A DNA stretch of 38,027 nt, from contig JACRCA010000114.1 in the NCBI GenBank assembly GCA_016234425.1, positions 1 through 38,027 of the forward strand, given 5' to 3'. The stretch is from Deltaproteobacteria bacterium (GTDB lineage: Bacteria > Desulfobacterota > SM23-61). Under the pieces are notes generated by a model. That model made no database searches. It saw only the letters and a list, made by a program, of their open reading frames with translations, and was not told the DNA's origin. This document shows, in pieces, positions 1 to 38,027 of the stretch; within the stretch, counting starts at the first letter, position 1, and each line of letters starts with the position of its first letter. The position numbers were made by a program, and so were the translations under genes.

Positions 1-525
1 AAAAAAGAATTTCACAATGCTTATGGCCATGATAATCCCGACAATGTCCGAGATGACGCAGACCGGAACAAGATACCGCGTTTTTTTAATCCCGACAGCC
101 CCCAGATATACGGCCAGAACATAAAAGGTCGTCTCTGCACTCCCCATGATGACCGCAGAAATCATGCTGGCCAGAGAGTCTGGCCCTGTCGTTTTTACGA
201 TGTCGGTAAACACTCCGAGGGATGCGCTTCCGGATAACGGCTTGATGAGGGATACGGAAATCACTTCTATCGGGACGTGGAGGGCGGCAAAGAGGCCGCG
301 AAACATATCCTTGCTGAAGTCAAAAGCCCCGGAGGCTTGAAATGATTTTACCGCCACAAATATCGCCAGAAGATACGGGAAAATTTTTATAACAACGCCT
401 ATTCCATCTTTGGCGCCTGAGACGAAGCAATCGTACACCCTCACCTTTTTGACAAACCCATATACAACGGTAAGCAGTATAAAAACAGGAATGACAAGTT
501 GGGAAATAAGGTTCACTGTGTTCAT
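1..525 (-). CDS. spmB: SpmB-like nucleoside-recognition (Gate) domain membrane protein; C-terminus cut by window edge
   Basis: Absent from the ORF track because it runs off the window. Manual minus-strand translation from ATG (525-523) gives MNTVNLISQLVIPVFILLTVVYGFVKKVRVYDCFVSGAKDGIGVVIKIFPYLLAIFVAVKSFQASGAFD...MGSAETTFYVLAVYLGAVGIKKTRY, which is hydrophobic and SpmB-like. ATGA start/stop overlap with the upstream spmA-like gene at 522-525. Confidence 0.7.
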   Translation of the reverse strand, partial: MNTVNLISQLVIPVFILLTVVYGFVKKVRVYDCFVSGAKDGIGVVIKIFPYLLAIFVAVKSFQASGAFDFSKDMFRGLFAALHVPIEVISVSLIKPLSGSASLGVFTDIVKTTGPDSLASMISAVIMGSAETTFYVLAVYLGAVGIKKTRYLVPVCVISDIVGIIMAISIVKFFF

Positions 526-1097
526 CTAAAAATTTTCCTGGATACCCAGAGAGCCCCCACAGCGAAAATCGCTGATAGAATCGTTGCCAGAATAGTCGGG
601 ACAACGACGATGGATGGATTCTTGGATCCAAAATCGGAAAGAATACCAATGACGGTAAAAGGAATCAGTTGAATGCTCGCCGTATTAATGACGACGAACA
701 GCATCATCTCAAAGGTTACCGTTTCCACCTCATTATTTAAGGACTGCAGATCCTGCATCGCTTTAATACCCAGGGGGGTGGCGGCATTTCCCAGTCCGAA
801 AAAATTGGCCAAGAAATTAAGCGTTATGGAAGTAACTGCCGGATGGTCCTGGGGGATATTTTTAAACAGCCGGCATACAAAAGGTTCGAAGAACCTGGAA
901 AGCCGATGAATCAGTCCCGAATCTTCAATGATCTTGACAATCCCGAGCCAGAGGGCCACAATGCCGAGTAAGAATAAGGAAACCTCCACCGCGGATTTTG
1001 CGCCATCAAAAATGGATTTAGTGAATTCCTCAAGTCTGCCGTTGACTACGGAGGAGATGACGCTGATCGCGATTAACAAAATCCAGATCGTATTCAT
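522..1097 (-). CDS. spmA: SpmA-like nucleoside-recognition (Gate) domain membrane protein
   Basis: 191-aa polytopic ORF with FFGLGNAATPLGIKAMQDLQ and TASIQLIPFTVIGIL, typical of spore-maturation-protein-A-type Gate domains. ATGA overlap with ldcA stop at 1094-1097. Confidence 0.8.
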   Translation of the reverse strand: MNTIWILLIAISVISSVVNGRLEEFTKSIFDGAKSAVEVSLFLLGIVALWLGIVKIIEDSGLIHRLSRFFEPFVCRLFKNIPQDHPAVTSITLNFLANFFGLGNAATPLGIKAMQDLQSLNNEVETVTFEMMLFVVINTASIQLIPFTVIGILSDFGSKNPSIVVVPTILATILSAIFAVGALWVSRKIFR

Positions 1098-1948
1098 CTG
1101 ATGGTAAGCGATTTTTTAAAGGTGTTCATTTCCGCCATCGCGCCGACCGGCAGCGTAATCTTGTTCTTCCCATGTCCGATATACGAGCAGTGCATCAGGG
1201 GGAAATGAATCTTCATCTGTTTTGCCAAGATCCAGTAGACCTCCTTAATCTTGAGGCCTCTGAAATCGCCCAGGATGAGCCCCTTAATTTTCCTTAACTT
1301 TCCGGTCAATATCCATTGGGTCAGAGATCTATCTACTTTATACAGTTTTTCATCTGCCTCTTCAAAAAATAAAATGGCCCCGTCCGTATCGACTTCCCAC
1401 TCCGTGCCGATAAGAGCTGTCAGGGTGATCAGGTTGCCCCCTTTCAGAGGACCGCGGGCAATTCCGGAGTGGTATACACTCACCGGAACCCTGGCAAACA
1501 GGTTCTTTTCGGGAAAGCCATTGAGGGCATTTAGAAACGATCGGATTGTGAACTTGGAAGGTTCGGAAAAATTTATTGCCATAGGCGAATGAAGAGTAAT
1601 CAGACCTGTTCTCTCATAGATCGCATTGAGCATAGCGCTCAGGTCACTGAAGCCGGCAAAGATTTTTGGATTTCTCTTAATCAGGTTAAAATCCAGATAG
1701 GGAAGAAGTTTCATGCAGCTATATCCGCCTCGTTGGGCAAGTATTACCTCAATTCTTCTATTTAAAAAGGCGGTATGTATTTGCTTAACCTTTCCGCTGA
1801 TGGATGGCATTTTTGTGACCAAGCTCCGGTTCATAACCTTAAATCCCAGCCGCTCAAGATTTTTTATGCCATCAATGAAATCTTTTCTTTTTTTAACAAG
1901 CCAGCTTGGCGTTATCGTATATACAACTTTCAGAACAATTCTCCTCAT
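1094..1948 (-). CDS. ldcA: LD-carboxypeptidase (peptidase S66, muramoyltetrapeptide carboxypeptidase-like)
   Basis: 284 aa. GFSDLSAM nucleophile-Ser motif, LFFEEADE acidic motif and a C-terminal H (IGHG) match the S66 Ser-Glu-His layout. Confidence 0.85.
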   Translation of the reverse strand: MRRIVLKVVYTITPSWLVKKRKDFIDGIKNLERLGFKVMNRSLVTKMPSISGKVKQIHTAFLNRRIEVILAQRGGYSCMKLLPYLDFNLIKRNPKIFAGFSDLSAMLNAIYERTGLITLHSPMAINFSEPSKFTIRSFLNALNGFPEKNLFARVPVSVYHSGIARGPLKGGNLITLTALIGTEWEVDTDGAILFFEEADEKLYKVDRSLTQWILTGKLRKIKGLILGDFRGLKIKEVYWILAKQMKIHFPLMHCSYIGHGKNKITLPVGAMAEMNTFKKSLTIR

Positions 1949-2258
1949 CCATATTTCTTATTTCCGAGTATTTCTGCGATACTCTACTTCCCTGGTGGGA
2001 CATAGGCTTCCGTTTCCACGTGGGGCTATTCGCTGAAGAAACCTGGAGCTTGTATAATTTTTGCCACTTTCTGAGCTTATTATTAGGGGCATCTGGAGTC
2101 AAGAAATAAATTTTAAATTGTTCCTTGGTATTCGTAGGCTTATTCCTCTTTATTCCCCTTTAGAAAACAAATCAATTCCGTGATAGCAATTAGAAATATG
2201 CCAATTGCCATTTTTCTTCAAATAAACTATTTTTAGGTTATCCATCTATAAATGGTTC

Positions 2259-5200
2259 TTGCGCGAAAAAGCACAGGAGGTAGGGAACATCCCTCTCAGT
2301 CCGATCCTTGTTGAAGGGGCCCGGCAGAACAATCTCAAGTGTGTCTCCGTCCATGTCCCGGTCGGCGCGGTAACCGTTGTAACGGGCGTGGCTGGCGCCG
2401 GCAAGTCCTCCCTCGCCTTCGACGTCCTCTACGCTGAGGGATACCGTCGATATGTCGAGACCTTCTCCCCCTATGCCCGCCAGTTTCTCGAGCGACTGGA
2501 TCGTCCCGACGCCGATCGAATCGAGGATGTGCTGCCAGCGGTGGCGATCGGACGGACTGCACCTATCCGCACTTCCCGCTCGACCGTCGGAACGATGACC
2601 TCCATCGATGATTACCTCCGTCCACTTTACGCGCGGGCATCCGTGCTTCACTGTGAAGGCTGCGGCCAGCCCGTCCAGCGCCATTCCCCTTCCTCGATCT
2701 TCCAGGCCCTCTCGTTATCGGCGACAGGGAAGAAAGTGCTCATCTGTTTCACTCGCCAGGTTGGTCGAGTGAGTGCCGCCGCCCTCCGAGAAATCTGCCG
2801 GCAAGCCGGGTTTTCCCGCGTGCTGGAAGAGGGAGAAGGGGTCCCGCTCGAGGAGGCTAAGCTGCCTTCTGAGGGTGGTGCGATTACAGTGGTCCTCGAC
2901 CGGATCCCCATCGATCCAGATCGCCGCCGTCGGATCATCGACTCCCTGGAATCGGCCCTCCGCTTCGGTGGGGGTCGCATGGAGGTGTGGATCGAAGGTG
3001 AAGAAGAGCCAATGCGCTTCAGTGAGAAGCTCCAATGTGCTCAGTGCAACATTAACTATGTCGATCCCACACCGGCCCTCTTCTCCTTTAACAATCCCCT
3101 CGGCGCCTGTGAGACCTGCAATGGGTTCGGCCGGATCATCGATATTGACCCTGATCTGGTGGTTCCTGACCCCGACGTCAGCATCGCCGAGGGTTGCATA
3201 AAACCCTTCCAGACTCCCGCCTACAGCGGATGTCAGGACGATCTGTTGGGCTTTCTACGCCGGCGAAGGATCCCGGCTGACACGCCTTGGCGCGAACTCG
3301 ATGAGGCAGTTCGACGGGTGATCTGGGAAGGCGAGCCAGATGGACCTTGGTATGGGGTTAGTGGACTCTTCGACTGGTTGAAGGGGCGCCGCTATCGCAA
3401 GCAGGCCCGTATTTTTCTGGCCCGTTACCGACGCTATCTCACTTGCCCCGATTGTGGGGGTGGCAGAATTAAGGCCGCAGCGCTTCTCTTTCGCCTGGGA
3501 GGCAAGACCTTACCCGAGGCGGAGAGGATGGCGATCTCCGAGGCCGAGCCGTTCTTTCGCCATTGGTCGGCGCCCATGGGGGATCGGGCGACAGAACTCC
3601 TTCTGAGCGAAATTCGCGGGCGACTTCGGTTTCTCCTGGATGTGGGGCTGGGCTACCTATCTCTGGCACGCATGTCGCGAACCCTTTCAGGGGGTGAGAC
3701 CCAGCGGGTTACGCTCGCCACTGCCCTGGGAGCGTCCCTGACCAGCACGCTCTATGTACTTGACGAGCCCTCCGTCGGTCTCCATCCACGCGACAAAGAG
3801 CAATTGGCCAGGGTGCTGCGGAAACTGGCGGCAGCCGGAAATGCCATAGTGGTCGTGGAGCACGACCCCATCTTCATCCGCGCGGCGGATCGAGTGATCG
3901 ACCTCGGCCCAGGCCCCGGGCGGGATGGAGGCAAGGTGGTCCACCAAGGCACTGTCGCCGGGCTATTGCGCCGGGGAGATTCTCAGACCGCAGCCTATCT
4001 AAGGGGAGAACTACGCATCGCCAGGCCTCCTGAAGACCATGAACGCAGTCCGCACGAGTTGTGGGTCATCGGTGCCCGGGAAAACAACTTGAAGGATCTG
4101 ACTGTCAGCATTCCGTTGGGCCTAGTGGTATGTGTAACCGGAGTGAGCGGATCGGGCAAGTCGACGCTAATCGACCAAGTTCTTTACCGGAATATCCGCC
4201 GCCAGATGGGGCTCCAGGCGATGGAGCCCGGAGCCTGCAGGACCATCGAGGGCGTAGAGCACCTGTCGGACGCCGTCCTCATCGATCAATCTCCCTTAAG
4301 CCGCAGCTCCCGCATGAGTGCAGCCACCTACATGCAGGTTCTTGACCCATTGCGCACGGCCTTCGCGAGCACCCGACAAGCCCGGGCTTTGGGTCTCGGC
4401 CGTTCCGCGTTTTCCTTCAATTCCTCCGCCGGTGCCTGCCCTCACTGCAAGGGTTCCGGATACGAAAGAGTGGAGTTGCAGTTCCTGCCAGATGTGTACA
4501 TCCGGTGCCCTGGCTGTGATGGCCAGCGCTTCCGTCCCGACGTGTTGGAGGTTCGAATCCGGGGCTACAACATCGCCGAGGTGTTGTCCCTTCCCGCTGG
4601 GGAGGTGGCCAGACTGTTCAGCGACGACGAGGACATCGTGGGGGCCCTCCGGCCGCTTCTGGACATCGGGCTGGGGTATCTGTCCCTCTCCCAATCCGCC
4701 CCCACCCTCTCCGGGGGAGAAGCCCAGCGACTCAAGCTCGCCAGGCACCTAGCTGAGGCGCGCAAGGTACAGAACCTCCTCTTCATTTTAGACGAGCCGA
4801 CCACCGGGCTCCATCCAGCCAACATCTCCGAATTGGTAAGCGCGCTCCACCATCTGGTGCGGGCAGGCCATTCAGTGGTAATGGTCGAACATGATATGGA
4901 CGTTGCCCGGGCTGCCGATTGGATCATCGATCTCGGCCCGGAAGGCGGAGAACAGGGAGGGCGGGTCGTGGGCCAAGGCCTACCCGATGAGATCGCCAAA
5001 CTTGACACGCCCACCGGCTATGCGCTACGGAAAGCGGTCATCTGGTCGCTACGGGACGATCAGACGGCCCGTACTCGCTCGATCCGTCCAGGGCGTCCTT
5101 CTCCCCGAAATCGGGACATCCGCATCGTGGGAGCGCGAGAGCATAATCTGGACAACCTGCGGGTGAAGCTTCCGCGTAACCGCTTCATTGCGGTCACGGG

Positions 5201-7601
5201 GGTAAGCGGCTCGGGTAAATCCACCTTAGCTTTCGATGTGTTGTACACTGAAGGGCGCAGGCGATTTCTCGACTGCCTGCCCGCCTATGCCCGCCAGTAT
5301 ACCCCACCTCTGGCACGACCGGAAGTGGACCGCATCGAAGGAATTCCGCCTACCGTGGCCCTCGAGCAAAAGATGTCCCGGGCCGGGGCTATGTCCACAG
5401 CTGGTACCGCCTCGGAGGTCTACCATTATTTCCGGTTGCTCTTCGCCTCGCTGGGGGTACCGCACTGTCCGAAATGCGGCATTCCTGGAGAAGCCATTGA
5501 CGCCACCAGAATTATCGAACGAATCGTGGAACATTTCGCCGGCCAGGAAGTTATGATCCTGGCGCCTCTGATTCGGAAACGAAAGGGACATCACCGCGAG
5601 GTCATTGAGAGAGCAGCCAAGCATGGGTTCGATCAGGTACGCATCGATGGAAAAATCTACTCTACGGGGAAACCCCCGCGCCTTGACCGCTACAAGGTCC
5701 ACGACGTCGAGGTCGTAGTGGCCAGAAAAGAAGTTCAAGGTGGGCAGCGCGATGATTTTCGCTCCGCCGTGGAGCGAGGTCTGGCGGTTGGTGGCGGCAT
5801 GGTGATTGCGTCAGTGCCAGGCCGAGGAGAAGACCGGTTCTATTCTACCCGCCAGGCCTGCCCCGAGTGCGGCTCGGGTCTGCCCGTGCCCGACCCGAGG
5901 CTCTTTACCTGGAGCCAGAGGTTTGGGGCGTGCTCCCTGTGCGAAGGATCTGGCGTTGCCTGGTCGGTGGCGGAAGAGAAAAGTGAGCCTCCCCCGTGCC
6001 GGGAATGTGGTGGGACGAGACTCCGCCCGGAGGCCCTGGCAGTTCGGATTAACAACTGGAACATTGGCGATGTTGCCCGTCTGCCGATCCAGGATGCCCG
6101 AGCATGGGTGCAAAATCTCGGACCGATGCGGGAAGAGGTGGGCCAGCGCATAATCCCAGAACTTTTGAGTCGTCTAACTCTGCTCGACAAATTGGGCGTT
6201 GGCTACCTGACCTTGGATCGAGCTACCAACACCCTCGCCACCGGCGAGGCCCAGCGAATCCGGATCGCCGCGGAGCTGGCGTCAAACTTGCGGGGCGTAT
6301 GCTACGTCTTGGACGAGCCGACGGTAGGGCTTCATCCCGGAGATGTGGAAGCGCTTTTGCAGGCCCTCCTCCAACTGCGGGATCGAGGAAACACCGTAGT
6401 CGTGGTGGAGCACGAAGAGCCAGTCATTAGGTCCGCTGACTACGTGATCGATATAGGCCCAGGGGCCGGCTTTTCCGGCGGGCGGTTGGTAAAAACGGGC
6501 CCTCCTCGAGCCATTGAACGTTCGAAGAGATCCGTCACAGGACTTTGGTTGCGGGGTGAGGGGCAACCACCGTCCTGGGTCAGGCGCCCCCTCGCCGGCT
6601 GTGAGCGAATGGAGGTAGTGGGCGCGCGTCTCCACAACCTGCAAAATGTGACTGTGGAACTGCCGCTCGGGCGGCTGGTGGCCGTAACCGGGGCAAGTGG
6701 GTCGGGCAAATCCACTCTAATCCGAGACGTGGTGTACCGCGCCCTGAAGGCGAAGCTTTCCGGCCGCCCGCTACCACCGGTTCTCGAGGACCTGGGGGGG
6801 TGGGAATCGGTTAGCAGAGCCAAAGAGGTGGATGAGTCTCCCATAGGGCGCACCCCGCGCTCAGTTCCAGCGACCTACGTGGGAGTCATGGATTCCATCC
6901 GGGACATCTTTGCTCATACGCCGGACGCGCGGGCCCGTGGTTACGGTGCCGGTCGCTTTTCCTTCAATGTGGCCGGCGGCCGATGTGAGCGATGCCAGGG
7001 GCACGGGCGCCACCGAGTGGAGATGCCGCTCCTGCCCGTAGTATACATCCCATGTGAAGTGTGCGGGGAGAGCCGCTACAACCCGGACACCCTCGCCGTT
7101 ACCTTCAAAGGCAAATCGATCGCGGATGTCCTGGCAATGACAGTAGACGAGGCCTGGGATCTCTTCGAAGCTTTCCCCCAGGTGGTGCGTCCGCTGAAGT
7201 TCTTGTCGGAGATTGGCCTGGGCTACATCCAACTCGGTCAGCCGAGCCCGACCCTATCTGGCGGCGAAGCGCAGCGGGTCAAACTGGCGGCGGAGATGGC
7301 CATAAGTGGAAATGGTCGATCGTTCTACGTCCTGGATGAGCCGACAACCGGCCTCCATATGGCGGACGTGGCCAAGCTGGTCTCGGTGCTGCAACATTTG
7401 GTCAATCGGGGCGATACGGTTGTGGTCATCGAGCACGACCTGCACGTAGTTGCAGCTGCGGACTGCCTCATCGACTTGGGACCCGGGGGGGGCAAGGAGG
7501 GAGGTTGCGTTGTGGCCTGGGGACCTCCCGAAGAAGTAGCTCGATCCCAGCATTCGCGCACCGCCTTCTACCTCAGAAAATACCTACAGCAACATCGTTG
7601 A
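2259..7601 (+). CDS. UvrA-family protein, tandem head-to-tail duplication (four ABC ATPase modules, 1780 aa)
   Basis: Four Walker A motifs (GVAGAGKS, GVSGSGKS, GVSGSGKS, GASGSGKS). Four signature motifs (LSGGETQR, LSGGEAQR, LATGEAQR, LSGGEAQR). Four LDEPxxGLH Walker B motifs. Repeated CxxC zinc knuckles. N-terminus LVEGARQNNLK...VVTGVAGAGKSSLAFDVLYAEGYRRYVETFSPYARQF is classic UvrA. The second unit starts near 5110 (IRIVGAREHNLDNL). The start is uncertain: TTG at 2259 has no clear SD. Confidence 0.9.
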   Translation: MREKAQEVGNIPLSPILVEGARQNNLKCVSVHVPVGAVTVVTGVAGAGKSSLAFDVLYAEGYRRYVETFSPYARQFLERLDRPDADRIEDVLPAVAIGRTAPIRTSRSTVGTMTSIDDYLRPLYARASVLHCEGCGQPVQRHSPSSIFQALSLSATGKKVLICFTRQVGRVSAAALREICRQAGFSRVLEEGEGVPLEEAKLPSEGGAITVVLDRIPIDPDRRRRIIDSLESALRFGGGRMEVWIEGEEEPMRFSEKLQCAQCNINYVDPTPALFSFNNPLGACETCNGFGRIIDIDPDLVVPDPDVSIAEGCIKPFQTPAYSGCQDDLLGFLRRRRIPADTPWRELDEAVRRVIWEGEPDGPWYGVSGLFDWLKGRRYRKQARIFLARYRRYLTCPDCGGGRIKAAALLFRLGGKTLPEAERMAISEAEPFFRHWSAPMGDRATELLLSEIRGRLRFLLDVGLGYLSLARMSRTLSGGETQRVTLATALGASLTSTLYVLDEPSVGLHPRDKEQLARVLRKLAAAGNAIVVVEHDPIFIRAADRVIDLGPGPGRDGGKVVHQGTVAGLLRRGDSQTAAYLRGELRIARPPEDHERSPHELWVIGARENNLKDLTVSIPLGLVVCVTGVSGSGKSTLIDQVLYRNIRRQMGLQAMEPGACRTIEGVEHLSDAVLIDQSPLSRSSRMSAATYMQVLDPLRTAFASTRQARALGLGRSAFSFNSSAGACPHCKGSGYERVELQFLPDVYIRCPGCDGQRFRPDVLEVRIRGYNIAEVLSLPAGEVARLFSDDEDIVGALRPLLDIGLGYLSLSQSAPTLSGGEAQRLKLARHLAEARKVQNLLFILDEPTTGLHPANISELVSALHHLVRAGHSVVMVEHDMDVARAADWIIDLGPEGGEQGGRVVGQGLPDEIAKLDTPTGYALRKAVIWSLRDDQTARTRSIRPGRPSPRNRDIRIVGAREHNLDNLRVKLPRNRFIAVTGVSGSGKSTLAFDVLYTEGRRRFLDCLPAYARQYTPPLARPEVDRIEGIPPTVALEQKMSRAGAMSTAGTASEVYHYFRLLFASLGVPHCPKCGIPGEAIDATRIIERIVEHFAGQEVMILAPLIRKRKGHHREVIERAAKHGFDQVRIDGKIYSTGKPPRLDRYKVHDVEVVVARKEVQGGQRDDFRSAVERGLAVGGGMVIASVPGRGEDRFYSTRQACPECGSGLPVPDPRLFTWSQRFGACSLCEGSGVAWSVAEEKSEPPPCRECGGTRLRPEALAVRINNWNIGDVARLPIQDARAWVQNLGPMREEVGQRIIPELLSRLTLLDKLGVGYLTLDRATNTLATGEAQRIRIAAELASNLRGVCYVLDEPTVGLHPGDVEALLQALLQLRDRGNTVVVVEHEEPVIRSADYVIDIGPGAGFSGGRLVKTGPPRAIERSKRSVTGLWLRGEGQPPSWVRRPLAGCERMEVVGARLHNLQNVTVELPLGRLVAVTGASGSGKSTLIRDVVYRALKAKLSGRPLPPVLEDLGGWESVSRAKEVDESPIGRTPRSVPATYVGVMDSIRDIFAHTPDARARGYGAGRFSFNVAGGRCERCQGHGRHRVEMPLLPVVYIPCEVCGESRYNPDTLAVTFKGKSIADVLAMTVDEAWDLFEAFPQVVRPLKFLSEIGLGYIQLGQPSPTLSGGEAQRVKLAAEMAISGNGRSFYVLDEPTTGLHMADVAKLVSVLQHLVNRGDTVVVIEHDLHVVAAADCLIDLGPGGGKEGGCVVAWGPPEEVARSQHSRTAFYLRKYLQQHR

Positions 7602-7705
7602 GTCCCCTGGAGCCCGGTAGATGATACCCTGGCGGAAAGAGATGCACGGATCCGTTGAATTTTCGATCAGCCCATACTTCCAGGAGAAAAAAGGAGGATG
7701 GAATC

Positions 7706-8128
7706 ATGCTTTCGAGGGAGGAGATCAAAAAGGTACTAACGCGATGGAACCAGGCCTGGAACAAACATAACCTCGAGGGAGTGATGGAGCTTTTCCACGA
7801 GGAAATTATATTCGAAAACTGGACGGGGGCCAGGGTGCAGGGCAAACAGGCTTTATACCAGGCATGGAAGCCCTGGTTTGAGAATCACGGAGGCTTTCGT
7901 TTCATCAGAGAGGATACTTTTATCGATGAGGCCCAGCAGAAAGTCCTATTCCAATGGCAGCTCGAGTGGCCCTCCAATGAAAAAGGGTATGCCGGAAAGT
8001 ACGAGCGCAGGCGAGGACTCGATGTCCTTCATTTCCGAGACGGAAAGATCATCAAGAAAAGCACCTATTCTAAGACCACCGTAGAGATAGAAGGGAGAAG
8101 GGTCAAGCTTTTAGCTGAGGTAGGATAA
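7706..8128 (+). CDS. SnoaL-like / NTF2-fold small protein
   Basis: The ORF track gives 7655, but ATG at 7706 follows AAGGAGG (7691-7697). The sequence MLSREEIKKVLTRWNQAWNKHNLEGVMELFHEEIIFENW...LDVLHFRDGKIIK has the SnoaL/NTF2-like pattern. Confidence 0.55.
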   Translation: MLSREEIKKVLTRWNQAWNKHNLEGVMELFHEEIIFENWTGARVQGKQALYQAWKPWFENHGGFRFIREDTFIDEAQQKVLFQWQLEWPSNEKGYAGKYERRRGLDVLHFRDGKIIKKSTYSKTTVEIEGRRVKLLAEVG

Positions 8129-8181
8129 TCTTCCTTGCCTCTACCAGCAGTAAGCGGAAATCAAGAAAGTAGGCTTATTCG

Positions 8182-8811
8182 TCACCTAATAAAAGGATTG
8201 TGGAGACGCTCGTTTTTAATGGTCGAAGTAGGAGCATATCCATAATTGTGGCCGGGATAAACAATGGTCTCATCTGGAAGGGTTAGAAGTTTGGTCTTAA
8301 TCGAATGGAGCATGAGCGACCAGGAGCCTCCAGGTAGATCAGTCCGGCCCACACCCCCCACGAATAAGGTATCCCCAGTAAAAACCATATTGTCCAGGTG
8401 GAGGCAGATCCCTCCAGGAGAGTGACCTGGGGTATGAAGGACTTTGAGGGCCGAGGCTCCTACCCGAATCAAATCTCCGTCCTTGACCGTCTGATCTGCT
8501 GGGGGAGAAGGCTGGCCCCCGAACATGGAGAGCATACTTCGGGGAATGCGCGTGAGCAAAGGGGCATCTTCCTCATGAATGATGATCTTGGCCCCGGTTT
8601 TCCTTTTCATTTCTTCATTGCCCATGACGTGGTCCACATGAGCATGGGTATTCAAAATGCATTGGATAACGATTCCATACTGATCGGCGAGCGAGATGAT
8701 CTCATCGACATGGTCAGCAGGGTCGATGACCAAACCATCCCCTCCTTCTTCTCCGCCGAGTAGATAGGCAAAAACAGAAAAATTTCCGACCTCGAGTTGT
8801 TTCAGGAACAT
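8182..8811 (-). CDS. MBL-fold metallo-hydrolase (glyoxalase II-like)
   Basis: THAHVDHV metal motif, HTPGHSPG and FTGDTLFVGGVGRTD, 209 aa. Confidence 0.85.
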   Translation of the reverse strand: MFLKQLEVGNFSVFAYLLGGEEGGDGLVIDPADHVDEIISLADQYGIVIQCILNTHAHVDHVMGNEEMKRKTGAKIIIHEEDAPLLTRIPRSMLSMFGGQPSPPADQTVKDGDLIRVGASALKVLHTPGHSPGGICLHLDNMVFTGDTLFVGGVGRTDLPGGSWSLMLHSIKTKLLTLPDETIVYPGHNYGYAPTSTIKNERLHNPFIR

Positions 8812-8821
8812 CTTTCTTCAC

Positions 8822-9463
8822 CTAATCTTTTTCCCTAACCCCGATCTTTGGGCACAGTTTAGTCACCGGACAAACAGAGCATTTGGGTCTCTGGGCGTAG
8901 CATATTTGCCGGCCATGGAAAACGAGCTGATGGCACGTCCTGGTCCAACGGTCAGGGGGAATGACTTCCATCAATTCGAATTCAATTTTATCCGGGTCAC
9001 TGGACTTCGCCCAGCCCAGTCGATGGGTGACTCTTTTAACATGGGTATCTACAGCGATCGCTTGCTGGCCATAAGCATTCCCCAGTATGATGTTAGCAGT
9101 TTTTCGGCCCACTCCGGGGAGCGCAGTAAGTTCTTCCAGCGTCCGAGGAACCTGGCCATGGATTTTTTTTACGATCATCTGGCAACAGTTGATGATGCTT
9201 CTGGCCTTGTTGTGGTAAAAGCCTGTAGGGCGAATTTCCTCTTCGAGGGTTTGCAGGTCCGCTCCCGCGTAATCTGCCGCTTGGCGGTATTTTTTGAAAA
9301 GATCCTTGGTCACTACATTCACCCGCTCGTCCGTGCATTGCGCAGCCAAAATGGTGGCCATAAGAAGCTGGAGGGGATCTGCGAAATTAAGGGTCACGCG
9401 GGCATCCGCATATTCCTTCTGGAGGATGTCCAGGACCTTCATCGGCCTCTCGGTCTTTTTCAT
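8822..9463 (-). CDS. nth: Endonuclease III (HhH-GPD DNA glycosylase with Fe-S cluster loop)
   Basis: LPGVGRKTANIILGNAYG helix-hairpin-helix, catalytic D in AVDTHVKRV, and a C-terminal CysX6CysX2CysX5Cys (CYAQRPKCSVCPVTKLC). Confidence 0.9.
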   Translation of the reverse strand: MKKTERPMKVLDILQKEYADARVTLNFADPLQLLMATILAAQCTDERVNVVTKDLFKKYRQAADYAGADLQTLEEEIRPTGFYHNKARSIINCCQMIVKKIHGQVPRTLEELTALPGVGRKTANIILGNAYGQQAIAVDTHVKRVTHRLGWAKSSDPDKIEFELMEVIPPDRWTRTCHQLVFHGRQICYAQRPKCSVCPVTKLCPKIGVREKD

Positions 9464-9478
9464 TTTTTGATCCTTTTT

Positions 9479-9952
9479 TCAACTCTCCCCGATGTAGGTT
9501 TTTCCATAATCGGCGGTCGTCAGGGGTTTTCCTTGCTGAGATGCTGAGGCCCAGCGCACTTCCCCAATAAAAAGGATATGATCGCCAGCCTCCATGGTGG
9601 TGAAAACGCGGCATTCCCATGAAGCCAGGGCTTCTTTCAGAAAGGGAACGCCATTTTCTTCAGTTGCAACAAAAAGCTCAGAGAACTTGCGTTGAGAAAT
9701 TGGATTTTTCAAGAAGACCACCATTGGTTTTTGTTCGACTCGCAACAAGCTGAGAGCAAATACGCCACTCTCTCGGATGATGGGTAAAGCATGGCGGTGG
9801 CGACGAAGAGCCACCATCAGAAGGGGAGGGGAATAGGAAACCTGGGAAACCCAGGAGACGATCATGGCGCAAGGTTCGGCCCCTTTTCTTGCTGTTAAAA
9901 CATATATGCCGTAAGGGATAAGGCGGAAAGTCTTGGCCATTTGCGGATCCAT
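9479..9952 (-). CDS. Flavin reductase-like domain protein
   Basis: 157 aa. YGIYVLTAR...AMIVSWVSQVSYSPPLLMVAL...SGVFALSLL matches the flavin-reductase-like FMN-binding fold pattern. Confidence 0.7.
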   Translation of the reverse strand: MDPQMAKTFRLIPYGIYVLTARKGAEPCAMIVSWVSQVSYSPPLLMVALRRHRHALPIIRESGVFALSLLRVEQKPMVVFLKNPISQRKFSELFVATEENGVPFLKEALASWECRVFTTMEAGDHILFIGEVRWASASQQGKPLTTADYGKTYIGES

Positions 9953-10100
9953 CGAAAGCTCCTTGGGCAGTTTATTTAATATTCTTAAAGGAAGGTAGAA
10001 CGTAAAGTCAAGCTTTTTCTCATCAATTCATACTATATAAAAAAGGTAAGCTATAAGAGGGAAAAAGGAATATTTTCCCAACTTTTGTGGTGTTATTTTT

Positions 10101-10130
10101 TTGACAAAACTTTACTAAATTTATTATAAT
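10101..10130 (+). promoter_or_regulatory. Sigma70-type promoter candidate for the cysK operon
   Basis: TTGACA (10101-10106), an 18-nt spacer, then TATAAT (10125-10130), located 38 nt upstream of the cysK ATG. Confidence 0.5.
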
Positions 10131-10167
10131 TTTAGCTGATCAGGCGAGCGGGAAGGAGAGAGAAAGG

Positions 10168-11094
10168 ATGCGCAGAGCGGAGAGTGCCCTGGATTTGATC
10201 GGCTCAACCCCGGTTGTACGGCTCAGGCGGCTTCCCGAGAGGGGGGATGCCACGATCTGGGCCAAATTGGAATCCTTCAATCCGGGGGGTTCTGTAAAGG
10301 ATCGCATCTGTTTGAGTATGATTGAAGCAGGGGAGAAAGAAGGAAAAATTCGCCAAGGGACCACCATCGTTGAGCCCACCAGTGGAAACACGGGAATCGG
10401 CCTGGCCATGGTTTGCGCGGTCAAAGGATATCGGTTGATCCTGACAATGCCGGAAACGATGAGCCTGGAACGCCGGGCCCTTTTGGCGGCCTATGGGGCT
10501 CAATTGGAGATAACGCCGGGAAATGAGGGAATGAGAGGGGCCATCCGGCGGGCCGAAGAGATTGTGGCGAAGAATGCCAATTTTTTCATGCCCCAGCAAT
10601 TCACCAACCCAGCGAATCCCCAGATTCATCGAGAGACCACAGCTAGAGAGATCCTCTCTCAGATCAAAGAGAGGATCGATGCATTTGTGGGTGGAGTGGG
10701 GACGGGAGGCACGATTACAGGGGTGGGTGAGATCCTGAAGAAAAAGATGAAAGGAGTAAAAATTGTAGCTGTGGAGCCAGCTCACTCCCCAGTGCTCTCC
10801 GGAGGAAACCCCGGGCCTCATAAAATTCAGGGGATCGGCGCGGGGTTCATCCCCCAGGTTCTGAACGCCTCGATCATCGACCAAATCATCACGGTCCAGG
10901 ATGAAGAGGCTGCCGCAACCGCCCGAAGGTTGGCTAAAGAAGAAGGACTCTTGGTGGGCATTTCTTCTGGGGCAGCTGCTTTCGGGGCCCTCCGGGTGGC
11001 CAAAGAATTGGGGAAAGGAAAGACGGTGATCGTCGTTTTGCCTGATACTGGCGAGAGGTATCTAAGCACAGGAATGTTTGGAATTACGGGGTAA
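10168..11094 (+). CDS. cysK: Cysteine synthase A (O-acetylserine sulfhydrylase, PLP-dependent)
   Basis: [12 protein letters not shown]-lysine motif, [21 protein letters not shown] and GISSGAA, 308 aa. Confidence 0.9.
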
Positions 11095-11098
11095 AGGG

Positions 11099-11989
11099 AT
11101 GGAAACAAAGGGGAAAATTAACGCAACCCAGCGTAAAAACCCGGACGGCCTGGCCAAGCCTCTGCAAGAGAAATTAGAAAAGGCCAAAAGGATGTTGCAG
11201 GAGATGGGCTCAGTCTTAGTCGCCTTTTCTGGAGGGGTGGACAGTACTCTGCTCCTGCACCTGGCCCATGAAGAGCTAGGCGATCGGGCCATGGCTTTGT
11301 TGGCTTCTTCGCCCACCTATCCAGAGTTTGAAATCCAGCAAGCCAAGAGGCTAGCCGAGGAGTGGGGAATTCGTTATTTTGAGCTTTTTTCCAATGAGTT
11401 CCAAATCCCCGGCTTCTCTCAGAATACGCCCCGCCGTTGCTATCACTGCAAAAAAGAGCTTTTCAGCCTTTGCCGCAAGAAAGCGGAGACCCTTGGCCTA
11501 AAATACGTGGCGGATGGGTCTAACCTGGATGACACCGCGGATTATCGTCCAGGAATGGAAGCGGCCCAGGAGCTTGGTATTCGAAGTCCTTTGAAGGAAG
11601 CAGGTCTGACGAAAAAAGATGTAAGAGAGTTGAGCTACCAGATGGGGCTCCCTACTTGGGACAAGCCCTCTTTCGCTTGCCTTGCATCTCGATTTCCCTA
11701 TGGGACAGAGATTACGGTCCAGCGCCTCGAACAAGTGGAGAAAGCCGAGGACTTTTTGCGCGGCCTCGGGTTCCGCCAATTGCGCGTGCGCTATCACGGA
11801 GAATTGGCCCGAGTGGAATTGGAGCCGGAGGAGATAGGCCGCCTGCTCGAGGAAAAGCTCCGCACTGAGATCGTGCGTTTTCTGAAAGAAGTGGGCTTCA
11901 TTTACGTGACCCTGGACCTGCAGGGATACCGTACCGGGGCGATGAATGAGGGCTTGAAGGTGCCAGAACCCAAAAGCGTAAGGAGCTGA
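11099..11989 (+). CDS. LarE-family PP-loop ATP pyrophosphatase / sulfur transferase (TIGR00268-like)
   Basis: VAFSGGVDSTLL PP-loop, RRCYHCKKELF CxxC, DGSNLDDTADYRPG, and ACLASRFPYG carrying the conserved Cys. ATG at 11099 is preferred over the track start at 11078. Confidence 0.8.
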   Translation: METKGKINATQRKNPDGLAKPLQEKLEKAKRMLQEMGSVLVAFSGGVDSTLLLHLAHEELGDRAMALLASSPTYPEFEIQQAKRLAEEWGIRYFELFSNEFQIPGFSQNTPRRCYHCKKELFSLCRKKAETLGLKYVADGSNLDDTADYRPGMEAAQELGIRSPLKEAGLTKKDVRELSYQMGLPTWDKPSFACLASRFPYGTEITVQRLEQVEKAEDFLRGLGFRQLRVRYHGELARVELEPEEIGRLLEEKLRTEIVRFLKEVGFIYVTLDLQGYRTGAMNEGLKVPEPKSVRS

Positions 11990-11997
11990 AAGGAATC

Positions 11998-12504
11998 ATG
12001 GAAAAAACCGCGCAGGTGCGGAAGATCGTGCTCACGGGCCTTTTCGCGGCCCTGGCTGTGGTCCTCTCCGGGATTCATTTTCCCATCGGACCGACAAAAG
12101 TGTTCCCCTTTCAGCATATGGTCAACGTCCTGGCCGGAATCCTGATCGGGCCCTGGTACGCAGCCCTCGCTGCTTTAATTGCCGGCATCATCCGCAATGC
12201 CATCGGTACAGGGACGATTTTCGCTTTCCCCGGTGGAATTCCGGGGGCCATCGTCGTCGGCTTAACCTACCGCTGGCTGCACAGAGATTGGGCGGCCATG
12301 ACGGAACCTTTAGGCACGGGCGTTGTGGGGGTCGCCCTGATCGTCCTCCTTCTCGGGCCCTTGATGGGAAAACAATTCGCCTTTGCCTTCTTTTTCACTG
12401 CCTTCATGGCTTCGAGCATCCCTGGCTCAGCCATCGGTTACTTCCTCCTGAAAACCCTGAGAAAGACCAAGGTCCTTGAGCTGCCAAGAATACCGGAAGC
12501 GTAA
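11998..12504 (+). CDS. thiW: ThiW-like ECF-type S component (predicted thiazole transporter)
   Basis: 168 aa, about 5 TM segments. HFPIGPTKVFPFQHMVNVLAGILIGPWYA...IRNAIGTGTIFAFPGGIPGAIVVGL matches my recollection of the ThiW consensus. It starts 8 nt after the larE-like stop. Confidence 0.75.
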   Translation: MEKTAQVRKIVLTGLFAALAVVLSGIHFPIGPTKVFPFQHMVNVLAGILIGPWYAALAALIAGIIRNAIGTGTIFAFPGGIPGAIVVGLTYRWLHRDWAAMTEPLGTGVVGVALIVLLLGPLMGKQFAFAFFFTAFMASSIPGSAIGYFLLKTLRKTKVLELPRIPEA

Positions 12505-13030
12505 GACTCTCATCGTCGGGGAAGTGAATTCTGGAAAGACTGAACGGACATTGCAGATCCTCCGGGATCTGCTGAGTTGTGGCGAAGATCTCATCGCCGT
12601 TCTGGACCTGGCTCCGGAGAGGATTCAAGGAGTGGGGGGGAAAATGTCCCTCTTTCCTGCGGAAAGGGAGCGAATGCTATACCTTTCTCCCCAGATCGCT
12701 CCGCCCAGGCTTTGGGGAAAAGACGAGGAAGAAATCCAAGTGTTAGCCCAGGAAAATCTTCGGCGAATTGAAGAGGAGTTTAAGAAGCTCCAGGGAAGAA
12801 GCTTGCGCACCGTGGTCATCAACGACGTTTCCCTCTATCTGCAAGCGGGGAGGGCGGAGGATCTGTTTCTTTCCTTGGAGAAGATTCCTACCTTAGTCAT
12901 GAATGGATACTACGGCAGATATTTCGGCGCGAGTGCCTTCAGCCGCCGCGAAAGGGAGCAAATGGAGGTCCTTATCTCCCGCTGCGATCAGGTCTTCTAC
13001 CTTCCGGCCGTCATTTTCCCTTCCGTTTAA
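12476..13030 (+). CDS. Uncharacterised soluble P-loop NTPase
   Basis: Walker A-like GEVNSGKT near the N-terminus and a possible Walker B hhhhD in TVVINDVS. I recognise no family. TTG start at 12476 overlaps the thiW end by 29 nt, so the start is uncertain. Confidence 0.6.
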   Translation: MSCQEYRKRKTLIVGEVNSGKTERTLQILRDLLSCGEDLIAVLDLAPERIQGVGGKMSLFPAERERMLYLSPQIAPPRLWGKDEEEIQVLAQENLRRIEEEFKKLQGRSLRTVVINDVSLYLQAGRAEDLFLSLEKIPTLVMNGYYGRYFGASAFSRREREQMEVLISRCDQVFYLPAVIFPSV

Positions 13031-13095
13031 TCCTTCCTTTGGCTCCTGCCCAAGTCCGGCCCATTTTGTTGCTTTCTTTGACTGGCGAAATCTTC

Positions 13096-13124
13096 TTGAC
13101 AGGAGGAGAGGAGTATGTTAAGTT
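13096..13124 (+). promoter_or_regulatory. Sigma70-type promoter candidate upstream of the fur-feoB operon
   Basis: TTGACA (13096-13101), a 17-nt spacer, then TAAGTT (13119-13124). Confidence 0.4.
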
Positions 13125-13147
13125 GAAAATGAAATTCAAAATCATTT
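13124..13147. promoter_or_regulatory. Fur-box-like operator overlapping the -10 element
   Basis: TGAAAATGAAATTCA (13124-13138) matches 11 of 14 defined positions of the 7-1-7 Fur consensus TGATAATnATTATCA. It extends into the imperfect palindrome AAATGAAATTCAAAATCATTT. Confidence 0.45.
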
Positions 13148-13386
13148 AACCTAAAATAAGCGCTTTACCACAGAGGGCACAGAGGAAAGTTGAAATAAAT
13201 CAAGGCAATAAACCCATTTTCTCTGCTTTACTCCGTGCGCTCGTTAAGTGAAAACGAACCGATATTTTAGCTTACGAATTTATTACATGAGAACACAGAG
13301 AAAAGATTGAGGTTATGTTGTTTTTTAACAATGAAATTATTCTCTGCGTTCTCTGTGGTTTAAAAAATCGCTCAATTTAGGTTTAA
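13145..13386. repeat. Two tandem imperfect palindromic (MITE/REP-like) units built on CACAGAG / CTCTGTG modules
   Basis: The outer arms are reverse complements with a few indels: 13145-13188 (TTTAACCTAAAATAAGCGCTTTACCACAGAGGGCACAGAGGAA) and 13340-13386 (rc TTAAACCTAAATTGAGCGATTTTTTAAACCACAGAGAACGCAGAGAA). The inner arms are degenerate copies: 13217-13277 (TTTTCTCTGCTTTACTCCGTGCGC...TATTTTAGCTT) and 13271-13305 (...GAGAACACAGAGAAAAG). GAGAACACAGAGAA (13289-13302) pairs with TTCTCTGCGTTCTC (13340-13353) with one mismatch. Confidence 0.7.
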
Positions 13387-13393
13387 TTTACCC

Positions 13394-13882
13394 ATGGGAA
13401 AATTCAGCGGCCCCCAATTTCACCGCCTTCTGAGAGAACGCGGTCTCAAATCCACCCGCCAGCGGGAGCAGATTGTGCGGGTGTTCATGGAATCTGGTTC
13501 CCATTTGAGTGTGGAGGAGCTATACCAACGAGTTCGGCAGAAAGATCCCCGGATTGGGTATGCCACGGTCTACCGTACTCTGAAGTTGATGGCCGAGAGC
13601 GGATGGGCTTCTTCTCGCCGTTTTCGGGATCGCTTGGCCCTTTTTGAGCACCAATCCGCGGGCGAACACCATGACCACCTCATCTGCCTGCTCTGTGGCA
13701 AAATTGTGGAATTCGAGAGCGAACGCATCGAAGAGCTGCAGTCCCGCGTTGCCCGCCGGCAGGGTTTTCGGATCTTCGACCATAAACTGGAGCTTTACGG
13801 TCACTGTCCCGCCTGCATCCCCAAAGAGAAGGGCGGGGGGAGCGAAAAGCGCGGGAAATCGGAGCATGGAAAAACACTCTAA
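13394..13882 (+). CDS. fur: Fur-family metalloregulator
   Basis: Winged-helix N-terminus (GLKSTRQREQIVRVF...ATVYRTLKLM). HHDHLICLLCGKIVEF and a C-terminal HCPAC form the two CxxC pairs and the His-rich site. Confidence 0.85.
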   Translation: MGKFSGPQFHRLLRERGLKSTRQREQIVRVFMESGSHLSVEELYQRVRQKDPRIGYATVYRTLKLMAESGWASSRRFRDRLALFEHQSAGEHHDHLICLLCGKIVEFESERIEELQSRVARRQGFRIFDHKLELYGHCPACIPKEKGGGSEKRGKSEHGKTL

Positions 13883-15842
13883 AGTTCCATCCTTCACCGG
13901 CGACGGGATCGAGAGGGTAGCCCTGGTGGGAAATCCCAACGTGGGGAAGAGCGTAGTTTTCGGATGGCTGACCGGCCAGTATGTCACTGTATCGAATTAT
14001 CCCGGAACCACAGTAGAGATCACCCAGGGGAACCTCAATGTCGGAGGAAAGAGAAGGTTCATCGTAGACACCCCGGGGATCAACAACCTCATCCCTATGT
14101 CGGAGGATGAGCGAGTAACGCGAGATATCCTGTTAGAAGACGAGGAGCTGAAAGTCATTCAGGTTTGCGATGCCAAGAACCTCCGCCGCGGTTTAATGAT
14201 CACCCTCCAGCTGGCCGAGATGGAGAAGCCCGTAATCTTGGTCCTGAACATGGCAGACGAAGCCAGAGAGAGGGGGATTTCGATCGACCACCAGGGTCTC
14301 TCCAGGTTGCTGGGAATTCCCGTACTTTCCACGATCGCCACTCGACGGAAAGGCCTGGATGGAATCGTACAGAACCTGGATGAGGGCCGCCCACCCCAAA
14401 TTCACTTAGCTTATGGTTCAGAGTTCGAGGAAGGAATCGCCGAGATCGAAAGGCTCCTTCCCAAAAAGCAGAAAGGAAAGAGAGCGTTAGCCCTAATGCT
14501 TTTGGCCGGAGACGAAAGCCTGAAGGAATGGCTCCATGCCCGCAGGAGCGAAAAGGATGTGCAGAAGATTGAAGAAATCTGCCAACGCGTGGAAAGGCAG
14601 CACCAAGAGCCCTTGGGCTTTTTAATCAGCCGGAGGCGGCTGACCGGAGTAGACCAGATCTTGGAGGGGGTCTTCCAGAAAGAAAAGAGAAGCCAGGGGA
14701 GGACAACCTTGGCTTTGGGCAGTCTGACTACCCACCCCATCGGAGGCATCCCGGTCCTCCTGGCGGTTCTTTATGGCATGTACAAATTTGTAGGAGATTT
14801 TGGAGCAGGGGTAGGAGTGGACTTTGTGCAGAACGTTTTTTTCGGCCAAGGGATCAATCCTGCAGCGACCCGGATCGTGGAGTCTCTTTTGCCATGGAAG
14901 GTCTTGCAGGCCTTTCTCGTCGGTCCTTATGGCCTTGTGACCATGGGCCTTACTTATGCCCTGGCGGTCGTTTTACCCATCGTGGGAACATTCTTTCTCG
15001 CTTTTGGATTGTTGGAGGATTCGGGATACCTCCCCCGATTGGCTGTGATGGTGAATCGGCTCTTCCGAGCAATGGGATTAAGCGGCAAAGCCGTGCTTCC
15101 TATGGTTCTGGGCCTCGGATGCGATACCATGGCCACGCTGACCGCGCGAGTGTTAGAAACGAAGAAAGAGCGAATATTGGTTACTTTGCTCTTGGCTTTG
15201 GGCGTGCCCTGCTCGGCTCAGATAGGGGTAATGATGGGCATGTTTGCTGGACTGTCCCTGAAAGCGATAATTCTTTGGGGACTCGTTGTAGTTGGCAGTA
15301 TGATTCTTGTAGGCCTGACCGCGGCGAAGCTGATTCCCGGGGAGAGGGCAGATTTCATCCTGGAAATTCCACCCCTGCGCTTCCCCACCTTGGGCAATAT
15401 CTTTGCTAAGACTCTGGCTCGGGTGGAGTGGTTCCTGAAGGAAGCTGTTCCGCTGTTCCTTTTGGGAACTTTTTTGCTGTTCGTTTTTGACCGCCTGGGG
15501 GTGCTCAAAGTTATCCGGGGTCTTTCCGAGCCGGTTGTGGTCCAGTTTCTTGGTTTGCCGGCCAAAGCAGCCGAAGTTTTCCTCCTTGGGTTTCTGCGGC
15601 GGGACTACGGGGCGACCGGCCTTTTTGTCATGGCCAAAGCCGGGGAATTGGATGCTGGGCAGGTCGTCGTAAGCCTGGTGACGATCACTCTTTTCGTTCC
15701 CTGTCTGGCCAATTTTTTTATGATTATTAAGGAGCGAGGGGTTTGGCAAGCCCTGGCTATGGCTGGCTTCATCTTCCCGTTTGCGTTTCTAATCGGGGGG
15801 GGATTGAATTATCTGCTCCATGCCCTGGAAGTCAAGATATGA
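13866..15842 (+). CDS. feoB: Ferrous iron transporter FeoB (G-domain plus Gate-domain membrane part)
   Basis: G1 motif GNPNVGKS, G2 YPGTTVE, G3 DTPG, G4 NMAD, then a polytopic C-terminal part. The track ORF begins at 13644, but the first FeoB-like residues start at ATG 13866 (MEKHSKVPSFTGDGIERVALVGNPNVGKS), overlapping the fur end by 17 nt. Confidence 0.9.
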   Translation: MEKHSKVPSFTGDGIERVALVGNPNVGKSVVFGWLTGQYVTVSNYPGTTVEITQGNLNVGGKRRFIVDTPGINNLIPMSEDERVTRDILLEDEELKVIQVCDAKNLRRGLMITLQLAEMEKPVILVLNMADEARERGISIDHQGLSRLLGIPVLSTIATRRKGLDGIVQNLDEGRPPQIHLAYGSEFEEGIAEIERLLPKKQKGKRALALMLLAGDESLKEWLHARRSEKDVQKIEEICQRVERQHQEPLGFLISRRRLTGVDQILEGVFQKEKRSQGRTTLALGSLTTHPIGGIPVLLAVLYGMYKFVGDFGAGVGVDFVQNVFFGQGINPAATRIVESLLPWKVLQAFLVGPYGLVTMGLTYALAVVLPIVGTFFLAFGLLEDSGYLPRLAVMVNRLFRAMGLSGKAVLPMVLGLGCDTMATLTARVLETKKERILVTLLLALGVPCSAQIGVMMGMFAGLSLKAIILWGLVVVGSMILVGLTAAKLIPGERADFILEIPPLRFPTLGNIFAKTLARVEWFLKEAVPLFLLGTFLLFVFDRLGVLKVIRGLSEPVVVQFLGLPAKAAEVFLLGFLRRDYGATGLFVMAKAGELDAGQVVVSLVTITLFVPCLANFFMIIKERGVWQALAMAGFIFPFAFLIGGGLNYLLHALEVKI

Positions 15843-16060
15843 AAGGAAACGAAAAAAAATTTCTCCGATGTCCCCTCTGTGGGAACATTTTTGCCAAAGA
15901 TACCCTTGGGTGTCCCAAGGGTTGTCTGTGGAAGAAAAAAACTTGCGGGCTCATATGCTGTCCCCGGTGCCGTTACCAATTCGTTGAAGAATCGAAGGTC
16001 ATCCGCTTAGGGAAAAAGATTTTTGGCCAGGGAGGAATGAAGAAGGAGGCTGAGCGATGA
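15839..16060 (+). CDS. Cys-rich 73-aa protein (zinc-ribbon or Fe-S-like), family unknown
   Basis: MKGNEKKFLRCPLCGNIFAKDTLGCPKGCLWKKKTCGLICCPRCRYQF... with 9 Cys in 36 residues and no TM segment. ATGA overlap with the feoB stop (15839-15842) and with the downstream regulator start (16057-16060). Confidence 0.6.
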   Translation: MKGNEKKFLRCPLCGNIFAKDTLGCPKGCLWKKKTCGLICCPRCRYQFVEESKVIRLGKKIFGQGGMKKEAER

Positions 16061-16776
16061 AAACATCGAGCGGACCTACCCGAGATGGAGGAAGGCATAG
16101 GCGAGGGTGGAATGGAGTTGAAGACAAGAGTGAATCCCACCAGCGTGAAGAAATCTTGGAACTCTTGTGGACGATGCGAGAGATGGGGAGGACCAACCTC
16201 GACGAAGTTCTCGAGGTTGCTGAAGGAGAAGAGTGGAAGCGTCTTCTTGCGGAGATGGAGGCCAGTGGGTGGATCTCCATTCACGAAAATCAGGTGTCCC
16301 TATTGAACGAAGGAGAACGGCGGGCCGAAGAGATCATCCGCCGGCATCGACTTGCTGAAAGATTGCTTTCCGAAGTCTTCGAGATCGAGGAGAGTCATAT
16401 GGAGTCGAGTGCCTGTCAGTTTGAGCACATTCTGAGCCCCAAAGTTCTGGACAGCGTGTGCTCTTTTCTAGGCCATCCGCCCATTTGCCCTCATGGCAAA
16501 CCGATCCCCCGGGGCCCCTGCTGCGCCCGATTCAAGCGGGAAGTCGAACCCTTAGTCCGCCCTCTCTCCGACCTGAAATTGGGGGAGGAAGGGAGAGTTG
16601 TTTTCATTGCCCCCCGGTCCCGTTTCCGCCTGGAGCGACTGAGCGCCTTAGGATTAATTCCCGGGTCGGTTGTGCGCTTGGCCCAAAGACGTCCGTCCTA
16701 CGTGTTGGAGGTCGGCGAGACCGCCTTGGCCTTGGATGAGGAGATCGTGCGGGAAATTTATGTTAAAAGAGTTTAA
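16057..16776 (+). CDS. DtxR/MntR-family metal-dependent repressor with C-terminal FeoA/SH3-like domain
   Basis: RRHRLAERLL...ACQFEHILSP...LGHPPICPHGKPIP is the DtxR dimerisation and metal-site region. The C-terminus LSDLKLGEEGRVVFI...LGLIPGSVVRLAQR...LEVGETALALDEEIVREIYV is FeoA/SH3-like. Confidence 0.85.
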   Translation: MKTSSGPTRDGGRHRRGWNGVEDKSESHQREEILELLWTMREMGRTNLDEVLEVAEGEEWKRLLAEMEASGWISIHENQVSLLNEGERRAEEIIRRHRLAERLLSEVFEIEESHMESSACQFEHILSPKVLDSVCSFLGHPPICPHGKPIPRGPCCARFKREVEPLVRPLSDLKLGEEGRVVFIAPRSRFRLERLSALGLIPGSVVRLAQRRPSYVLEVGETALALDEEIVREIYVKRV

Positions 16777-16790
16777 GAGATAAATCTCTT
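16775..16790 (+). terminator. Weak hairpin after the DtxR-family gene
   Basis: AAGAGA-TAAA-TCTCTT forms a 6-bp AT-rich stem followed by TACAATTT. A poor T-tract. Confidence 0.2.
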
Positions 16791-16851
16791 TACAATTTAT
16801 CTAAAAGGGCTTATCCTGCCATAGGGATCGCCAAAGGAGAATTACTCTCCC

Positions 16852-17142
16852 ATGCGCTTATTCGGGTTAAGTCGAAAAAAATACCTGCTATGCTTGGCCG
16901 GTTTAGTCTCCGGCATGGCCTTTTTCACCCTATTCGGGGGCCGGGACTTAATGCAAATTTACCAGTTAAGGGCAGAATGGGATAAGATTAAAGCAGCCAA
17001 TGTTCGCTTACGCGAGGAAAATCAGAAGCTTGCCGAACAGATCGAAAGAATGAAGCACAGCAAGGAGGAAGTTGAGAAAATTGCCCGGGAGGAGCTCGGG
17101 CTTGTTAGAAAGGGAGAGATTATCTATCATTTCGAGCCATAA
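16852..17142 (+). CDS. ftsB: Septum formation initiator FtsB/DivIC family
   Basis: 96 aa. N-terminal TM segment, then a coiled coil (QLRAEWDKIKAANVRLREENQKLAEQIERMK) and the conserved tail IAREELGLVRKGEIIY. Confidence 0.75.
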   Translation: MRLFGLSRKKYLLCLAGLVSGMAFFTLFGGRDLMQIYQLRAEWDKIKAANVRLREENQKLAEQIERMKHSKEEVEKIAREELGLVRKGEIIYHFEP

Positions 17143-17428
17143 GACCTGCCCCAGGAATAGGAAAGCATCCCTGGATCTTTTCCCGCAACTTTTTTATCGA
17201 TTTGATTAGAACTTTATCAGAGACCCTGTGTCAAAATTGACTCATAGGAATAGAAAACTCGGCACAGGGGAGTGCAAAAGTGTACACTCGCCGCTTCCGA
17301 AAAAGGGTCAATAAGGGGGCGAGGGAAAGAAAATCCGTTGTACAGATCAGAAATTCTTCCCCAGCTATAAATAAATTCTGCAAATAAAATTAAATACTTA
17401 AACGCCCTTCGGGAATAATTATTATATA

Positions 17429-17454
17429 TAATTAAGCTTACTTATGCTTAATTA
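17429..17454. promoter_or_regulatory. Perfect 9-bp inverted repeat (possible operator) upstream of the XRE gene
   Basis: TAATTAAGC-N8-GCTTAATTA, about 110 nt upstream of ATG 17565. The AT-rich context makes a chance occurrence plausible. Confidence 0.2.
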
Positions 17455-17564
17455 AGTAAAAATATTGGCAAATTTCATACTATGTGGAATTATTTTTGCA
17501 TTATTTTTTATGGGGCCTTTGCTGAAAGGCTTCTTAAAACTTTAAAATTAGGCCCGGGAAAAAA

Positions 17565-17762
17565 ATGAATTCGCTTAAGAAGTATCGAGAAAAGCTCCTG
17601 TTGAGCAAAGCGGAACTGGCCCGAAAAGCCGGAATCTCTACACTAACCATCGATCGCGTGGAAAAAGGGAAAAACTGCCGCTTGGAAACGAAAAGAAAAA
17701 TCATTCTCGCCCTTGGTTTGAAGCTATCCGACAGGGCAAAGATTTTCGGAACGGAGAGATGA
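17565..17762 (+). CDS. XRE-family helix-turn-helix transcriptional regulator
   Basis: 65 aa. LSKAELARKAGISTLTIDRVEKGK is a canonical Cro/C1-type HTH. Confidence 0.8.
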   Translation: MNSLKKYREKLLLSKAELARKAGISTLTIDRVEKGKNCRLETKRKIILALGLKLSDRAKIFGTER

Positions 17763-17888
17763 CCCCCTTTTTCCCAAGCTCGGCTGGCAGACTATGAGAA
17801 GAGGAAAGATGCCTAAATGAAACTCTCGAAAAATGAAAGGAAAATTGGAAAGACCCGAAAAAAGGTGGAAAGGAGAGGAAGGCAAATC

Positions 17889-19043
17889 ATGAGGCAAATG
17901 CGATCTTTCGTGGCCCTCTTTTGTTTAATATCTGCGACCTTTGGGTATCTAATAGCTACAAGCTCGGCCCAAGAAGGGGTTGCATCCGGGCGTTTACTCA
18001 CAGAGCAGGAAGTTGCCACAGAAAAATTCTTCTCCAGCTTGGAAGCTGCCCTGGCTAAAAAGTTTTTTGACCACCGCAAGCGGCCTGTTATTCGAGTGGC
18101 CATCTTCGATTTTACAGATGAGGCAGGCAATGTGGTAAAGTCCGGTAGAGAATTGGCCGATAAGATCACCAGGCGTCTGTATGGTAAGCCTCAATTTGAG
18201 GTGGTTGGCCAGGGGAAAATTAACCGTTATTTGAGTTGGAGTGGGCTCAGCGCTTTAGGGAAGCTGGATGCCGAAAGCCTGTATCGCTTACAACGCCGGA
18301 TCAATACGATGGACCCTAACAACGGAATCCATGTCCTGGTCAGAGGGGAAGTGAAGAAAGGAGTGGGTCGAAGCCTTCGCGTTTCAGCCTCATTGGTCGA
18401 TTTTCGATTCAGAATCGGGGCCATTGAGTTGGAAAAAAACATATTTGATCACCTGGCGTTGACAACAGAAATCCCCCTGCCAACGGAACAAGCGTTGCAA
18501 GAGGCTAGCGAAATTCTAATAGCGGGAGAGAAACGCCTGCAAGAGGAAGGTCGACTCCTGATCTTGGTCAACACTCGGGGAAACCCCCTTTTGGAGACCG
18601 AATATGGCCGCCATTTTAGCAAGGATCAAGCCTTTCCTTGGGCGAAGATTCCTCATGTCCTTACCCTCGGGAAGGCCGAAGTAATCATCCCCGAACAGCT
18701 CAGAATTGGACTGGAAAAGCTTCTTCTCTCACCCTTGGGGAGCGGGAGGAACTCTAAAGGATTGGAATACTCCTTTTTGCATGGCAAATGTGCCACTAAC
18801 GAGGTCTATTTCGATGAAATGATTCCCGCGCAAAGCTACCGCTTGACTACCAGCTTCCTTGACCTAAAAACCAACGAAACTTATTCTCAATCCTCGGAGG
18901 TCCAGGTTGATGCTGGGGTTACGACCCTCGTAGTCTTGTCCATTTATGTCCCCAGCGAAAAGGAGCGAATCCGGAACAAGGAGACTCCGCGAATTGATGT
19001 CTTTCAGCTTTTCGGCAAAGGGATGGAGATTTTGCCGAAGTAA
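17889..19043 (+). CDS. Secreted protein of unknown function; N-terminal domain resembles the LpoB/TolB-N-type scaffold (VAIFDF motif)
   Basis: Signal peptide MRQMRSFVALFCLISATFGYLIATSSA|QEG after GGAGAGGAAGG (17870-17880), spaced 8 nt from the ATG. RVAIFDFTDEAGNVVKSGRELADKITRRL...VLVRGEV...LRVSASLVD follows the pattern of periplasmic scaffold domains. The rest is not recognisable. An alternative start at ATG 17817 would add a 24-aa basic N-region. Confidence 0.65.
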   Translation: MRQMRSFVALFCLISATFGYLIATSSAQEGVASGRLLTEQEVATEKFFSSLEAALAKKFFDHRKRPVIRVAIFDFTDEAGNVVKSGRELADKITRRLYGKPQFEVVGQGKINRYLSWSGLSALGKLDAESLYRLQRRINTMDPNNGIHVLVRGEVKKGVGRSLRVSASLVDFRFRIGAIELEKNIFDHLALTTEIPLPTEQALQEASEILIAGEKRLQEEGRLLILVNTRGNPLLETEYGRHFSKDQAFPWAKIPHVLTLGKAEVIIPEQLRIGLEKLLLSPLGSGRNSKGLEYSFLHGKCATNEVYFDEMIPAQSYRLTTSFLDLKTNETYSQSSEVQVDAGVTTLVVLSIYVPSEKERIRNKETPRIDVFQLFGKGMEILPK

Positions 19044-19054
19044 ATAGGGGAAAC

Positions 19055-20107
19055 ATGGGACTCTTTGCTAAGAAAGATTTGATCGGTTTAGATATCGGAT
19101 CGAGTTCCATCAAGGCGGTGGAGTTAGATTGGGGGAAGAAAACTCCGAGGCTTAAACATTTCGGGATGATCCCCTTGCCACCGGAGGCCATCGTGGATGG
19201 CGCGTTCATGGATTCAGCCAGTATCGTGGAATCGATCCGCAGCCTGATTGAAGGGCTGAGAATAAAAACCAAGAAGGTGGCCGTATCCATCTCGGGCCAT
19301 TCGGTGTATATCAAAAGCATCAACGTTCCGACCATGTCGGAGACTCAACTGGAAGAAAGTATCAAATGGGAAGCCGAGCAGCAAATTCCCTTCGACATAG
19401 AGGATGTCAGCTTGGACTTTCAAATCCTGGATGAACAGATGAGCCCCGAGCAGATGCCCGTCCTTTTGGTGGCGGCTAAGAAAGATATGATCAACGATTA
19501 CACGGCTGTGATCGAAGAAGCTGGCCTGCAACCGACAATTGTGGACGTAGACGTATTCGCCATCGAGAACGCGTATAACTTAAGCTTCGAATCTCCGGAA
19601 GATGAAGTTGTAGCCTTGGTGAACATCGGGGCCAGTGTTATGAACATAAACATTCTGAAAGGGGGAACCTCAGCCTTCACCCGGGATATCGCCATTGGCG
19701 GTCGACAGATCACGGAGGAAATCCAAAAACGTCTGAAGCTCACCTATGAGGAGGCCGAATCCTTGAAAATCAGAGAGCGGGATGCTGGAACTCAGAGCGC
19801 GGAAGTAGAACGGATCATTCGGGGAACGGCAGAGCAGTTAGCCTCCGAGGTTCGGCGTTCTCTGGAGTTTTTTGCAGCTTCTTCTTCGGGGGTTGAGATC
19901 AAGAAGATTTTCCTCAGTGGGGGATGCGCCAAGATTCAGATCCTTCCCGGCCTAATCGAAGAGCGTATCTCTATTCCTGTAGAAGTTTTTAACCCCTTTA
20001 CCAAAATTGATTACAATCCGGATATATTCGACCCTGAGTATATCAAGCAAGTGGCCCCCTTAGCCGCAGTGGGTGTGGGATTGGCCTTGAGGAGAGAGAG
20101 GGATTAA
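19055..20107 (+). CDS. pilM: Type IV pilus assembly protein PilM (actin-like ATPase fold)
   Basis: GLDIGSSSIKAVEL..., FAIENAY, IGASVMNINIL and AFTRDIAIGG. 350 aa, followed by pilNOPQ. Confidence 0.9.
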   Translation: MGLFAKKDLIGLDIGSSSIKAVELDWGKKTPRLKHFGMIPLPPEAIVDGAFMDSASIVESIRSLIEGLRIKTKKVAVSISGHSVYIKSINVPTMSETQLEESIKWEAEQQIPFDIEDVSLDFQILDEQMSPEQMPVLLVAAKKDMINDYTAVIEEAGLQPTIVDVDVFAIENAYNLSFESPEDEVVALVNIGASVMNINILKGGTSAFTRDIAIGGRQITEEIQKRLKLTYEEAESLKIRERDAGTQSAEVERIIRGTAEQLASEVRRSLEFFAASSSGVEIKKIFLSGGCAKIQILPGLIEERISIPVEVFNPFTKIDYNPDIFDPEYIKQVAPLAAVGVGLALRRERD

Positions 20108-20108
20108 G

Positions 20109-20675
20109 ATGATTCGTATCAATCTACTGCCGATCCGGGCGTTGAAGAAAAAAGAGAGCACACGGCGGATGTTTTCCGTCTTTTTTCTCTCCGTGGGCTT
20201 ATTGGCTTTGGTAATTCTTTTCTTCCATATCTCCCTTTCCAGACAGATCAGCGATGTGGAAGCCCAAATGGCCCGCAATAATGAAGAAATCAAGAGGCTT
20301 AAAATAGATACCCGGGATGTTAACAAATTTAAGACGGAGAAGGAAGACCTGCAGCGGCGCTTGAATGTCATCTATACTCTGCAGCGGGCCAAAACTGGAC
20401 CGGTGCGGGTGCTGGATGAGCTGGCTATGGCGCTTCCGGGGAAGCTCTGGCTTACCTCGCTGAAAGAAAAAGATGGGAAGATGGAGATTAGAGGCCTCGC
20501 CATGGATAATCCGACGATCGCCCAGTTTATGACTAATCTGGAGAAAACTGGGGTGATCAAGAATGTAGAATTAGTCGTCTCTCAGCAACTGGAGCGGAAA
20601 GATTTGAAGCTTAAAGAATTCACCCTGACTTGTCAGGTAAATTACGGGAGCGCCCCGAGCGGTCCCGCTTCTTGA
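20109..20675 (+). CDS. pilN: Type IV pilus assembly protein PilN
   Basis: MIRINLLP N-terminus (the PilM-binding peptide), a single TM segment, a coiled coil and a ferredoxin-like C-terminus. Position in the operon supports the call. Confidence 0.85.
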   Translation: MIRINLLPIRALKKKESTRRMFSVFFLSVGLLALVILFFHISLSRQISDVEAQMARNNEEIKRLKIDTRDVNKFKTEKEDLQRRLNVIYTLQRAKTGPVRVLDELAMALPGKLWLTSLKEKDGKMEIRGLAMDNPTIAQFMTNLEKTGVIKNVELVVSQQLERKDLKLKEFTLTCQVNYGSAPSGPAS

Positions 20676-20687
20676 GGAAAAAGCACC

Positions 20688-21323
20688 GTGGCCCTTACTT
20701 TAAATAGCATCGTCAAATTGCCGAAGTCCAAAAAGATCCTGATCTTGGTGGGAGTCCTCGCCTTGCTCTCGGGGCTTTATGCTTATCTGGTCTACCTGCC
20801 CACTTCAGGGGAACTTGATAATAAAAGAAAAGATATGGGTAAACTGGAGACACAACTTCGGGAACTGCGGACGATCGCCGAGAACATGAGGCGTTTTCAG
20901 GCTGAAGCGGCCAAGCTGCGGGAAGAACTGGCGGTCGCCGTGGCCCAACTTCCCACGAGCAAAGAAATCCCCTCTCTGTTAGCCAACGTCTCCAACCTGG
21001 GGAAGGAAGCAGGGTTAGAATTCCTCCTTTTCCGCCCCACCCCTGAAGTTGGCCGGGAGTTTTACGCGGAGATTCCCGTAGAAATCAGAGTGAAGGGCAG
21101 CTATAATGCTGTGGCTGTCTTCTTTGACAAGGTAGGGAAACTACCCCGGATCGTGAACATTTCCAGCCTCACGATGGAGGGAGCGAAAGAGGTTTCTGGG
21201 AGATGGGAGATTGCCACTGCTTGCACAGCCACCACGTTTAAATTCATCGAAAAGCCAGCAAGTGAGCTAACCAAGGATAAGAAAAGTGAGGAAAAAAAGG
21301 GAGCACCTCCCAGTAAGAAGTAA
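20688..21323 (+). CDS. pilO: Type IV pilus assembly protein PilO
   Basis: GTG start, single TM segment, a coiled coil, and a C-terminal core with EIPVEIRVKGSYNAVAVFFDKVGKLPRIVNI, typical of PilO. Confidence 0.8.
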   Translation: MALTLNSIVKLPKSKKILILVGVLALLSGLYAYLVYLPTSGELDNKRKDMGKLETQLRELRTIAENMRRFQAEAAKLREELAVAVAQLPTSKEIPSLLANVSNLGKEAGLEFLLFRPTPEVGREFYAEIPVEIRVKGSYNAVAVFFDKVGKLPRIVNISSLTMEGAKEVSGRWEIATACTATTFKFIEKPASELTKDKKSEEKKGAPPSKK

Positions 21324-21336
21324 TGAACGCTTTCCT

Positions 21337-21888
21337 ATGAAAGGATTTGGGTTCATTTTGCTTTTCAGCGTCTCTCTGGTTTTGGGGGGGTGCGGAGGAG
21401 AAGCACCAAAACCGACAAAAGTCCCCATGCCTCCGGTTGGGAAAAAGCCTGGCGTTCCTGCTCCGATCCCTTCCCCGACTATCGTGGAAGCGAGAGCACA
21501 AGCCGCTCCCGTGGCGATTTATACATATGACCCAAAGGGGAAACCTGATCCTTTCAGACCCCTGGTTGTGGAAAGGCCAGAGACGCCACTACCTCTAAAG
21601 CCCAAGAAGGTCGAGGAGGTTTCTGCGGGGGGGGTCACGCCTCTGGAAAGGATGGATTTGGCCCAGTTGAAGCTGGTCGCCGTCATTTGGAATGTTCCTG
21701 ATCCCAAGGGCATGGTTGAGGATGGAACGGGAAAGGGATACGTCCTTTCTATCGGAACATCCATCGGAAAGCACAAAGGGAAAGTCACCCAAATCACGCC
21801 CAAAGGAGTGATGGTCAGCGAAAAACATGAGACTTCTCCAGGGAAGTTTAAAACTCATGAGGTTACCCTCAAGTTGTATCCGGAATAA
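21337..21888 (+). CDS. pilP: Type IV pilus lipoprotein PilP
   Basis: ATG 21337 gives MKGFGFILLFSVSLVLGGC with a lipobox. A Pro-rich linker is followed by a beta-domain (DPFRPL, LKLVAVIW...GMVEDGTGKGYVLSIGTSIG). Position is between pilO and pilQ. Confidence 0.75.
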   Translation: MKGFGFILLFSVSLVLGGCGGEAPKPTKVPMPPVGKKPGVPAPIPSPTIVEARAQAAPVAIYTYDPKGKPDPFRPLVVERPETPLPLKPKKVEEVSAGGVTPLERMDLAQLKLVAVIWNVPDPKGMVEDGTGKGYVLSIGTSIGKHKGKVTQITPKGVMVSEKHETSPGKFKTHEVTLKLYPE

Positions 21889-21904
21889 TTAATAAGGAGG
21901 AGAC

Positions 21905-24385
21905 ATGGAGGTATTTTTTAAAAAATCTTATCTGCGCCTTTTTTGGGGGGTGTTGATCATTCTGTTTTTTGCCTCCCCTTCTTTCCCTCAGGCTCCGCCA
22001 GAAAAAGCTACGCCTTTTTCTATCTTAAAGATTGAGATGACGGAGACCAGTAAGGGTTCACGGGTGACGATCGAGGGCTCAAGGGCGTTTGATTATGCGG
22101 CATATAAAATGGCCAACCCCCTTCGGGTGGTGGTGGAATTACCCCAAGCCCAACTGGGAAAATTGGTTGGGCCGATCGAGGTGCAAAACGGGATAGTCAA
22201 TGTAATTCGTAACATCCAAGTTGAAGACCCAACAAAACCCGGAGCTCGTGTCGAGATTGCCCTTGAGCAGAATGTGGAGTACTCCCTTGAATCTGAAAAA
22301 AATCTGCTGTATGTGGACTTGGTCCGACCCAGCGCTGCTGTCGAGGTAAAAGAAGAAAAAAGGGAAGCTTTAGTGGAGAAGCCCCTAAAACCAGCGAAGG
22401 TGTTAAAAGAGTTAGACATCTTGGCCAAGACGGATTGGGTGAAGGTGGATCTCAGGGGGGATGGCACGATGCCGGACCATAAGAGCTTCCAATTAACTAA
22501 ACCTTCTCGTCTGGTCGTGGATCTTCCCCGGTTGAGTAATGCTTCTTCAAAGAGGAACATTGACGTAGGGAGCAAATTGTTAAAAGATATTCGCATCGGT
22601 CAGCACCCAGATAAATTGCGCTTAGTTTTTACTTTCCCGGAAACGAGAATCCCTCCTTTCCAGTTGGCTAAAGAGGGCGAGAGCCTCACCCTCCTATTGG
22701 CCAGGACCCAAGAGGAGATGCCTGCCAGAGAAACCCCTCCAGTTGCCCCACCTGCAAAGCCAGTTGAGATTGTGGAAGCGATCCCCAAAGCTGAAGCGGT
22801 GCCGAAAGCCGAAGTAGTGGCCAAAGCTGAACCAGCCCCCAAAGCCGAGGTAGAACCCAAAGTCGAAGCTGTACCCAAAGCCGAAGTTGTGCCGAAAGCC
22901 GAGGAAGAACCCAAACCAGAGGTAGCCCCTAAGGCCGAAGCTAAGCCAGAAGCCGCCGTTCCTGCGCCGGAGGAAAAGCCCGAGATTCCCGAAAAAAAGA
23001 TTCCAGCCGAGGTCAAACCGGTACCAGCAGAGGTGGTTAAGCCGGTAGTGACTCCATACAAAGGGGCAAAGATTTCGCTGGATTTCAAAGATGCAGACAT
23101 CCACAATATTTTTCGCCTGATTGCGGAAGTGAGTAACTTGAATATCATTACCACCGAAGACGTAAAGGGGAAGATCACCATTCGACTGGTGAATGTTCCC
23201 TGGGATCAGGCTTTGGACGTTATCCTATCGACGAAAAATTTGATAAAAATCGAAGAAGGGAATGTTCTCCGTATCACGACCATCGAGACTGTGAAGAAGG
23301 AGAGGGAGGACAAGCAGAAAGAAGAAGAGAGTTTACTCAAAACTCGCGAGACTAAATTGAAGCTGGAAGAACCCGAAAGAAAGATTTTAAAAGTAAATTA
23401 TGCCGATGCCACTGAATTGCAAAAGCTCCTCTTAGAACAGAAAGAATTGGGGAAAGGCTTTCTTAGCCCTCAGGGTTCGGTGAAGGCCGATAAGCGCACA
23501 AACACTTTAATCATTCAGGATATTCGCAATAGATTAGAAGCAATTGAGCAACTGATCAAAGATTTGGATAGTCCCACACCCCAGGTGCTCATCGAAGCCC
23601 GGGTCGTTCAGGCCCAGACGACCTTCGGACGCTCGTTAGGTAGCCCATGGGGTGGAAGCTCCAACCAGATCGGGGGGGGACAATGGTTTTGGGGGCTTAC
23701 GGGAAATAACCCGAGTGCTTCAGCTGGATGGGGATTTACGCCCAGTGCCACTGGAGCCAGCACTCCCTTAATCATGCCCTCCAATTTCGTGGTAAATTTC
23801 CCGGCTACCACTGCTAATACTCCGGTGGGAGGATTTGGAATTTCCTTTGGCAAACTGACCGGCAGTTTGGTGAACCTGGATTTGAGACTCCAACTGGGAG
23901 AGACTGATGGCCAGACAAAAGTGATCGCCCGGCCCAAACTGGCCACCTTAGATAACAAAGAAGCGCACATCAAACAGGGAGAAAAAATCCCCTACGAAAC
24001 CACTTCCCAGGCCGGAACTCAAGTGCAGTTCATCGATGCCGTTCTTTCTCTGAAGGTGACCCCTCATGTGACCCCGGATGGAAGTATATTGATGAAAGTG
24101 ATGGTGACCCGAGATGCTCGAGGAGCTTTCCGCAGCCCTATCAATCAGGTTCCCAGCATAGACAACCGCGAAGCCTCTACCGAGGTTCTGGTGAAAGACG
24201 GAGAAACCCTTGTAATTGGCGGAATTTATGAAACGGAAAAGAGCACGACCGAACATGGAATTCCCTGGTTGATGAAAATTCCCATCTTAGGATGGCTGTT
24301 TAAAAACCAGGAAGTATTTGAGAGTAAGAAGGAACTCCTCATTTTCATCACCCCCACCATCATCCAAACCAAAGTGGAGTCCTAG
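21905..24385 (+). CDS. pilQ: Type IV pilus secretin PilQ with two AMIN domains and a repetitive PKAE linker
   Basis: 826 aa with a signal peptide. Two AMIN-like modules (RVTIEG...[14 protein letters not shown] and VKVDLRGDG...[12 protein letters not shown]). N0/N1 region ([19 protein letters not shown]). Secretin core ([10 protein letters not shown]...[16 protein letters not shown]...ELLIFITP). Confidence 0.9.
22784..22945 (+). repeat. About nine in-frame 18-nt tandem repeats encoding (P/A)K(A/V/P)Exx inside pilQ
   Basis: [54 protein letters not shown]. The units start at 22784, 22802, 22820 and so on. Confidence 0.85.
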
Positions 24386-24403
24386 AAAATTCCGTCGCCG
24401 CAG

Positions 24404-24431
24404 AAGGGCACCCCGAGGGTGCCCTTTTTTT
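24404..24431 (+). terminator. Rho-independent terminator after pilQ
   Basis: AAGGGCACC-CCGAG-GGTGCCCTT forms a 9-bp GC-rich stem followed by a T-run (TTTTTTT), 19 nt after the pilQ stop. Confidence 0.8.
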
Positions 24432-24537
24432 ATCTGGCTGGCAGCCAAAAGCTACTTCCCCAGGAAGGGTTTTCTTTAACCTTGCAGATGAAATAGGGTT
24501 GTGGTATTTTTTCAATTGGATGGTTTGGGAGGAAAGA

Positions 24538-27123
24538 ATGAACCGGCGATATGATCCTCAGAGCGTGGAAAAAAAGTGGCAGCAGATATGGGAAGAACGC
24601 CGGCTCTTCCAATCCGCGGAGGATCCCCAGCGAAAAAAGTATTATGTTTTAGAAATGTTTCCCTATCCTTCGGGGAAAATCCACATGGGGCACGTGCGGA
24701 ATTATTCCATCGGCGATGTAGTGGCTCGATACAAGCGGATGCGCGGATTCAACGTGATCCATCCCATGGGTTGGGATGCTTTCGGGATGCCGGCGGAGAA
24801 TGCCGCGATCCAACATGGCGTTCATCCAGCAAAATGGACTGAGGATAACATCGCCGCCATGAAAAAACAACTTCGGCGGATGGGTTTTAGCTATGACTGG
24901 AGGCGAGAACTGTCTACCTGTGATCCGTCATACTATCGCTGGGAACAATGGCTGTTCCTGAAGATGTACGAGAAAGGACTGGCTTACAAGAAAAGCTCTT
25001 CGGTCAACTGGTGCGAAAGCTGCCAGACCGTGCTGGCCAACGAACAAGTGGAGGCCGGGAGATGTTGGCGCTGCAGCGAAGAGGTGATCCAAAAAGAGAT
25101 GGAAGGATGGTTCTTCAAGATCACGGCCTACACAGAAGAATTACTAGATTATTGTGACAAACTCCCTGGCTGGCCCGAGCGGGTAATTACCATGCAGAAG
25201 AATTGGATTGGTAAATCCGAGGGAGCAATCATTCACTTTCCTCTGGGGGAAAGAGAGGGCTTTATCCCGGTTTTTACCACCCGGCAGGATACGATCTTCG
25301 GGGCAACTTTCATGATCTTGGCCCCGGAACATCCCCTGACCTTGGAGCTTTCGGGAAGAACACCCCAGGAGAGGGAAGTGAGAGAGTTTGTGGAGCGAAT
25401 CAAAAAACAAGACCGGGCTAAGCGTACGGCAGAGGATTATGAAAAAGAAGGACTTTTTATCGGGGCCTTCTGCCAAAATCCTCTCACCGGCAAGGAAATC
25501 CCCATCTTTGTAGGGAACTTTGTCTTGATGGATTACGGCACGGGAGCAGTGATGGCTGTCCCTTCCCATGATCAGAGGGATTTCTATTTTGCTAAGAAAT
25601 TTAACCTTCCCTTAGTGGTGGTCATTCAGCCGGAGGGAGAGCCTTCCTTAAGCACGGAGAGGATGACCGAAGCTTATACGGGAGAAGGTATTTTAGTCAA
25701 TTCCGGTCCTTTCAACGCAATGCCCAGCTGTCAGGCCCGACAAGCCATTGCCAGCTATTTGGAAGAAAAAGGCCTTGGCCAAGGAGCTGTGACTTATCGC
25801 TTGCGGGATTGGGGAATTTCGCGGCAGCGGTACTGGGGAACCCCCATCCCGATCATTTACTGCCAGGAATGTGGAACAATGCCGGTACCAGAAAAAGATC
25901 TGCCAGTAGTACTTCCTCAAGATGTCCAGCTCACCGGTCTGGGAATATCCCCCCTATCTAACGTTCCCGAATTCGTGAACACTTCCTGCCCCCGATGCAG
26001 AAAGCCGGGCAAACGGGAGACGGATACCATGGATACTTTCGTGGAGTCCTCCTGGTACTTTGAGCGCTTCTGCAGCCCGCAAGAGAATCGGGGAATGTTT
26101 GACCGGCAGAAAGTTCATTACTGGATGCCTGTGGATCAGTACATCGGCGGGATCGAACATGCTATCCTCCATTTGCTCTACTCTCGGTTTTACACCAGAG
26201 TCCTCCGGGATTTCGGGCTGGTGAATTTTTCTGAACCTTTTACCAACCTTCTAACGCAAGGGATGGTCGTTAAGGAAACACATTTCTGCTCCCGGGACGG
26301 CTTTCTCTTCCCGGAAGAGGTAGAGGATGAGAAGACTTGCAGAAAATGCGGGCATCCGGTCCAGGTGGGGCGCACAGAGAAGATGAGCAAATCGAAAAAA
26401 AATGTAGTGGAACCCGATTCCTTGATGGATAAATATGGGGCAGACACCGTGCGCCTTTTCTGCCTTTTTGCCTCACCGCCAGAAAAAGACCTGGAGTGGA
26501 ATGAACAGGGAGTAGAAGGATCTTTTCGCTTTTTGAATCGGGTCTGGCGCCTGATGGAGGAATGGGCGGGAATATCAGGGAGGGCGGAATTGCCCCGGAA
26601 GGAGTGGAATCTTCCCGAAGCCCTTCGCCATCTGCGGCGAAAGACGCATCTGACCATCAAAAAGGTTACGGAAGATATCGAAAACCGCTTCCATTTTAAC
26701 ACGGCCATCAGCGCCATTATGGAACTGGTGAACCTCCTTTACCAAGACGAAGGAAGATTGGAGGATAAGACCCCCTTTACTTTAGGGGTCTGGCGAGAAG
26801 CGCTGGAATCGATCGTCATCCTCCTTTCGCCCATTGTCCCCCACATCTGCGAGGAACTCTGGGAAATACTGGGCCAGGCCGAGAGCGTTTCCCGAGTTTC
26901 CTGGCCTGAGTATGAACCTGAAGCCCTAAAGGACGAAGAGGTTCTGATTGTCATTCAGGTGAACGGGAAACTCCGCGGTCGAGTCATGGTGGGGGTTCAT
27001 GCCTCCGAAGAAGAGGTGAAAGAGGCGGTCCTGGCCAACCAGCGAGTTCAAGAATTTTTAAAAGACCAGCCTGTCAAGAAGTTCGTCCTGGTCCCGAAAA
27101 AATTGGTCAATTTAGTCGTATGA
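24538..27123 (+). CDS. leuS: Leucyl-tRNA synthetase
   Basis: ATG 24538 after [24 protein letters not shown] (HIGH motif), KMSKSKKN (KMSKS motif) and CP1/editing region motifs. 861 aa. Confidence 0.95.
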
Positions 27124-27210
27124 GCTGCGTTGAAAGGTGATAATATTCGAACGAATTTTCCTCCCAGGTCTTTTTGGCCATATCTTTGAATACCCTTTAA
27201 GGAGGTATCC

Positions 27211-29967
27211 ATGGGCGGATGGAAATGGGCGCGTTGCGGAGCAGTGGCCATTGCTCTGGCCATCGGGATTGCCGGATGCGTTTACACACAACGCACAAAG
27301 ATTGCGCCTCCCGTTGTAGCTGCCTTTAAGGGGGAGTCGCGGGTGGATCCATACCTCCTTGATCACCAGCCCCAGACAGTGGCTGTCTTGCCCTTCTCGA
27401 ACAGGACCGATAAGCAAGAAGCCTTCGACATAGTTCGTAAATCCTTCCAGGGACATTTCAGCAGATTGAATTATACCACCATGCCTTTATTCAAAGTGGA
27501 TGACTCTCTCAATAAAGCCGGCTTAGATACTCCGGAAAAAGTTGCCCAGGCTTCGCCGCAAAGACTTCGAGAAATTCTAAAAGCTGATGCGGTCATCCGG
27601 GGAGATATCACCCATTACGAGCGAGTTTTTGTGGGGGTTTACTCCCAAGTAGCCGTAGGGGCTGAAGTTCGGATGGTCGAAGGAAAATCAGGGAAAGAAC
27701 TCTGGTGGGCCAAAGATGTTTCTCGTAAACATGCCGGAGGGATATCCACAACGCCAGTCGGGTTGATCTTAACCGCCGTCGCCACTGCCCTGAATATAAG
27801 GGAGATTGAGCTACTCCGTTCCTCAGATGATCTCTTCCGAGATATGGTCAAAACCATCCCTCAACCCACGCTGGCCCAAGCCCTGAGGCCCCCGAACATT
27901 ACCATATTAGTGCACGATGGAATGAGGCGTTCGGATAAATACGCCAATAAAGTAGGGGATGTCATTAAGGTAGCCATGGAGGGAGACCCAAGGATGAGGG
28001 CTTTCTTCGGGATCGGGGATTTCAAAAAGGACGTTCCTCTTAAGGAAGGAGAGCCAGGCGTCTACGTGGGAAGTTATAAGGTTATGCCCAGAGACAATGC
28101 CGAGGATGCGCTCATCACAGGAACGCTCATGAATGATGCCGGCAGTTCTACAGATTGGGTAGATGTACTGGGTCCAGTAACCATCGACACCACGCCGCCG
28201 GAAATGCCCGGGGGATTAAGAGCCCTTGGAAGGGACAGAATGGTGGATTTGAGCTGGTCGAAGAGCGTAGACAAAGACATCGCCAAGTATAAAATTTATA
28301 GGAGCGGTACCCCTCTGACCGGATACCAGGAAGTGGCGACAACTGAATTAACCGCTTTCCATGATAAGAACCTGAAGAATGAAATGAGTTATTATTACAA
28401 AGTTTCCGCCGTAGACTTGGCCGGCAACGAAAGTAAACTTTCGGACCTAACCAAAGCAACGACTGTGACGCCTGGCCCAACTCCTGTTCAGGGGATGATC
28501 TTAGGAGAAACAACCTGGTACGCCGGAGCGAGTCCTTACATTATAGAAGGGCAGGTCTTGGTGGGCCAAAAGGCTACCCTGTTCATCGAACCGGGAACCA
28601 TCATTCGCTCCAAGGGCGAAGGGATTTCTGTCCTCGGGAAATTGATCGCCAAGGGTGATCAAAACAGCCTGATCACCCTGGAAGCGGCAGCGCCGGAGAA
28701 GCCTTGGAAGGGGATTGTTTTTGATGGAACGAAAAATGAAGAAAGCGCCATCGAATATGCCAAAATCAGGGGGGCGGTTGCCGGGATTACCTGCCTTTCG
28801 TCTTCGCCAGTAGTTGCCCACAACGATATTTCCAATAACCAAGTGGGCATTCGGATCAGTGAATCTTTCTCCCAGCCCAAAATTTTGGGGAACACCATTT
28901 CTTCCAATGCGATGGCTGGAGTTGAAGTCTCGGCGGCGGCGACTCCTCATCTGGAAGAAAACGAGATCCGCGGCAACCAAAAGGATGGAGTCTCCAGCCG
29001 GGAAGCCAGGCCGTTGTTGATGAAAAATCGAATCGCGAATAACGGGGAAGTCGGAGTCCGGCTTTTTTCATCAGCGGCTCGTCTGCTCCACAACAACATT
29101 CATGACAACGGGAAATATGAGGTTTACAACGCTCTGGAGAGGGATGTGCATGTGGAGGCCAAAGACAACTGGTGGGGGACAAAGGAGGGTCTGAAGGTTA
29201 TCGGAAAAATTTTTGGTAGAGTGGAATACCAGCGGGTGCTGGACGCTCCCTATCCCCAGGGCAGGCCACTGGACCTTTCTATCCTGAAAAGTCCGCTGAC
29301 TGGCCCAATTGACCGAGACTCTTTCCTGACCTTAGTCAACAGCCCCTACGTAGTGGAGAAGGATGTGATTGTAGAGAAGGGGGCCACTCTTTTCATCGAG
29401 CCCGGGGTAACTCTAAGGTACAACCCGGGAGCTTCGATGGTTGTAAAAGATGGGGGCGTTGATGCCAGGGGGACAGGTGACCAGGTGATAACTTTTACAT
29501 CTAACAGTTCCTCGCCCTCGCCAGGGAGTTACCCTTCTGGGGTAAAGTTTGAACAGCCTTCGAAGCTGGCCAGTTTCTTCCGCTATTGCATTTTCGAATA
29601 CGCTGAGACGGGCTTAGACATTTCTTATGGTGCCCCCGAAATCGATCATTGCTTGATTGCCCATCATTCTCAAGTTGGAGTTAAGGTAGCCAGGGAGGCT
29701 GAGCCCAGAATTTTTTTCAGCACCTTCGCCAAGATTTTGGGGACTGGGGCAGTGGTGGCTCTGGGGGCCTCCAGGCCTAAAATTAACCGAAATAATTTCC
29801 TGGATAACCCATTTGCCATTCAAAGTTTCTCTTCGATTTATTTAGACGCCAGGGAGAACTGGTGGGGGTCGAGTCCACCAAAAGAATCGCTATTTTTGGG
29901 GGAGATCAATTATAAACCTTGGCTAGATGGTCCAGCAGTGGGGGCCTTTCAAGGGAGGAAGCCGTGA
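27211..29967 (+). CDS. 918-aa lipoprotein: DUF799/GNA1162-like N-domain, beta-sandwich, FN3, then two right-handed beta-helix (PbH1/CASH-like) modules
   Basis: Lipobox AIGIAGC after AAGGAGG. TVAVLPFSNRTDKQEAFDIVRKSF...ADAVIRGDITHYERVFVGVYSQVAVGAEVRMVEGKSGKELWWAK is DUF799-like. The FN3-like part is MVDLSWSKSVDKDIAKYKIYRSG...SYYYKVSAVDLAGNES. Two modules carry repeated xNxIxxNxxxGI turns (HNDISNNQVGIRIS, GNTISSNAMAGVEVS, ENEIRGNQKDGV, KNRIANNGEVGVRL, HNNIHDNGKYEV). Each module ends in (D/E)NWWG, at about 29164 and about 29854. Confidence 0.8.
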   Translation: MGGWKWARCGAVAIALAIGIAGCVYTQRTKIAPPVVAAFKGESRVDPYLLDHQPQTVAVLPFSNRTDKQEAFDIVRKSFQGHFSRLNYTTMPLFKVDDSLNKAGLDTPEKVAQASPQRLREILKADAVIRGDITHYERVFVGVYSQVAVGAEVRMVEGKSGKELWWAKDVSRKHAGGISTTPVGLILTAVATALNIREIELLRSSDDLFRDMVKTIPQPTLAQALRPPNITILVHDGMRRSDKYANKVGDVIKVAMEGDPRMRAFFGIGDFKKDVPLKEGEPGVYVGSYKVMPRDNAEDALITGTLMNDAGSSTDWVDVLGPVTIDTTPPEMPGGLRALGRDRMVDLSWSKSVDKDIAKYKIYRSGTPLTGYQEVATTELTAFHDKNLKNEMSYYYKVSAVDLAGNESKLSDLTKATTVTPGPTPVQGMILGETTWYAGASPYIIEGQVLVGQKATLFIEPGTIIRSKGEGISVLGKLIAKGDQNSLITLEAAAPEKPWKGIVFDGTKNEESAIEYAKIRGAVAGITCLSSSPVVAHNDISNNQVGIRISESFSQPKILGNTISSNAMAGVEVSAAATPHLEENEIRGNQKDGVSSREARPLLMKNRIANNGEVGVRLFSSAARLLHNNIHDNGKYEVYNALERDVHVEAKDNWWGTKEGLKVIGKIFGRVEYQRVLDAPYPQGRPLDLSILKSPLTGPIDRDSFLTLVNSPYVVEKDVIVEKGATLFIEPGVTLRYNPGASMVVKDGGVDARGTGDQVITFTSNSSSPSPGSYPSGVKFEQPSKLASFFRYCIFEYAETGLDISYGAPEIDHCLIAHHSQVGVKVAREAEPRIFFSTFAKILGTGAVVALGASRPKINRNNFLDNPFAIQSFSSIYLDARENWWGSSPPKESLFLGEINYKPWLDGPAVGAFQGRKP

Positions 29968-30914
29968 AGCGCGCTTTGACTGGTATTATATTTTTATGGG
30001 TAGTTGCCTGGACGGCGATGATTTGGGCAGGGCAGGGGGAGGTAATCGAGCTTATCGGTAATGGGGAAATCAACTGGTCTCAGGGGATCATCCTTGCCAA
30101 GGGGAGTGGAGCTCCCCCCAAAGAGGCCAAAAATATTGCTCAGGCGCGTTTGCTGGCTGAGCGGGCAGCCTTATCCGATGCCCGGCGCAACCTTCTGGAG
30201 GTGCTCAAAGGAGTGCGCATTGATTCGATGACCAGCGTCGAAAGTCATATGCTCAAAAGCGACCAGATCCGGCTGAGTGCCGAAGGGTTCATCCAGGGCT
30301 CCGCGGAGATGAAGGATCAGAGGAGATACCTTTCTGATGGGGCCATCGAGGTAACCGTGGCCATGAACCTAACCGGAGATTTTTTAGTTTTGATGCTCAG
30401 CCTACCCAAAGAATTGAAAATCACCAAACCCTTTGTAATGGAAAGACCTTCTCCCCAACTACCCCCTGCTCTCCCAGAGAAAAAATTGGAACCGCTTTTG
30501 GAAAGACCAAAAGTCGGGGAGCCAGAAAAGCCGTTGTTGGAAACAAAACCCTCGCCGCCTCTTGCAGATCTTCCGAAATTTACTGGATTGGTAGTCGATG
30601 CCCGCGGTCTCAACATGCGGGCGGCATTGATCCCCAAGATTCTGAATGAGGGCGGTCAGGAGTTGTACCGGGGGCCATATGTTCCCTATGAGAAAGCAGC
30701 CCAAAATGGCCTGGCTCTTTATAGTAAAGATCTGACCGCAGCCCAAACAAACCCCCGAGTGGGGAAAAATCCCTTGACCGTCAAAGGGTTCAAGGTGAAA
30801 CCTGAGAGCCCTTCAGACATCATCTTGAGCGCTGAGGAGTCCAAAAAGGTTGCTCCGTTTACGCAGAAGGGGACCTTCTTGGAAGATTGCCGGGTCATGA
30901 TCGTTTTGGATTGA
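29964..30914 (+). CDS. Exported LPP20-like domain protein with Pro-rich linker and uncharacterised C-terminal domain
   Basis: GTG 29964 (GTGA overlap with the upstream stop) gives a signal-like VKRALTGIIFLWVVAWTAMIWA|GQ. AKNIAQARLLAERAALSDARRNLLEVLKGVRIDSMTSVE...GFIQGS...YLSDGAIEVTVAM has the LPP20-type pattern. Linker: PSPQLPPALPEKKLEPLLERPKVGEPEKPLLETKPSPP. The C-terminal domain begins FTGLVVDARGLNMRAALIPKILNEGGQELY. Confidence 0.6.
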   Translation: MKRALTGIIFLWVVAWTAMIWAGQGEVIELIGNGEINWSQGIILAKGSGAPPKEAKNIAQARLLAERAALSDARRNLLEVLKGVRIDSMTSVESHMLKSDQIRLSAEGFIQGSAEMKDQRRYLSDGAIEVTVAMNLTGDFLVLMLSLPKELKITKPFVMERPSPQLPPALPEKKLEPLLERPKVGEPEKPLLETKPSPPLADLPKFTGLVVDARGLNMRAALIPKILNEGGQELYRGPYVPYEKAAQNGLALYSKDLTAAQTNPRVGKNPLTVKGFKVKPESPSDIILSAEESKKVAPFTQKGTFLEDCRVMIVLD

Positions 30915-30921
30915 GGGGCTT

Positions 30922-31437
30922 TTGCAAAGAGTTTCCGTCTTCATCCTTTTAGCTGTTCTTTCTTCTTCTGCGGGTTGTGGGTACCATTTTGCCGACAGCA
31001 GAAGCGGGCTTCCATCCGGCGGCCGGTCGATTGCCATTTCGGGCTTCGCCAACCAAACGATGCAAACCGGTATTGAGAGCGAACTGACCCGTGCCTTGGT
31101 GGAGAAGTTTATTTCCGCCGGACGATTAATCGTGACGAAGCAAATTTCGGCAGAGGCCTTACTGACGGGGAGTGTCAGATCCTTTGTTATTTCTCCTGTT
31201 ACCGTGACTAGCGGGACTCAGGTGGCCACGGAATACCGGGCCACTCTGACCATCGAAGCGACCCTGCAGCGACAAAGAGATGGGAAAGTCCTCTGGAAAG
31301 GAGAGGTCAGCGAGTGGAGGAATTACCGAGTAGTCTCTGACTTGACTACCACCGAAGCCAACAAGAGGGAGGCCATCCGCCAGATATCTGAGCGTTTAGC
31401 CGAGAGGCTGCATGTGATGGTTTGGGAAGATTTTTAA
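30922..31437 (+). CDS. lptE: LPS-assembly lipoprotein LptE
   Basis: TTG start 4-5 nt after GAGGGG. Lipobox LSSSAGCGYHF. About 170 aa. Conserved position between leuS and holA. Confidence 0.7.
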   Translation: MQRVSVFILLAVLSSSAGCGYHFADSRSGLPSGGRSIAISGFANQTMQTGIESELTRALVEKFISAGRLIVTKQISAEALLTGSVRSFVISPVTVTSGTQVATEYRATLTIEATLQRQRDGKVLWKGEVSEWRNYRVVSDLTTTEANKREAIRQISERLAERLHVMVWEDF

Positions 31438-31475
31438 CGCTGGAGATGCCGAACCAATCTCCCGATTCCTTAGGA

Positions 31476-32525
31476 ATGAAAGCGCAAGAATTTTTCCGAG
31501 ATGTTGAAAGAGGAGATTTACGCCCTTTCTATTACCTCTACGGGCCAGAAAGAGGGCTGATCGAGGAAGCCTTGAATAAAATCAAGGAGAAGGCCCTTAA
31601 CCCGGCAACTCGGGAATTCAATTTCGAGATATTGGACGCCAAAGAGCATACCGAGGAAACCATTCTGGCAAGCTTTCAGATTTTTCCCGTTCACTCTCCT
31701 CGGCGCTTGGTGGTGATTCAGCAGGCAGATCTCATATGGAATAAGGACGCCTCCTCCTATATCGACTATTTCTTAAGTCCGAACCCCCTGACCTGCACCG
31801 TCTTCCTTGGCGAGAAAGCCGACCTGCGGACCAAATTTTTCCAGGCCCTGGGAAAAAAGGGTGCGGCCATCCCCTTCTATCCTCTCTCGGAAGGGGAACT
31901 GATCCATTGGATTCATTCGCAAATAAAGAAGTTGGATCATCAGATATCCGAGGAAGCAGTTGCCCTGCTAATGGAGCGGGTTGGCCCAAACCTGCAAGAA
32001 CTTAAGCTTGAACTCCAGAAATTAGCCTTAAGAAAAAGGGGAAGAGGCCAAATTGCCGAAGAGGATGTGCTTAACTTGACCGAAGATATCCGGAGTGAAA
32101 ATCCCTTCGAACTTCCCCCGGCAGTGGCCCGTTTAGATCTTAAGGGGATGCTTCGCCTTCTGCGGAAAAATTTGCAGCAAGGAGAACCTCCCCTTCTCCT
32201 TTTCTTGCTGATCGTCCGTCAGCTCCGCCTGATCAGGAGGGCGCAAGATCTCAAATCAGGAGGGTGCTCAAAGAAAGAAATAGAGACAAGGCTTAGGATT
32301 TTTCCGCGGAAGGCAGAAGATTTTTGGGAACAGGTCGAGAACTTTCCCCTTTCCTCTCTGGACCAACTTTGGCTCCTTACCTTGGAAGCGGATCAAAAAC
32401 TCAAAGCCAGCTACTTGGAAAAAGGGCTTCTGCTGGAAAAATACCTCTGGGACCTGTACTTCCACGGTTGGGGGGGATGGACAGCCGGCAGGGCAATGAA
32501 TCATCCCCCAGGGCATAAGGGTTGA
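31476..32525 (+). CDS. holA: DNA polymerase III delta subunit
   Basis: LRPFYYLYGPERGLIEEAL N-terminal pattern, about 350 aa, downstream of lptE. Alternative starts at 31422 and 31446 are in frame. Confidence 0.8.
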   Translation: MKAQEFFRDVERGDLRPFYYLYGPERGLIEEALNKIKEKALNPATREFNFEILDAKEHTEETILASFQIFPVHSPRRLVVIQQADLIWNKDASSYIDYFLSPNPLTCTVFLGEKADLRTKFFQALGKKGAAIPFYPLSEGELIHWIHSQIKKLDHQISEEAVALLMERVGPNLQELKLELQKLALRKRGRGQIAEEDVLNLTEDIRSENPFELPPAVARLDLKGMLRLLRKNLQQGEPPLLLFLLIVRQLRLIRRAQDLKSGGCSKKEIETRLRIFPRKAEDFWEQVENFPLSSLDQLWLLTLEADQKLKASYLEKGLLLEKYLWDLYFHGWGGWTAGRAMNHPPGHKG

Positions 32526-32536
32526 CTTTGAGGAAT

Positions 32537-32809
32537 TTAGGCCGGGATCCTCAGGGCGTTAACCTTTTTGGTTAAGCGGGAAATTTTGCGAGCGGCCGTT
32601 TTTTTGTGGATTACTTTCTTTGAGGAAGCTCCCTGGATCGTCGGAATGGCGCCGGCCAAAGTCTCGCGGGCTTCCTCAAGGTTTTTCCCCTCGACAGCTT
32701 TCAATACCTTCTTGGAATAGGTTTTTATGGCAGATTTGATCGTGGCGTTGCGCATCCGCCTTCTTTCGCTTTGACGCGCTCTTTTCAGGGCTGAAGCATG
32801 AGTGGTCAA
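32537..32809 (-). CDS. rpsT: 30S ribosomal protein S20
   Basis: (M)TTHASALKRARQSERRRMRNATIKSAIKTYSKKV..., basic, 90 aa. TTG start preceded by GGAGGT. Confidence 0.9.
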   Translation of the reverse strand: MTTHASALKRARQSERRRMRNATIKSAIKTYSKKVLKAVEGKNLEEARETLAGAIPTIQGASSKKVIHKKTAARKISRLTKKVNALRIPA

Positions 32810-32955
32810 GTTACCTCCTTTTCTTTAAACCCATTTGGTTTTATTAGCAGATAGAATGGCCGGAATGTCAAGTTTTTTATCGGTGGTTTAGGGACAATGA
32901 GACACGGGCTGTTCGATCAAAGCCCCTTTCTCATTTTTGGGGGATGATGAGTTAG

Positions 32956-34527
32956 ATGAGCAGATACAGAAAAATTGCCAGAGCAGCCAGCGTAGTTGGA
33001 GGAGCCACGCTCCTTTCCAGGGTCTTTGGTTTCGTTCGGGATATGGTGATAGCCCAATTCTTTGGGACGGGAATGTCTACCGATGCCTTTTTCGTTGCTT
33101 TTCGCATTCCCAACCTCCTCCGGAGACTGGTGGGGGAGGGAGCGCTCACAGCTTCCTTTATTCCGGTGTATACAGAGTACCTCCACCAGCGCCCCAAGGA
33201 GGAAGGGGACGAGTTAGTAAATACTTCTTTTTCTGTTGGCGCGATCCTTTTGATCCTGGTGGCCAGCCTGGGCGTTATTTTTTCCCCCTGGATCGTTAAA
33301 GTCATGGCCTATGGCTTCACCGAGGAACCTGAGAAATTCAGGCTTACGGTATTGCTCAACCGACTGATGTTCCCTTTTATCTTCTTCATCGGCTTAGCTG
33401 CTTTGGCCATGGGGGTCCTAAACTCTTGGAAACATTTTGCCGCCCCGGCGTTTGCCCCCGTGCTTCTGAATCTATCGATTATCTCCTGCGCCCTTTTCTT
33501 TTCGGGGATCCTTAAGGAGCCTATATTATCCCTAGCCATCGGTGTGATCTTTGGAGGGGCCGCCCAATTCTTCTTTCAGATTCCTTTCATCCTCAAGAAA
33601 GGAATCGTTCCTCGATTTCTCTTCAACCTTTCCCATCCCGGGATGAGGCGCATCGGAGCCCTGATGGCTCCTTCGGTTTTAGGCCTGGCTGTCACGCAGC
33701 TCAACGTGCTGGTGAGTACGTTTTTGGCGTCTTATCTTCCTGAAGGAAGTGTCTCCTACCTTTACTATGCTGACCGGCTATTGGAATTCCCCATGGGAAT
33801 TTTTGCCATCGCCATCGCTACGGCCGTTCTCCCGGCTATGTCGGAATGCACGGCCAGAAGCGATATGGAGGGGTTGAGGGAAACCCTTTCTTTCGCTCTG
33901 CGCCTTGTCTTTTTCGTCACTTTGCCAGCGATGGTAGGGCTCATCGTTTTGCGTCTCCCCATCTTAAACCTTTTATTCCAGCGAGGAGCCTTCGACATCC
34001 AGTCGACCGCCATGACCGCGCAAGCATTGCTCTATTATGCCGTAGGTCTGGCTGCTTTTGCTGGCGTGCGCATCATCGTCCCGGCTTTTTATTCTCTCCA
34101 GGACACGAAAACCCCGGTTAAGGTAGCGTTTATAGCCCTCTTAGCCAATGCCGGCCTTGGTTCCCTACTAATGATTCCCCTGCAACATGGTGGCTTGGCA
34201 TTAGCCACGTCTTTGGCTGCTGGGTTGAACTTCACCTGGCTCATAATTCTGTTAAAAAAGAAGTTAGGGAGGATTGGGGCTTCGAAAATCATTCCGTCCT
34301 TCCTAAAGAACTTGGGGGCTTCTGCTTTGATGGGGGTTGTAGTTTATACATTATCCTATGGCGGTCCATGGGAAACGACTGGAGTAACCGCAGAAAAGCT
34401 AAGCCTTCTGCTGGGAGCCATTTTGTTGGGGATCTTAGTTTATGGAGGTGCAGGTTATCTGCTAAGAAGTGAAGAATTGTATTCTCTGCTGGAGATAATC
34501 AGGAAGAAGATCAGTGAGAGGGCATAA
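32956..34527 (+). CDS. murJ: Lipid II flippase MurJ (MviN)
   Basis: GGATLLSRVFGFVRDMVIAQFFGTGMSTDAFFVAFRIPNLLRRLVGEGALTASFIPVY is the hallmark MurJ N-terminus. 523 aa, polytopic. Confidence 0.9.
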   Translation: MSRYRKIARAASVVGGATLLSRVFGFVRDMVIAQFFGTGMSTDAFFVAFRIPNLLRRLVGEGALTASFIPVYTEYLHQRPKEEGDELVNTSFSVGAILLILVASLGVIFSPWIVKVMAYGFTEEPEKFRLTVLLNRLMFPFIFFIGLAALAMGVLNSWKHFAAPAFAPVLLNLSIISCALFFSGILKEPILSLAIGVIFGGAAQFFFQIPFILKKGIVPRFLFNLSHPGMRRIGALMAPSVLGLAVTQLNVLVSTFLASYLPEGSVSYLYYADRLLEFPMGIFAIAIATAVLPAMSECTARSDMEGLRETLSFALRLVFFVTLPAMVGLIVLRLPILNLLFQRGAFDIQSTAMTAQALLYYAVGLAAFAGVRIIVPAFYSLQDTKTPVKVAFIALLANAGLGSLLMIPLQHGGLALATSLAAGLNFTWLIILLKKKLGRIGASKIIPSFLKNLGASALMGVVVYTLSYGGPWETTGVTAEKLSLLLGAILLGILVYGGAGYLLRSEELYSLLEIIRKKISERA

Positions 34528-34914
34528 AATGTCATGCTCATTTCTTCTCGCAATCTAGTAAAGTTCTTGAATTCTTAATTTTTCTTTTTCACCAGCTTGC
34601 CGCATATTATTTTCCTCATAAGATTTTTCTCCCCGCCTTTTCTGGGATAGGATGAATCATCCAAGAAATCGGGAGCCATTGTTCGCTTAGCTGTTTCTTG
34701 GGCCGAAATGGTCATTCCCACGTAGGAAAATGGGGAAAGGCGTATGCCAGGTGTCACCCTGGGAATTTCTCAGATGGGTGCCAGGCTTTAAAAATCTCCT
34801 GGGATCTACGGGACTTTTATTTCCTCGGGAAACGCTAATCTCAGAAAACCAAGTTTCATAGAGAGAGAAGGCCATTCCCTGGAGTTCCCTTGTTTGGCGG
34901 GCCAAGGAAATATC

Positions 34915-34942
34915 TTGACTTTTTAATGGAAAAGTTTATCAT
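34915..34942 (+). promoter_or_regulatory. Sigma70-type promoter candidate for zapB-zapA
   Basis: TTGACT (34915-34920), a 16-nt spacer, then TATCAT (34937-34942), about 60 nt upstream of ATG 35002. Confidence 0.3.
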
Positions 34943-35001
34943 AAGCGTATTAATATGGGACTGGCCAAAAGGAAAAGAAGAGGCGGAGAAAGAATGGGAA
35001 A

Positions 35002-35247
35002 ATGACAAAGGAAATTGATAAATTTGAAATCTTGGAAGAGAAGATCACGCAGCTGGTGGACGCCTACGCCTCCCTAACAAATGAGAAAGCCTCTCTGGGA
35101 GAAAAGCTAGCCCAGAAAGAGTTGGAAATTCAAGGGCTGACGGAGAAAGTGGCCCGTTTGTCCAAAGAGCGGGAAACCGCCAGAGAAAAGGTGGAGGGGC
35201 TTTTGAATCGGCTTGACATTCTCATCTCCGCCGATCGGCCACATTGA
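35002..35247 (+). CDS. zapB: ZapB-like coiled-coil cell division protein
   Basis: 81 aa, all coiled coil. FEILEEKITQLVDAYASL...EKVEGLLNRLD parallels the ZapB pattern FEKLEAKVQQAID...LLGRME. Located immediately upstream of zapA. Confidence 0.55.
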   Translation: MTKEIDKFEILEEKITQLVDAYASLTNEKASLGEKLAQKELEIQGLTEKVARLSKERETAREKVEGLLNRLDILISADRPH

Positions 35248-35260
35248 ATATTGAATAAAG

Positions 35261-35542
35261 ATGGAAAACCTCGTTCGGATACAAATTCTGGGGCGTGAAT
35301 ACACCGTAAAGAGTGATGAGGAAGAAGGGCGGGTTAGGAAAATTGCTGAATATGTGAATCAAAAAATCAAAGAAGTTGCGGAGGGTAGCAAGACTGTTTC
35401 GACTCTAAACATAGCGATTCTGGCCGCTTTGAACATTGCCAATGACTATTTTAAAGCAGTGGAAAGTCAAAAAAGTTTCACCCAAACGATTGAAGCAAAG
35501 TCCGGCCGGTTGATTGAAATGATTAATGCGCAAATTGATTGA
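35261..35542 (+). CDS. zapA: Cell division protein ZapA
   Basis: VRIQILGREYTVKSDEEEGRVRKIAEYVNQKIKEV...LNIAILAALNIANDY is the canonical ZapA pattern. 93 aa. Confidence 0.85.
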   Translation: MENLVRIQILGREYTVKSDEEEGRVRKIAEYVNQKIKEVAEGSKTVSTLNIAILAALNIANDYFKAVESQKSFTQTIEAKSGRLIEMINAQID

Positions 35543-35558
35543 GAGACTTAGATAGCCC

Positions 35559-35745
35559 ATCCCCTGCGATGTTGGTGATGATGCCATATTCTTTGATCCA
35601 ACAGCAAGAGAACGGGAGCTGTCCCTTATTGCGGCTGGCCTGTCCCAAATCGGCAACGAACTGGGAACGCCAAAAGTAATAATATGGCCCCCACCTAGAA
35701 AAACTAGGTTCAAAAAGAAAGCATCACACGGCATTTGCGGGGGAT
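35559..35745 (+). ncRNA. ssrS: 6S RNA candidate (ends approximate)
   Basis: About 187 nt, immediately downstream of zapA as in the E. coli zapA-ssrS arrangement. The hand fold gives a long imperfect closing helix: ATCCCC 35559-64 with GGGGAT 35740-45, GGTGATGATGC 35575-84 with GCATCACAC 35721-29, and TTCTTT 35589-94 with AAAGAA 35714-19. An unpaired central region spans about 35600-35625 and about 35684-35706. The apical helix pairs TTATT 35626-30 with AATAA 35678-82 and TCCC 35643-46 with GGGA 35663-66. The G-U pairs favour the + strand. Confidence 0.55.
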
Positions 35746-36084
35746 ACAGAAAGTAGGGTTATCGGTTTTATCCTGTGATTTTTAGGATCCTTTGAGGATA
35801 TTGTAAGAGCAGAGGGAGAATTTAAACAGAAAGTAAAGGAAGAAAAAAGCTTAAGTTTCATGGATAGATTTAAAAAACTTGGCCAAAATGATACTTCCCC
35901 GAAAAAGGGGAGAGGAAAGAAAATGTTGGTAAGTTTTGGCGCAAAGGAAAACCACACCGAAAGATTTAGAAAAACTGCTTAAGCCTGAATTTCCTCCTTT
36001 CCTTTTCTCCCGCAAAATTTATTAAACCAAAAAGGAGATTTTTCAGGGTTTATTCGGCGACCAATTTGCCGGATCATTCCCTGC

Positions 36085-37665
36085 ATGAAAGAGAATATGC
36101 CAGTGAATATCTATATGATGATGGGAGCGGGTCTGGTTCTCCTTCTGGTCGGTATCTTGCTAGGCATGCTCCTGCACAGAAAGATGACCGCGCTTCGGTC
36201 TCGATTGGCCGAGCAGAAGGCCCGAGAGGCGGTCGAAGAAGCCAAGAGAGAAGCCGAATCCATTAAGAAAGAAGGTGAGATCCAGGCTAAAGATCATTTC
36301 TTCCGGGCCAGGACGGAATTTGAAGCTGAAGCCAAAGAACGCCGCCAAGAACTGCTGAATATGGAGAGGCGATTGCTGCAGAAAGAAGAAAATTTGGAGA
36401 AGAGGGTTGATCTTTTGGATCAAAAGGAGTCTGGTCTATCTAAGCGGGAGAAGGCGTTGCTTCAGCAAGAGAAAATCGTCGGCGAGAAAGAGAAGAAATA
36501 TGCCGTGATGGTTGAAGAGCAGCGGCAGAATCTGGAACGCATTGCGGGAGTTTCCGCAGAAGAGGCCAAGGAACGTTTGATGAAGCTCGTGGAGAGTGAA
36601 ATGCGACATGAATCTGCCAAGCTTATAAAAAAGATTGAAGAAGAGACGCAGAGCCAAGCAGACAAACGAGCCAAAGAGATTATCGTCTCGGCCATTCAAC
36701 GTTATGCGGCAGATTACGTGGCCGAGGAAACTGTTTCGGTAGTCAACCTACCCAATGAGGAGATGAAAGGTAGGATCATCGGTAGGGAGGGGCGGAATAT
36801 TCGAGCTTTAGAGGCAGCAACGGGAGTGGATTTGATCATCGATGATACCCCGGAAGCTGTGATCATCTCAGGCTTTAACCCCATCCGCCGGGAGATCGCT
36901 CGCATTACACTTGAACGATTGATCACGGATGGCCGCATCCATCCCGGGCGGATTGAAGAAATCGCAACGAAAGTTGAACAAGAGATGGAGCAGACCATCC
37001 GGGAGAGTGGAGAACGGGCGACTTTTGATGTAGGGGTCCACGGGATTCACCCAGAATTAATCAAGATGGTGGGGAAACTAATATTCCGTACCAGTTTTGC
37101 GCAAAATGTTTTCCAGCATTCTTTAGAGGTGGCCTTCCTCGCTGGGGCCATGGCTGCGGAACTTGGAATAAACATCAAGCAGGCCAAACGGGCTGGGCTT
37201 CTCCATGACATTGGTAAGGCTGTGGACCATGAAGTGGAAGGAGCGCATGCTTTGATTGGAGCTGATCTAGCTCGAAAATACGGGGAGGCTCAAAGAATCA
37301 TCCACGCCATTGCCGCTCATCACGATGATGAAAAACCCCAGACTACTCTGGCCATCTTGATCCAGGCAGCCGATGCTTTATCTGCGGCTCGCCCGGGTGC
37401 TCGACGGGAGATGCTGGAGACTTATGTCAAGCGGTTAGAGGAATTGGAAAGAATTTCATATTCATTTCCTGGAGTTAGCAAAGCTTATGCGATTCAAGCA
37501 GGTAGGGAAGTCCGAGTGATCGTAGAAAATGAGGAGATCTCCGATGCTGATGCTATAATGCTAAGCAGGGATATTGCTCGCAAAATCGAAAACGAATTGA
37601 GTTACCCGGGGCAGATTAAAGTAACGGTAATCAGAGAAACCAGAGCCGTGGAATATGCTAAGTAG
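36085..37665 (+). CDS. rny: Ribonuclease Y
   Basis: N-terminal TM segment, a long charged coiled coil, a KH domain ([28 protein letters not shown]) and an HD domain ([17 protein letters not shown]...LLHDIGKA). The C-terminus ends [20 protein letters not shown]. Confidence 0.9.
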
Positions 37666-37703
37666 TTAAAAGGGCTGATGAAAAAGAAAATTTAAGTATT
37701 TTA

Positions 37704-37732
37704 GTTGACAAAAAAAAATAAATGCTTTACTT
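37704..37732 (+). promoter_or_regulatory. rRNA operon promoter candidate P1
   Basis: TTGACA (37704-09), a 17-nt A-rich spacer, then TACTTT (37727-32). Confidence 0.4.
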
Positions 37733-37791
37733 TAAACAATTGGAAAAGAGATAATTCTGCAAAAAAATTTGCCCTCAATTCATTTTTTTCT

Positions 37792-37820
37792 CTTGACAAT
37801 CTTCTGAATTATTTATATAC
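37792..37820 (+). promoter_or_regulatory. rRNA operon promoter candidate P2
   Basis: TTGACA (37792-97), a 17-nt spacer, then TATACT (37815-20), with a T/A-rich UP-like tract upstream. About 110 nt before the 16S 5' end. Confidence 0.55.
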
Positions 37821-37931
37821 TAAAAATCTTCGATTATAATCTTGTTCTTTGAAAACTAAATAGCAAAATCCTTGTCGTTGGGTCTTCTCTTCGTAATAAA
37901 GCCAAAGTTCTAAGGAACTTGGCACACGATT

Positions 37932-38027
37932 TAATTGGAGAGTTTGATCCTGGCTCAGAACGAACGCTAGCGGCGTGCCTAACACATGCAAGTCGTACGA
38001 GAAATCCTGAGCAATCGGGAGAGTAAA
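37932..38027 (+). rRNA. rrs: 16S rRNA, 5' end only (continues beyond the window)
   Basis: AATTGGAGAGTTTGATCCTGGCTCAGAACGAACGCTAGCGGCGTGCCTAACACATGCAAGTCG matches the universal 5' 16S region, including the 8-27F primer site. Confidence 0.95.

Follow-up and report, generated by a model that had tools for sequence, protein, structure and literature searches.

Canonical UvrA is a symmetric homodimer, in which mutating one protomer mutates both, and its insertion domain is the domain that clamps DNA. A duplicated UvrA class was reportedly listed by Goosen and Moolenaar (2008). How many UvrB molecules are loaded by canonical UvrA, and which of its ATP sites does what, has long been debated (PMC3167621). 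Class IIa UvrAs lack both the first zinc module and the UvrB-binding domain (PMC9328131; the definition of class II is also given in PMC3167621). A double-length UvrA fusion has been noted for Planctomycetes and is described there as the UvrA (PMC8567305). Our literature search on UvrA duplications and fusions returned no functional study, and the fusion was mentioned only in PMC8567305. Here we describe a double uvrA whose product is probably a single-chain, asymmetric UvrA pseudo-dimer, belonging to a large and ancient tandem-fused family and vertically inherited in a Syntrophaceae-like (Desulfobacterota) groundwater lineage.

The gene occupies positions 2259..7601 (+) of the window, that is, the whole 38,027-nt stretch of DNA analysed. 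It is one uninterrupted open reading frame of 1780 aa (counted from a mechanical TTG start, the coordinates including the stop codon) that holds two UvrA units in a single chain; all features within it are given on the + strand. Judging from the sequence, the true start is possibly not the TTG at 2259 but a non-canonical ATC codon at 2289..2291, which falls in the alignment where most homologues have their ATG start and has a GGAGG 8 nt upstream; the equivalent position in a sister contig (L082) is ATT. Upstream, an AT-rich spacer of 310 bp (1949..2258, + strand; GC 0.365) lies between the gene and a divergent ldcA, and contains a promoter-like site (2205-2233) and a 26-nt imperfect palindrome (2192-2217). 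The last ~90 nt of this spacer are nearly identical in L082, while the distal part carries indels.

Unit 1 (2301..5036, aa 15-926) is a complete class I-like UvrA unit, and is joined by a basic linker (5037..5120, aa 927-954) to unit 2 (5121..7598, aa 955-1780), a UvrA unit in which the insertion domain is lacking. All four ATP-binding modules retain intact Walker A, Walker B and H-loop motifs. The Walker A motifs lie at 2385-2411 and 4140-4166 in unit 1 and at 5199-5225 and 6690-6716 in unit 2, the first of them reading GVAGAGKSS in this clade of doubles, and the Walker B motifs lie at 3750-3773 and 4779-4802 (unit 1) and at 6300-6323 and 7323-7346 (unit 2). The signature motif is LSGGE at 3684-3698 and 4707-4721 in unit 1 and at 7254-7268 (signature II) in unit 2. 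Signature I of unit 2, which reads LATGE (6234..6248), is the lone altered ATPase motif of the protein.

There are six Cys4 zinc modules, three per unit, with all 24 cysteines present. In each unit, zinc module 1 surrounds a UvrB-binding domain (Pfam UvrA_inter) that exceeds the cut-off of 23.3 bits: a diverged one in unit 1 (2649..3047; 39.8 bits, a partial match to profile positions 32-106 of 109) and a canonical one in unit 2 (5463..5873; 97 bits, a full match to positions 4-106 of 109). The latter domain, to which the stand-alone interaction-domain chains 4dfc_B and 3fpn_A of UvrA can also be aligned, is by its sequence the better conserved of the two. Zinc module 2 of unit 1 (3108..3467) surrounds the sole insertion domain (Pfam UvrA_DNA-bind; 47.7 bits, a partial match to profile positions 1-65 of 110), and 104 aa separate its knuckles CETCNGFG (3108) and CPDCGGGR (3444). 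The insertion domain is missing from zinc module 2 of unit 2 (5931..6020), where 14 aa separate the knuckles CSLCEGSG (5931) and CRECGGTR (5997). The third zinc modules are found at 4437-4523 and 6984-7067. The original prediction, made from the letters and their open reading frames, had called the single two-unit frame, the asymmetry in the insertion domain, the degenerate first signature of unit 2 and a UvrB-binding segment in both units, all of which we confirmed, and had placed the four Walker A motifs, the zinc knuckles and LATGE correctly.

We then compared the two units with solved UvrA structures, against which unit 1 scored 770 bits and unit 2 821 bits in phmmer searches. Over its whole length, unit 1 (aa 15-926) matches residues 25-959 of the class I UvrA 9gxk_A. 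Unit 2 aligns with residues 24-304 and 420-959 of 2r6f_A and, since this alignment skips residues 305-419, which stay unmatched, it is without the insertion-domain stretch. An AlphaFold2 model was available for part of the chain (aa 590-1780 of 1780); the fold predicted for this part matches UvrA chains with TM-scores of 0.7-0.9 (target-normalised), and PDB 9GA3 is among the matches. In the model, aa 928-950 have a pLDDT below 50 and the linker, of about 28 residues, is predicted to be flexible and disordered.

The gene belongs, as an unexceptional member, to a large and old family that is routinely annotated and little studied. A homologue search gave at least 8000 matches, and homologues near 1780 aa number in the thousands. 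The best 120 matches are all 1737-1883 aa long, with 62-91% identity at 99% coverage, and the best 150 representatives of 50%-identity clusters retrieved with unit 2 consist throughout of doubles or fragments of them. Homologues in the 62-91% range are found in Desulfobacterota, Myxococcota and Acidobacteriota (those of high-GC Myxococcota and Acidobacteriota being 62-65% identical), and doubles with 40-50% identity in Pseudomonadota, PVC and Nitrospirota. The nearest relatives among the matches listed belong to metagenome-assembled genomes (MAGs) of Deltaproteobacteria, Syntrophobacterales and Desulfobacterales, in agreement with the host taxonomy obtained from LeuS.

The same domain layout and the same asymmetry, with the insertion domain in unit 1 only, recur in all 46 homologues that we aligned, a set without planctomycete or chlamydial sequences. 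Knuckle-to-knuckle spans of zinc module 2 are 103-122 aa in unit 1 and 8-43 aa in unit 2 in 46 of 46. Both UvrB-binding domains are retained in these relatives, and each of the 24 zinc cysteines is conserved in 42-46 of them; the linker varies from 20 to 52 aa across homologues. Signature I of unit 2 is LSTGE or LATGE in 33 of the 46, which form the close clade, and LSGGE in 12, the distant clade.

We also placed the two halves phylogenetically, using a quick maximum-likelihood tree (SH-aLRT support only) with canonical UvrA sequences taken from a genome scan and class II-like singles as the outgroup. The units 1 and the units 2 fell into separate clades, each with a support of 100, and canonical UvrAs into a third with 99; sub-clades were mirrored between the two unit clades, and the Fibrobacter double was the single exception to the unit-by-unit grouping. 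Separate and mirrored clades fit one ancient fusion. The distant sub-clades mix Verrucomicrobiota, Nitrospirota and Pseudomonadota, and horizontal transfer has therefore taken place somewhere in the history of the family. Tandem UvrAs form a recognised separate group (PMC8567305), as the original prediction had it.

What might such a protein do? The double UvrA most likely works in excision repair, a link that we infer from its domains only. The chain would fold back on itself and bring its two units together as the protomers are in the canonical UvrA2 dimer, and the protein would scan DNA for helix-distorting lesions in an ATP-driven manner. A lesion would then be handed to UvrB, chiefly via the docking domain of unit 2, which would make the complex lopsided by design. 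As the ATP sites of canonical UvrA are composed head to tail, the altered signature I may, by analogy, retune the distal ATP site of unit 2. It is conceivable, if doubtful, that the fused protein is the only UvrA of its lineage and an obligately asymmetric sensor, in which unit 1 clamps DNA and unit 2 loads UvrB, a single UvrB in a fixed orientation. Unit 1 would in that case be the permanent DNA-clamping protomer, because the sole insertion domain is there, and unit 2 the permanent UvrB loader, because it has the canonical docking domain and the retuned distal ATP site. If true, nature would here have hard-wired the lopsided arrangement that cryo-EM has recently revealed in UvrA2-UvrB1 complexes such as PDB 9GA3.

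We likewise hold it to be rather unlikely that the double UvrA is an accessory paralogue beside a canonical uvrA of 940 aa, dealing with special lesions, DNA-bound compounds or stress, with or without UvrB. Ralstonia, Burkholderia and Mycetohabitans have a normal uvrA on the main chromosome, and full-length homologues of the double (~44% identity) sit on their megaplasmids or chromids; on these secondary replicons the Burkholderiales homologue looks accessory. Such a role would also agree with the presence of canonical UvrAs in other Desulfobacterota and with the solitary position of the gene, there being no uvrB, uvrC or mfd among the annotated ORFs of the 38-kb window. A query with the UvrA of Desulfuromonadaceae retrieved only canonical proteins of Desulfuromonadales, and no genome with a known double was among their sources. 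The ~840-aa singles L020-L028 are not canonical, being only ~40% identical to E. coli UvrA, and served as the class II-like outgroup of the tree. An accessory role is, however, at odds with the UvrB-binding domain found in both units, which class II (non-repair) UvrAs do not have, and with the Planctomycetes fused protein being described as the UvrA (PMC8567305). Nor is there a conserved partner gene: neighbouring genes differ among the window and three homologous loci (L081, L245 and L002), and a SnoaL-like gene downstream, which we considered for this part, is absent beside the homologues in all three. The original prediction had raised a DrrC- or Ecm16-like role as an alternative; this is not supported, since class II proteins are without the UvrB-binding domain that both units have here. 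No biosynthetic cluster was seen around the gene among the annotated ORFs of the window.

Returning to the single-chain pseudo-dimer, its vertical inheritance has to be set against the base composition of the gene, from which the original prediction had suggested horizontal acquisition. GC is 0.34-0.44 upstream, ~0.61 within the ORF and 0.45-0.51 downstream. The shift at the ORF borders thus stands as predicted, although the ldcA/Gate-domain flank, put at about 40%, measures 44-47%. Recent acquisition of the gene as a lone island, from a donor rich in GC, would account for so sharp a step (0.61 versus about 0.50), for a synonymous GC3 excess of +0.10 that is real (z about 2.5), and for the occurrence of 62-65% identical homologues in high-GC Myxococcota and Acidobacteriota. 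When the gene was set against the spread of genes in the window, total GC was outside the range (z ~3.5), and GC3, at 0.676, was high yet inside it (maximum 0.696; z about 2.3-2.5); once the GC that the amino acids would give is subtracted, an excess of +0.047 remains (z 3.0). The island explanation is nevertheless very improbable and already largely refuted. About half of the GC excess is due to amino-acid composition. A GC content above that of the neighbouring genes recurs at 19 of 21 homologous loci from different phyla. We conclude that the high GC probably reflects a conserved protein rich in Gly, Arg, Ala and Pro together with a GC3 bias linked to the family, and not a recent import. 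For genome scans this is a caution, as a GC step confined to one gene may be a property of its family, made up of protein composition and a stable GC3 bias.

Descent of the locus also tells against an island. In the sister lineage of L082 the gene sits in an unchanged context, the AT-rich spacer, the gene and the downstream gene all being present at about 90% nucleotide identity, and both flanks are about as diverged as the gene itself. The two copies of the double uvrA share 90.4% nucleotide identity with zero gaps, and differ by 5.4%, 4.4% and 19% at the three codon positions, a pattern that indicates purifying selection. GC3 has stayed the same (0.668 in L082), and third-position changes between the two are balanced, with 143 strong-to-weak and 128 weak-to-strong. 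In a Syntrophaceae-like MAG (JAPLIW01), LeuS is 77.1% and the double UvrA 75.5% identical; this equal divergence supports vertical descent, and the closest relatives among the matches listed come from the host's own phylum. Nothing mobile was found beside the gene: the window holds no tRNA genes, no integrase among its annotated ORFs and no credible flanking repeats, as the original prediction had it for uvrB, uvrC, integrase and direct repeats. The sole flanking 15-nt direct repeat (2134 and 8169), considered as an att-like site, is at chance level, as about one such pair is expected in 7.1 kb by our own estimate, and its left copy is absent in L082.

Finally, an assembly or sequencing artefact that fused two adjacent uvrA-like genes has a negligible probability: a separately assembled Logan contig of 499 nt, perhaps from the same sample as the window, covers 4919-5417 and hence the unit junction with zero mismatches, L082, from another run, likewise has an uninterrupted frame of 1780 aa, and fused homologues of the same length exist by the thousand. 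The one observation in its favour is that gene calls on long-read assemblies sometimes split the homologue into two overlapping genes (956+858 aa and 962+873 aa). We considered these split forms (L083 and L084) as natural heterodimers and rejected them; their junctions carry homopolymer runs of G6 or C4, and fused proteins 1826 and 1835 aa long fall into one 90% cluster with them, which makes the splits the likelier artefacts, probably frameshift errors.

As a discovery the gene carries small weight, given that the fused form is common, is automatically annotated as uvrA and has already been noticed in print. Its value may lie in being a natural chain with distinguishable halves, in which the ATP sites, the UvrB-docking domains and the sole insertion domain could be mutated one at a time. 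How, then, does it compare with the known UvrA classes? It resembles the tandem-fused proteins annotated as 'excinuclease ABC subunit UvrA', with a chain of ~1800 aa, two units and four ABC modules. Against NCBIfam NF001885, a long 'excinuclease ABC subunit A' equivalog that is presumably chlamydial, it scores 1129.9 bits, and because this is under the cut-off of 3054 it lies outside that narrow equivalog. With class II UvrAs (UvrA2, DrrC and Ecm16) it shares the double ABC ATPase of the UvrA family, the zinc modules and the standing of a paralogue of uncertain or drug-related role, but both of its units retain the first zinc module and the UvrB-binding domain. A further comparison was made with class I UvrA (TIGR00630 / NF001503), represented by E. 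coli UvrA and by the structures from G. stearothermophilus (2R6F/3UWX), T. maritima (3PIH), M. tuberculosis (3ZQJ) and C. thermocellum (9GXK). Unit 1 is 40% identical to E. coli UvrA over 936 aa and unit 2 49% over the C-terminal 536 aa, and the units are 44% identical to each other over 535 aa. Each unit has the domain order, the ABC modules, the motifs, the three Cys4 zinc modules and the UvrB-binding domain of class I, whereas the insertion domain is present in unit 1 and absent from unit 2. Where class I UvrA is a chain of ~940 aa that acts as a homodimer, the double UvrA is one chain of 1780 aa with two diverged units, one insertion domain instead of two, and two UvrB-binding domains that are unequal.

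The double uvrA occupies positions 2259 to 7601 of the forward strand as a single unbroken frame of 1780 codons, and every motif listed in the original prediction was recovered, with offsets of a few bases. On that strand, Walker A motifs lie at nucleotides 2385, 4140, 5199 and 6690. The knuckles of zinc module 2 in unit 1 (CETCNGFG at 3108 and CPDCGGGR at 3444) are 104 aa apart, those in unit 2 (CSLCEGSG at 5931 and CRECGGTR at 5997) are separated by 14 aa, and signature I of unit 2 is altered to LATGE (6234). In all, the protein has four ATP-binding modules with intact Walker A, Walker B and H-loop, six zinc modules and a single insertion domain, located in unit 1. NCBIfam placed it well over the UvrA cut-offs in several stretches; The 'excinuclease ABC subunit A' model NF001885 (1809 positions) also matched, with a score under its cut-off. 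Against solved structures, residues 15-926 (unit 1) aligned end to end with residues 25-959 of the class I UvrA 9gxk_A (770 bits), and the second half aligned to residues 24-304 and 420-959 of 2r6f_A (821 bits), the unmatched stretch of 2r6f_A being precisely that which holds the insertion domain. Pfam gave two matches to the UvrB-interaction domain and one to the insertion (DNA-binding) domain, this last being confined to profile positions 1-65 of 110. Scored separately, the UvrB-binding domain of unit 1 is diverged (partial match, 39.8 bits) and that of unit 2 canonical (full-length match, 97 bits). The reading of the gene as a fused UvrA with unequal halves was therefore borne out, with the insertion domain in unit 1 alone and two UvrB-binding domains.

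An assembly join as the source of the fused frame is ruled out by a 499-nt Logan contig, possibly from the same sample as the window assembly, which covers 4919-5417 with no mismatch, and by L082, a sister-lineage contig from a different run, which carries an identical-length 1780-codon frame. On two long-read metagenome contigs the homologue was called as two genes with a 4-nt overlap (L083, 8001-13444, 956 and 858 aa; L084, 6001-11507, 962 and 873 aa). These junctions coincide with G6 or C4 homopolymer runs, the 90% cluster of the split proteins also contains fused ones (1826 and 1835 aa), and the two-gene calls are probably frameshift errors.

Where most homologues start with ATG (M-x-x-S-P-I...), the window has ATC (position 2289) and L082 has ATT. 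GGAGG lies 8 nt upstream of this ATC; no Shine-Dalgarno motif precedes the mechanical TTG start at 2259. Translation may begin at AUC/AUU, which would be a non-canonical start, or the start site may have moved 10 codons upstream. A 26-nt imperfect palindrome, AGAAATATGCCAATTGCCATTTTTCT (2192-2217), overlaps the -35 element of the sole promoter-like site ahead of the gene. From the palindrome to the start codon the sequence is near-identical in L082, with indels in the remaining spacer, and the palindrome is a possible operator.

The inequality of the halves is shared by all family members that were aligned. In this alignment of 46 doubles, drawn from all clades sampled here, the zinc-2 span is 103-122 aa in unit 1 (insertion domain present) and 8-43 aa in unit 2 (insertion domain absent), the zinc-1 spans of both units are 116-142 aa and the inter-unit linker is 20-52 aa. 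Zinc cysteines are kept in 42-46 of the 46, and consensus is retained in every Walker A, Walker B and H-loop and in all but one of the four signature motifs. In unit 2, signature I reads LSTGE or LATGE in 33 sequences, which form the close clade, and LSGGE in 12 from the distant clade; GVAGAGKSS as first Walker A is found in the close clade only. A quick maximum-likelihood tree of the separated units and 25 canonical UvrAs from named genomes, rooted on four class II-like singles and supported by SH-aLRT only, resolved unit 1 and unit 2 clades (100 each) and a canonical clade (99), with the sub-clades of unit 1 mirrored in unit 2; the deep branching order of the three is weak (87). The two halves therefore did not arise by recent duplication; they share 44% identity over 535 aa, and to E. 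coli UvrA unit 1 is 40% identical over 936 aa and unit 2 49% over 536 aa. Their co-evolution goes back to one old fusion, and the asymmetry is ancient. The Fibrobacter double is an exception, as its unit 1 groups with canonical UvrA, and looks like a separate fusion.

The protein is real but common. A search of 5.8 billion proteins gave at least 8000 candidates, the best 120 of which all measure 1737-1883 aa, with 99% query coverage and 62-91% identity; named taxa among these 120 are Desulfobacterales, Syntrophobacterales, Thermodesulfobacteriota, Desulfosalsimonas, Anaeromyxobacter, Myxococcales, Polyangia and Acidobacteria. Genome scans added full-length doubles at 39-50% identity in Lentisphaerae, Kiritimatiellia, Verrucomicrobiota, Fibrobacter, Nitrospirota, many Gamma- and Betaproteobacteria and other Desulfobacterales, including the named isolates Thiocystis violacea, Aromatoleum tolulyticum, Achromobacter, Bordetella, Castellaniella and Limnobacter. 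Plasmid records hold full-length copies (44% identity) on Ralstonia, Burkholderia and Mycetohabitans megaplasmids, annotated uvrA wherever a feature is listed. With unit 2 as query, the best 150 representatives of 50%-identity clusters were without exception doubles or parts of doubles, roughly 100 of them above 1700 aa and in several different layouts. Seeger et al. (PMC8567305) note the fusion in Planctomycetes, and the window protein is another member of an already known, little-studied family. Separately, six contigs (L020, L021, L022, L024, L025 and L028) encode a very conserved single-unit UvrA paralogue of ~840 aa, starting GFVRVRGAREHNL, with 70-93% identity across Acidobacteriota, Myxococcota and 'Deltaproteobacteria' MAGs and ~40% to E. 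coli UvrA; it looks class II-type, and either spreading between phyla or strongly constrained.

The original prediction had also taken the GC step as a sign of horizontal acquisition, and this was not supported. GC content is 61.3% in the gene and averages 50.9% over 26 neighbouring ORFs. Recoding the gene's amino acids with the neighbours' own synonymous codon usage predicts 56.6%, the highest in the window (neighbours: mean 51.8%, maximum 55.4%), and about half of the excess is therefore protein composition; the remainder is a GC3 excess of +0.10 (z ~2.5), and one small gene, thiW (11998-12504), has a higher GC3. Of 21 homologous loci from different phyla, 19 have a double uvrA with GC above that of its neighbours (+0.01 to +0.10) and GC3 likewise raised (+0.02 to +0.19); in the two exceptions, both high-GC, a crude ORF caller took the wrong strand. 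No tRNA gene was found in the window and no integrase among its annotated ORFs. The only direct repeat flanking the gene (15 nt, at 2134 and 8169) is chance-level in 7 kb, and its left copy is missing in L082.

The match between L082 and the window extends over 6151 nt at 89.4% nucleotide identity and runs from the AT-rich spacer across the gene and into a SnoaL-like gene (upstream spacer 83%; gene 90.4%, no gaps; downstream stretch 89%). Differences at the three codon positions (5.4%, 4.4% and 19%) indicate purifying selection. Since L082 shares gene, flanks and GC3 (0.668 in L082, 0.676 in the window gene), the gene and its compositional step are older than the split of these lineages, and since third-position changes are balanced (143 strong-to-weak, 128 weak-to-strong), the step is not decaying. 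Given the excess in 19 of 21 loci, the shared step in L082 and the lack of mobility marks, we conclude that the 'GC island' reflects a trait of the family rather than a recent import. Because distant sub-clades mix phyla, transfer at some point deep in the family history is likely.

The remaining window genes are housekeeping (leuS, pilMNOPQ, feoB, holA, murJ, rny, lptE), and the sequence occurs in groundwater metagenome runs. The window LeuS is 85, 82, 78 and 77% identical to those of Syntrophaceae MAGs, one of which, JAPLIW01, also has a double UvrA (LeuS 77.1%; double UvrA 75.5% over the 640 aa available). A Desulfuromonadaceae canonical UvrA used as query gave matches that were all Desulfuromonadales proteins. 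Base composition is shifting fast within this Syntrophaceae-like group, as leuS of close relatives (L085-L089, against window 24499-27123) ranges over 0.44-0.60 in GC and 0.43-0.82 in GC3 despite 77-85% LeuS identity. On L081, a 241-kb contig whose double uvrA is 78% identical to the window's, an ldcA homologue (25009-25295) lies ~10 kb downstream of that gene; it shares 63% amino acid identity with the window ldcA (1094-1948), directly upstream of the double uvrA, and is a loose remnant of a common neighbourhood.

The two protomers of canonical UvrA dimerise head to head, and the ATP sites inside each are built head to tail. By analogy, unit 1 and unit 2 would pack as a pseudo-dimer that senses helix distortion and passes DNA to UvrB mainly via unit 2, and the altered signature I may retune the distal ATP site of that unit. 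An AlphaFold2 partial model (aa 590-1780; mean pLDDT 84, pTM 0.64) has a predicted fold matching UvrA chains and a disordered linker (pLDDT below 50 at aa 928-950). An HhH-GPD (endonuclease III-like) base-excision-repair gene lies ~1.2 kb downstream (8822-9463, reverse strand); its position is probably coincidental, since it was not seen beside the L081 and L245 homologues. The protein is of value as a tool, a natural single chain in which UvrA asymmetry can be studied, rather than for novelty.

A DrrC/Ecm16-like role, protecting against DNA-intercalating natural products, had been proposed as an alternative. No biosynthetic cluster surrounds the double uvrA in the window, and no partner gene is conserved between the window and L081, L245 and L002. 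Class II UvrAs of this kind have neither the first zinc module nor a UvrB-binding domain (PMC9328131). The double UvrA differs from them in keeping both, which makes a class II role unlikely.

Follow-up and report, generated by a model that had tools for sequence, protein, structure and literature searches.

In the window, the whole stretch of 38,027 nucleotides analysed here, the interval between leuS and lptE is occupied by two open reading frames, ORF1 and ORF2. The features of the locus are as follows:

24402-24428, + strand: strong intrinsic terminator 3′ of pilQ (12-bp stem with 7 GC pairs, then a T-run)
24499-27123, + strand: leuS, leucyl-tRNA synthetase (Pfam tRNA-synt_1_2, E=5.6e-70, and Anticodon_1)
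27199-27205, + strand: Shine–Dalgarno sequence AAGGAGG of ORF1, read from the sequence within the 87-nt leuS-ORF1 spacer
27211-29967, + strand: ORF1, predicted outer-membrane lipoprotein of 918 aa (Pfam, AF2 model, at least 464 full-length homologues)
27211-27279, + strand: ORF1 signal peptide and lipobox (IAGC, Cys23; the cysteine is kept in at least 90% of 34 homologues)
27334-27855, + strand: ORF1 GNA1162/DUF799-like alpha/beta domain, residues 42-215 (PF05643, E=6.2e-16)
27898-28470, + strand: ORF1 Ig-like beta-sandwich (residues 230-320), then fn3 (323-420) (AF2 secondary structure, PDB fn3 matches, Foldseek)
28480-29250, + strand: ORF1 right-handed beta-helix 1, residues 424-680 (Beta_helix, E=1.2e-23; NosD, E=3.7e-15)
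29296-29910, + strand: ORF1 right-handed beta-helix 2, residues 696-900 (pLDDT >90; duplicate of helix 1)
29964-30914, + strand: ORF2, predicted secreted two-domain protein of 316 aa, GTG start (sequence; homologue N-termini align to this start; 1282 homologues)
30036-30398, + strand: ORF2 N-terminal FlgP/LPP20-superfamily (SHS2-like) domain, residues ~25-145 (FlgP profile, Foldseek 9hmf_A)
30399-30563, + strand: ORF2 proline-rich linker of variable length, residues ~146-200 (homologue alignment, pLDDT ~30)
30564-30911, + strand: ORF2 C-terminal Tp0624 D2-like domain, residues ~201-316, with the motif FTGLVIDARG (profile and Foldseek)
30922-31437, + strand: lptE, LPS-assembly lipoprotein, TTG start (PF04390, E=4e-16)
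31422-32525, + strand: holA, DNA polymerase III delta (TIGR01128, E=5.5e-71)

The coordinates and spacings given by the sequence-only reading were rechecked and all match the sequence. The AAGGAGG ends 5 nt 5′ of the ORF1 ATG (27211), the stop of ORF1 overlaps the start of ORF2 in the GTGA at 29964-29967, which is preceded by GGGAGGA, and the TTG of lptE lies 7 nt past the ORF2 stop. The lptE and holA genes overlap at 31422-31437. The identities proposed for leuS, lptE and holA are supported by the Pfam and TIGR matches, and the number of homologues indicates that the two exported-protein genes are genuine. The lptE product is 100% identical to a protein of an NCBI MAG and shares its start. 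For leuS, an ATG at ~24538 is the more probable start. The adjacency of leuS, lptE and holA in E. coli, from which the unusual nature of the locus had been argued, was verified (b0642-b0640). In E. coli and P. aeruginosa, order and orientation are the same, lptE and holA overlap and there is no internal terminator, whereas a 3.7-kb two-gene module parts leuS from lptE in the window's clade.

A terminator scan located one strong terminator nearby on the + strand, that following pilQ, which marks the upstream limit of the leuS transcription unit. Between 27123 and 32525, where none had been seen by eye, there is no intergenic terminator and just three weak matches within genes (31162, 31601 and 32179). 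The total number of matches (29) is within the expectation from shuffled sequences (20.9 ± 5.4). The module that interrupts leuS-lptE-holA is very probably co-transcribed with these genes.

The domains anticipated for ORF1 (DUF799, fn3 and Beta_helix/NosD) were all recovered. A G-C-[VIL]-[YS]-T motif is found in the lipobox region of every clade member. The domain that follows scores 58.9 bits against a Pfam cut-off of 25.9, and matches N. meningitidis GNA1162 (PDB 4HRV) by profile (E=3.1e-16) and by Foldseek (TM 0.79). This is the most constrained part of the protein, including an LLRxxDDLFR motif. Like ORF1, the GNA1162/DUF799 lipoproteins combine a lipobox with this alpha/beta domain, and an envelope or matrix role is suspected for both. 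However, canonical GNA1162 is a single domain of ~200 aa, to which ORF1 adds an Ig-like domain, an fn3 domain and two beta-helices. The literature consulted describes a cluster of CsgG/HfaB and two lipoproteins that contains a GNA1162 homologue (A. baumannii D1G37_12595-12605), and in Helicobacter a separate lpp20 operon; the DUF799-LPP20 co-occurrence given for Neisseria and Helicobacter in the sequence-only reading was not confirmed there. In Syntrophales the pair adjoins a CsgG-family gene, whereas the window has neither a CsgG nor a DUF4810 partner gene and pairs ORF1 with a FlgP/Tp0624-like secreted protein. The fn3 domain is weak in Pfam (E=0.007), but both a profile search of PDB sequences and the AF2 model (mean pLDDT 85) support it; Foldseek matches the Ig/fn3 region to titin and fn3 tandems. 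The two beta-helices share 24% identity (BLASTP, E=1.3e-15), which points to an internal duplication.

Right-handed parallel beta-helix repeats of this kind are shared with periplasmic proteins of polysaccharide systems, namely the C5-epimerase AlgG and the NosD/CASH family. Among enzymes of solved structure, AlgG is the nearest in sequence (4nk8, profile E=2.4e-7 with beta-helix 1). Unlike AlgG, ORF1 is lipid-anchored through its GNA1162 domain, and carries two tandem helices without an evident catalytic motif. A DPHD-type motif is absent from ORF1, where GITCLSSSP immediately precedes the part aligned to AlgG. Across 34 homologues there are 13 conserved D/E/H/K/R/Y residues in the GNA1162-like domain versus only four in each beta-helix. 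The helices look non-catalytic and of a carbohydrate-binding type. So few conserved charged residues are still compatible with an unusual active site.

ORF2 had been described as an LPP20-like lipoprotein, forming a lipoprotein pair with ORF1. The lipoprotein assignment stands for ORF1 and is ruled out for ORF2: there is no lipobox cysteine in ORF2, therefore it appears to be a secreted protein with a type-I signal peptide. The Pfam LPP20 model likewise falls below its cut-off (13.8 versus 25.9 bits), matching just 8 of 30 family members at E≤0.1 (best E=0.0042), but homology to the wider FlgP/LPP20 superfamily was recovered. C. jejuni FlgP (9hmf_C) is matched at E=4.8e-7 by single sequence and E=2.4e-9 by profile, with the profile alignment running gap-free through the ring-forming insert. 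FlgP, Lpp20 and FlgT, proteins of the SHS2 fold, build disks or rings near the outer membrane in the motors of Campylobacter, Helicobacter and Vibrio; FlgP rings form under the outer membrane (PMC12222027). The outer-membrane barrier is guarded by the flgP-fapH lipoprotein operon, and not every FlgP homologue is a lipoprotein (PMC11756786); ORF2 resembles these systems in lacking a lipobox and in sharing an operon with an outer-membrane lipoprotein. It differs from FlgP in its extra proline-rich linker and D2-like domain and in having no flagellar genes nearby.

Taken as a whole, ORF2 is structurally closest to the D1-D2 tandem of T. pallidum Tp0624 (PDB 5JIR), with a Foldseek E-value of 1.5e-9 over 314 columns of 5jir_A and a profile E-value of 2.3e-4 for the D2-like domain against 5jir_B. 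According to the Tp0624 paper, other bacteria have proteins made up of D1-D2 only, and the role it proposes is to stabilise the envelope. Unlike Tp0624, ORF2 has no OmpA-like D3, and a long disordered linker separates the D1 and D2 domains that are packed together in Tp0624. The predicted structure has a mean pLDDT of 64.8, with the putative ring-forming insert (residues 87-109) below 50.

At least 81 species-level genomes carry the pair as a conserved unit. The leuS-pair-lptE context is confined to 12 of these, the window and L001-L011, which form two sister clades; the other 69 have the pair at different sites, for the most part between truA/epimerase and mutL, and neither lptE nor holA is near it in any of them. 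The order in Syntrophales is truA-epimerase-[FlgT_N, TPR-CsgG, CsgG-like+fn3x6, small ORF]-ORF1-ORF2-mutL-miaA-TPR/SLH-valS. Outside leuS-lptE, frequent neighbours encode FlgT_N, CsgG-like, fn3-rich, TPR-SLH and amidase proteins, and 54 of the 69 loci have one or more neighbours of envelope type (FlgT_N, CsgG, SLH or Amidase_3). By this comparison, the pair behaves as a portable unit. Nitrospinota relatives carry ORF1 but not ORF2, so ORF2 is not required in every case; surA genes and a gene for a GT4 glycosyltransferase lie close to their ORF1.

Within the carriers, the 4-nt ORF1/ORF2 overlap is kept in both clades (L001-L004 and L009-L011), and the leuS-ORF1 gap shrinks to 8-12 nt in L009-L011. 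A conserved module of two envelope genes with coupled translation appears to occupy the leuS-lptE interval. When leuS-lptE intervals were compared for its presence, as had been suggested, the window and L001-L011 proved to carry the pair, and three close relatives (L086-L088) did not. These three retain the pilMNOPQ-leuS-lptE-rpsT-murJ flanks of the window. As the LeuS tree nests them among pair carriers, this indicates that they lost it. LeuS is ~61% identical between the two carrier clades. A recent insertion was rejected, as the GC content of the interval matches that of its flanks and the arrangement is older than the split of these clades. That the pair has remained beside lptE across such divergence may be due to selection for expressing it together with outer-membrane biogenesis genes.

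The reading preferred here, given about an even chance of being right, is that ORF1 and ORF2 form a portable, outer-membrane-anchored periplasmic scaffold or glycan-binding complex, whose co-transcription with lptE follows from position. If periplasmic sorting is assumed, the outer membrane would carry the lipidated N-terminus and GNA1162/TolB-N-like domain of ORF1 on its inner face, with an Ig-like and fn3 stalk bearing the two tandem, carbohydrate-binding-type beta-helices. ORF1 would thereby provide both the membrane anchor and a surface for glycan, possibly peptidoglycan or another envelope polysaccharide. ORF2 would be exported by Sec and cleaved by signal peptidase I. Its SHS2 domain, including the insert through which FlgP polymerises into arcs and rings, would be joined to the Tp0624-D2-like domain by a flexible linker spanning part of the periplasm. 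ORF2 may then oligomerise below the outer membrane and dock on ORF1, with the two yielding a scaffold close to that membrane.

It is also possible, if rather unlikely, that ORF1 is an enzyme tethered to the outer membrane that modifies polysaccharide in the periplasm, as an epimerase like AlgG or as a lyase, and acts in exopolysaccharide export with ORF2 as accessory subunit. In addition to the AlgG match, Foldseek relates the beta-helices to those of GH28 and pectate lyases. The CsgG/HfaB cluster with a GNA1162 homologue is required for the PNAG matrix, a precedent that serves the preferred reading as well. A sugar epimerase/dehydratase gene lies upstream of the pair in many Syntrophales loci, but belongs to a pgk-truA-epimerase housekeeping block found with or without the extra envelope genes. 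Genes for a synthase, a glycosyltransferase or an export porin are not regularly found next to the pair, and the missing DPHD-type motif and sparse conserved polar residues also argue against catalysis.

The sequence-only reading had tied the pair to outer-membrane and LPS biogenesis by its position. In its strongest form, this would make the pair a lineage-specific LptD/LptE accessory, with beta-helices handling LPS or O-antigen and co-transcription denoting shared function, which is decidedly unlikely. The retention of the arrangement in both clades, the carbohydrate-type helices on an outer-membrane lipoprotein and the surA and glycosyltransferase neighbours in Nitrospinota are consistent with it, as is the operon-like ORF2-lptE spacing of 7-60 nt in the window's subclade; that gap, however, grows to 62-237 nt in L008-L011. 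Little can be concluded from the position about LPS assembly, because the pair sits elsewhere in most related bacteria, beside peptidoglycan-related or CsgG/FlgT-type rather than Lpt genes, and L086-L088 keep leuS-lptE without it. Moreover, leuS CRISPRi is polar on lptE in P. aeruginosa (PMC12977507) and leuS directly adjoins lptE in E. coli; read-through is already usual in model bacteria, which have no pair. Since lptE is normally transcribed from leuS, anything lodged between them is co-transcribed by default. Co-transcription is a consequence of position and not evidence for a role in LPS transport.

A surface-exposed ORF1, acting as an adhesin or S-layer-like protein with ORF2 aiding export or anchoring, is very unlikely. 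Its fn3 and beta-helix architecture is typical of surface proteins, a review counts GNA1162 as a surface lipoprotein (PMC7857515) and hypervariable DGR target proteins can contain PF05643 domains. Against this, no surface-lipoprotein export component (Slam-like or other) adjoins the pair, GNA1162- and FlgP-family relatives of known location work on the periplasmic side, and the neighbours bear peptidoglycan-facing SLH and Amidase_3 domains. That the pair is an accessory of a trans-envelope machine, making a FlgP/FlgT-like disk that surrounds either a flagellar motor or the secretin of the type IV pilus genes just upstream, is suggested by the FlgP homology, the FlgT_N neighbours in Syntrophales and the upstream pilMNOPQ of the window's clade. 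It is highly improbable given the strong terminator between pilQ and leuS, the pair-less relatives that still have pilMNOPQ-leuS, the absence of flagellar structural genes within 7-10 kb at all 84 loci and the lack of pil genes near the pair in most carriers.

A literature search found no paper on the pair within leuS-lptE-holA, in agreement with the initial impression that the arrangement is undescribed. By comparison of the genomes, leuS-pair-lptE is an old, lineage-specific rearrangement in two sister clades of uncultivated Thermodesulfobacteriota, lost again in one sub-lineage, and the architecture of the pair itself is a new one among known orphan families.

The two genes between leuS and lptE encode a 918-amino acid lipoprotein with a GNA1162 domain (ORF1) and its 316-amino acid exported partner (ORF2). 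The gene map of the sequence-only reading proved exact to the nucleotide, and the identities of LeuS, LptE and HolA are upheld by Pfam and NCBIfam. The elements of the locus are:

24402-24428, strong terminator 3′ of pilQ
27123, end of leuS
27211-29967 (+), ORF1, with an ATG start
29964-30914 (+), ORF2, with a GTG start
30922, TTG start of lptE

An AAGGAGG sequence is located 5 nt upstream of the ORF1 start codon, a GTGA at 29964 holds both the stop of ORF1 and the start of ORF2, and holA overlaps the end of lptE. The distance from leuS to lptE is 3.8 kb, and the direct adjacency that defines a leuS-lptE-holA operon is thus lost in the window. The two genes are directly adjacent in L086-L088, three close relatives with the same flanks and no pair, and in E. 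coli, where the contiguity of leuS, lptE and holA given in the sequence-only reading is correct for strain K-12. The GC content is uniform over leuS, the pair and lptE, at 0.50-0.52. Elsewhere on the contig (about 0.50), an island of 0.60-0.62 contains a 1,780-amino acid UvrA-like ORF at 2259-7601 (+) with duplicated modules (ABC_tran, two UvrA_inter and UvrA_DNA-bind), which may be a horizontally acquired double-UvrA gene of the class II-like type.

From leuS to the end of holA, there are three weak terminator-like matches, all inside genes, and the overall number of such matches lies within shuffle expectation, in agreement with the earlier claim that no terminator interrupts the array. With promoter-like and terminator-like counts both at shuffle expectation, there is no basis for claiming an internal promoter or terminator. 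No RNA element was found by Rfam between 24 and 33 kb. The only Rfam matches lie downstream of this region: a 6S RNA gene at 35558-35747 (+) (93 bits), 5′ of the RNase Y gene at 36085-37665, and a 16S rRNA gene at the contig end, of which the contig holds the initial 96 nt, 37932-38027 (+).

The spacing of the array varies among the relatives that carry the pair between leuS and lptE. These are L001-L011, which form two sister clades, that of the window and that of L008-L011. The gap between leuS and ORF1 is 56-88 nt in most of the window’s subclade and 8-12 nt in L009-L011, while that between ORF2 and lptE is 7-60 nt in the window’s subclade and 62-237 nt in L008-L011. No terminator was detected in the ORF2-lptE spacers, including the 62-237-nt ones. 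The 237-nt spacer of L010, a sister-clade genome, contains an inverted repeat at 10672-10712 (CCCTGTTTAAAT...ATTTAACAGGG), which was not scored as a terminator because no T-run follows it. Taken from sequence, this spacing supports a single transcript running through the array. In Pseudomonas aeruginosa, lptE lies immediately 3′ of leuS, and CRISPRi directed at leuS lowers lptE (PMC12977507). Read-through from leuS to lptE is thus the pre-existing state, and any gene entering this junction would be co-transcribed automatically. Co-transcription is therefore no evidence of shared function.

The AlphaFold2 model of ORF1 (mean pLDDT 85) contains five folded domains behind a lipoprotein signal peptide:

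residues 42-215, GNA1162-like domain
residues 230-320, Ig-like sandwich
residues 323-420, fn3 domain
residues 424-680, right-handed beta-helix 1
residues 696-900, right-handed beta-helix 2

The lipobox reads IAGC (residues 20-23), and among 34 homologues, 90% or more keep its Cys23. The DUF799 and beta-helix matches anticipated from sequence were both recovered above Pfam thresholds. The match to PF05643 (cut-off 25.9 bits) reaches 58.9 bits, over profile positions 9-148 of 185, and every full-length ORF1 homologue among those listed has a precomputed match to this family. The domain has the TolB-N-like alpha/beta fold of GNA1162 (4HRV; Foldseek 4hrv_B E=6.4e-8, TM 0.79; sequence profile E=3.1e-16). 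The helix part of the protein matches Beta_helix (PF13229, 83.9 bits, E=1.2e-23) and NosD (PF05048, 56.4 bits, E=3.7e-15). The beta-helix region is modelled at pLDDT >90, and its Foldseek matches are GH28 and PL3 helices. The two helices are internal duplicates of one another (24% identity, E=1.3e-15). NCBIfam gave only repeat matches or partial ones far below cut-off, and the database names are “GNA1162 family protein” or “DUF799 family lipoprotein”.

These helices raise the question of whether ORF1 is a polysaccharide-modifying enzyme tethered to the outer membrane. The closest solved enzyme to helix 1 is AlgG (E=2.4e-7), and DPHD is the conserved catalytic motif of AlgG-type C5-epimerases. 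The local alignment with AlgG begins past the expected position of this motif, which therefore falls outside the aligned part, and a search of the ORF1 sequence for DPHD found none. The conserved charged residues of helix 1 are limited to E460, D632 and K685. Across the 34 homologues, there are four conserved D/E/H/K/R/Y residues per helix versus 13 in the GNA1162-like domain, whose conserved parts include an LLRxxDDLFR motif. This pattern would fit a docking domain with binding or structural helices better than it fits an enzyme, and the enzymatic reading is considered distinctly unlikely.

ORF2 has a type-I signal peptide with a consensus cleavage site, WA/xxGEV, and no cysteine within the signal peptide. 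As it lacks a lipobox cysteine, it is not a lipoprotein, and the proposal of a lipoprotein pair stands for ORF1 only. Its assignment as LPP20-like also needs to be divided. Against Pfam LPP20 (PF02169), ORF2 reaches 13.8-13.9 bits with a cut-off of 25.9; eight of 30 ORF2 relatives match at E<=0.1 (best E=0.0042), and none of the 30 reaches the cut-off. The underlying homology to the SHS2 domain of FlgP/Lpp20 is upheld by comparison with FlgP in the Campylobacter jejuni motor model (9HMF): the N-domain matches 9hmf_C at E=4.8e-7 with a single sequence and 2.4e-9 with a profile, and Foldseek aligns ORF2 with 9hmf_A (E=0.019, TMt 0.58). From these sequence comparisons, the N-domain is identified as a homologue of FlgP. 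The alignment remains gap-free from the SHS2 helix through to the second strand; the stretch between them is, in FlgP, the beta-hairpin insert from which the ring is built (PMC12222027). In the monomer model of ORF2, this region is of low confidence.

A proline-rich linker of variable length leads to the C-domain, which matches the second domain (D2) of Treponema pallidum Tp0624 with a profile E=2.3e-4. Tp0624 is also the best structural match for the whole ORF2 model (Foldseek 5jir_A, E=1.5e-9, 314 columns). The ORF2 chain thus has both a D1-like and a D2-like domain but ends after the latter, without the OmpA-like D3 of the treponemal protein. The study of Tp0624 described D1-D2 as an inseparable unit, noted forms without D3 in other bacteria, and gave the function as unknown (PMC5104382). 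The ORF2-type family is large, with 4,514 clusters at 50% identity (E<=1e-3), or 700 at E<=1e-30. A search of NCBIfam with ORF2 returned no family, and the database name is “hypothetical protein”.

Structures have been solved for the GNA1162/DUF799 lipoproteins and for D1-D2 proteins of the Tp0624 type, two widespread groups of envelope protein, and to our knowledge neither has a known function. ORF1 shares with GNA1162 the PF05643 match, the TolB-N-like fold and the lipobox cysteine, but canonical members of that family are small, single-domain proteins encoded with CsgG/HfaB and DUF4810 lipoproteins, whereas ORF1 has 918 residues and five domains. Neither a CsgG nor a DUF4810 gene was found in the window, and a CsgG-like gene adjoins the pair only in Syntrophales loci. 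ORF2 shares SHS2-domain homology with the LPP20/FlgP family but falls below its Pfam threshold and has no lipobox. The suggestion that the arrangement is undescribed was borne out by a literature search, which returned no paper on the ORF1-ORF2 architecture or on this interruption of leuS-lptE-holA, and none combining the three genes. The pair is a new architecture within known orphan families, rather than a new kind of system.

The neighbourhoods of the pair were compared using one genome per GTDB species. ORF1 relatives are encoded by 153 genomes, and the window’s genes were mapped onto the loci of the best 80, with all ORFs clustered. These 80 are all MAGs of Thermodesulfobacteriota, Syntrophales or Desulfobacterales, with the exception of two Nitrospinota. 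ORF2 follows ORF1 in most loci that reach far enough, and the 4-nt overlap is retained in L001-L004 and L009-L011. In one Nitrospinota locus (L083, 120-9810), the ORF1 homologue has no ORF2 behind it and is followed by a GT4 glycosyltransferase gene, mfd and two surA paralogues.

Among the window and these 80 loci, the order leuS-ORF1-ORF2-lptE-holA is confined to the window and L001-L011. The commonest other context is pgk-truA-epimerase-block-ORF1-ORF2-mutL-miaA-TPR/SLH lipoprotein-valS, in which the block encodes an FlgT_N protein, a TPR-CsgG lipoprotein, a CsgG-like protein with six fn3 domains and a 106-amino acid ORF. Between the epimerase gene and ORF1 of Syntrophales, this block is present in L013, L020, L024 and L081 and absent from L016, L021, L030 and L084; it is a second set of envelope genes whose presence is polymorphic at the pair’s locus. 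In other contexts, a TPR-Amidase_3 gene and a TPR-SLH gene adjoin ORF1. At least one envelope-type neighbour (FlgT_N, CsgG-like, SLH or Amidase_3) occurs in 54 of the 69 loci outside the array. The recurrence of these genes points to envelope architecture and peptidoglycan, rather than LPS transport. The sequence-only reading had tied the pair to LPS assembly by its position, and the comparative data give this no support: neither lptE nor holA lies nearby in any of the 69. That the pair is a dedicated LptD/E accessory, as its place directly before lptE could suggest, is thus improbable.

The relatives without the pair, L086-L088, were found through LptE, using a word-indexed search that reaches homologues of at least 49% identity. 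Their flanks are those of the window, pilMNOPQ-leuS-lptE-rpsT-murJ, with rpsT on the minus strand. A convergent rpsT directly follows lptE in each (L086 8001-8987, L087 8001-8976, L088 8001-8744), and the essential holA is therefore also absent from its usual site behind lptE. Their LeuS is 76-77% identical to that of the window, equal to the pair-bearing L005-L007, while that of the pair-bearing L008-L011 is about 61% identical. Some bootstrap values of the LeuS tree appeared as 0 after re-rooting; the reading is based on its well-supported groupings and on the identity matrix alone. From these sequences, the most parsimonious history is that the pair came to lie between leuS and lptE before the divergence of the two carrier clades, was vertically inherited thereafter, as ORF1 identities track those of LeuS, and in the lineage of L086-L088 was either lost or moved elsewhere. 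A recent horizontal insertion is rejected on a GC content equal to that of the flanks and on the same tracking of identities. The statements on protein identity and evolution are well supported.

A surface-exposed adhesin, a role with which the fn3 and helix domains of ORF1 would agree, is very improbable. A flagellar or pilus accessory, for which FlgP homology and FlgT_N neighbours could be cited, is hardly credible. A link to pilMNOPQ in particular is rejected in view of the terminator after pilQ and of pil-leuS synteny in the relatives without the pair. All these alternatives, the LptD/E accessory and the tethered enzyme included, have particular evidence against them. Within pilQ, an 18/36-nt tandem repeat at 22784-22915 (+) codes for a low-complexity linker of the PKAE(A/V)V type, which joins the AMIN domains to the secretin core; directly 5′ of pilM, a 408-amino acid ORF at 17817-19043 (+) has no match in a Pfam search.

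The mechanism tentatively proposed for the pair is an outer-membrane scaffold, which is possible but carries the greater chance of being wrong. The lipid would anchor ORF1 in the outer membrane, the constrained GNA1162/TolB-N-like domain would serve as a docking surface, and the Ig-fn3 stalk would hold out two glycan-type beta-helices. Translational coupling would produce ORF2 in a fixed ratio. ORF2 could polymerise below the outer membrane through its FlgP-like domain, and its proline linker and D2-like domain could span across the periplasm. There are precedents for such a structure. FlgP forms rings beneath the outer membrane (PMC12222027), and the flgP-fapH lipoprotein operon of Helicobacter pylori yields a ring that preserves the barrier function of this membrane, with some Helicobacter FlgP homologues naturally lacking a lipobox (PMC11756786). 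In Acinetobacter baumannii, a CsgG/HfaB cluster with a GNA1162 homologue is needed for the PNAG matrix and biofilm. A bolder form, which is speculative and rather unlikely, is that the pair and the Syntrophales FlgT_N, TPR-CsgG and CsgG-like/fn3 genes form the core of a non-flagellar ring or lattice close to the outer membrane, with ORF2 as the polymer, ORF1 as the tether and the beta-helices gripping peptidoglycan or another glycan.

For the inference of function from position, the locus offers a caution: genes riding in the essential leuS-lptE-holA operon may be co-transcribed without sharing its function, and neighbourhoods should be compared before inferring. The useful result beside it is that a GNA1162-domain lipoprotein and an FlgP/Tp0624-like partner form a conserved pair. 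The locus joins the two types of protein as a translationally coupled unit in at least 81 species-level genomes, with ORF2 after ORF1 in most, and offers a concrete hypothesis of a lipoprotein anchor with an FlgP-like polymerising partner. If the ring or lattice reading were true, it would be a previously unrecognised outer-membrane brace in Thermodesulfobacteriota, co-expressed with LptE in the window’s clade, and would give the orphan GNA1162 and Tp0624 D1-D2 families their first functions.

Follow-up and report, generated by a model that had tools for sequence, protein, structure and literature searches.

Lipoproteins of the DUF799/GNA1162 family occur in a wide range of Gram-negative bacteria, Neisseria, Acinetobacter and Vibrio among them, and GNA1162 has featured in meningococcal antigen studies; to our knowledge, the family has no known function. 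The locus described here raises the question of what such a domain might do at the head of a far longer polypeptide. Within the window, i.e. the 38,027-nucleotide stretch of Desulfobacterota DNA that was analysed, the reading frame at 27,211-29,967 encodes a protein of 918 residues, hereafter X918, of which the DUF799 domain is the N-terminal part only. All coordinates given below refer to the forward (+) strand.

Domain architecture of X918

The list of open reading frames and the translation establish 27,211-29,967 as a true ORF, and X918 is a real gene for a 918-residue lipoprotein. A strong Shine-Dalgarno sequence, AAGGAGG (27,196-27,202), can be read 6 nt 5' of the ATG. The signal peptide (27,211-27,279) ends at the lipobox I-A-G-C, within the local sequence AIGIAG-C23, and Cys23 is unchanged in the alignment of 44 orthologues, in agreement with the preliminary description of X918 as a lipoprotein. 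The following linker of residues 24-45 (27,280-27,345) has a conserved consensus and low model confidence, with pLDDT < 50 at residues 20-37 of an AF2 model whose mean pLDDT is 87.4.

Residues 46-228 (27,346-27,894) compose the GNA1162/DUF799 domain. The GNA1162-like Pfam family PF05643 matches residues 52-190 with 58.9 bits (cut-off 25.9; E = 6e-16), and the same domain was recovered in a family scan of the whole genome. The profile search against the PDB finds 4HRV at E = 7.8e-16, and Foldseek matches this structure with a TM score of 0.79 on the target and a probability of 1.00. In the AF2 model, the domain contains a hydrophobic low-confidence segment at residues 176-195; conservation along the protein is highest in the helix at residues 196-220, reaching 0.86 at residues 201-220. 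DUF799 belongs to the TolB-N/LpoB/CsgG fold class, which is known to occur on the periplasmic side of the outer membrane. The LpoB model of Pfam gave no match to X918 in the Pfam scan.

The next two segments are recognised mainly by structure. The Ig-like beta-sandwich (residues 229-322; 27,895-28,176), for which a separate scan against Pfam gave no match, is modelled by AF2 with strands at 230-317 and retrieves tandem Ig/FN3 proteins in Foldseek. The FN3 domain (residues 323-421; 28,177-28,473) scores 17 bits against PF00041, under the 25-bit cut-off, and is supported by PDB profile matches to 3mpc, 1k85 and 5z06, by AF2 strands at 323-418 and by tandem FN3 matches in Foldseek. AF2 then places the beta-helices at approximately 424-690 and 696-905. 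When the whole chain is compared with the PDB by Foldseek, tandem FN3/Ig proteins dominate the matches, and the beta-helix relatives are not usefully ranked. Taken over Pfam, PDB profile search, AF2 and Foldseek, the domain calls of the preliminary description hold, that of FN3 by fold and PDB profile, and its domain boundaries are accurate to a few residues.

Beta-helix module 1 (residues 422-690; 28,474-29,280) matches Pfam Beta_helix PF13229 with 83.9 bits (1e-23) and NosD at 4e-15. It proceeds from an N-cap through six clear PbH1 coils at 513-645 to an NWWG cap (residues 653-656; 29,167-29,178), which is followed by a Y-x3-LD tail. Module 2 (residues 691-918 plus the stop codon; 29,281-29,967) aligns to module 1, scores 29.1 bits against PF13229 when scanned alone, over the cut-off of 25.9, and carries its own NWWG cap (residues 883-886; 29,857-29,868) with Y-x3-LD after it. 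Both helices are modelled as regular triple-strand coils with pLDDT of ~95, forming right-handed parallel beta-helices. The cap residues N653, W655 and G656, and N883, W884, W885 and G886, are unchanged across the 44 orthologues. The Pfam family PF28492 is precomputed on every full-length homologue of X918 and, judging from truncated homologues that lack it, probably covers the C-terminal module.

The two modules align with E = 2e-15 at 24% identity, and about 60 residues, corresponding to roughly 2-3 coils, are missing from module 2. The NWWG-capped module also recurs in proteins of Saccharibacteria and Anaerolineales with 23-32% identity to the X918 modules, which means that the similarity between modules 1 and 2 does not exceed their similarity to this module in other phyla. 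A recent internal duplication was rejected on this basis, and the scenario of duplication followed by divergence, offered in the preliminary description, is not specifically supported. Its view of module 2 as the more degenerate one holds for the PbH1 motifs, which are weak in this shorter module, but not for conservation among orthologues, which is 0.66 in module 2 versus 0.60 in module 1. The surface of module 1 is the most variable part of X918.

Similarity to carbohydrate-active beta-helices could be taken to mean that X918 is an outer-membrane-tethered periplasmic enzyme, i.e. a polysaccharide lyase, glycosidase or C5-epimerase. In the profile search, residues 532-660 match the AlgG/AlgE mannuronan epimerases with E values from 1e-8 to 1e-3, and Foldseek returns the pectate lyases Pel3/PelI and a GH28 exopolygalacturonase. 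However, these matches span generic PbH1 coils only, and the NCBIfam scores are 16.5 bits versus a cut-off of 700 for AlgG (NF038177) and 25.7 versus 300 for NosD_copper_fam. Conservation in the helices is limited to the Asn ladder, the caps and Trp residues, and no conserved Asp, Glu, His, Lys or Arg was found in the coils of either helix across the 44 orthologues, with identities down to 45%. Since a conserved cluster of acidic, basic or His residues is missing from the helices, we consider an enzymatic role very unlikely and favor binding or scaffolding. Assignment of X918 to the NosD or AlgG families was likewise rejected, as the scores are under the family cut-offs and the catalytic residues are missing. 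Besides binding glycans, NosD-type beta-helices can act as scaffolds for proteins.

Family distribution and genomic context

The layout of approximately 918 residues is shared by at least 446 clusters at 90% identity, mostly from metagenome-assembled genomes of Syntrophales and other Desulfobacterota, and their only names are "GNA1162 family" and "parallel beta-helix repeat protein". Of 301 genomes sampled from the phylum, ~17 carry full-length copies, spread over several families. Other proteins combine the N-terminal core of 420 residues with a single beta-helix, either alone or together with TPR. In the search of 1.84 billion proteins with residues 40-421, giant FN3-array proteins swamped the result, and single-stretch matches alone were used. 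The fusion is thus unusual, as proposed initially, when set against the canonical DUF799 proteins of ~200 residues, but it represents a large conserved family within a modular series built on the 420-residue core. The preliminary description had also considered that the architecture might turn out to be common and functionally annotated; it is common, but functional annotation is not attached to it.

Gene Y (29,964-30,914; 316 residues from a GTG start) overlaps the X918 stop codon with its start codon, as GTGA. The family alignment and AF2 divide Y into a Sec signal peptide, an LPP20/FlgP-like domain D1, a Pro/Lys-rich linker and a domain D2; the model has a pLDDT of 73, and the linker is disordered. 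Foldseek relates Y to Treponema Tp0624 (5JIR) with E = 4.3e-10 and a TMq of 0.55. In 14 of the 18 X-bearing genomes, Y is the next gene downstream of X, and in the other four it lies elsewhere. Y belongs to a multigene family with five copies in this genome.

A 171-residue ORF with a lipobox (30,922-31,437), included as context from the ORF list, has its start 7 nt beyond the stop codon of Y; we read it by eye as LptE-like, and a holA-like ORF overlaps its end. The ORFs packed around X918 are presumably leuS, lptE and holA. No terminator-like site was found between the leuS-like and holA-like ORFs, nor any nos gene among the ORFs of the window. The order leuS-X-Y-lptE-holA is common to the family of the window and one other family (L002-L004, L015). 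It is lost at four loci (L005, L014, L016 and L017), implying a lineage-specific placement with no apparent dependency, and a functional link between X918 and lptE was rejected accordingly. The adjacency of X and Y is kept also at L005, a locus that lacks the leuS/lptE context.

Distant paralogues, which are ~25% identical to X918, possess the DUF799-sandwich-FN3-beta-helix core but have a TPR end. They adjoin TPR-SpoIID genes in three genomes from two families, and in two of these genomes they are also near Y-like, SLH and DUF748/YhdP-like (AsmA-like) genes. The association with SpoIID and SLH is limited to these ~25%-identical paralogues and does not extend to the two-helix clade itself.

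DUF799 genes classically accompany csgG-like genes, and both a canonical DUF799-CsgG pair (contig C155) and a 245-residue DUF799 gene are found elsewhere in this genome. X918 does not follow the pattern of a small protein beside csgG, its neighbours being Y and the ORF read as lptE. Nevertheless, it could assist a CsgG-like channel in the outer membrane as an accessory subunit, with the DUF799 domain docking under the ring and the arm guiding or holding secreted polysaccharide or fibre subunits. In two families (genomes G044 and G116), the X orthologue follows the genes for a TPR-CsgG-like lipoprotein and a TolB-N-like/FN3-array protein in one operon, and a csgG/GNA1162-type cluster of A. baumannii affects PNAG and Cup pili, having been linked to the display of this polysaccharide and of the Cup pilus (bioRxiv 10.1101/2021.05.19.444899). 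Within the literature on DUF799, GNA1162, DUF4810 and CsgG-like proteins, we found no functional study beyond that preprint. However, the CsgG-TPR gene is found in just 8 of the 18 X-bearing genomes, being co-operonic with X in two, and its cluster was not found in the nine other genomes of the window's own family. The copy in this genome (contig C42) is closest to genomes without X, and the contig may be a contaminant or horizontally acquired. In addition, Foldseek finds that the conserved partner Y is not CsgG-like. A tight link of X to the TPR-CsgG-like/FN3-array/115-residue cluster was rejected, the phyletic test giving a partial link only, and a role as a channel subunit seems to be unlikely.

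The same neighbourhood bears on whether X918 might instead face outwards, as a surface-exposed adhesin or matrix/S-layer-like lipoprotein whose helices bind external polysaccharides or substrates. The NWWG-capped module occurs in Anaerolineales and Saccharibacteria as part of very large proteins that are presumably extracellular, the combination of FN3 and beta-helix is common among surface proteins, and the variability of the module 1 surface would be consistent with a face that is exposed and evolves rapidly. On the other hand, no surface-lipoprotein export genes adjoin X918, and both its neighbours (Y and the ORFs read as lptE and holA) and the contexts of the paralogues (SpoIID, AsmA-like and TPR lipoproteins) are periplasmic. 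The periplasmic provenance of the DUF799 fold class, and a Sec-exported Y without an outer-membrane translocation feature, also argue against such exposure, which we regard as quite improbable.

Proposed role of X918

We tentatively propose, with a probability of about 0.45, that X918 is an outer-membrane lipoprotein with a rigid, non-catalytic binding or scaffolding arm, for which a glycan would be the likeliest ligand, and that it works with Y. The periplasmic orientation, the ligand and the physical contact with Y are deduced from the fold and the neighbourhood. We count in favor of the proposal the linkage of X and Y, the SpoIID contexts of the paralogues, the operons with TPR-CsgG-like genes and the A. 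baumannii study, and against it the limitation of the SpoIID/SLH link to paralogues, the four genomes with Y elsewhere, the multigene family of Y and the partial occurrence of the CsgG-TPR cluster. The DUF799 domain, with its TolB-N/LpoB/CsgG-type fold, would sit under the outer membrane, and the rigid arm would consist of the Ig-like domain, FN3 and the two NosD-type beta-helix modules. By rough arithmetic, the fully extended arm would reach roughly 15-20 nm into the periplasm. Rather than performing catalysis, it would act as a binding or scaffolding device, and what the beta-helices bind is most likely a glycan polymer, either peptidoglycan strands or an envelope polysaccharide, and/or a protein partner. 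Y, translationally coupled, periplasmic and similar to D1-D2 of Tp0624, would work together with X918. The initial suggestion of a glycan-directed, outer-membrane-anchored protein would thus be plausible.

In a more speculative extension, which we consider doubtful, X918 would be a 'Rosetta stone' fusion, in which DUF799 domains are outer-membrane docking feet that position glycan-handling modules, and X918 and Y would compose an undescribed strut or ruler between the outer membrane and peptidoglycan. No Braun lipoprotein (Lpp) was found in this genome, which is 90% complete and has one OmpA-domain gene. The permanent fusion of DUF799 to Ig, FN3 and beta-helix domains in the X918 clade provides a concrete, testable hint for the role of the family. 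Together with the pairing of the clade and its paralogues with a Tp0624-like protein, the SpoIID wall hydrolase or CsgG-like genes, it suggests that DUF799 proteins serve to place polymer-binding or enzyme-scaffolding modules beneath the outer membrane. For the cell envelope of syntrophic Desulfobacterota, which is poorly known, X918 is an additional component, and its value is that of an experimental lead.

Comparison with known systems

GNA1162 of Neisseria meningitidis (PDB 4HRV) shares with X918 the N-terminal lipobox and the alpha/beta fold, and its hydrophobic segment rich in Gly and small residues aligns with the one at the C-terminal end of the X918 domain. However, GNA1162-type proteins are single-domain, of ~170-250 residues, and lie beside csgG-like genes, whereas X918 has 690 extra residues that form the Ig-like, FN3 and two beta-helix domains. 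Compared with the three-gene csgG/DUF4810/GNA1162 cluster, the conserved neighbour of X918 is the Tp0624 D1-D2-like gene instead of csgG.

The NosD/CASH proteins (PF05048, PF13229) resemble X918 in their PbH1 coils and Asn ladder, and the region of its NWWG-type C-terminal cap aligns at positions 180-326 of TIGR04247. The full score against that model is 25.7 versus 300 bits, no nosFYL/nosZ context exists in the window, and X918 has the module in tandem, behind Ig and FN3 domains and on a lipoprotein anchor. With the AlgG/AlgE epimerases and pectate lyases, X918 has in common the beta-helix fold and a local similarity of ~110 residues, but neither conserved catalytic residues nor a score near the AlgG cut-off (16.5 versus 700 bits).

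LpoB and NlpI provide a functional analogy only. Similarly to these, X918 would combine an outer-membrane lipid anchor with a long periplasmic reach; it has a fold of the TolB-N/LpoB clan, and its TPR-tailed paralogues are located beside a SpoIID wall hydrolase. Yet X918 is not a sequence member of either group, and its two-helix clade has no identified PBP or hydrolase partner.

The closest parallel for the partner is Tp0624 of Treponema pallidum (PDB 5JIR), from which Y differs by the absence of the OmpA-like D3 and by the long Pro/Lys-rich linker between D1 and D2. Both proteins have the D1-D2 tandem fold, over ~315 aligned columns, and in treponemes the D1-D2 unit is part of a fusion with an OmpA-like domain that is associated with the wall (PMC5104382).

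Domain layout and conservation of X918

The open reading frame X918 (27211-29967, forward strand, 918 aa) is a real gene with a strong ribosome-binding site, AAGGAGG, 6 nt 5' of the ATG. The protein begins with a lipoprotein signal peptide whose last residues are I-A-G-C23; all 44 aligned orthologues, down to 45% identity, keep Cys23. A GNA1162-like (DUF799) domain occupies aa 52-190 (Pfam, 58.9 bits; cut-off 25.9). The family profile matches 4HRV, the crystal structure of GNA1162, with E 7.8e-16, and Foldseek finds it again from the alignment-based AlphaFold2 model (mean pLDDT 87.4; TM 0.79 on the target). The model further resolves an Ig-like beta-sandwich (aa 230-317), an FN3 domain (aa 323-418) and two right-handed beta-helix modules, module 1 at about aa 424-690 (Pfam Beta_helix, 83.9 bits) and module 2 at about aa 696-905 (29.1 bits for the module alone, against a cut-off of 25.9). 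The FN3 domain scores below the Pfam threshold; its fold is backed by PDB FN3 profile matches and by matches to tandem Ig/FN3 folds. Each module is capped by an invariant NWWG followed by Y-x3-LD. By Pfam, profile, AlphaFold2 and Foldseek, the preliminary description of these domains was right almost to the residue.

Conservation peaks, at a mean of 0.86, in the C-terminal DUF799 helix (aa 201-220). This helix is preceded by a hydrophobic segment rich in Gly and small residues (aa 176-195, pLDDT <50), which can be aligned to its counterpart in GNA1162. Residues 176-220 are encoded at 27736-27870, and the hydrophobic Gly/small-residue stretch is GGISTTPVGLILTAVATALNI. The segment and the conserved helix together could form a membrane-contact or oligomerisation element.

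The two modules align with each other (E 2e-15, 24% identity), module 2 being about 60 residues shorter in the pairwise alignment. The NWWG-capped module, with N-cap and C-cap, recurs in one Saccharibacteria protein and in several copies in a 1981-aa Anaerolineales protein; it is a widespread unit. Duplication followed by divergence had been proposed; a recent internal duplication is not specifically supported, because the modules are no closer to each other than to these foreign modules (23-32% identity). The view that module 2 is the more degenerate agrees with its motifs but not with its conservation among orthologues (0.66, against 0.60 for module 1), which suggests that module 2 contacts a conserved partner.

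Conservation is lowest in the PbH1 core of module 1 (0.50-0.58). The conserved polar residues of both helices belong to the Asn ladder, the caps and a few Trp/Tyr positions, and no cluster of Asp, Glu, His, Lys or Arg is kept in either helix across the 44 orthologues. Profile matches to AlgG/AlgE epimerases and Foldseek matches to pectate lyases could be taken to indicate an enzyme, but they span generic coils only, and the NCBIfam scores for AlgG (16.5 against a cut-off of 700) and the NosD family (25.7 against 300) fall far short of the thresholds. An enzymatic role seems unlikely, and we give it very little weight. From the helix conservation and family scores, we conclude that the arm would bind or scaffold. 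X918 is a conserved lipoprotein of the outer-membrane type: a DUF799 foot carries an Ig-FN3-beta-helix-beta-helix arm, and no catalytic site is conserved.

Distribution of the architecture

The preliminary description regarded this fusion as unusual. The layout is real but not singular: of the candidates scored in a search of 5.8 billion proteins, at least 446 clusters reached E<=1e-3, and full-length copies occur in about 17 of 301 sampled genomes of the phylum, in roughly six families. Nearly all of the best 120 of these clusters are about 910-950 aa long with an identical Pfam set. Most belong to MAGs of Syntrophales, Syntrophobacterales and other Desulfobacterota; one carries the label Nitrospinae. 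All full-length homologues carry the precomputed Pfam accession PF28492.1, which, to judge by the truncated homologues that lack it, probably describes the C-terminal region with the second beta-helix.

When the N-terminal core (aa 40-421) was searched against 1.84 billion 50%-identity representatives, the proteins with single-stretch matches over the full core were 437-949 aa long. Ten of these, scanned with Pfam, form a modular series: the core alone, the core with one beta-helix (616-691 aa), with one beta-helix and TPR (771-818 aa), and with two beta-helices (872-949 aa), where X918 belongs. The domains are all known, and the family is already present in databases under the names "GNA1162 family protein", "DUF799 family lipoprotein" and "parallel beta-helix repeat protein" only. 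No paper on the architecture or on the partner gene Y was found in the literature. X918 is valuable mainly as a pointer to what DUF799 lipoproteins do.

Gene order and associated clusters

The window order is pilQ-like, leuS-like, X918, Y, lptE-like, holA-like, rpsT (reverse strand) and murJ, the names other than X918 and Y being by-eye readings of translated ORFs. The pilQ-like ORF has a strong terminator (24402-24428); from the leuS-like to the holA-like ORF there is no terminator-like site. Y (29964-30914, forward strand) has its GTG start at 29964, preceded by a GGGAGG site; this start and the X918 stop overlap in the sequence GTGA. The leuS-X-Y-lptE-holA order is preserved in close relatives and one further family; at one locus (48% identity) the X-Y pair stands isolated amid unrelated genes. 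Of the 18 genomes with X in phylum-wide searches, 14 have the Y orthologue immediately 3' of it. The conserved unit is therefore X-Y, and the lptE neighbourhood is lineage-specific. Elsewhere in the window, a 1780-aa ORF (2259-7601) is a compositional outlier (G+C 0.55-0.62, against about 0.50 in the remainder), and a 408-aa ORF (17817-19043), with no Pfam match at E<=0.01, ends 11 nt before an ORF read as pilM (start 19055).

The same genome encodes a canonical DUF799-CsgG pair (contig C155), a 245-aa DUF799 gene (C304) and, on C42 (L024, 3462-8008), a three-gene cluster of a TPR-CsgG-like lipoprotein, a TolB-N-like/FN3-array protein and a 115-aa protein. Such a cluster lies immediately 5' of the X orthologue in two other genomes of the phylum (G044 and G116), as would be expected if X918 were an accessory subunit of a CsgG-like channel; however, cluster and X occur together in only 8 of the 18 X-bearing genomes, and no copy of the cluster was found in any of the nine further genomes of the window's family. 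Some lineages do show a real association, but it is not obligatory, and we consider the channel-subunit role unlikely. The closest relatives of the C42 cluster (42-46% identity) sit in genomes without X; it may have been horizontally acquired or lie on a contaminant contig (bin contamination 6.7%).

Distant X paralogues (about 25% identity), with the DUF799-sandwich-FN3-beta-helix core, a TPR tail and the cap NYLG instead of NWWG, have TPR-SpoIID genes as immediate neighbours in three genomes, which represent two families (L012, 2-3903; L013, 4959-9382; L011, 3176-6982). SpoIID is a cell-wall glycan-cleaving family. Y-like, SLH-domain and DUF748/YhdP-like genes accompany the paralogue in two of the three. 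In Acinetobacter baumannii, mutants of a csgG/GNA1162-type cluster lost PNAG polysaccharide, Cup pili and biofilm, and a polysaccharide-anchoring complex was proposed (bioRxiv 10.1101/2021.05.19.444899); no other functional study of such clusters was found in the literature beyond this preprint.

Proposed role and the partner Y

We tentatively favor, at a probability of roughly 0.45, a periplasm-facing strut or scaffold rather than an enzyme, whose arm would hold a glycan polymer (peptidoglycan or an envelope polysaccharide being candidates) and/or protein partners, Y among them. A surface-exposed adhesin would instead place the arm outside the cell, and we judge this improbable, somewhat more so than the channel subunit.

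Y is translationally coupled to X918. Its Sec signal peptide is followed by two folded domains, with a Pro/Lys-rich linker of varying length between them. Y is a member of a multigene family: the same genome gives five matches (C4, C387, C41 and two on C319), and none of 887 related clusters has Pfam coverage. The N-domain of its AlphaFold2 model (pLDDT 73) weakly resembles Tip-alpha and chain A (presumably FlgP-like) of 9HMF, a Campylobacter motor periplasmic scaffold. Over both domains, the model matches Treponema pallidum Tp0624 (5JIR) with E 4e-10. The Tp0624 paper (PMC5104382) treats the D1-D2 pair as one functional unit whose role is not known; in treponemes an OmpA-like domain is fused to it. 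Y shares the D1-D2 tandem fold of Tp0624 and lacks its OmpA-like D3 domain.
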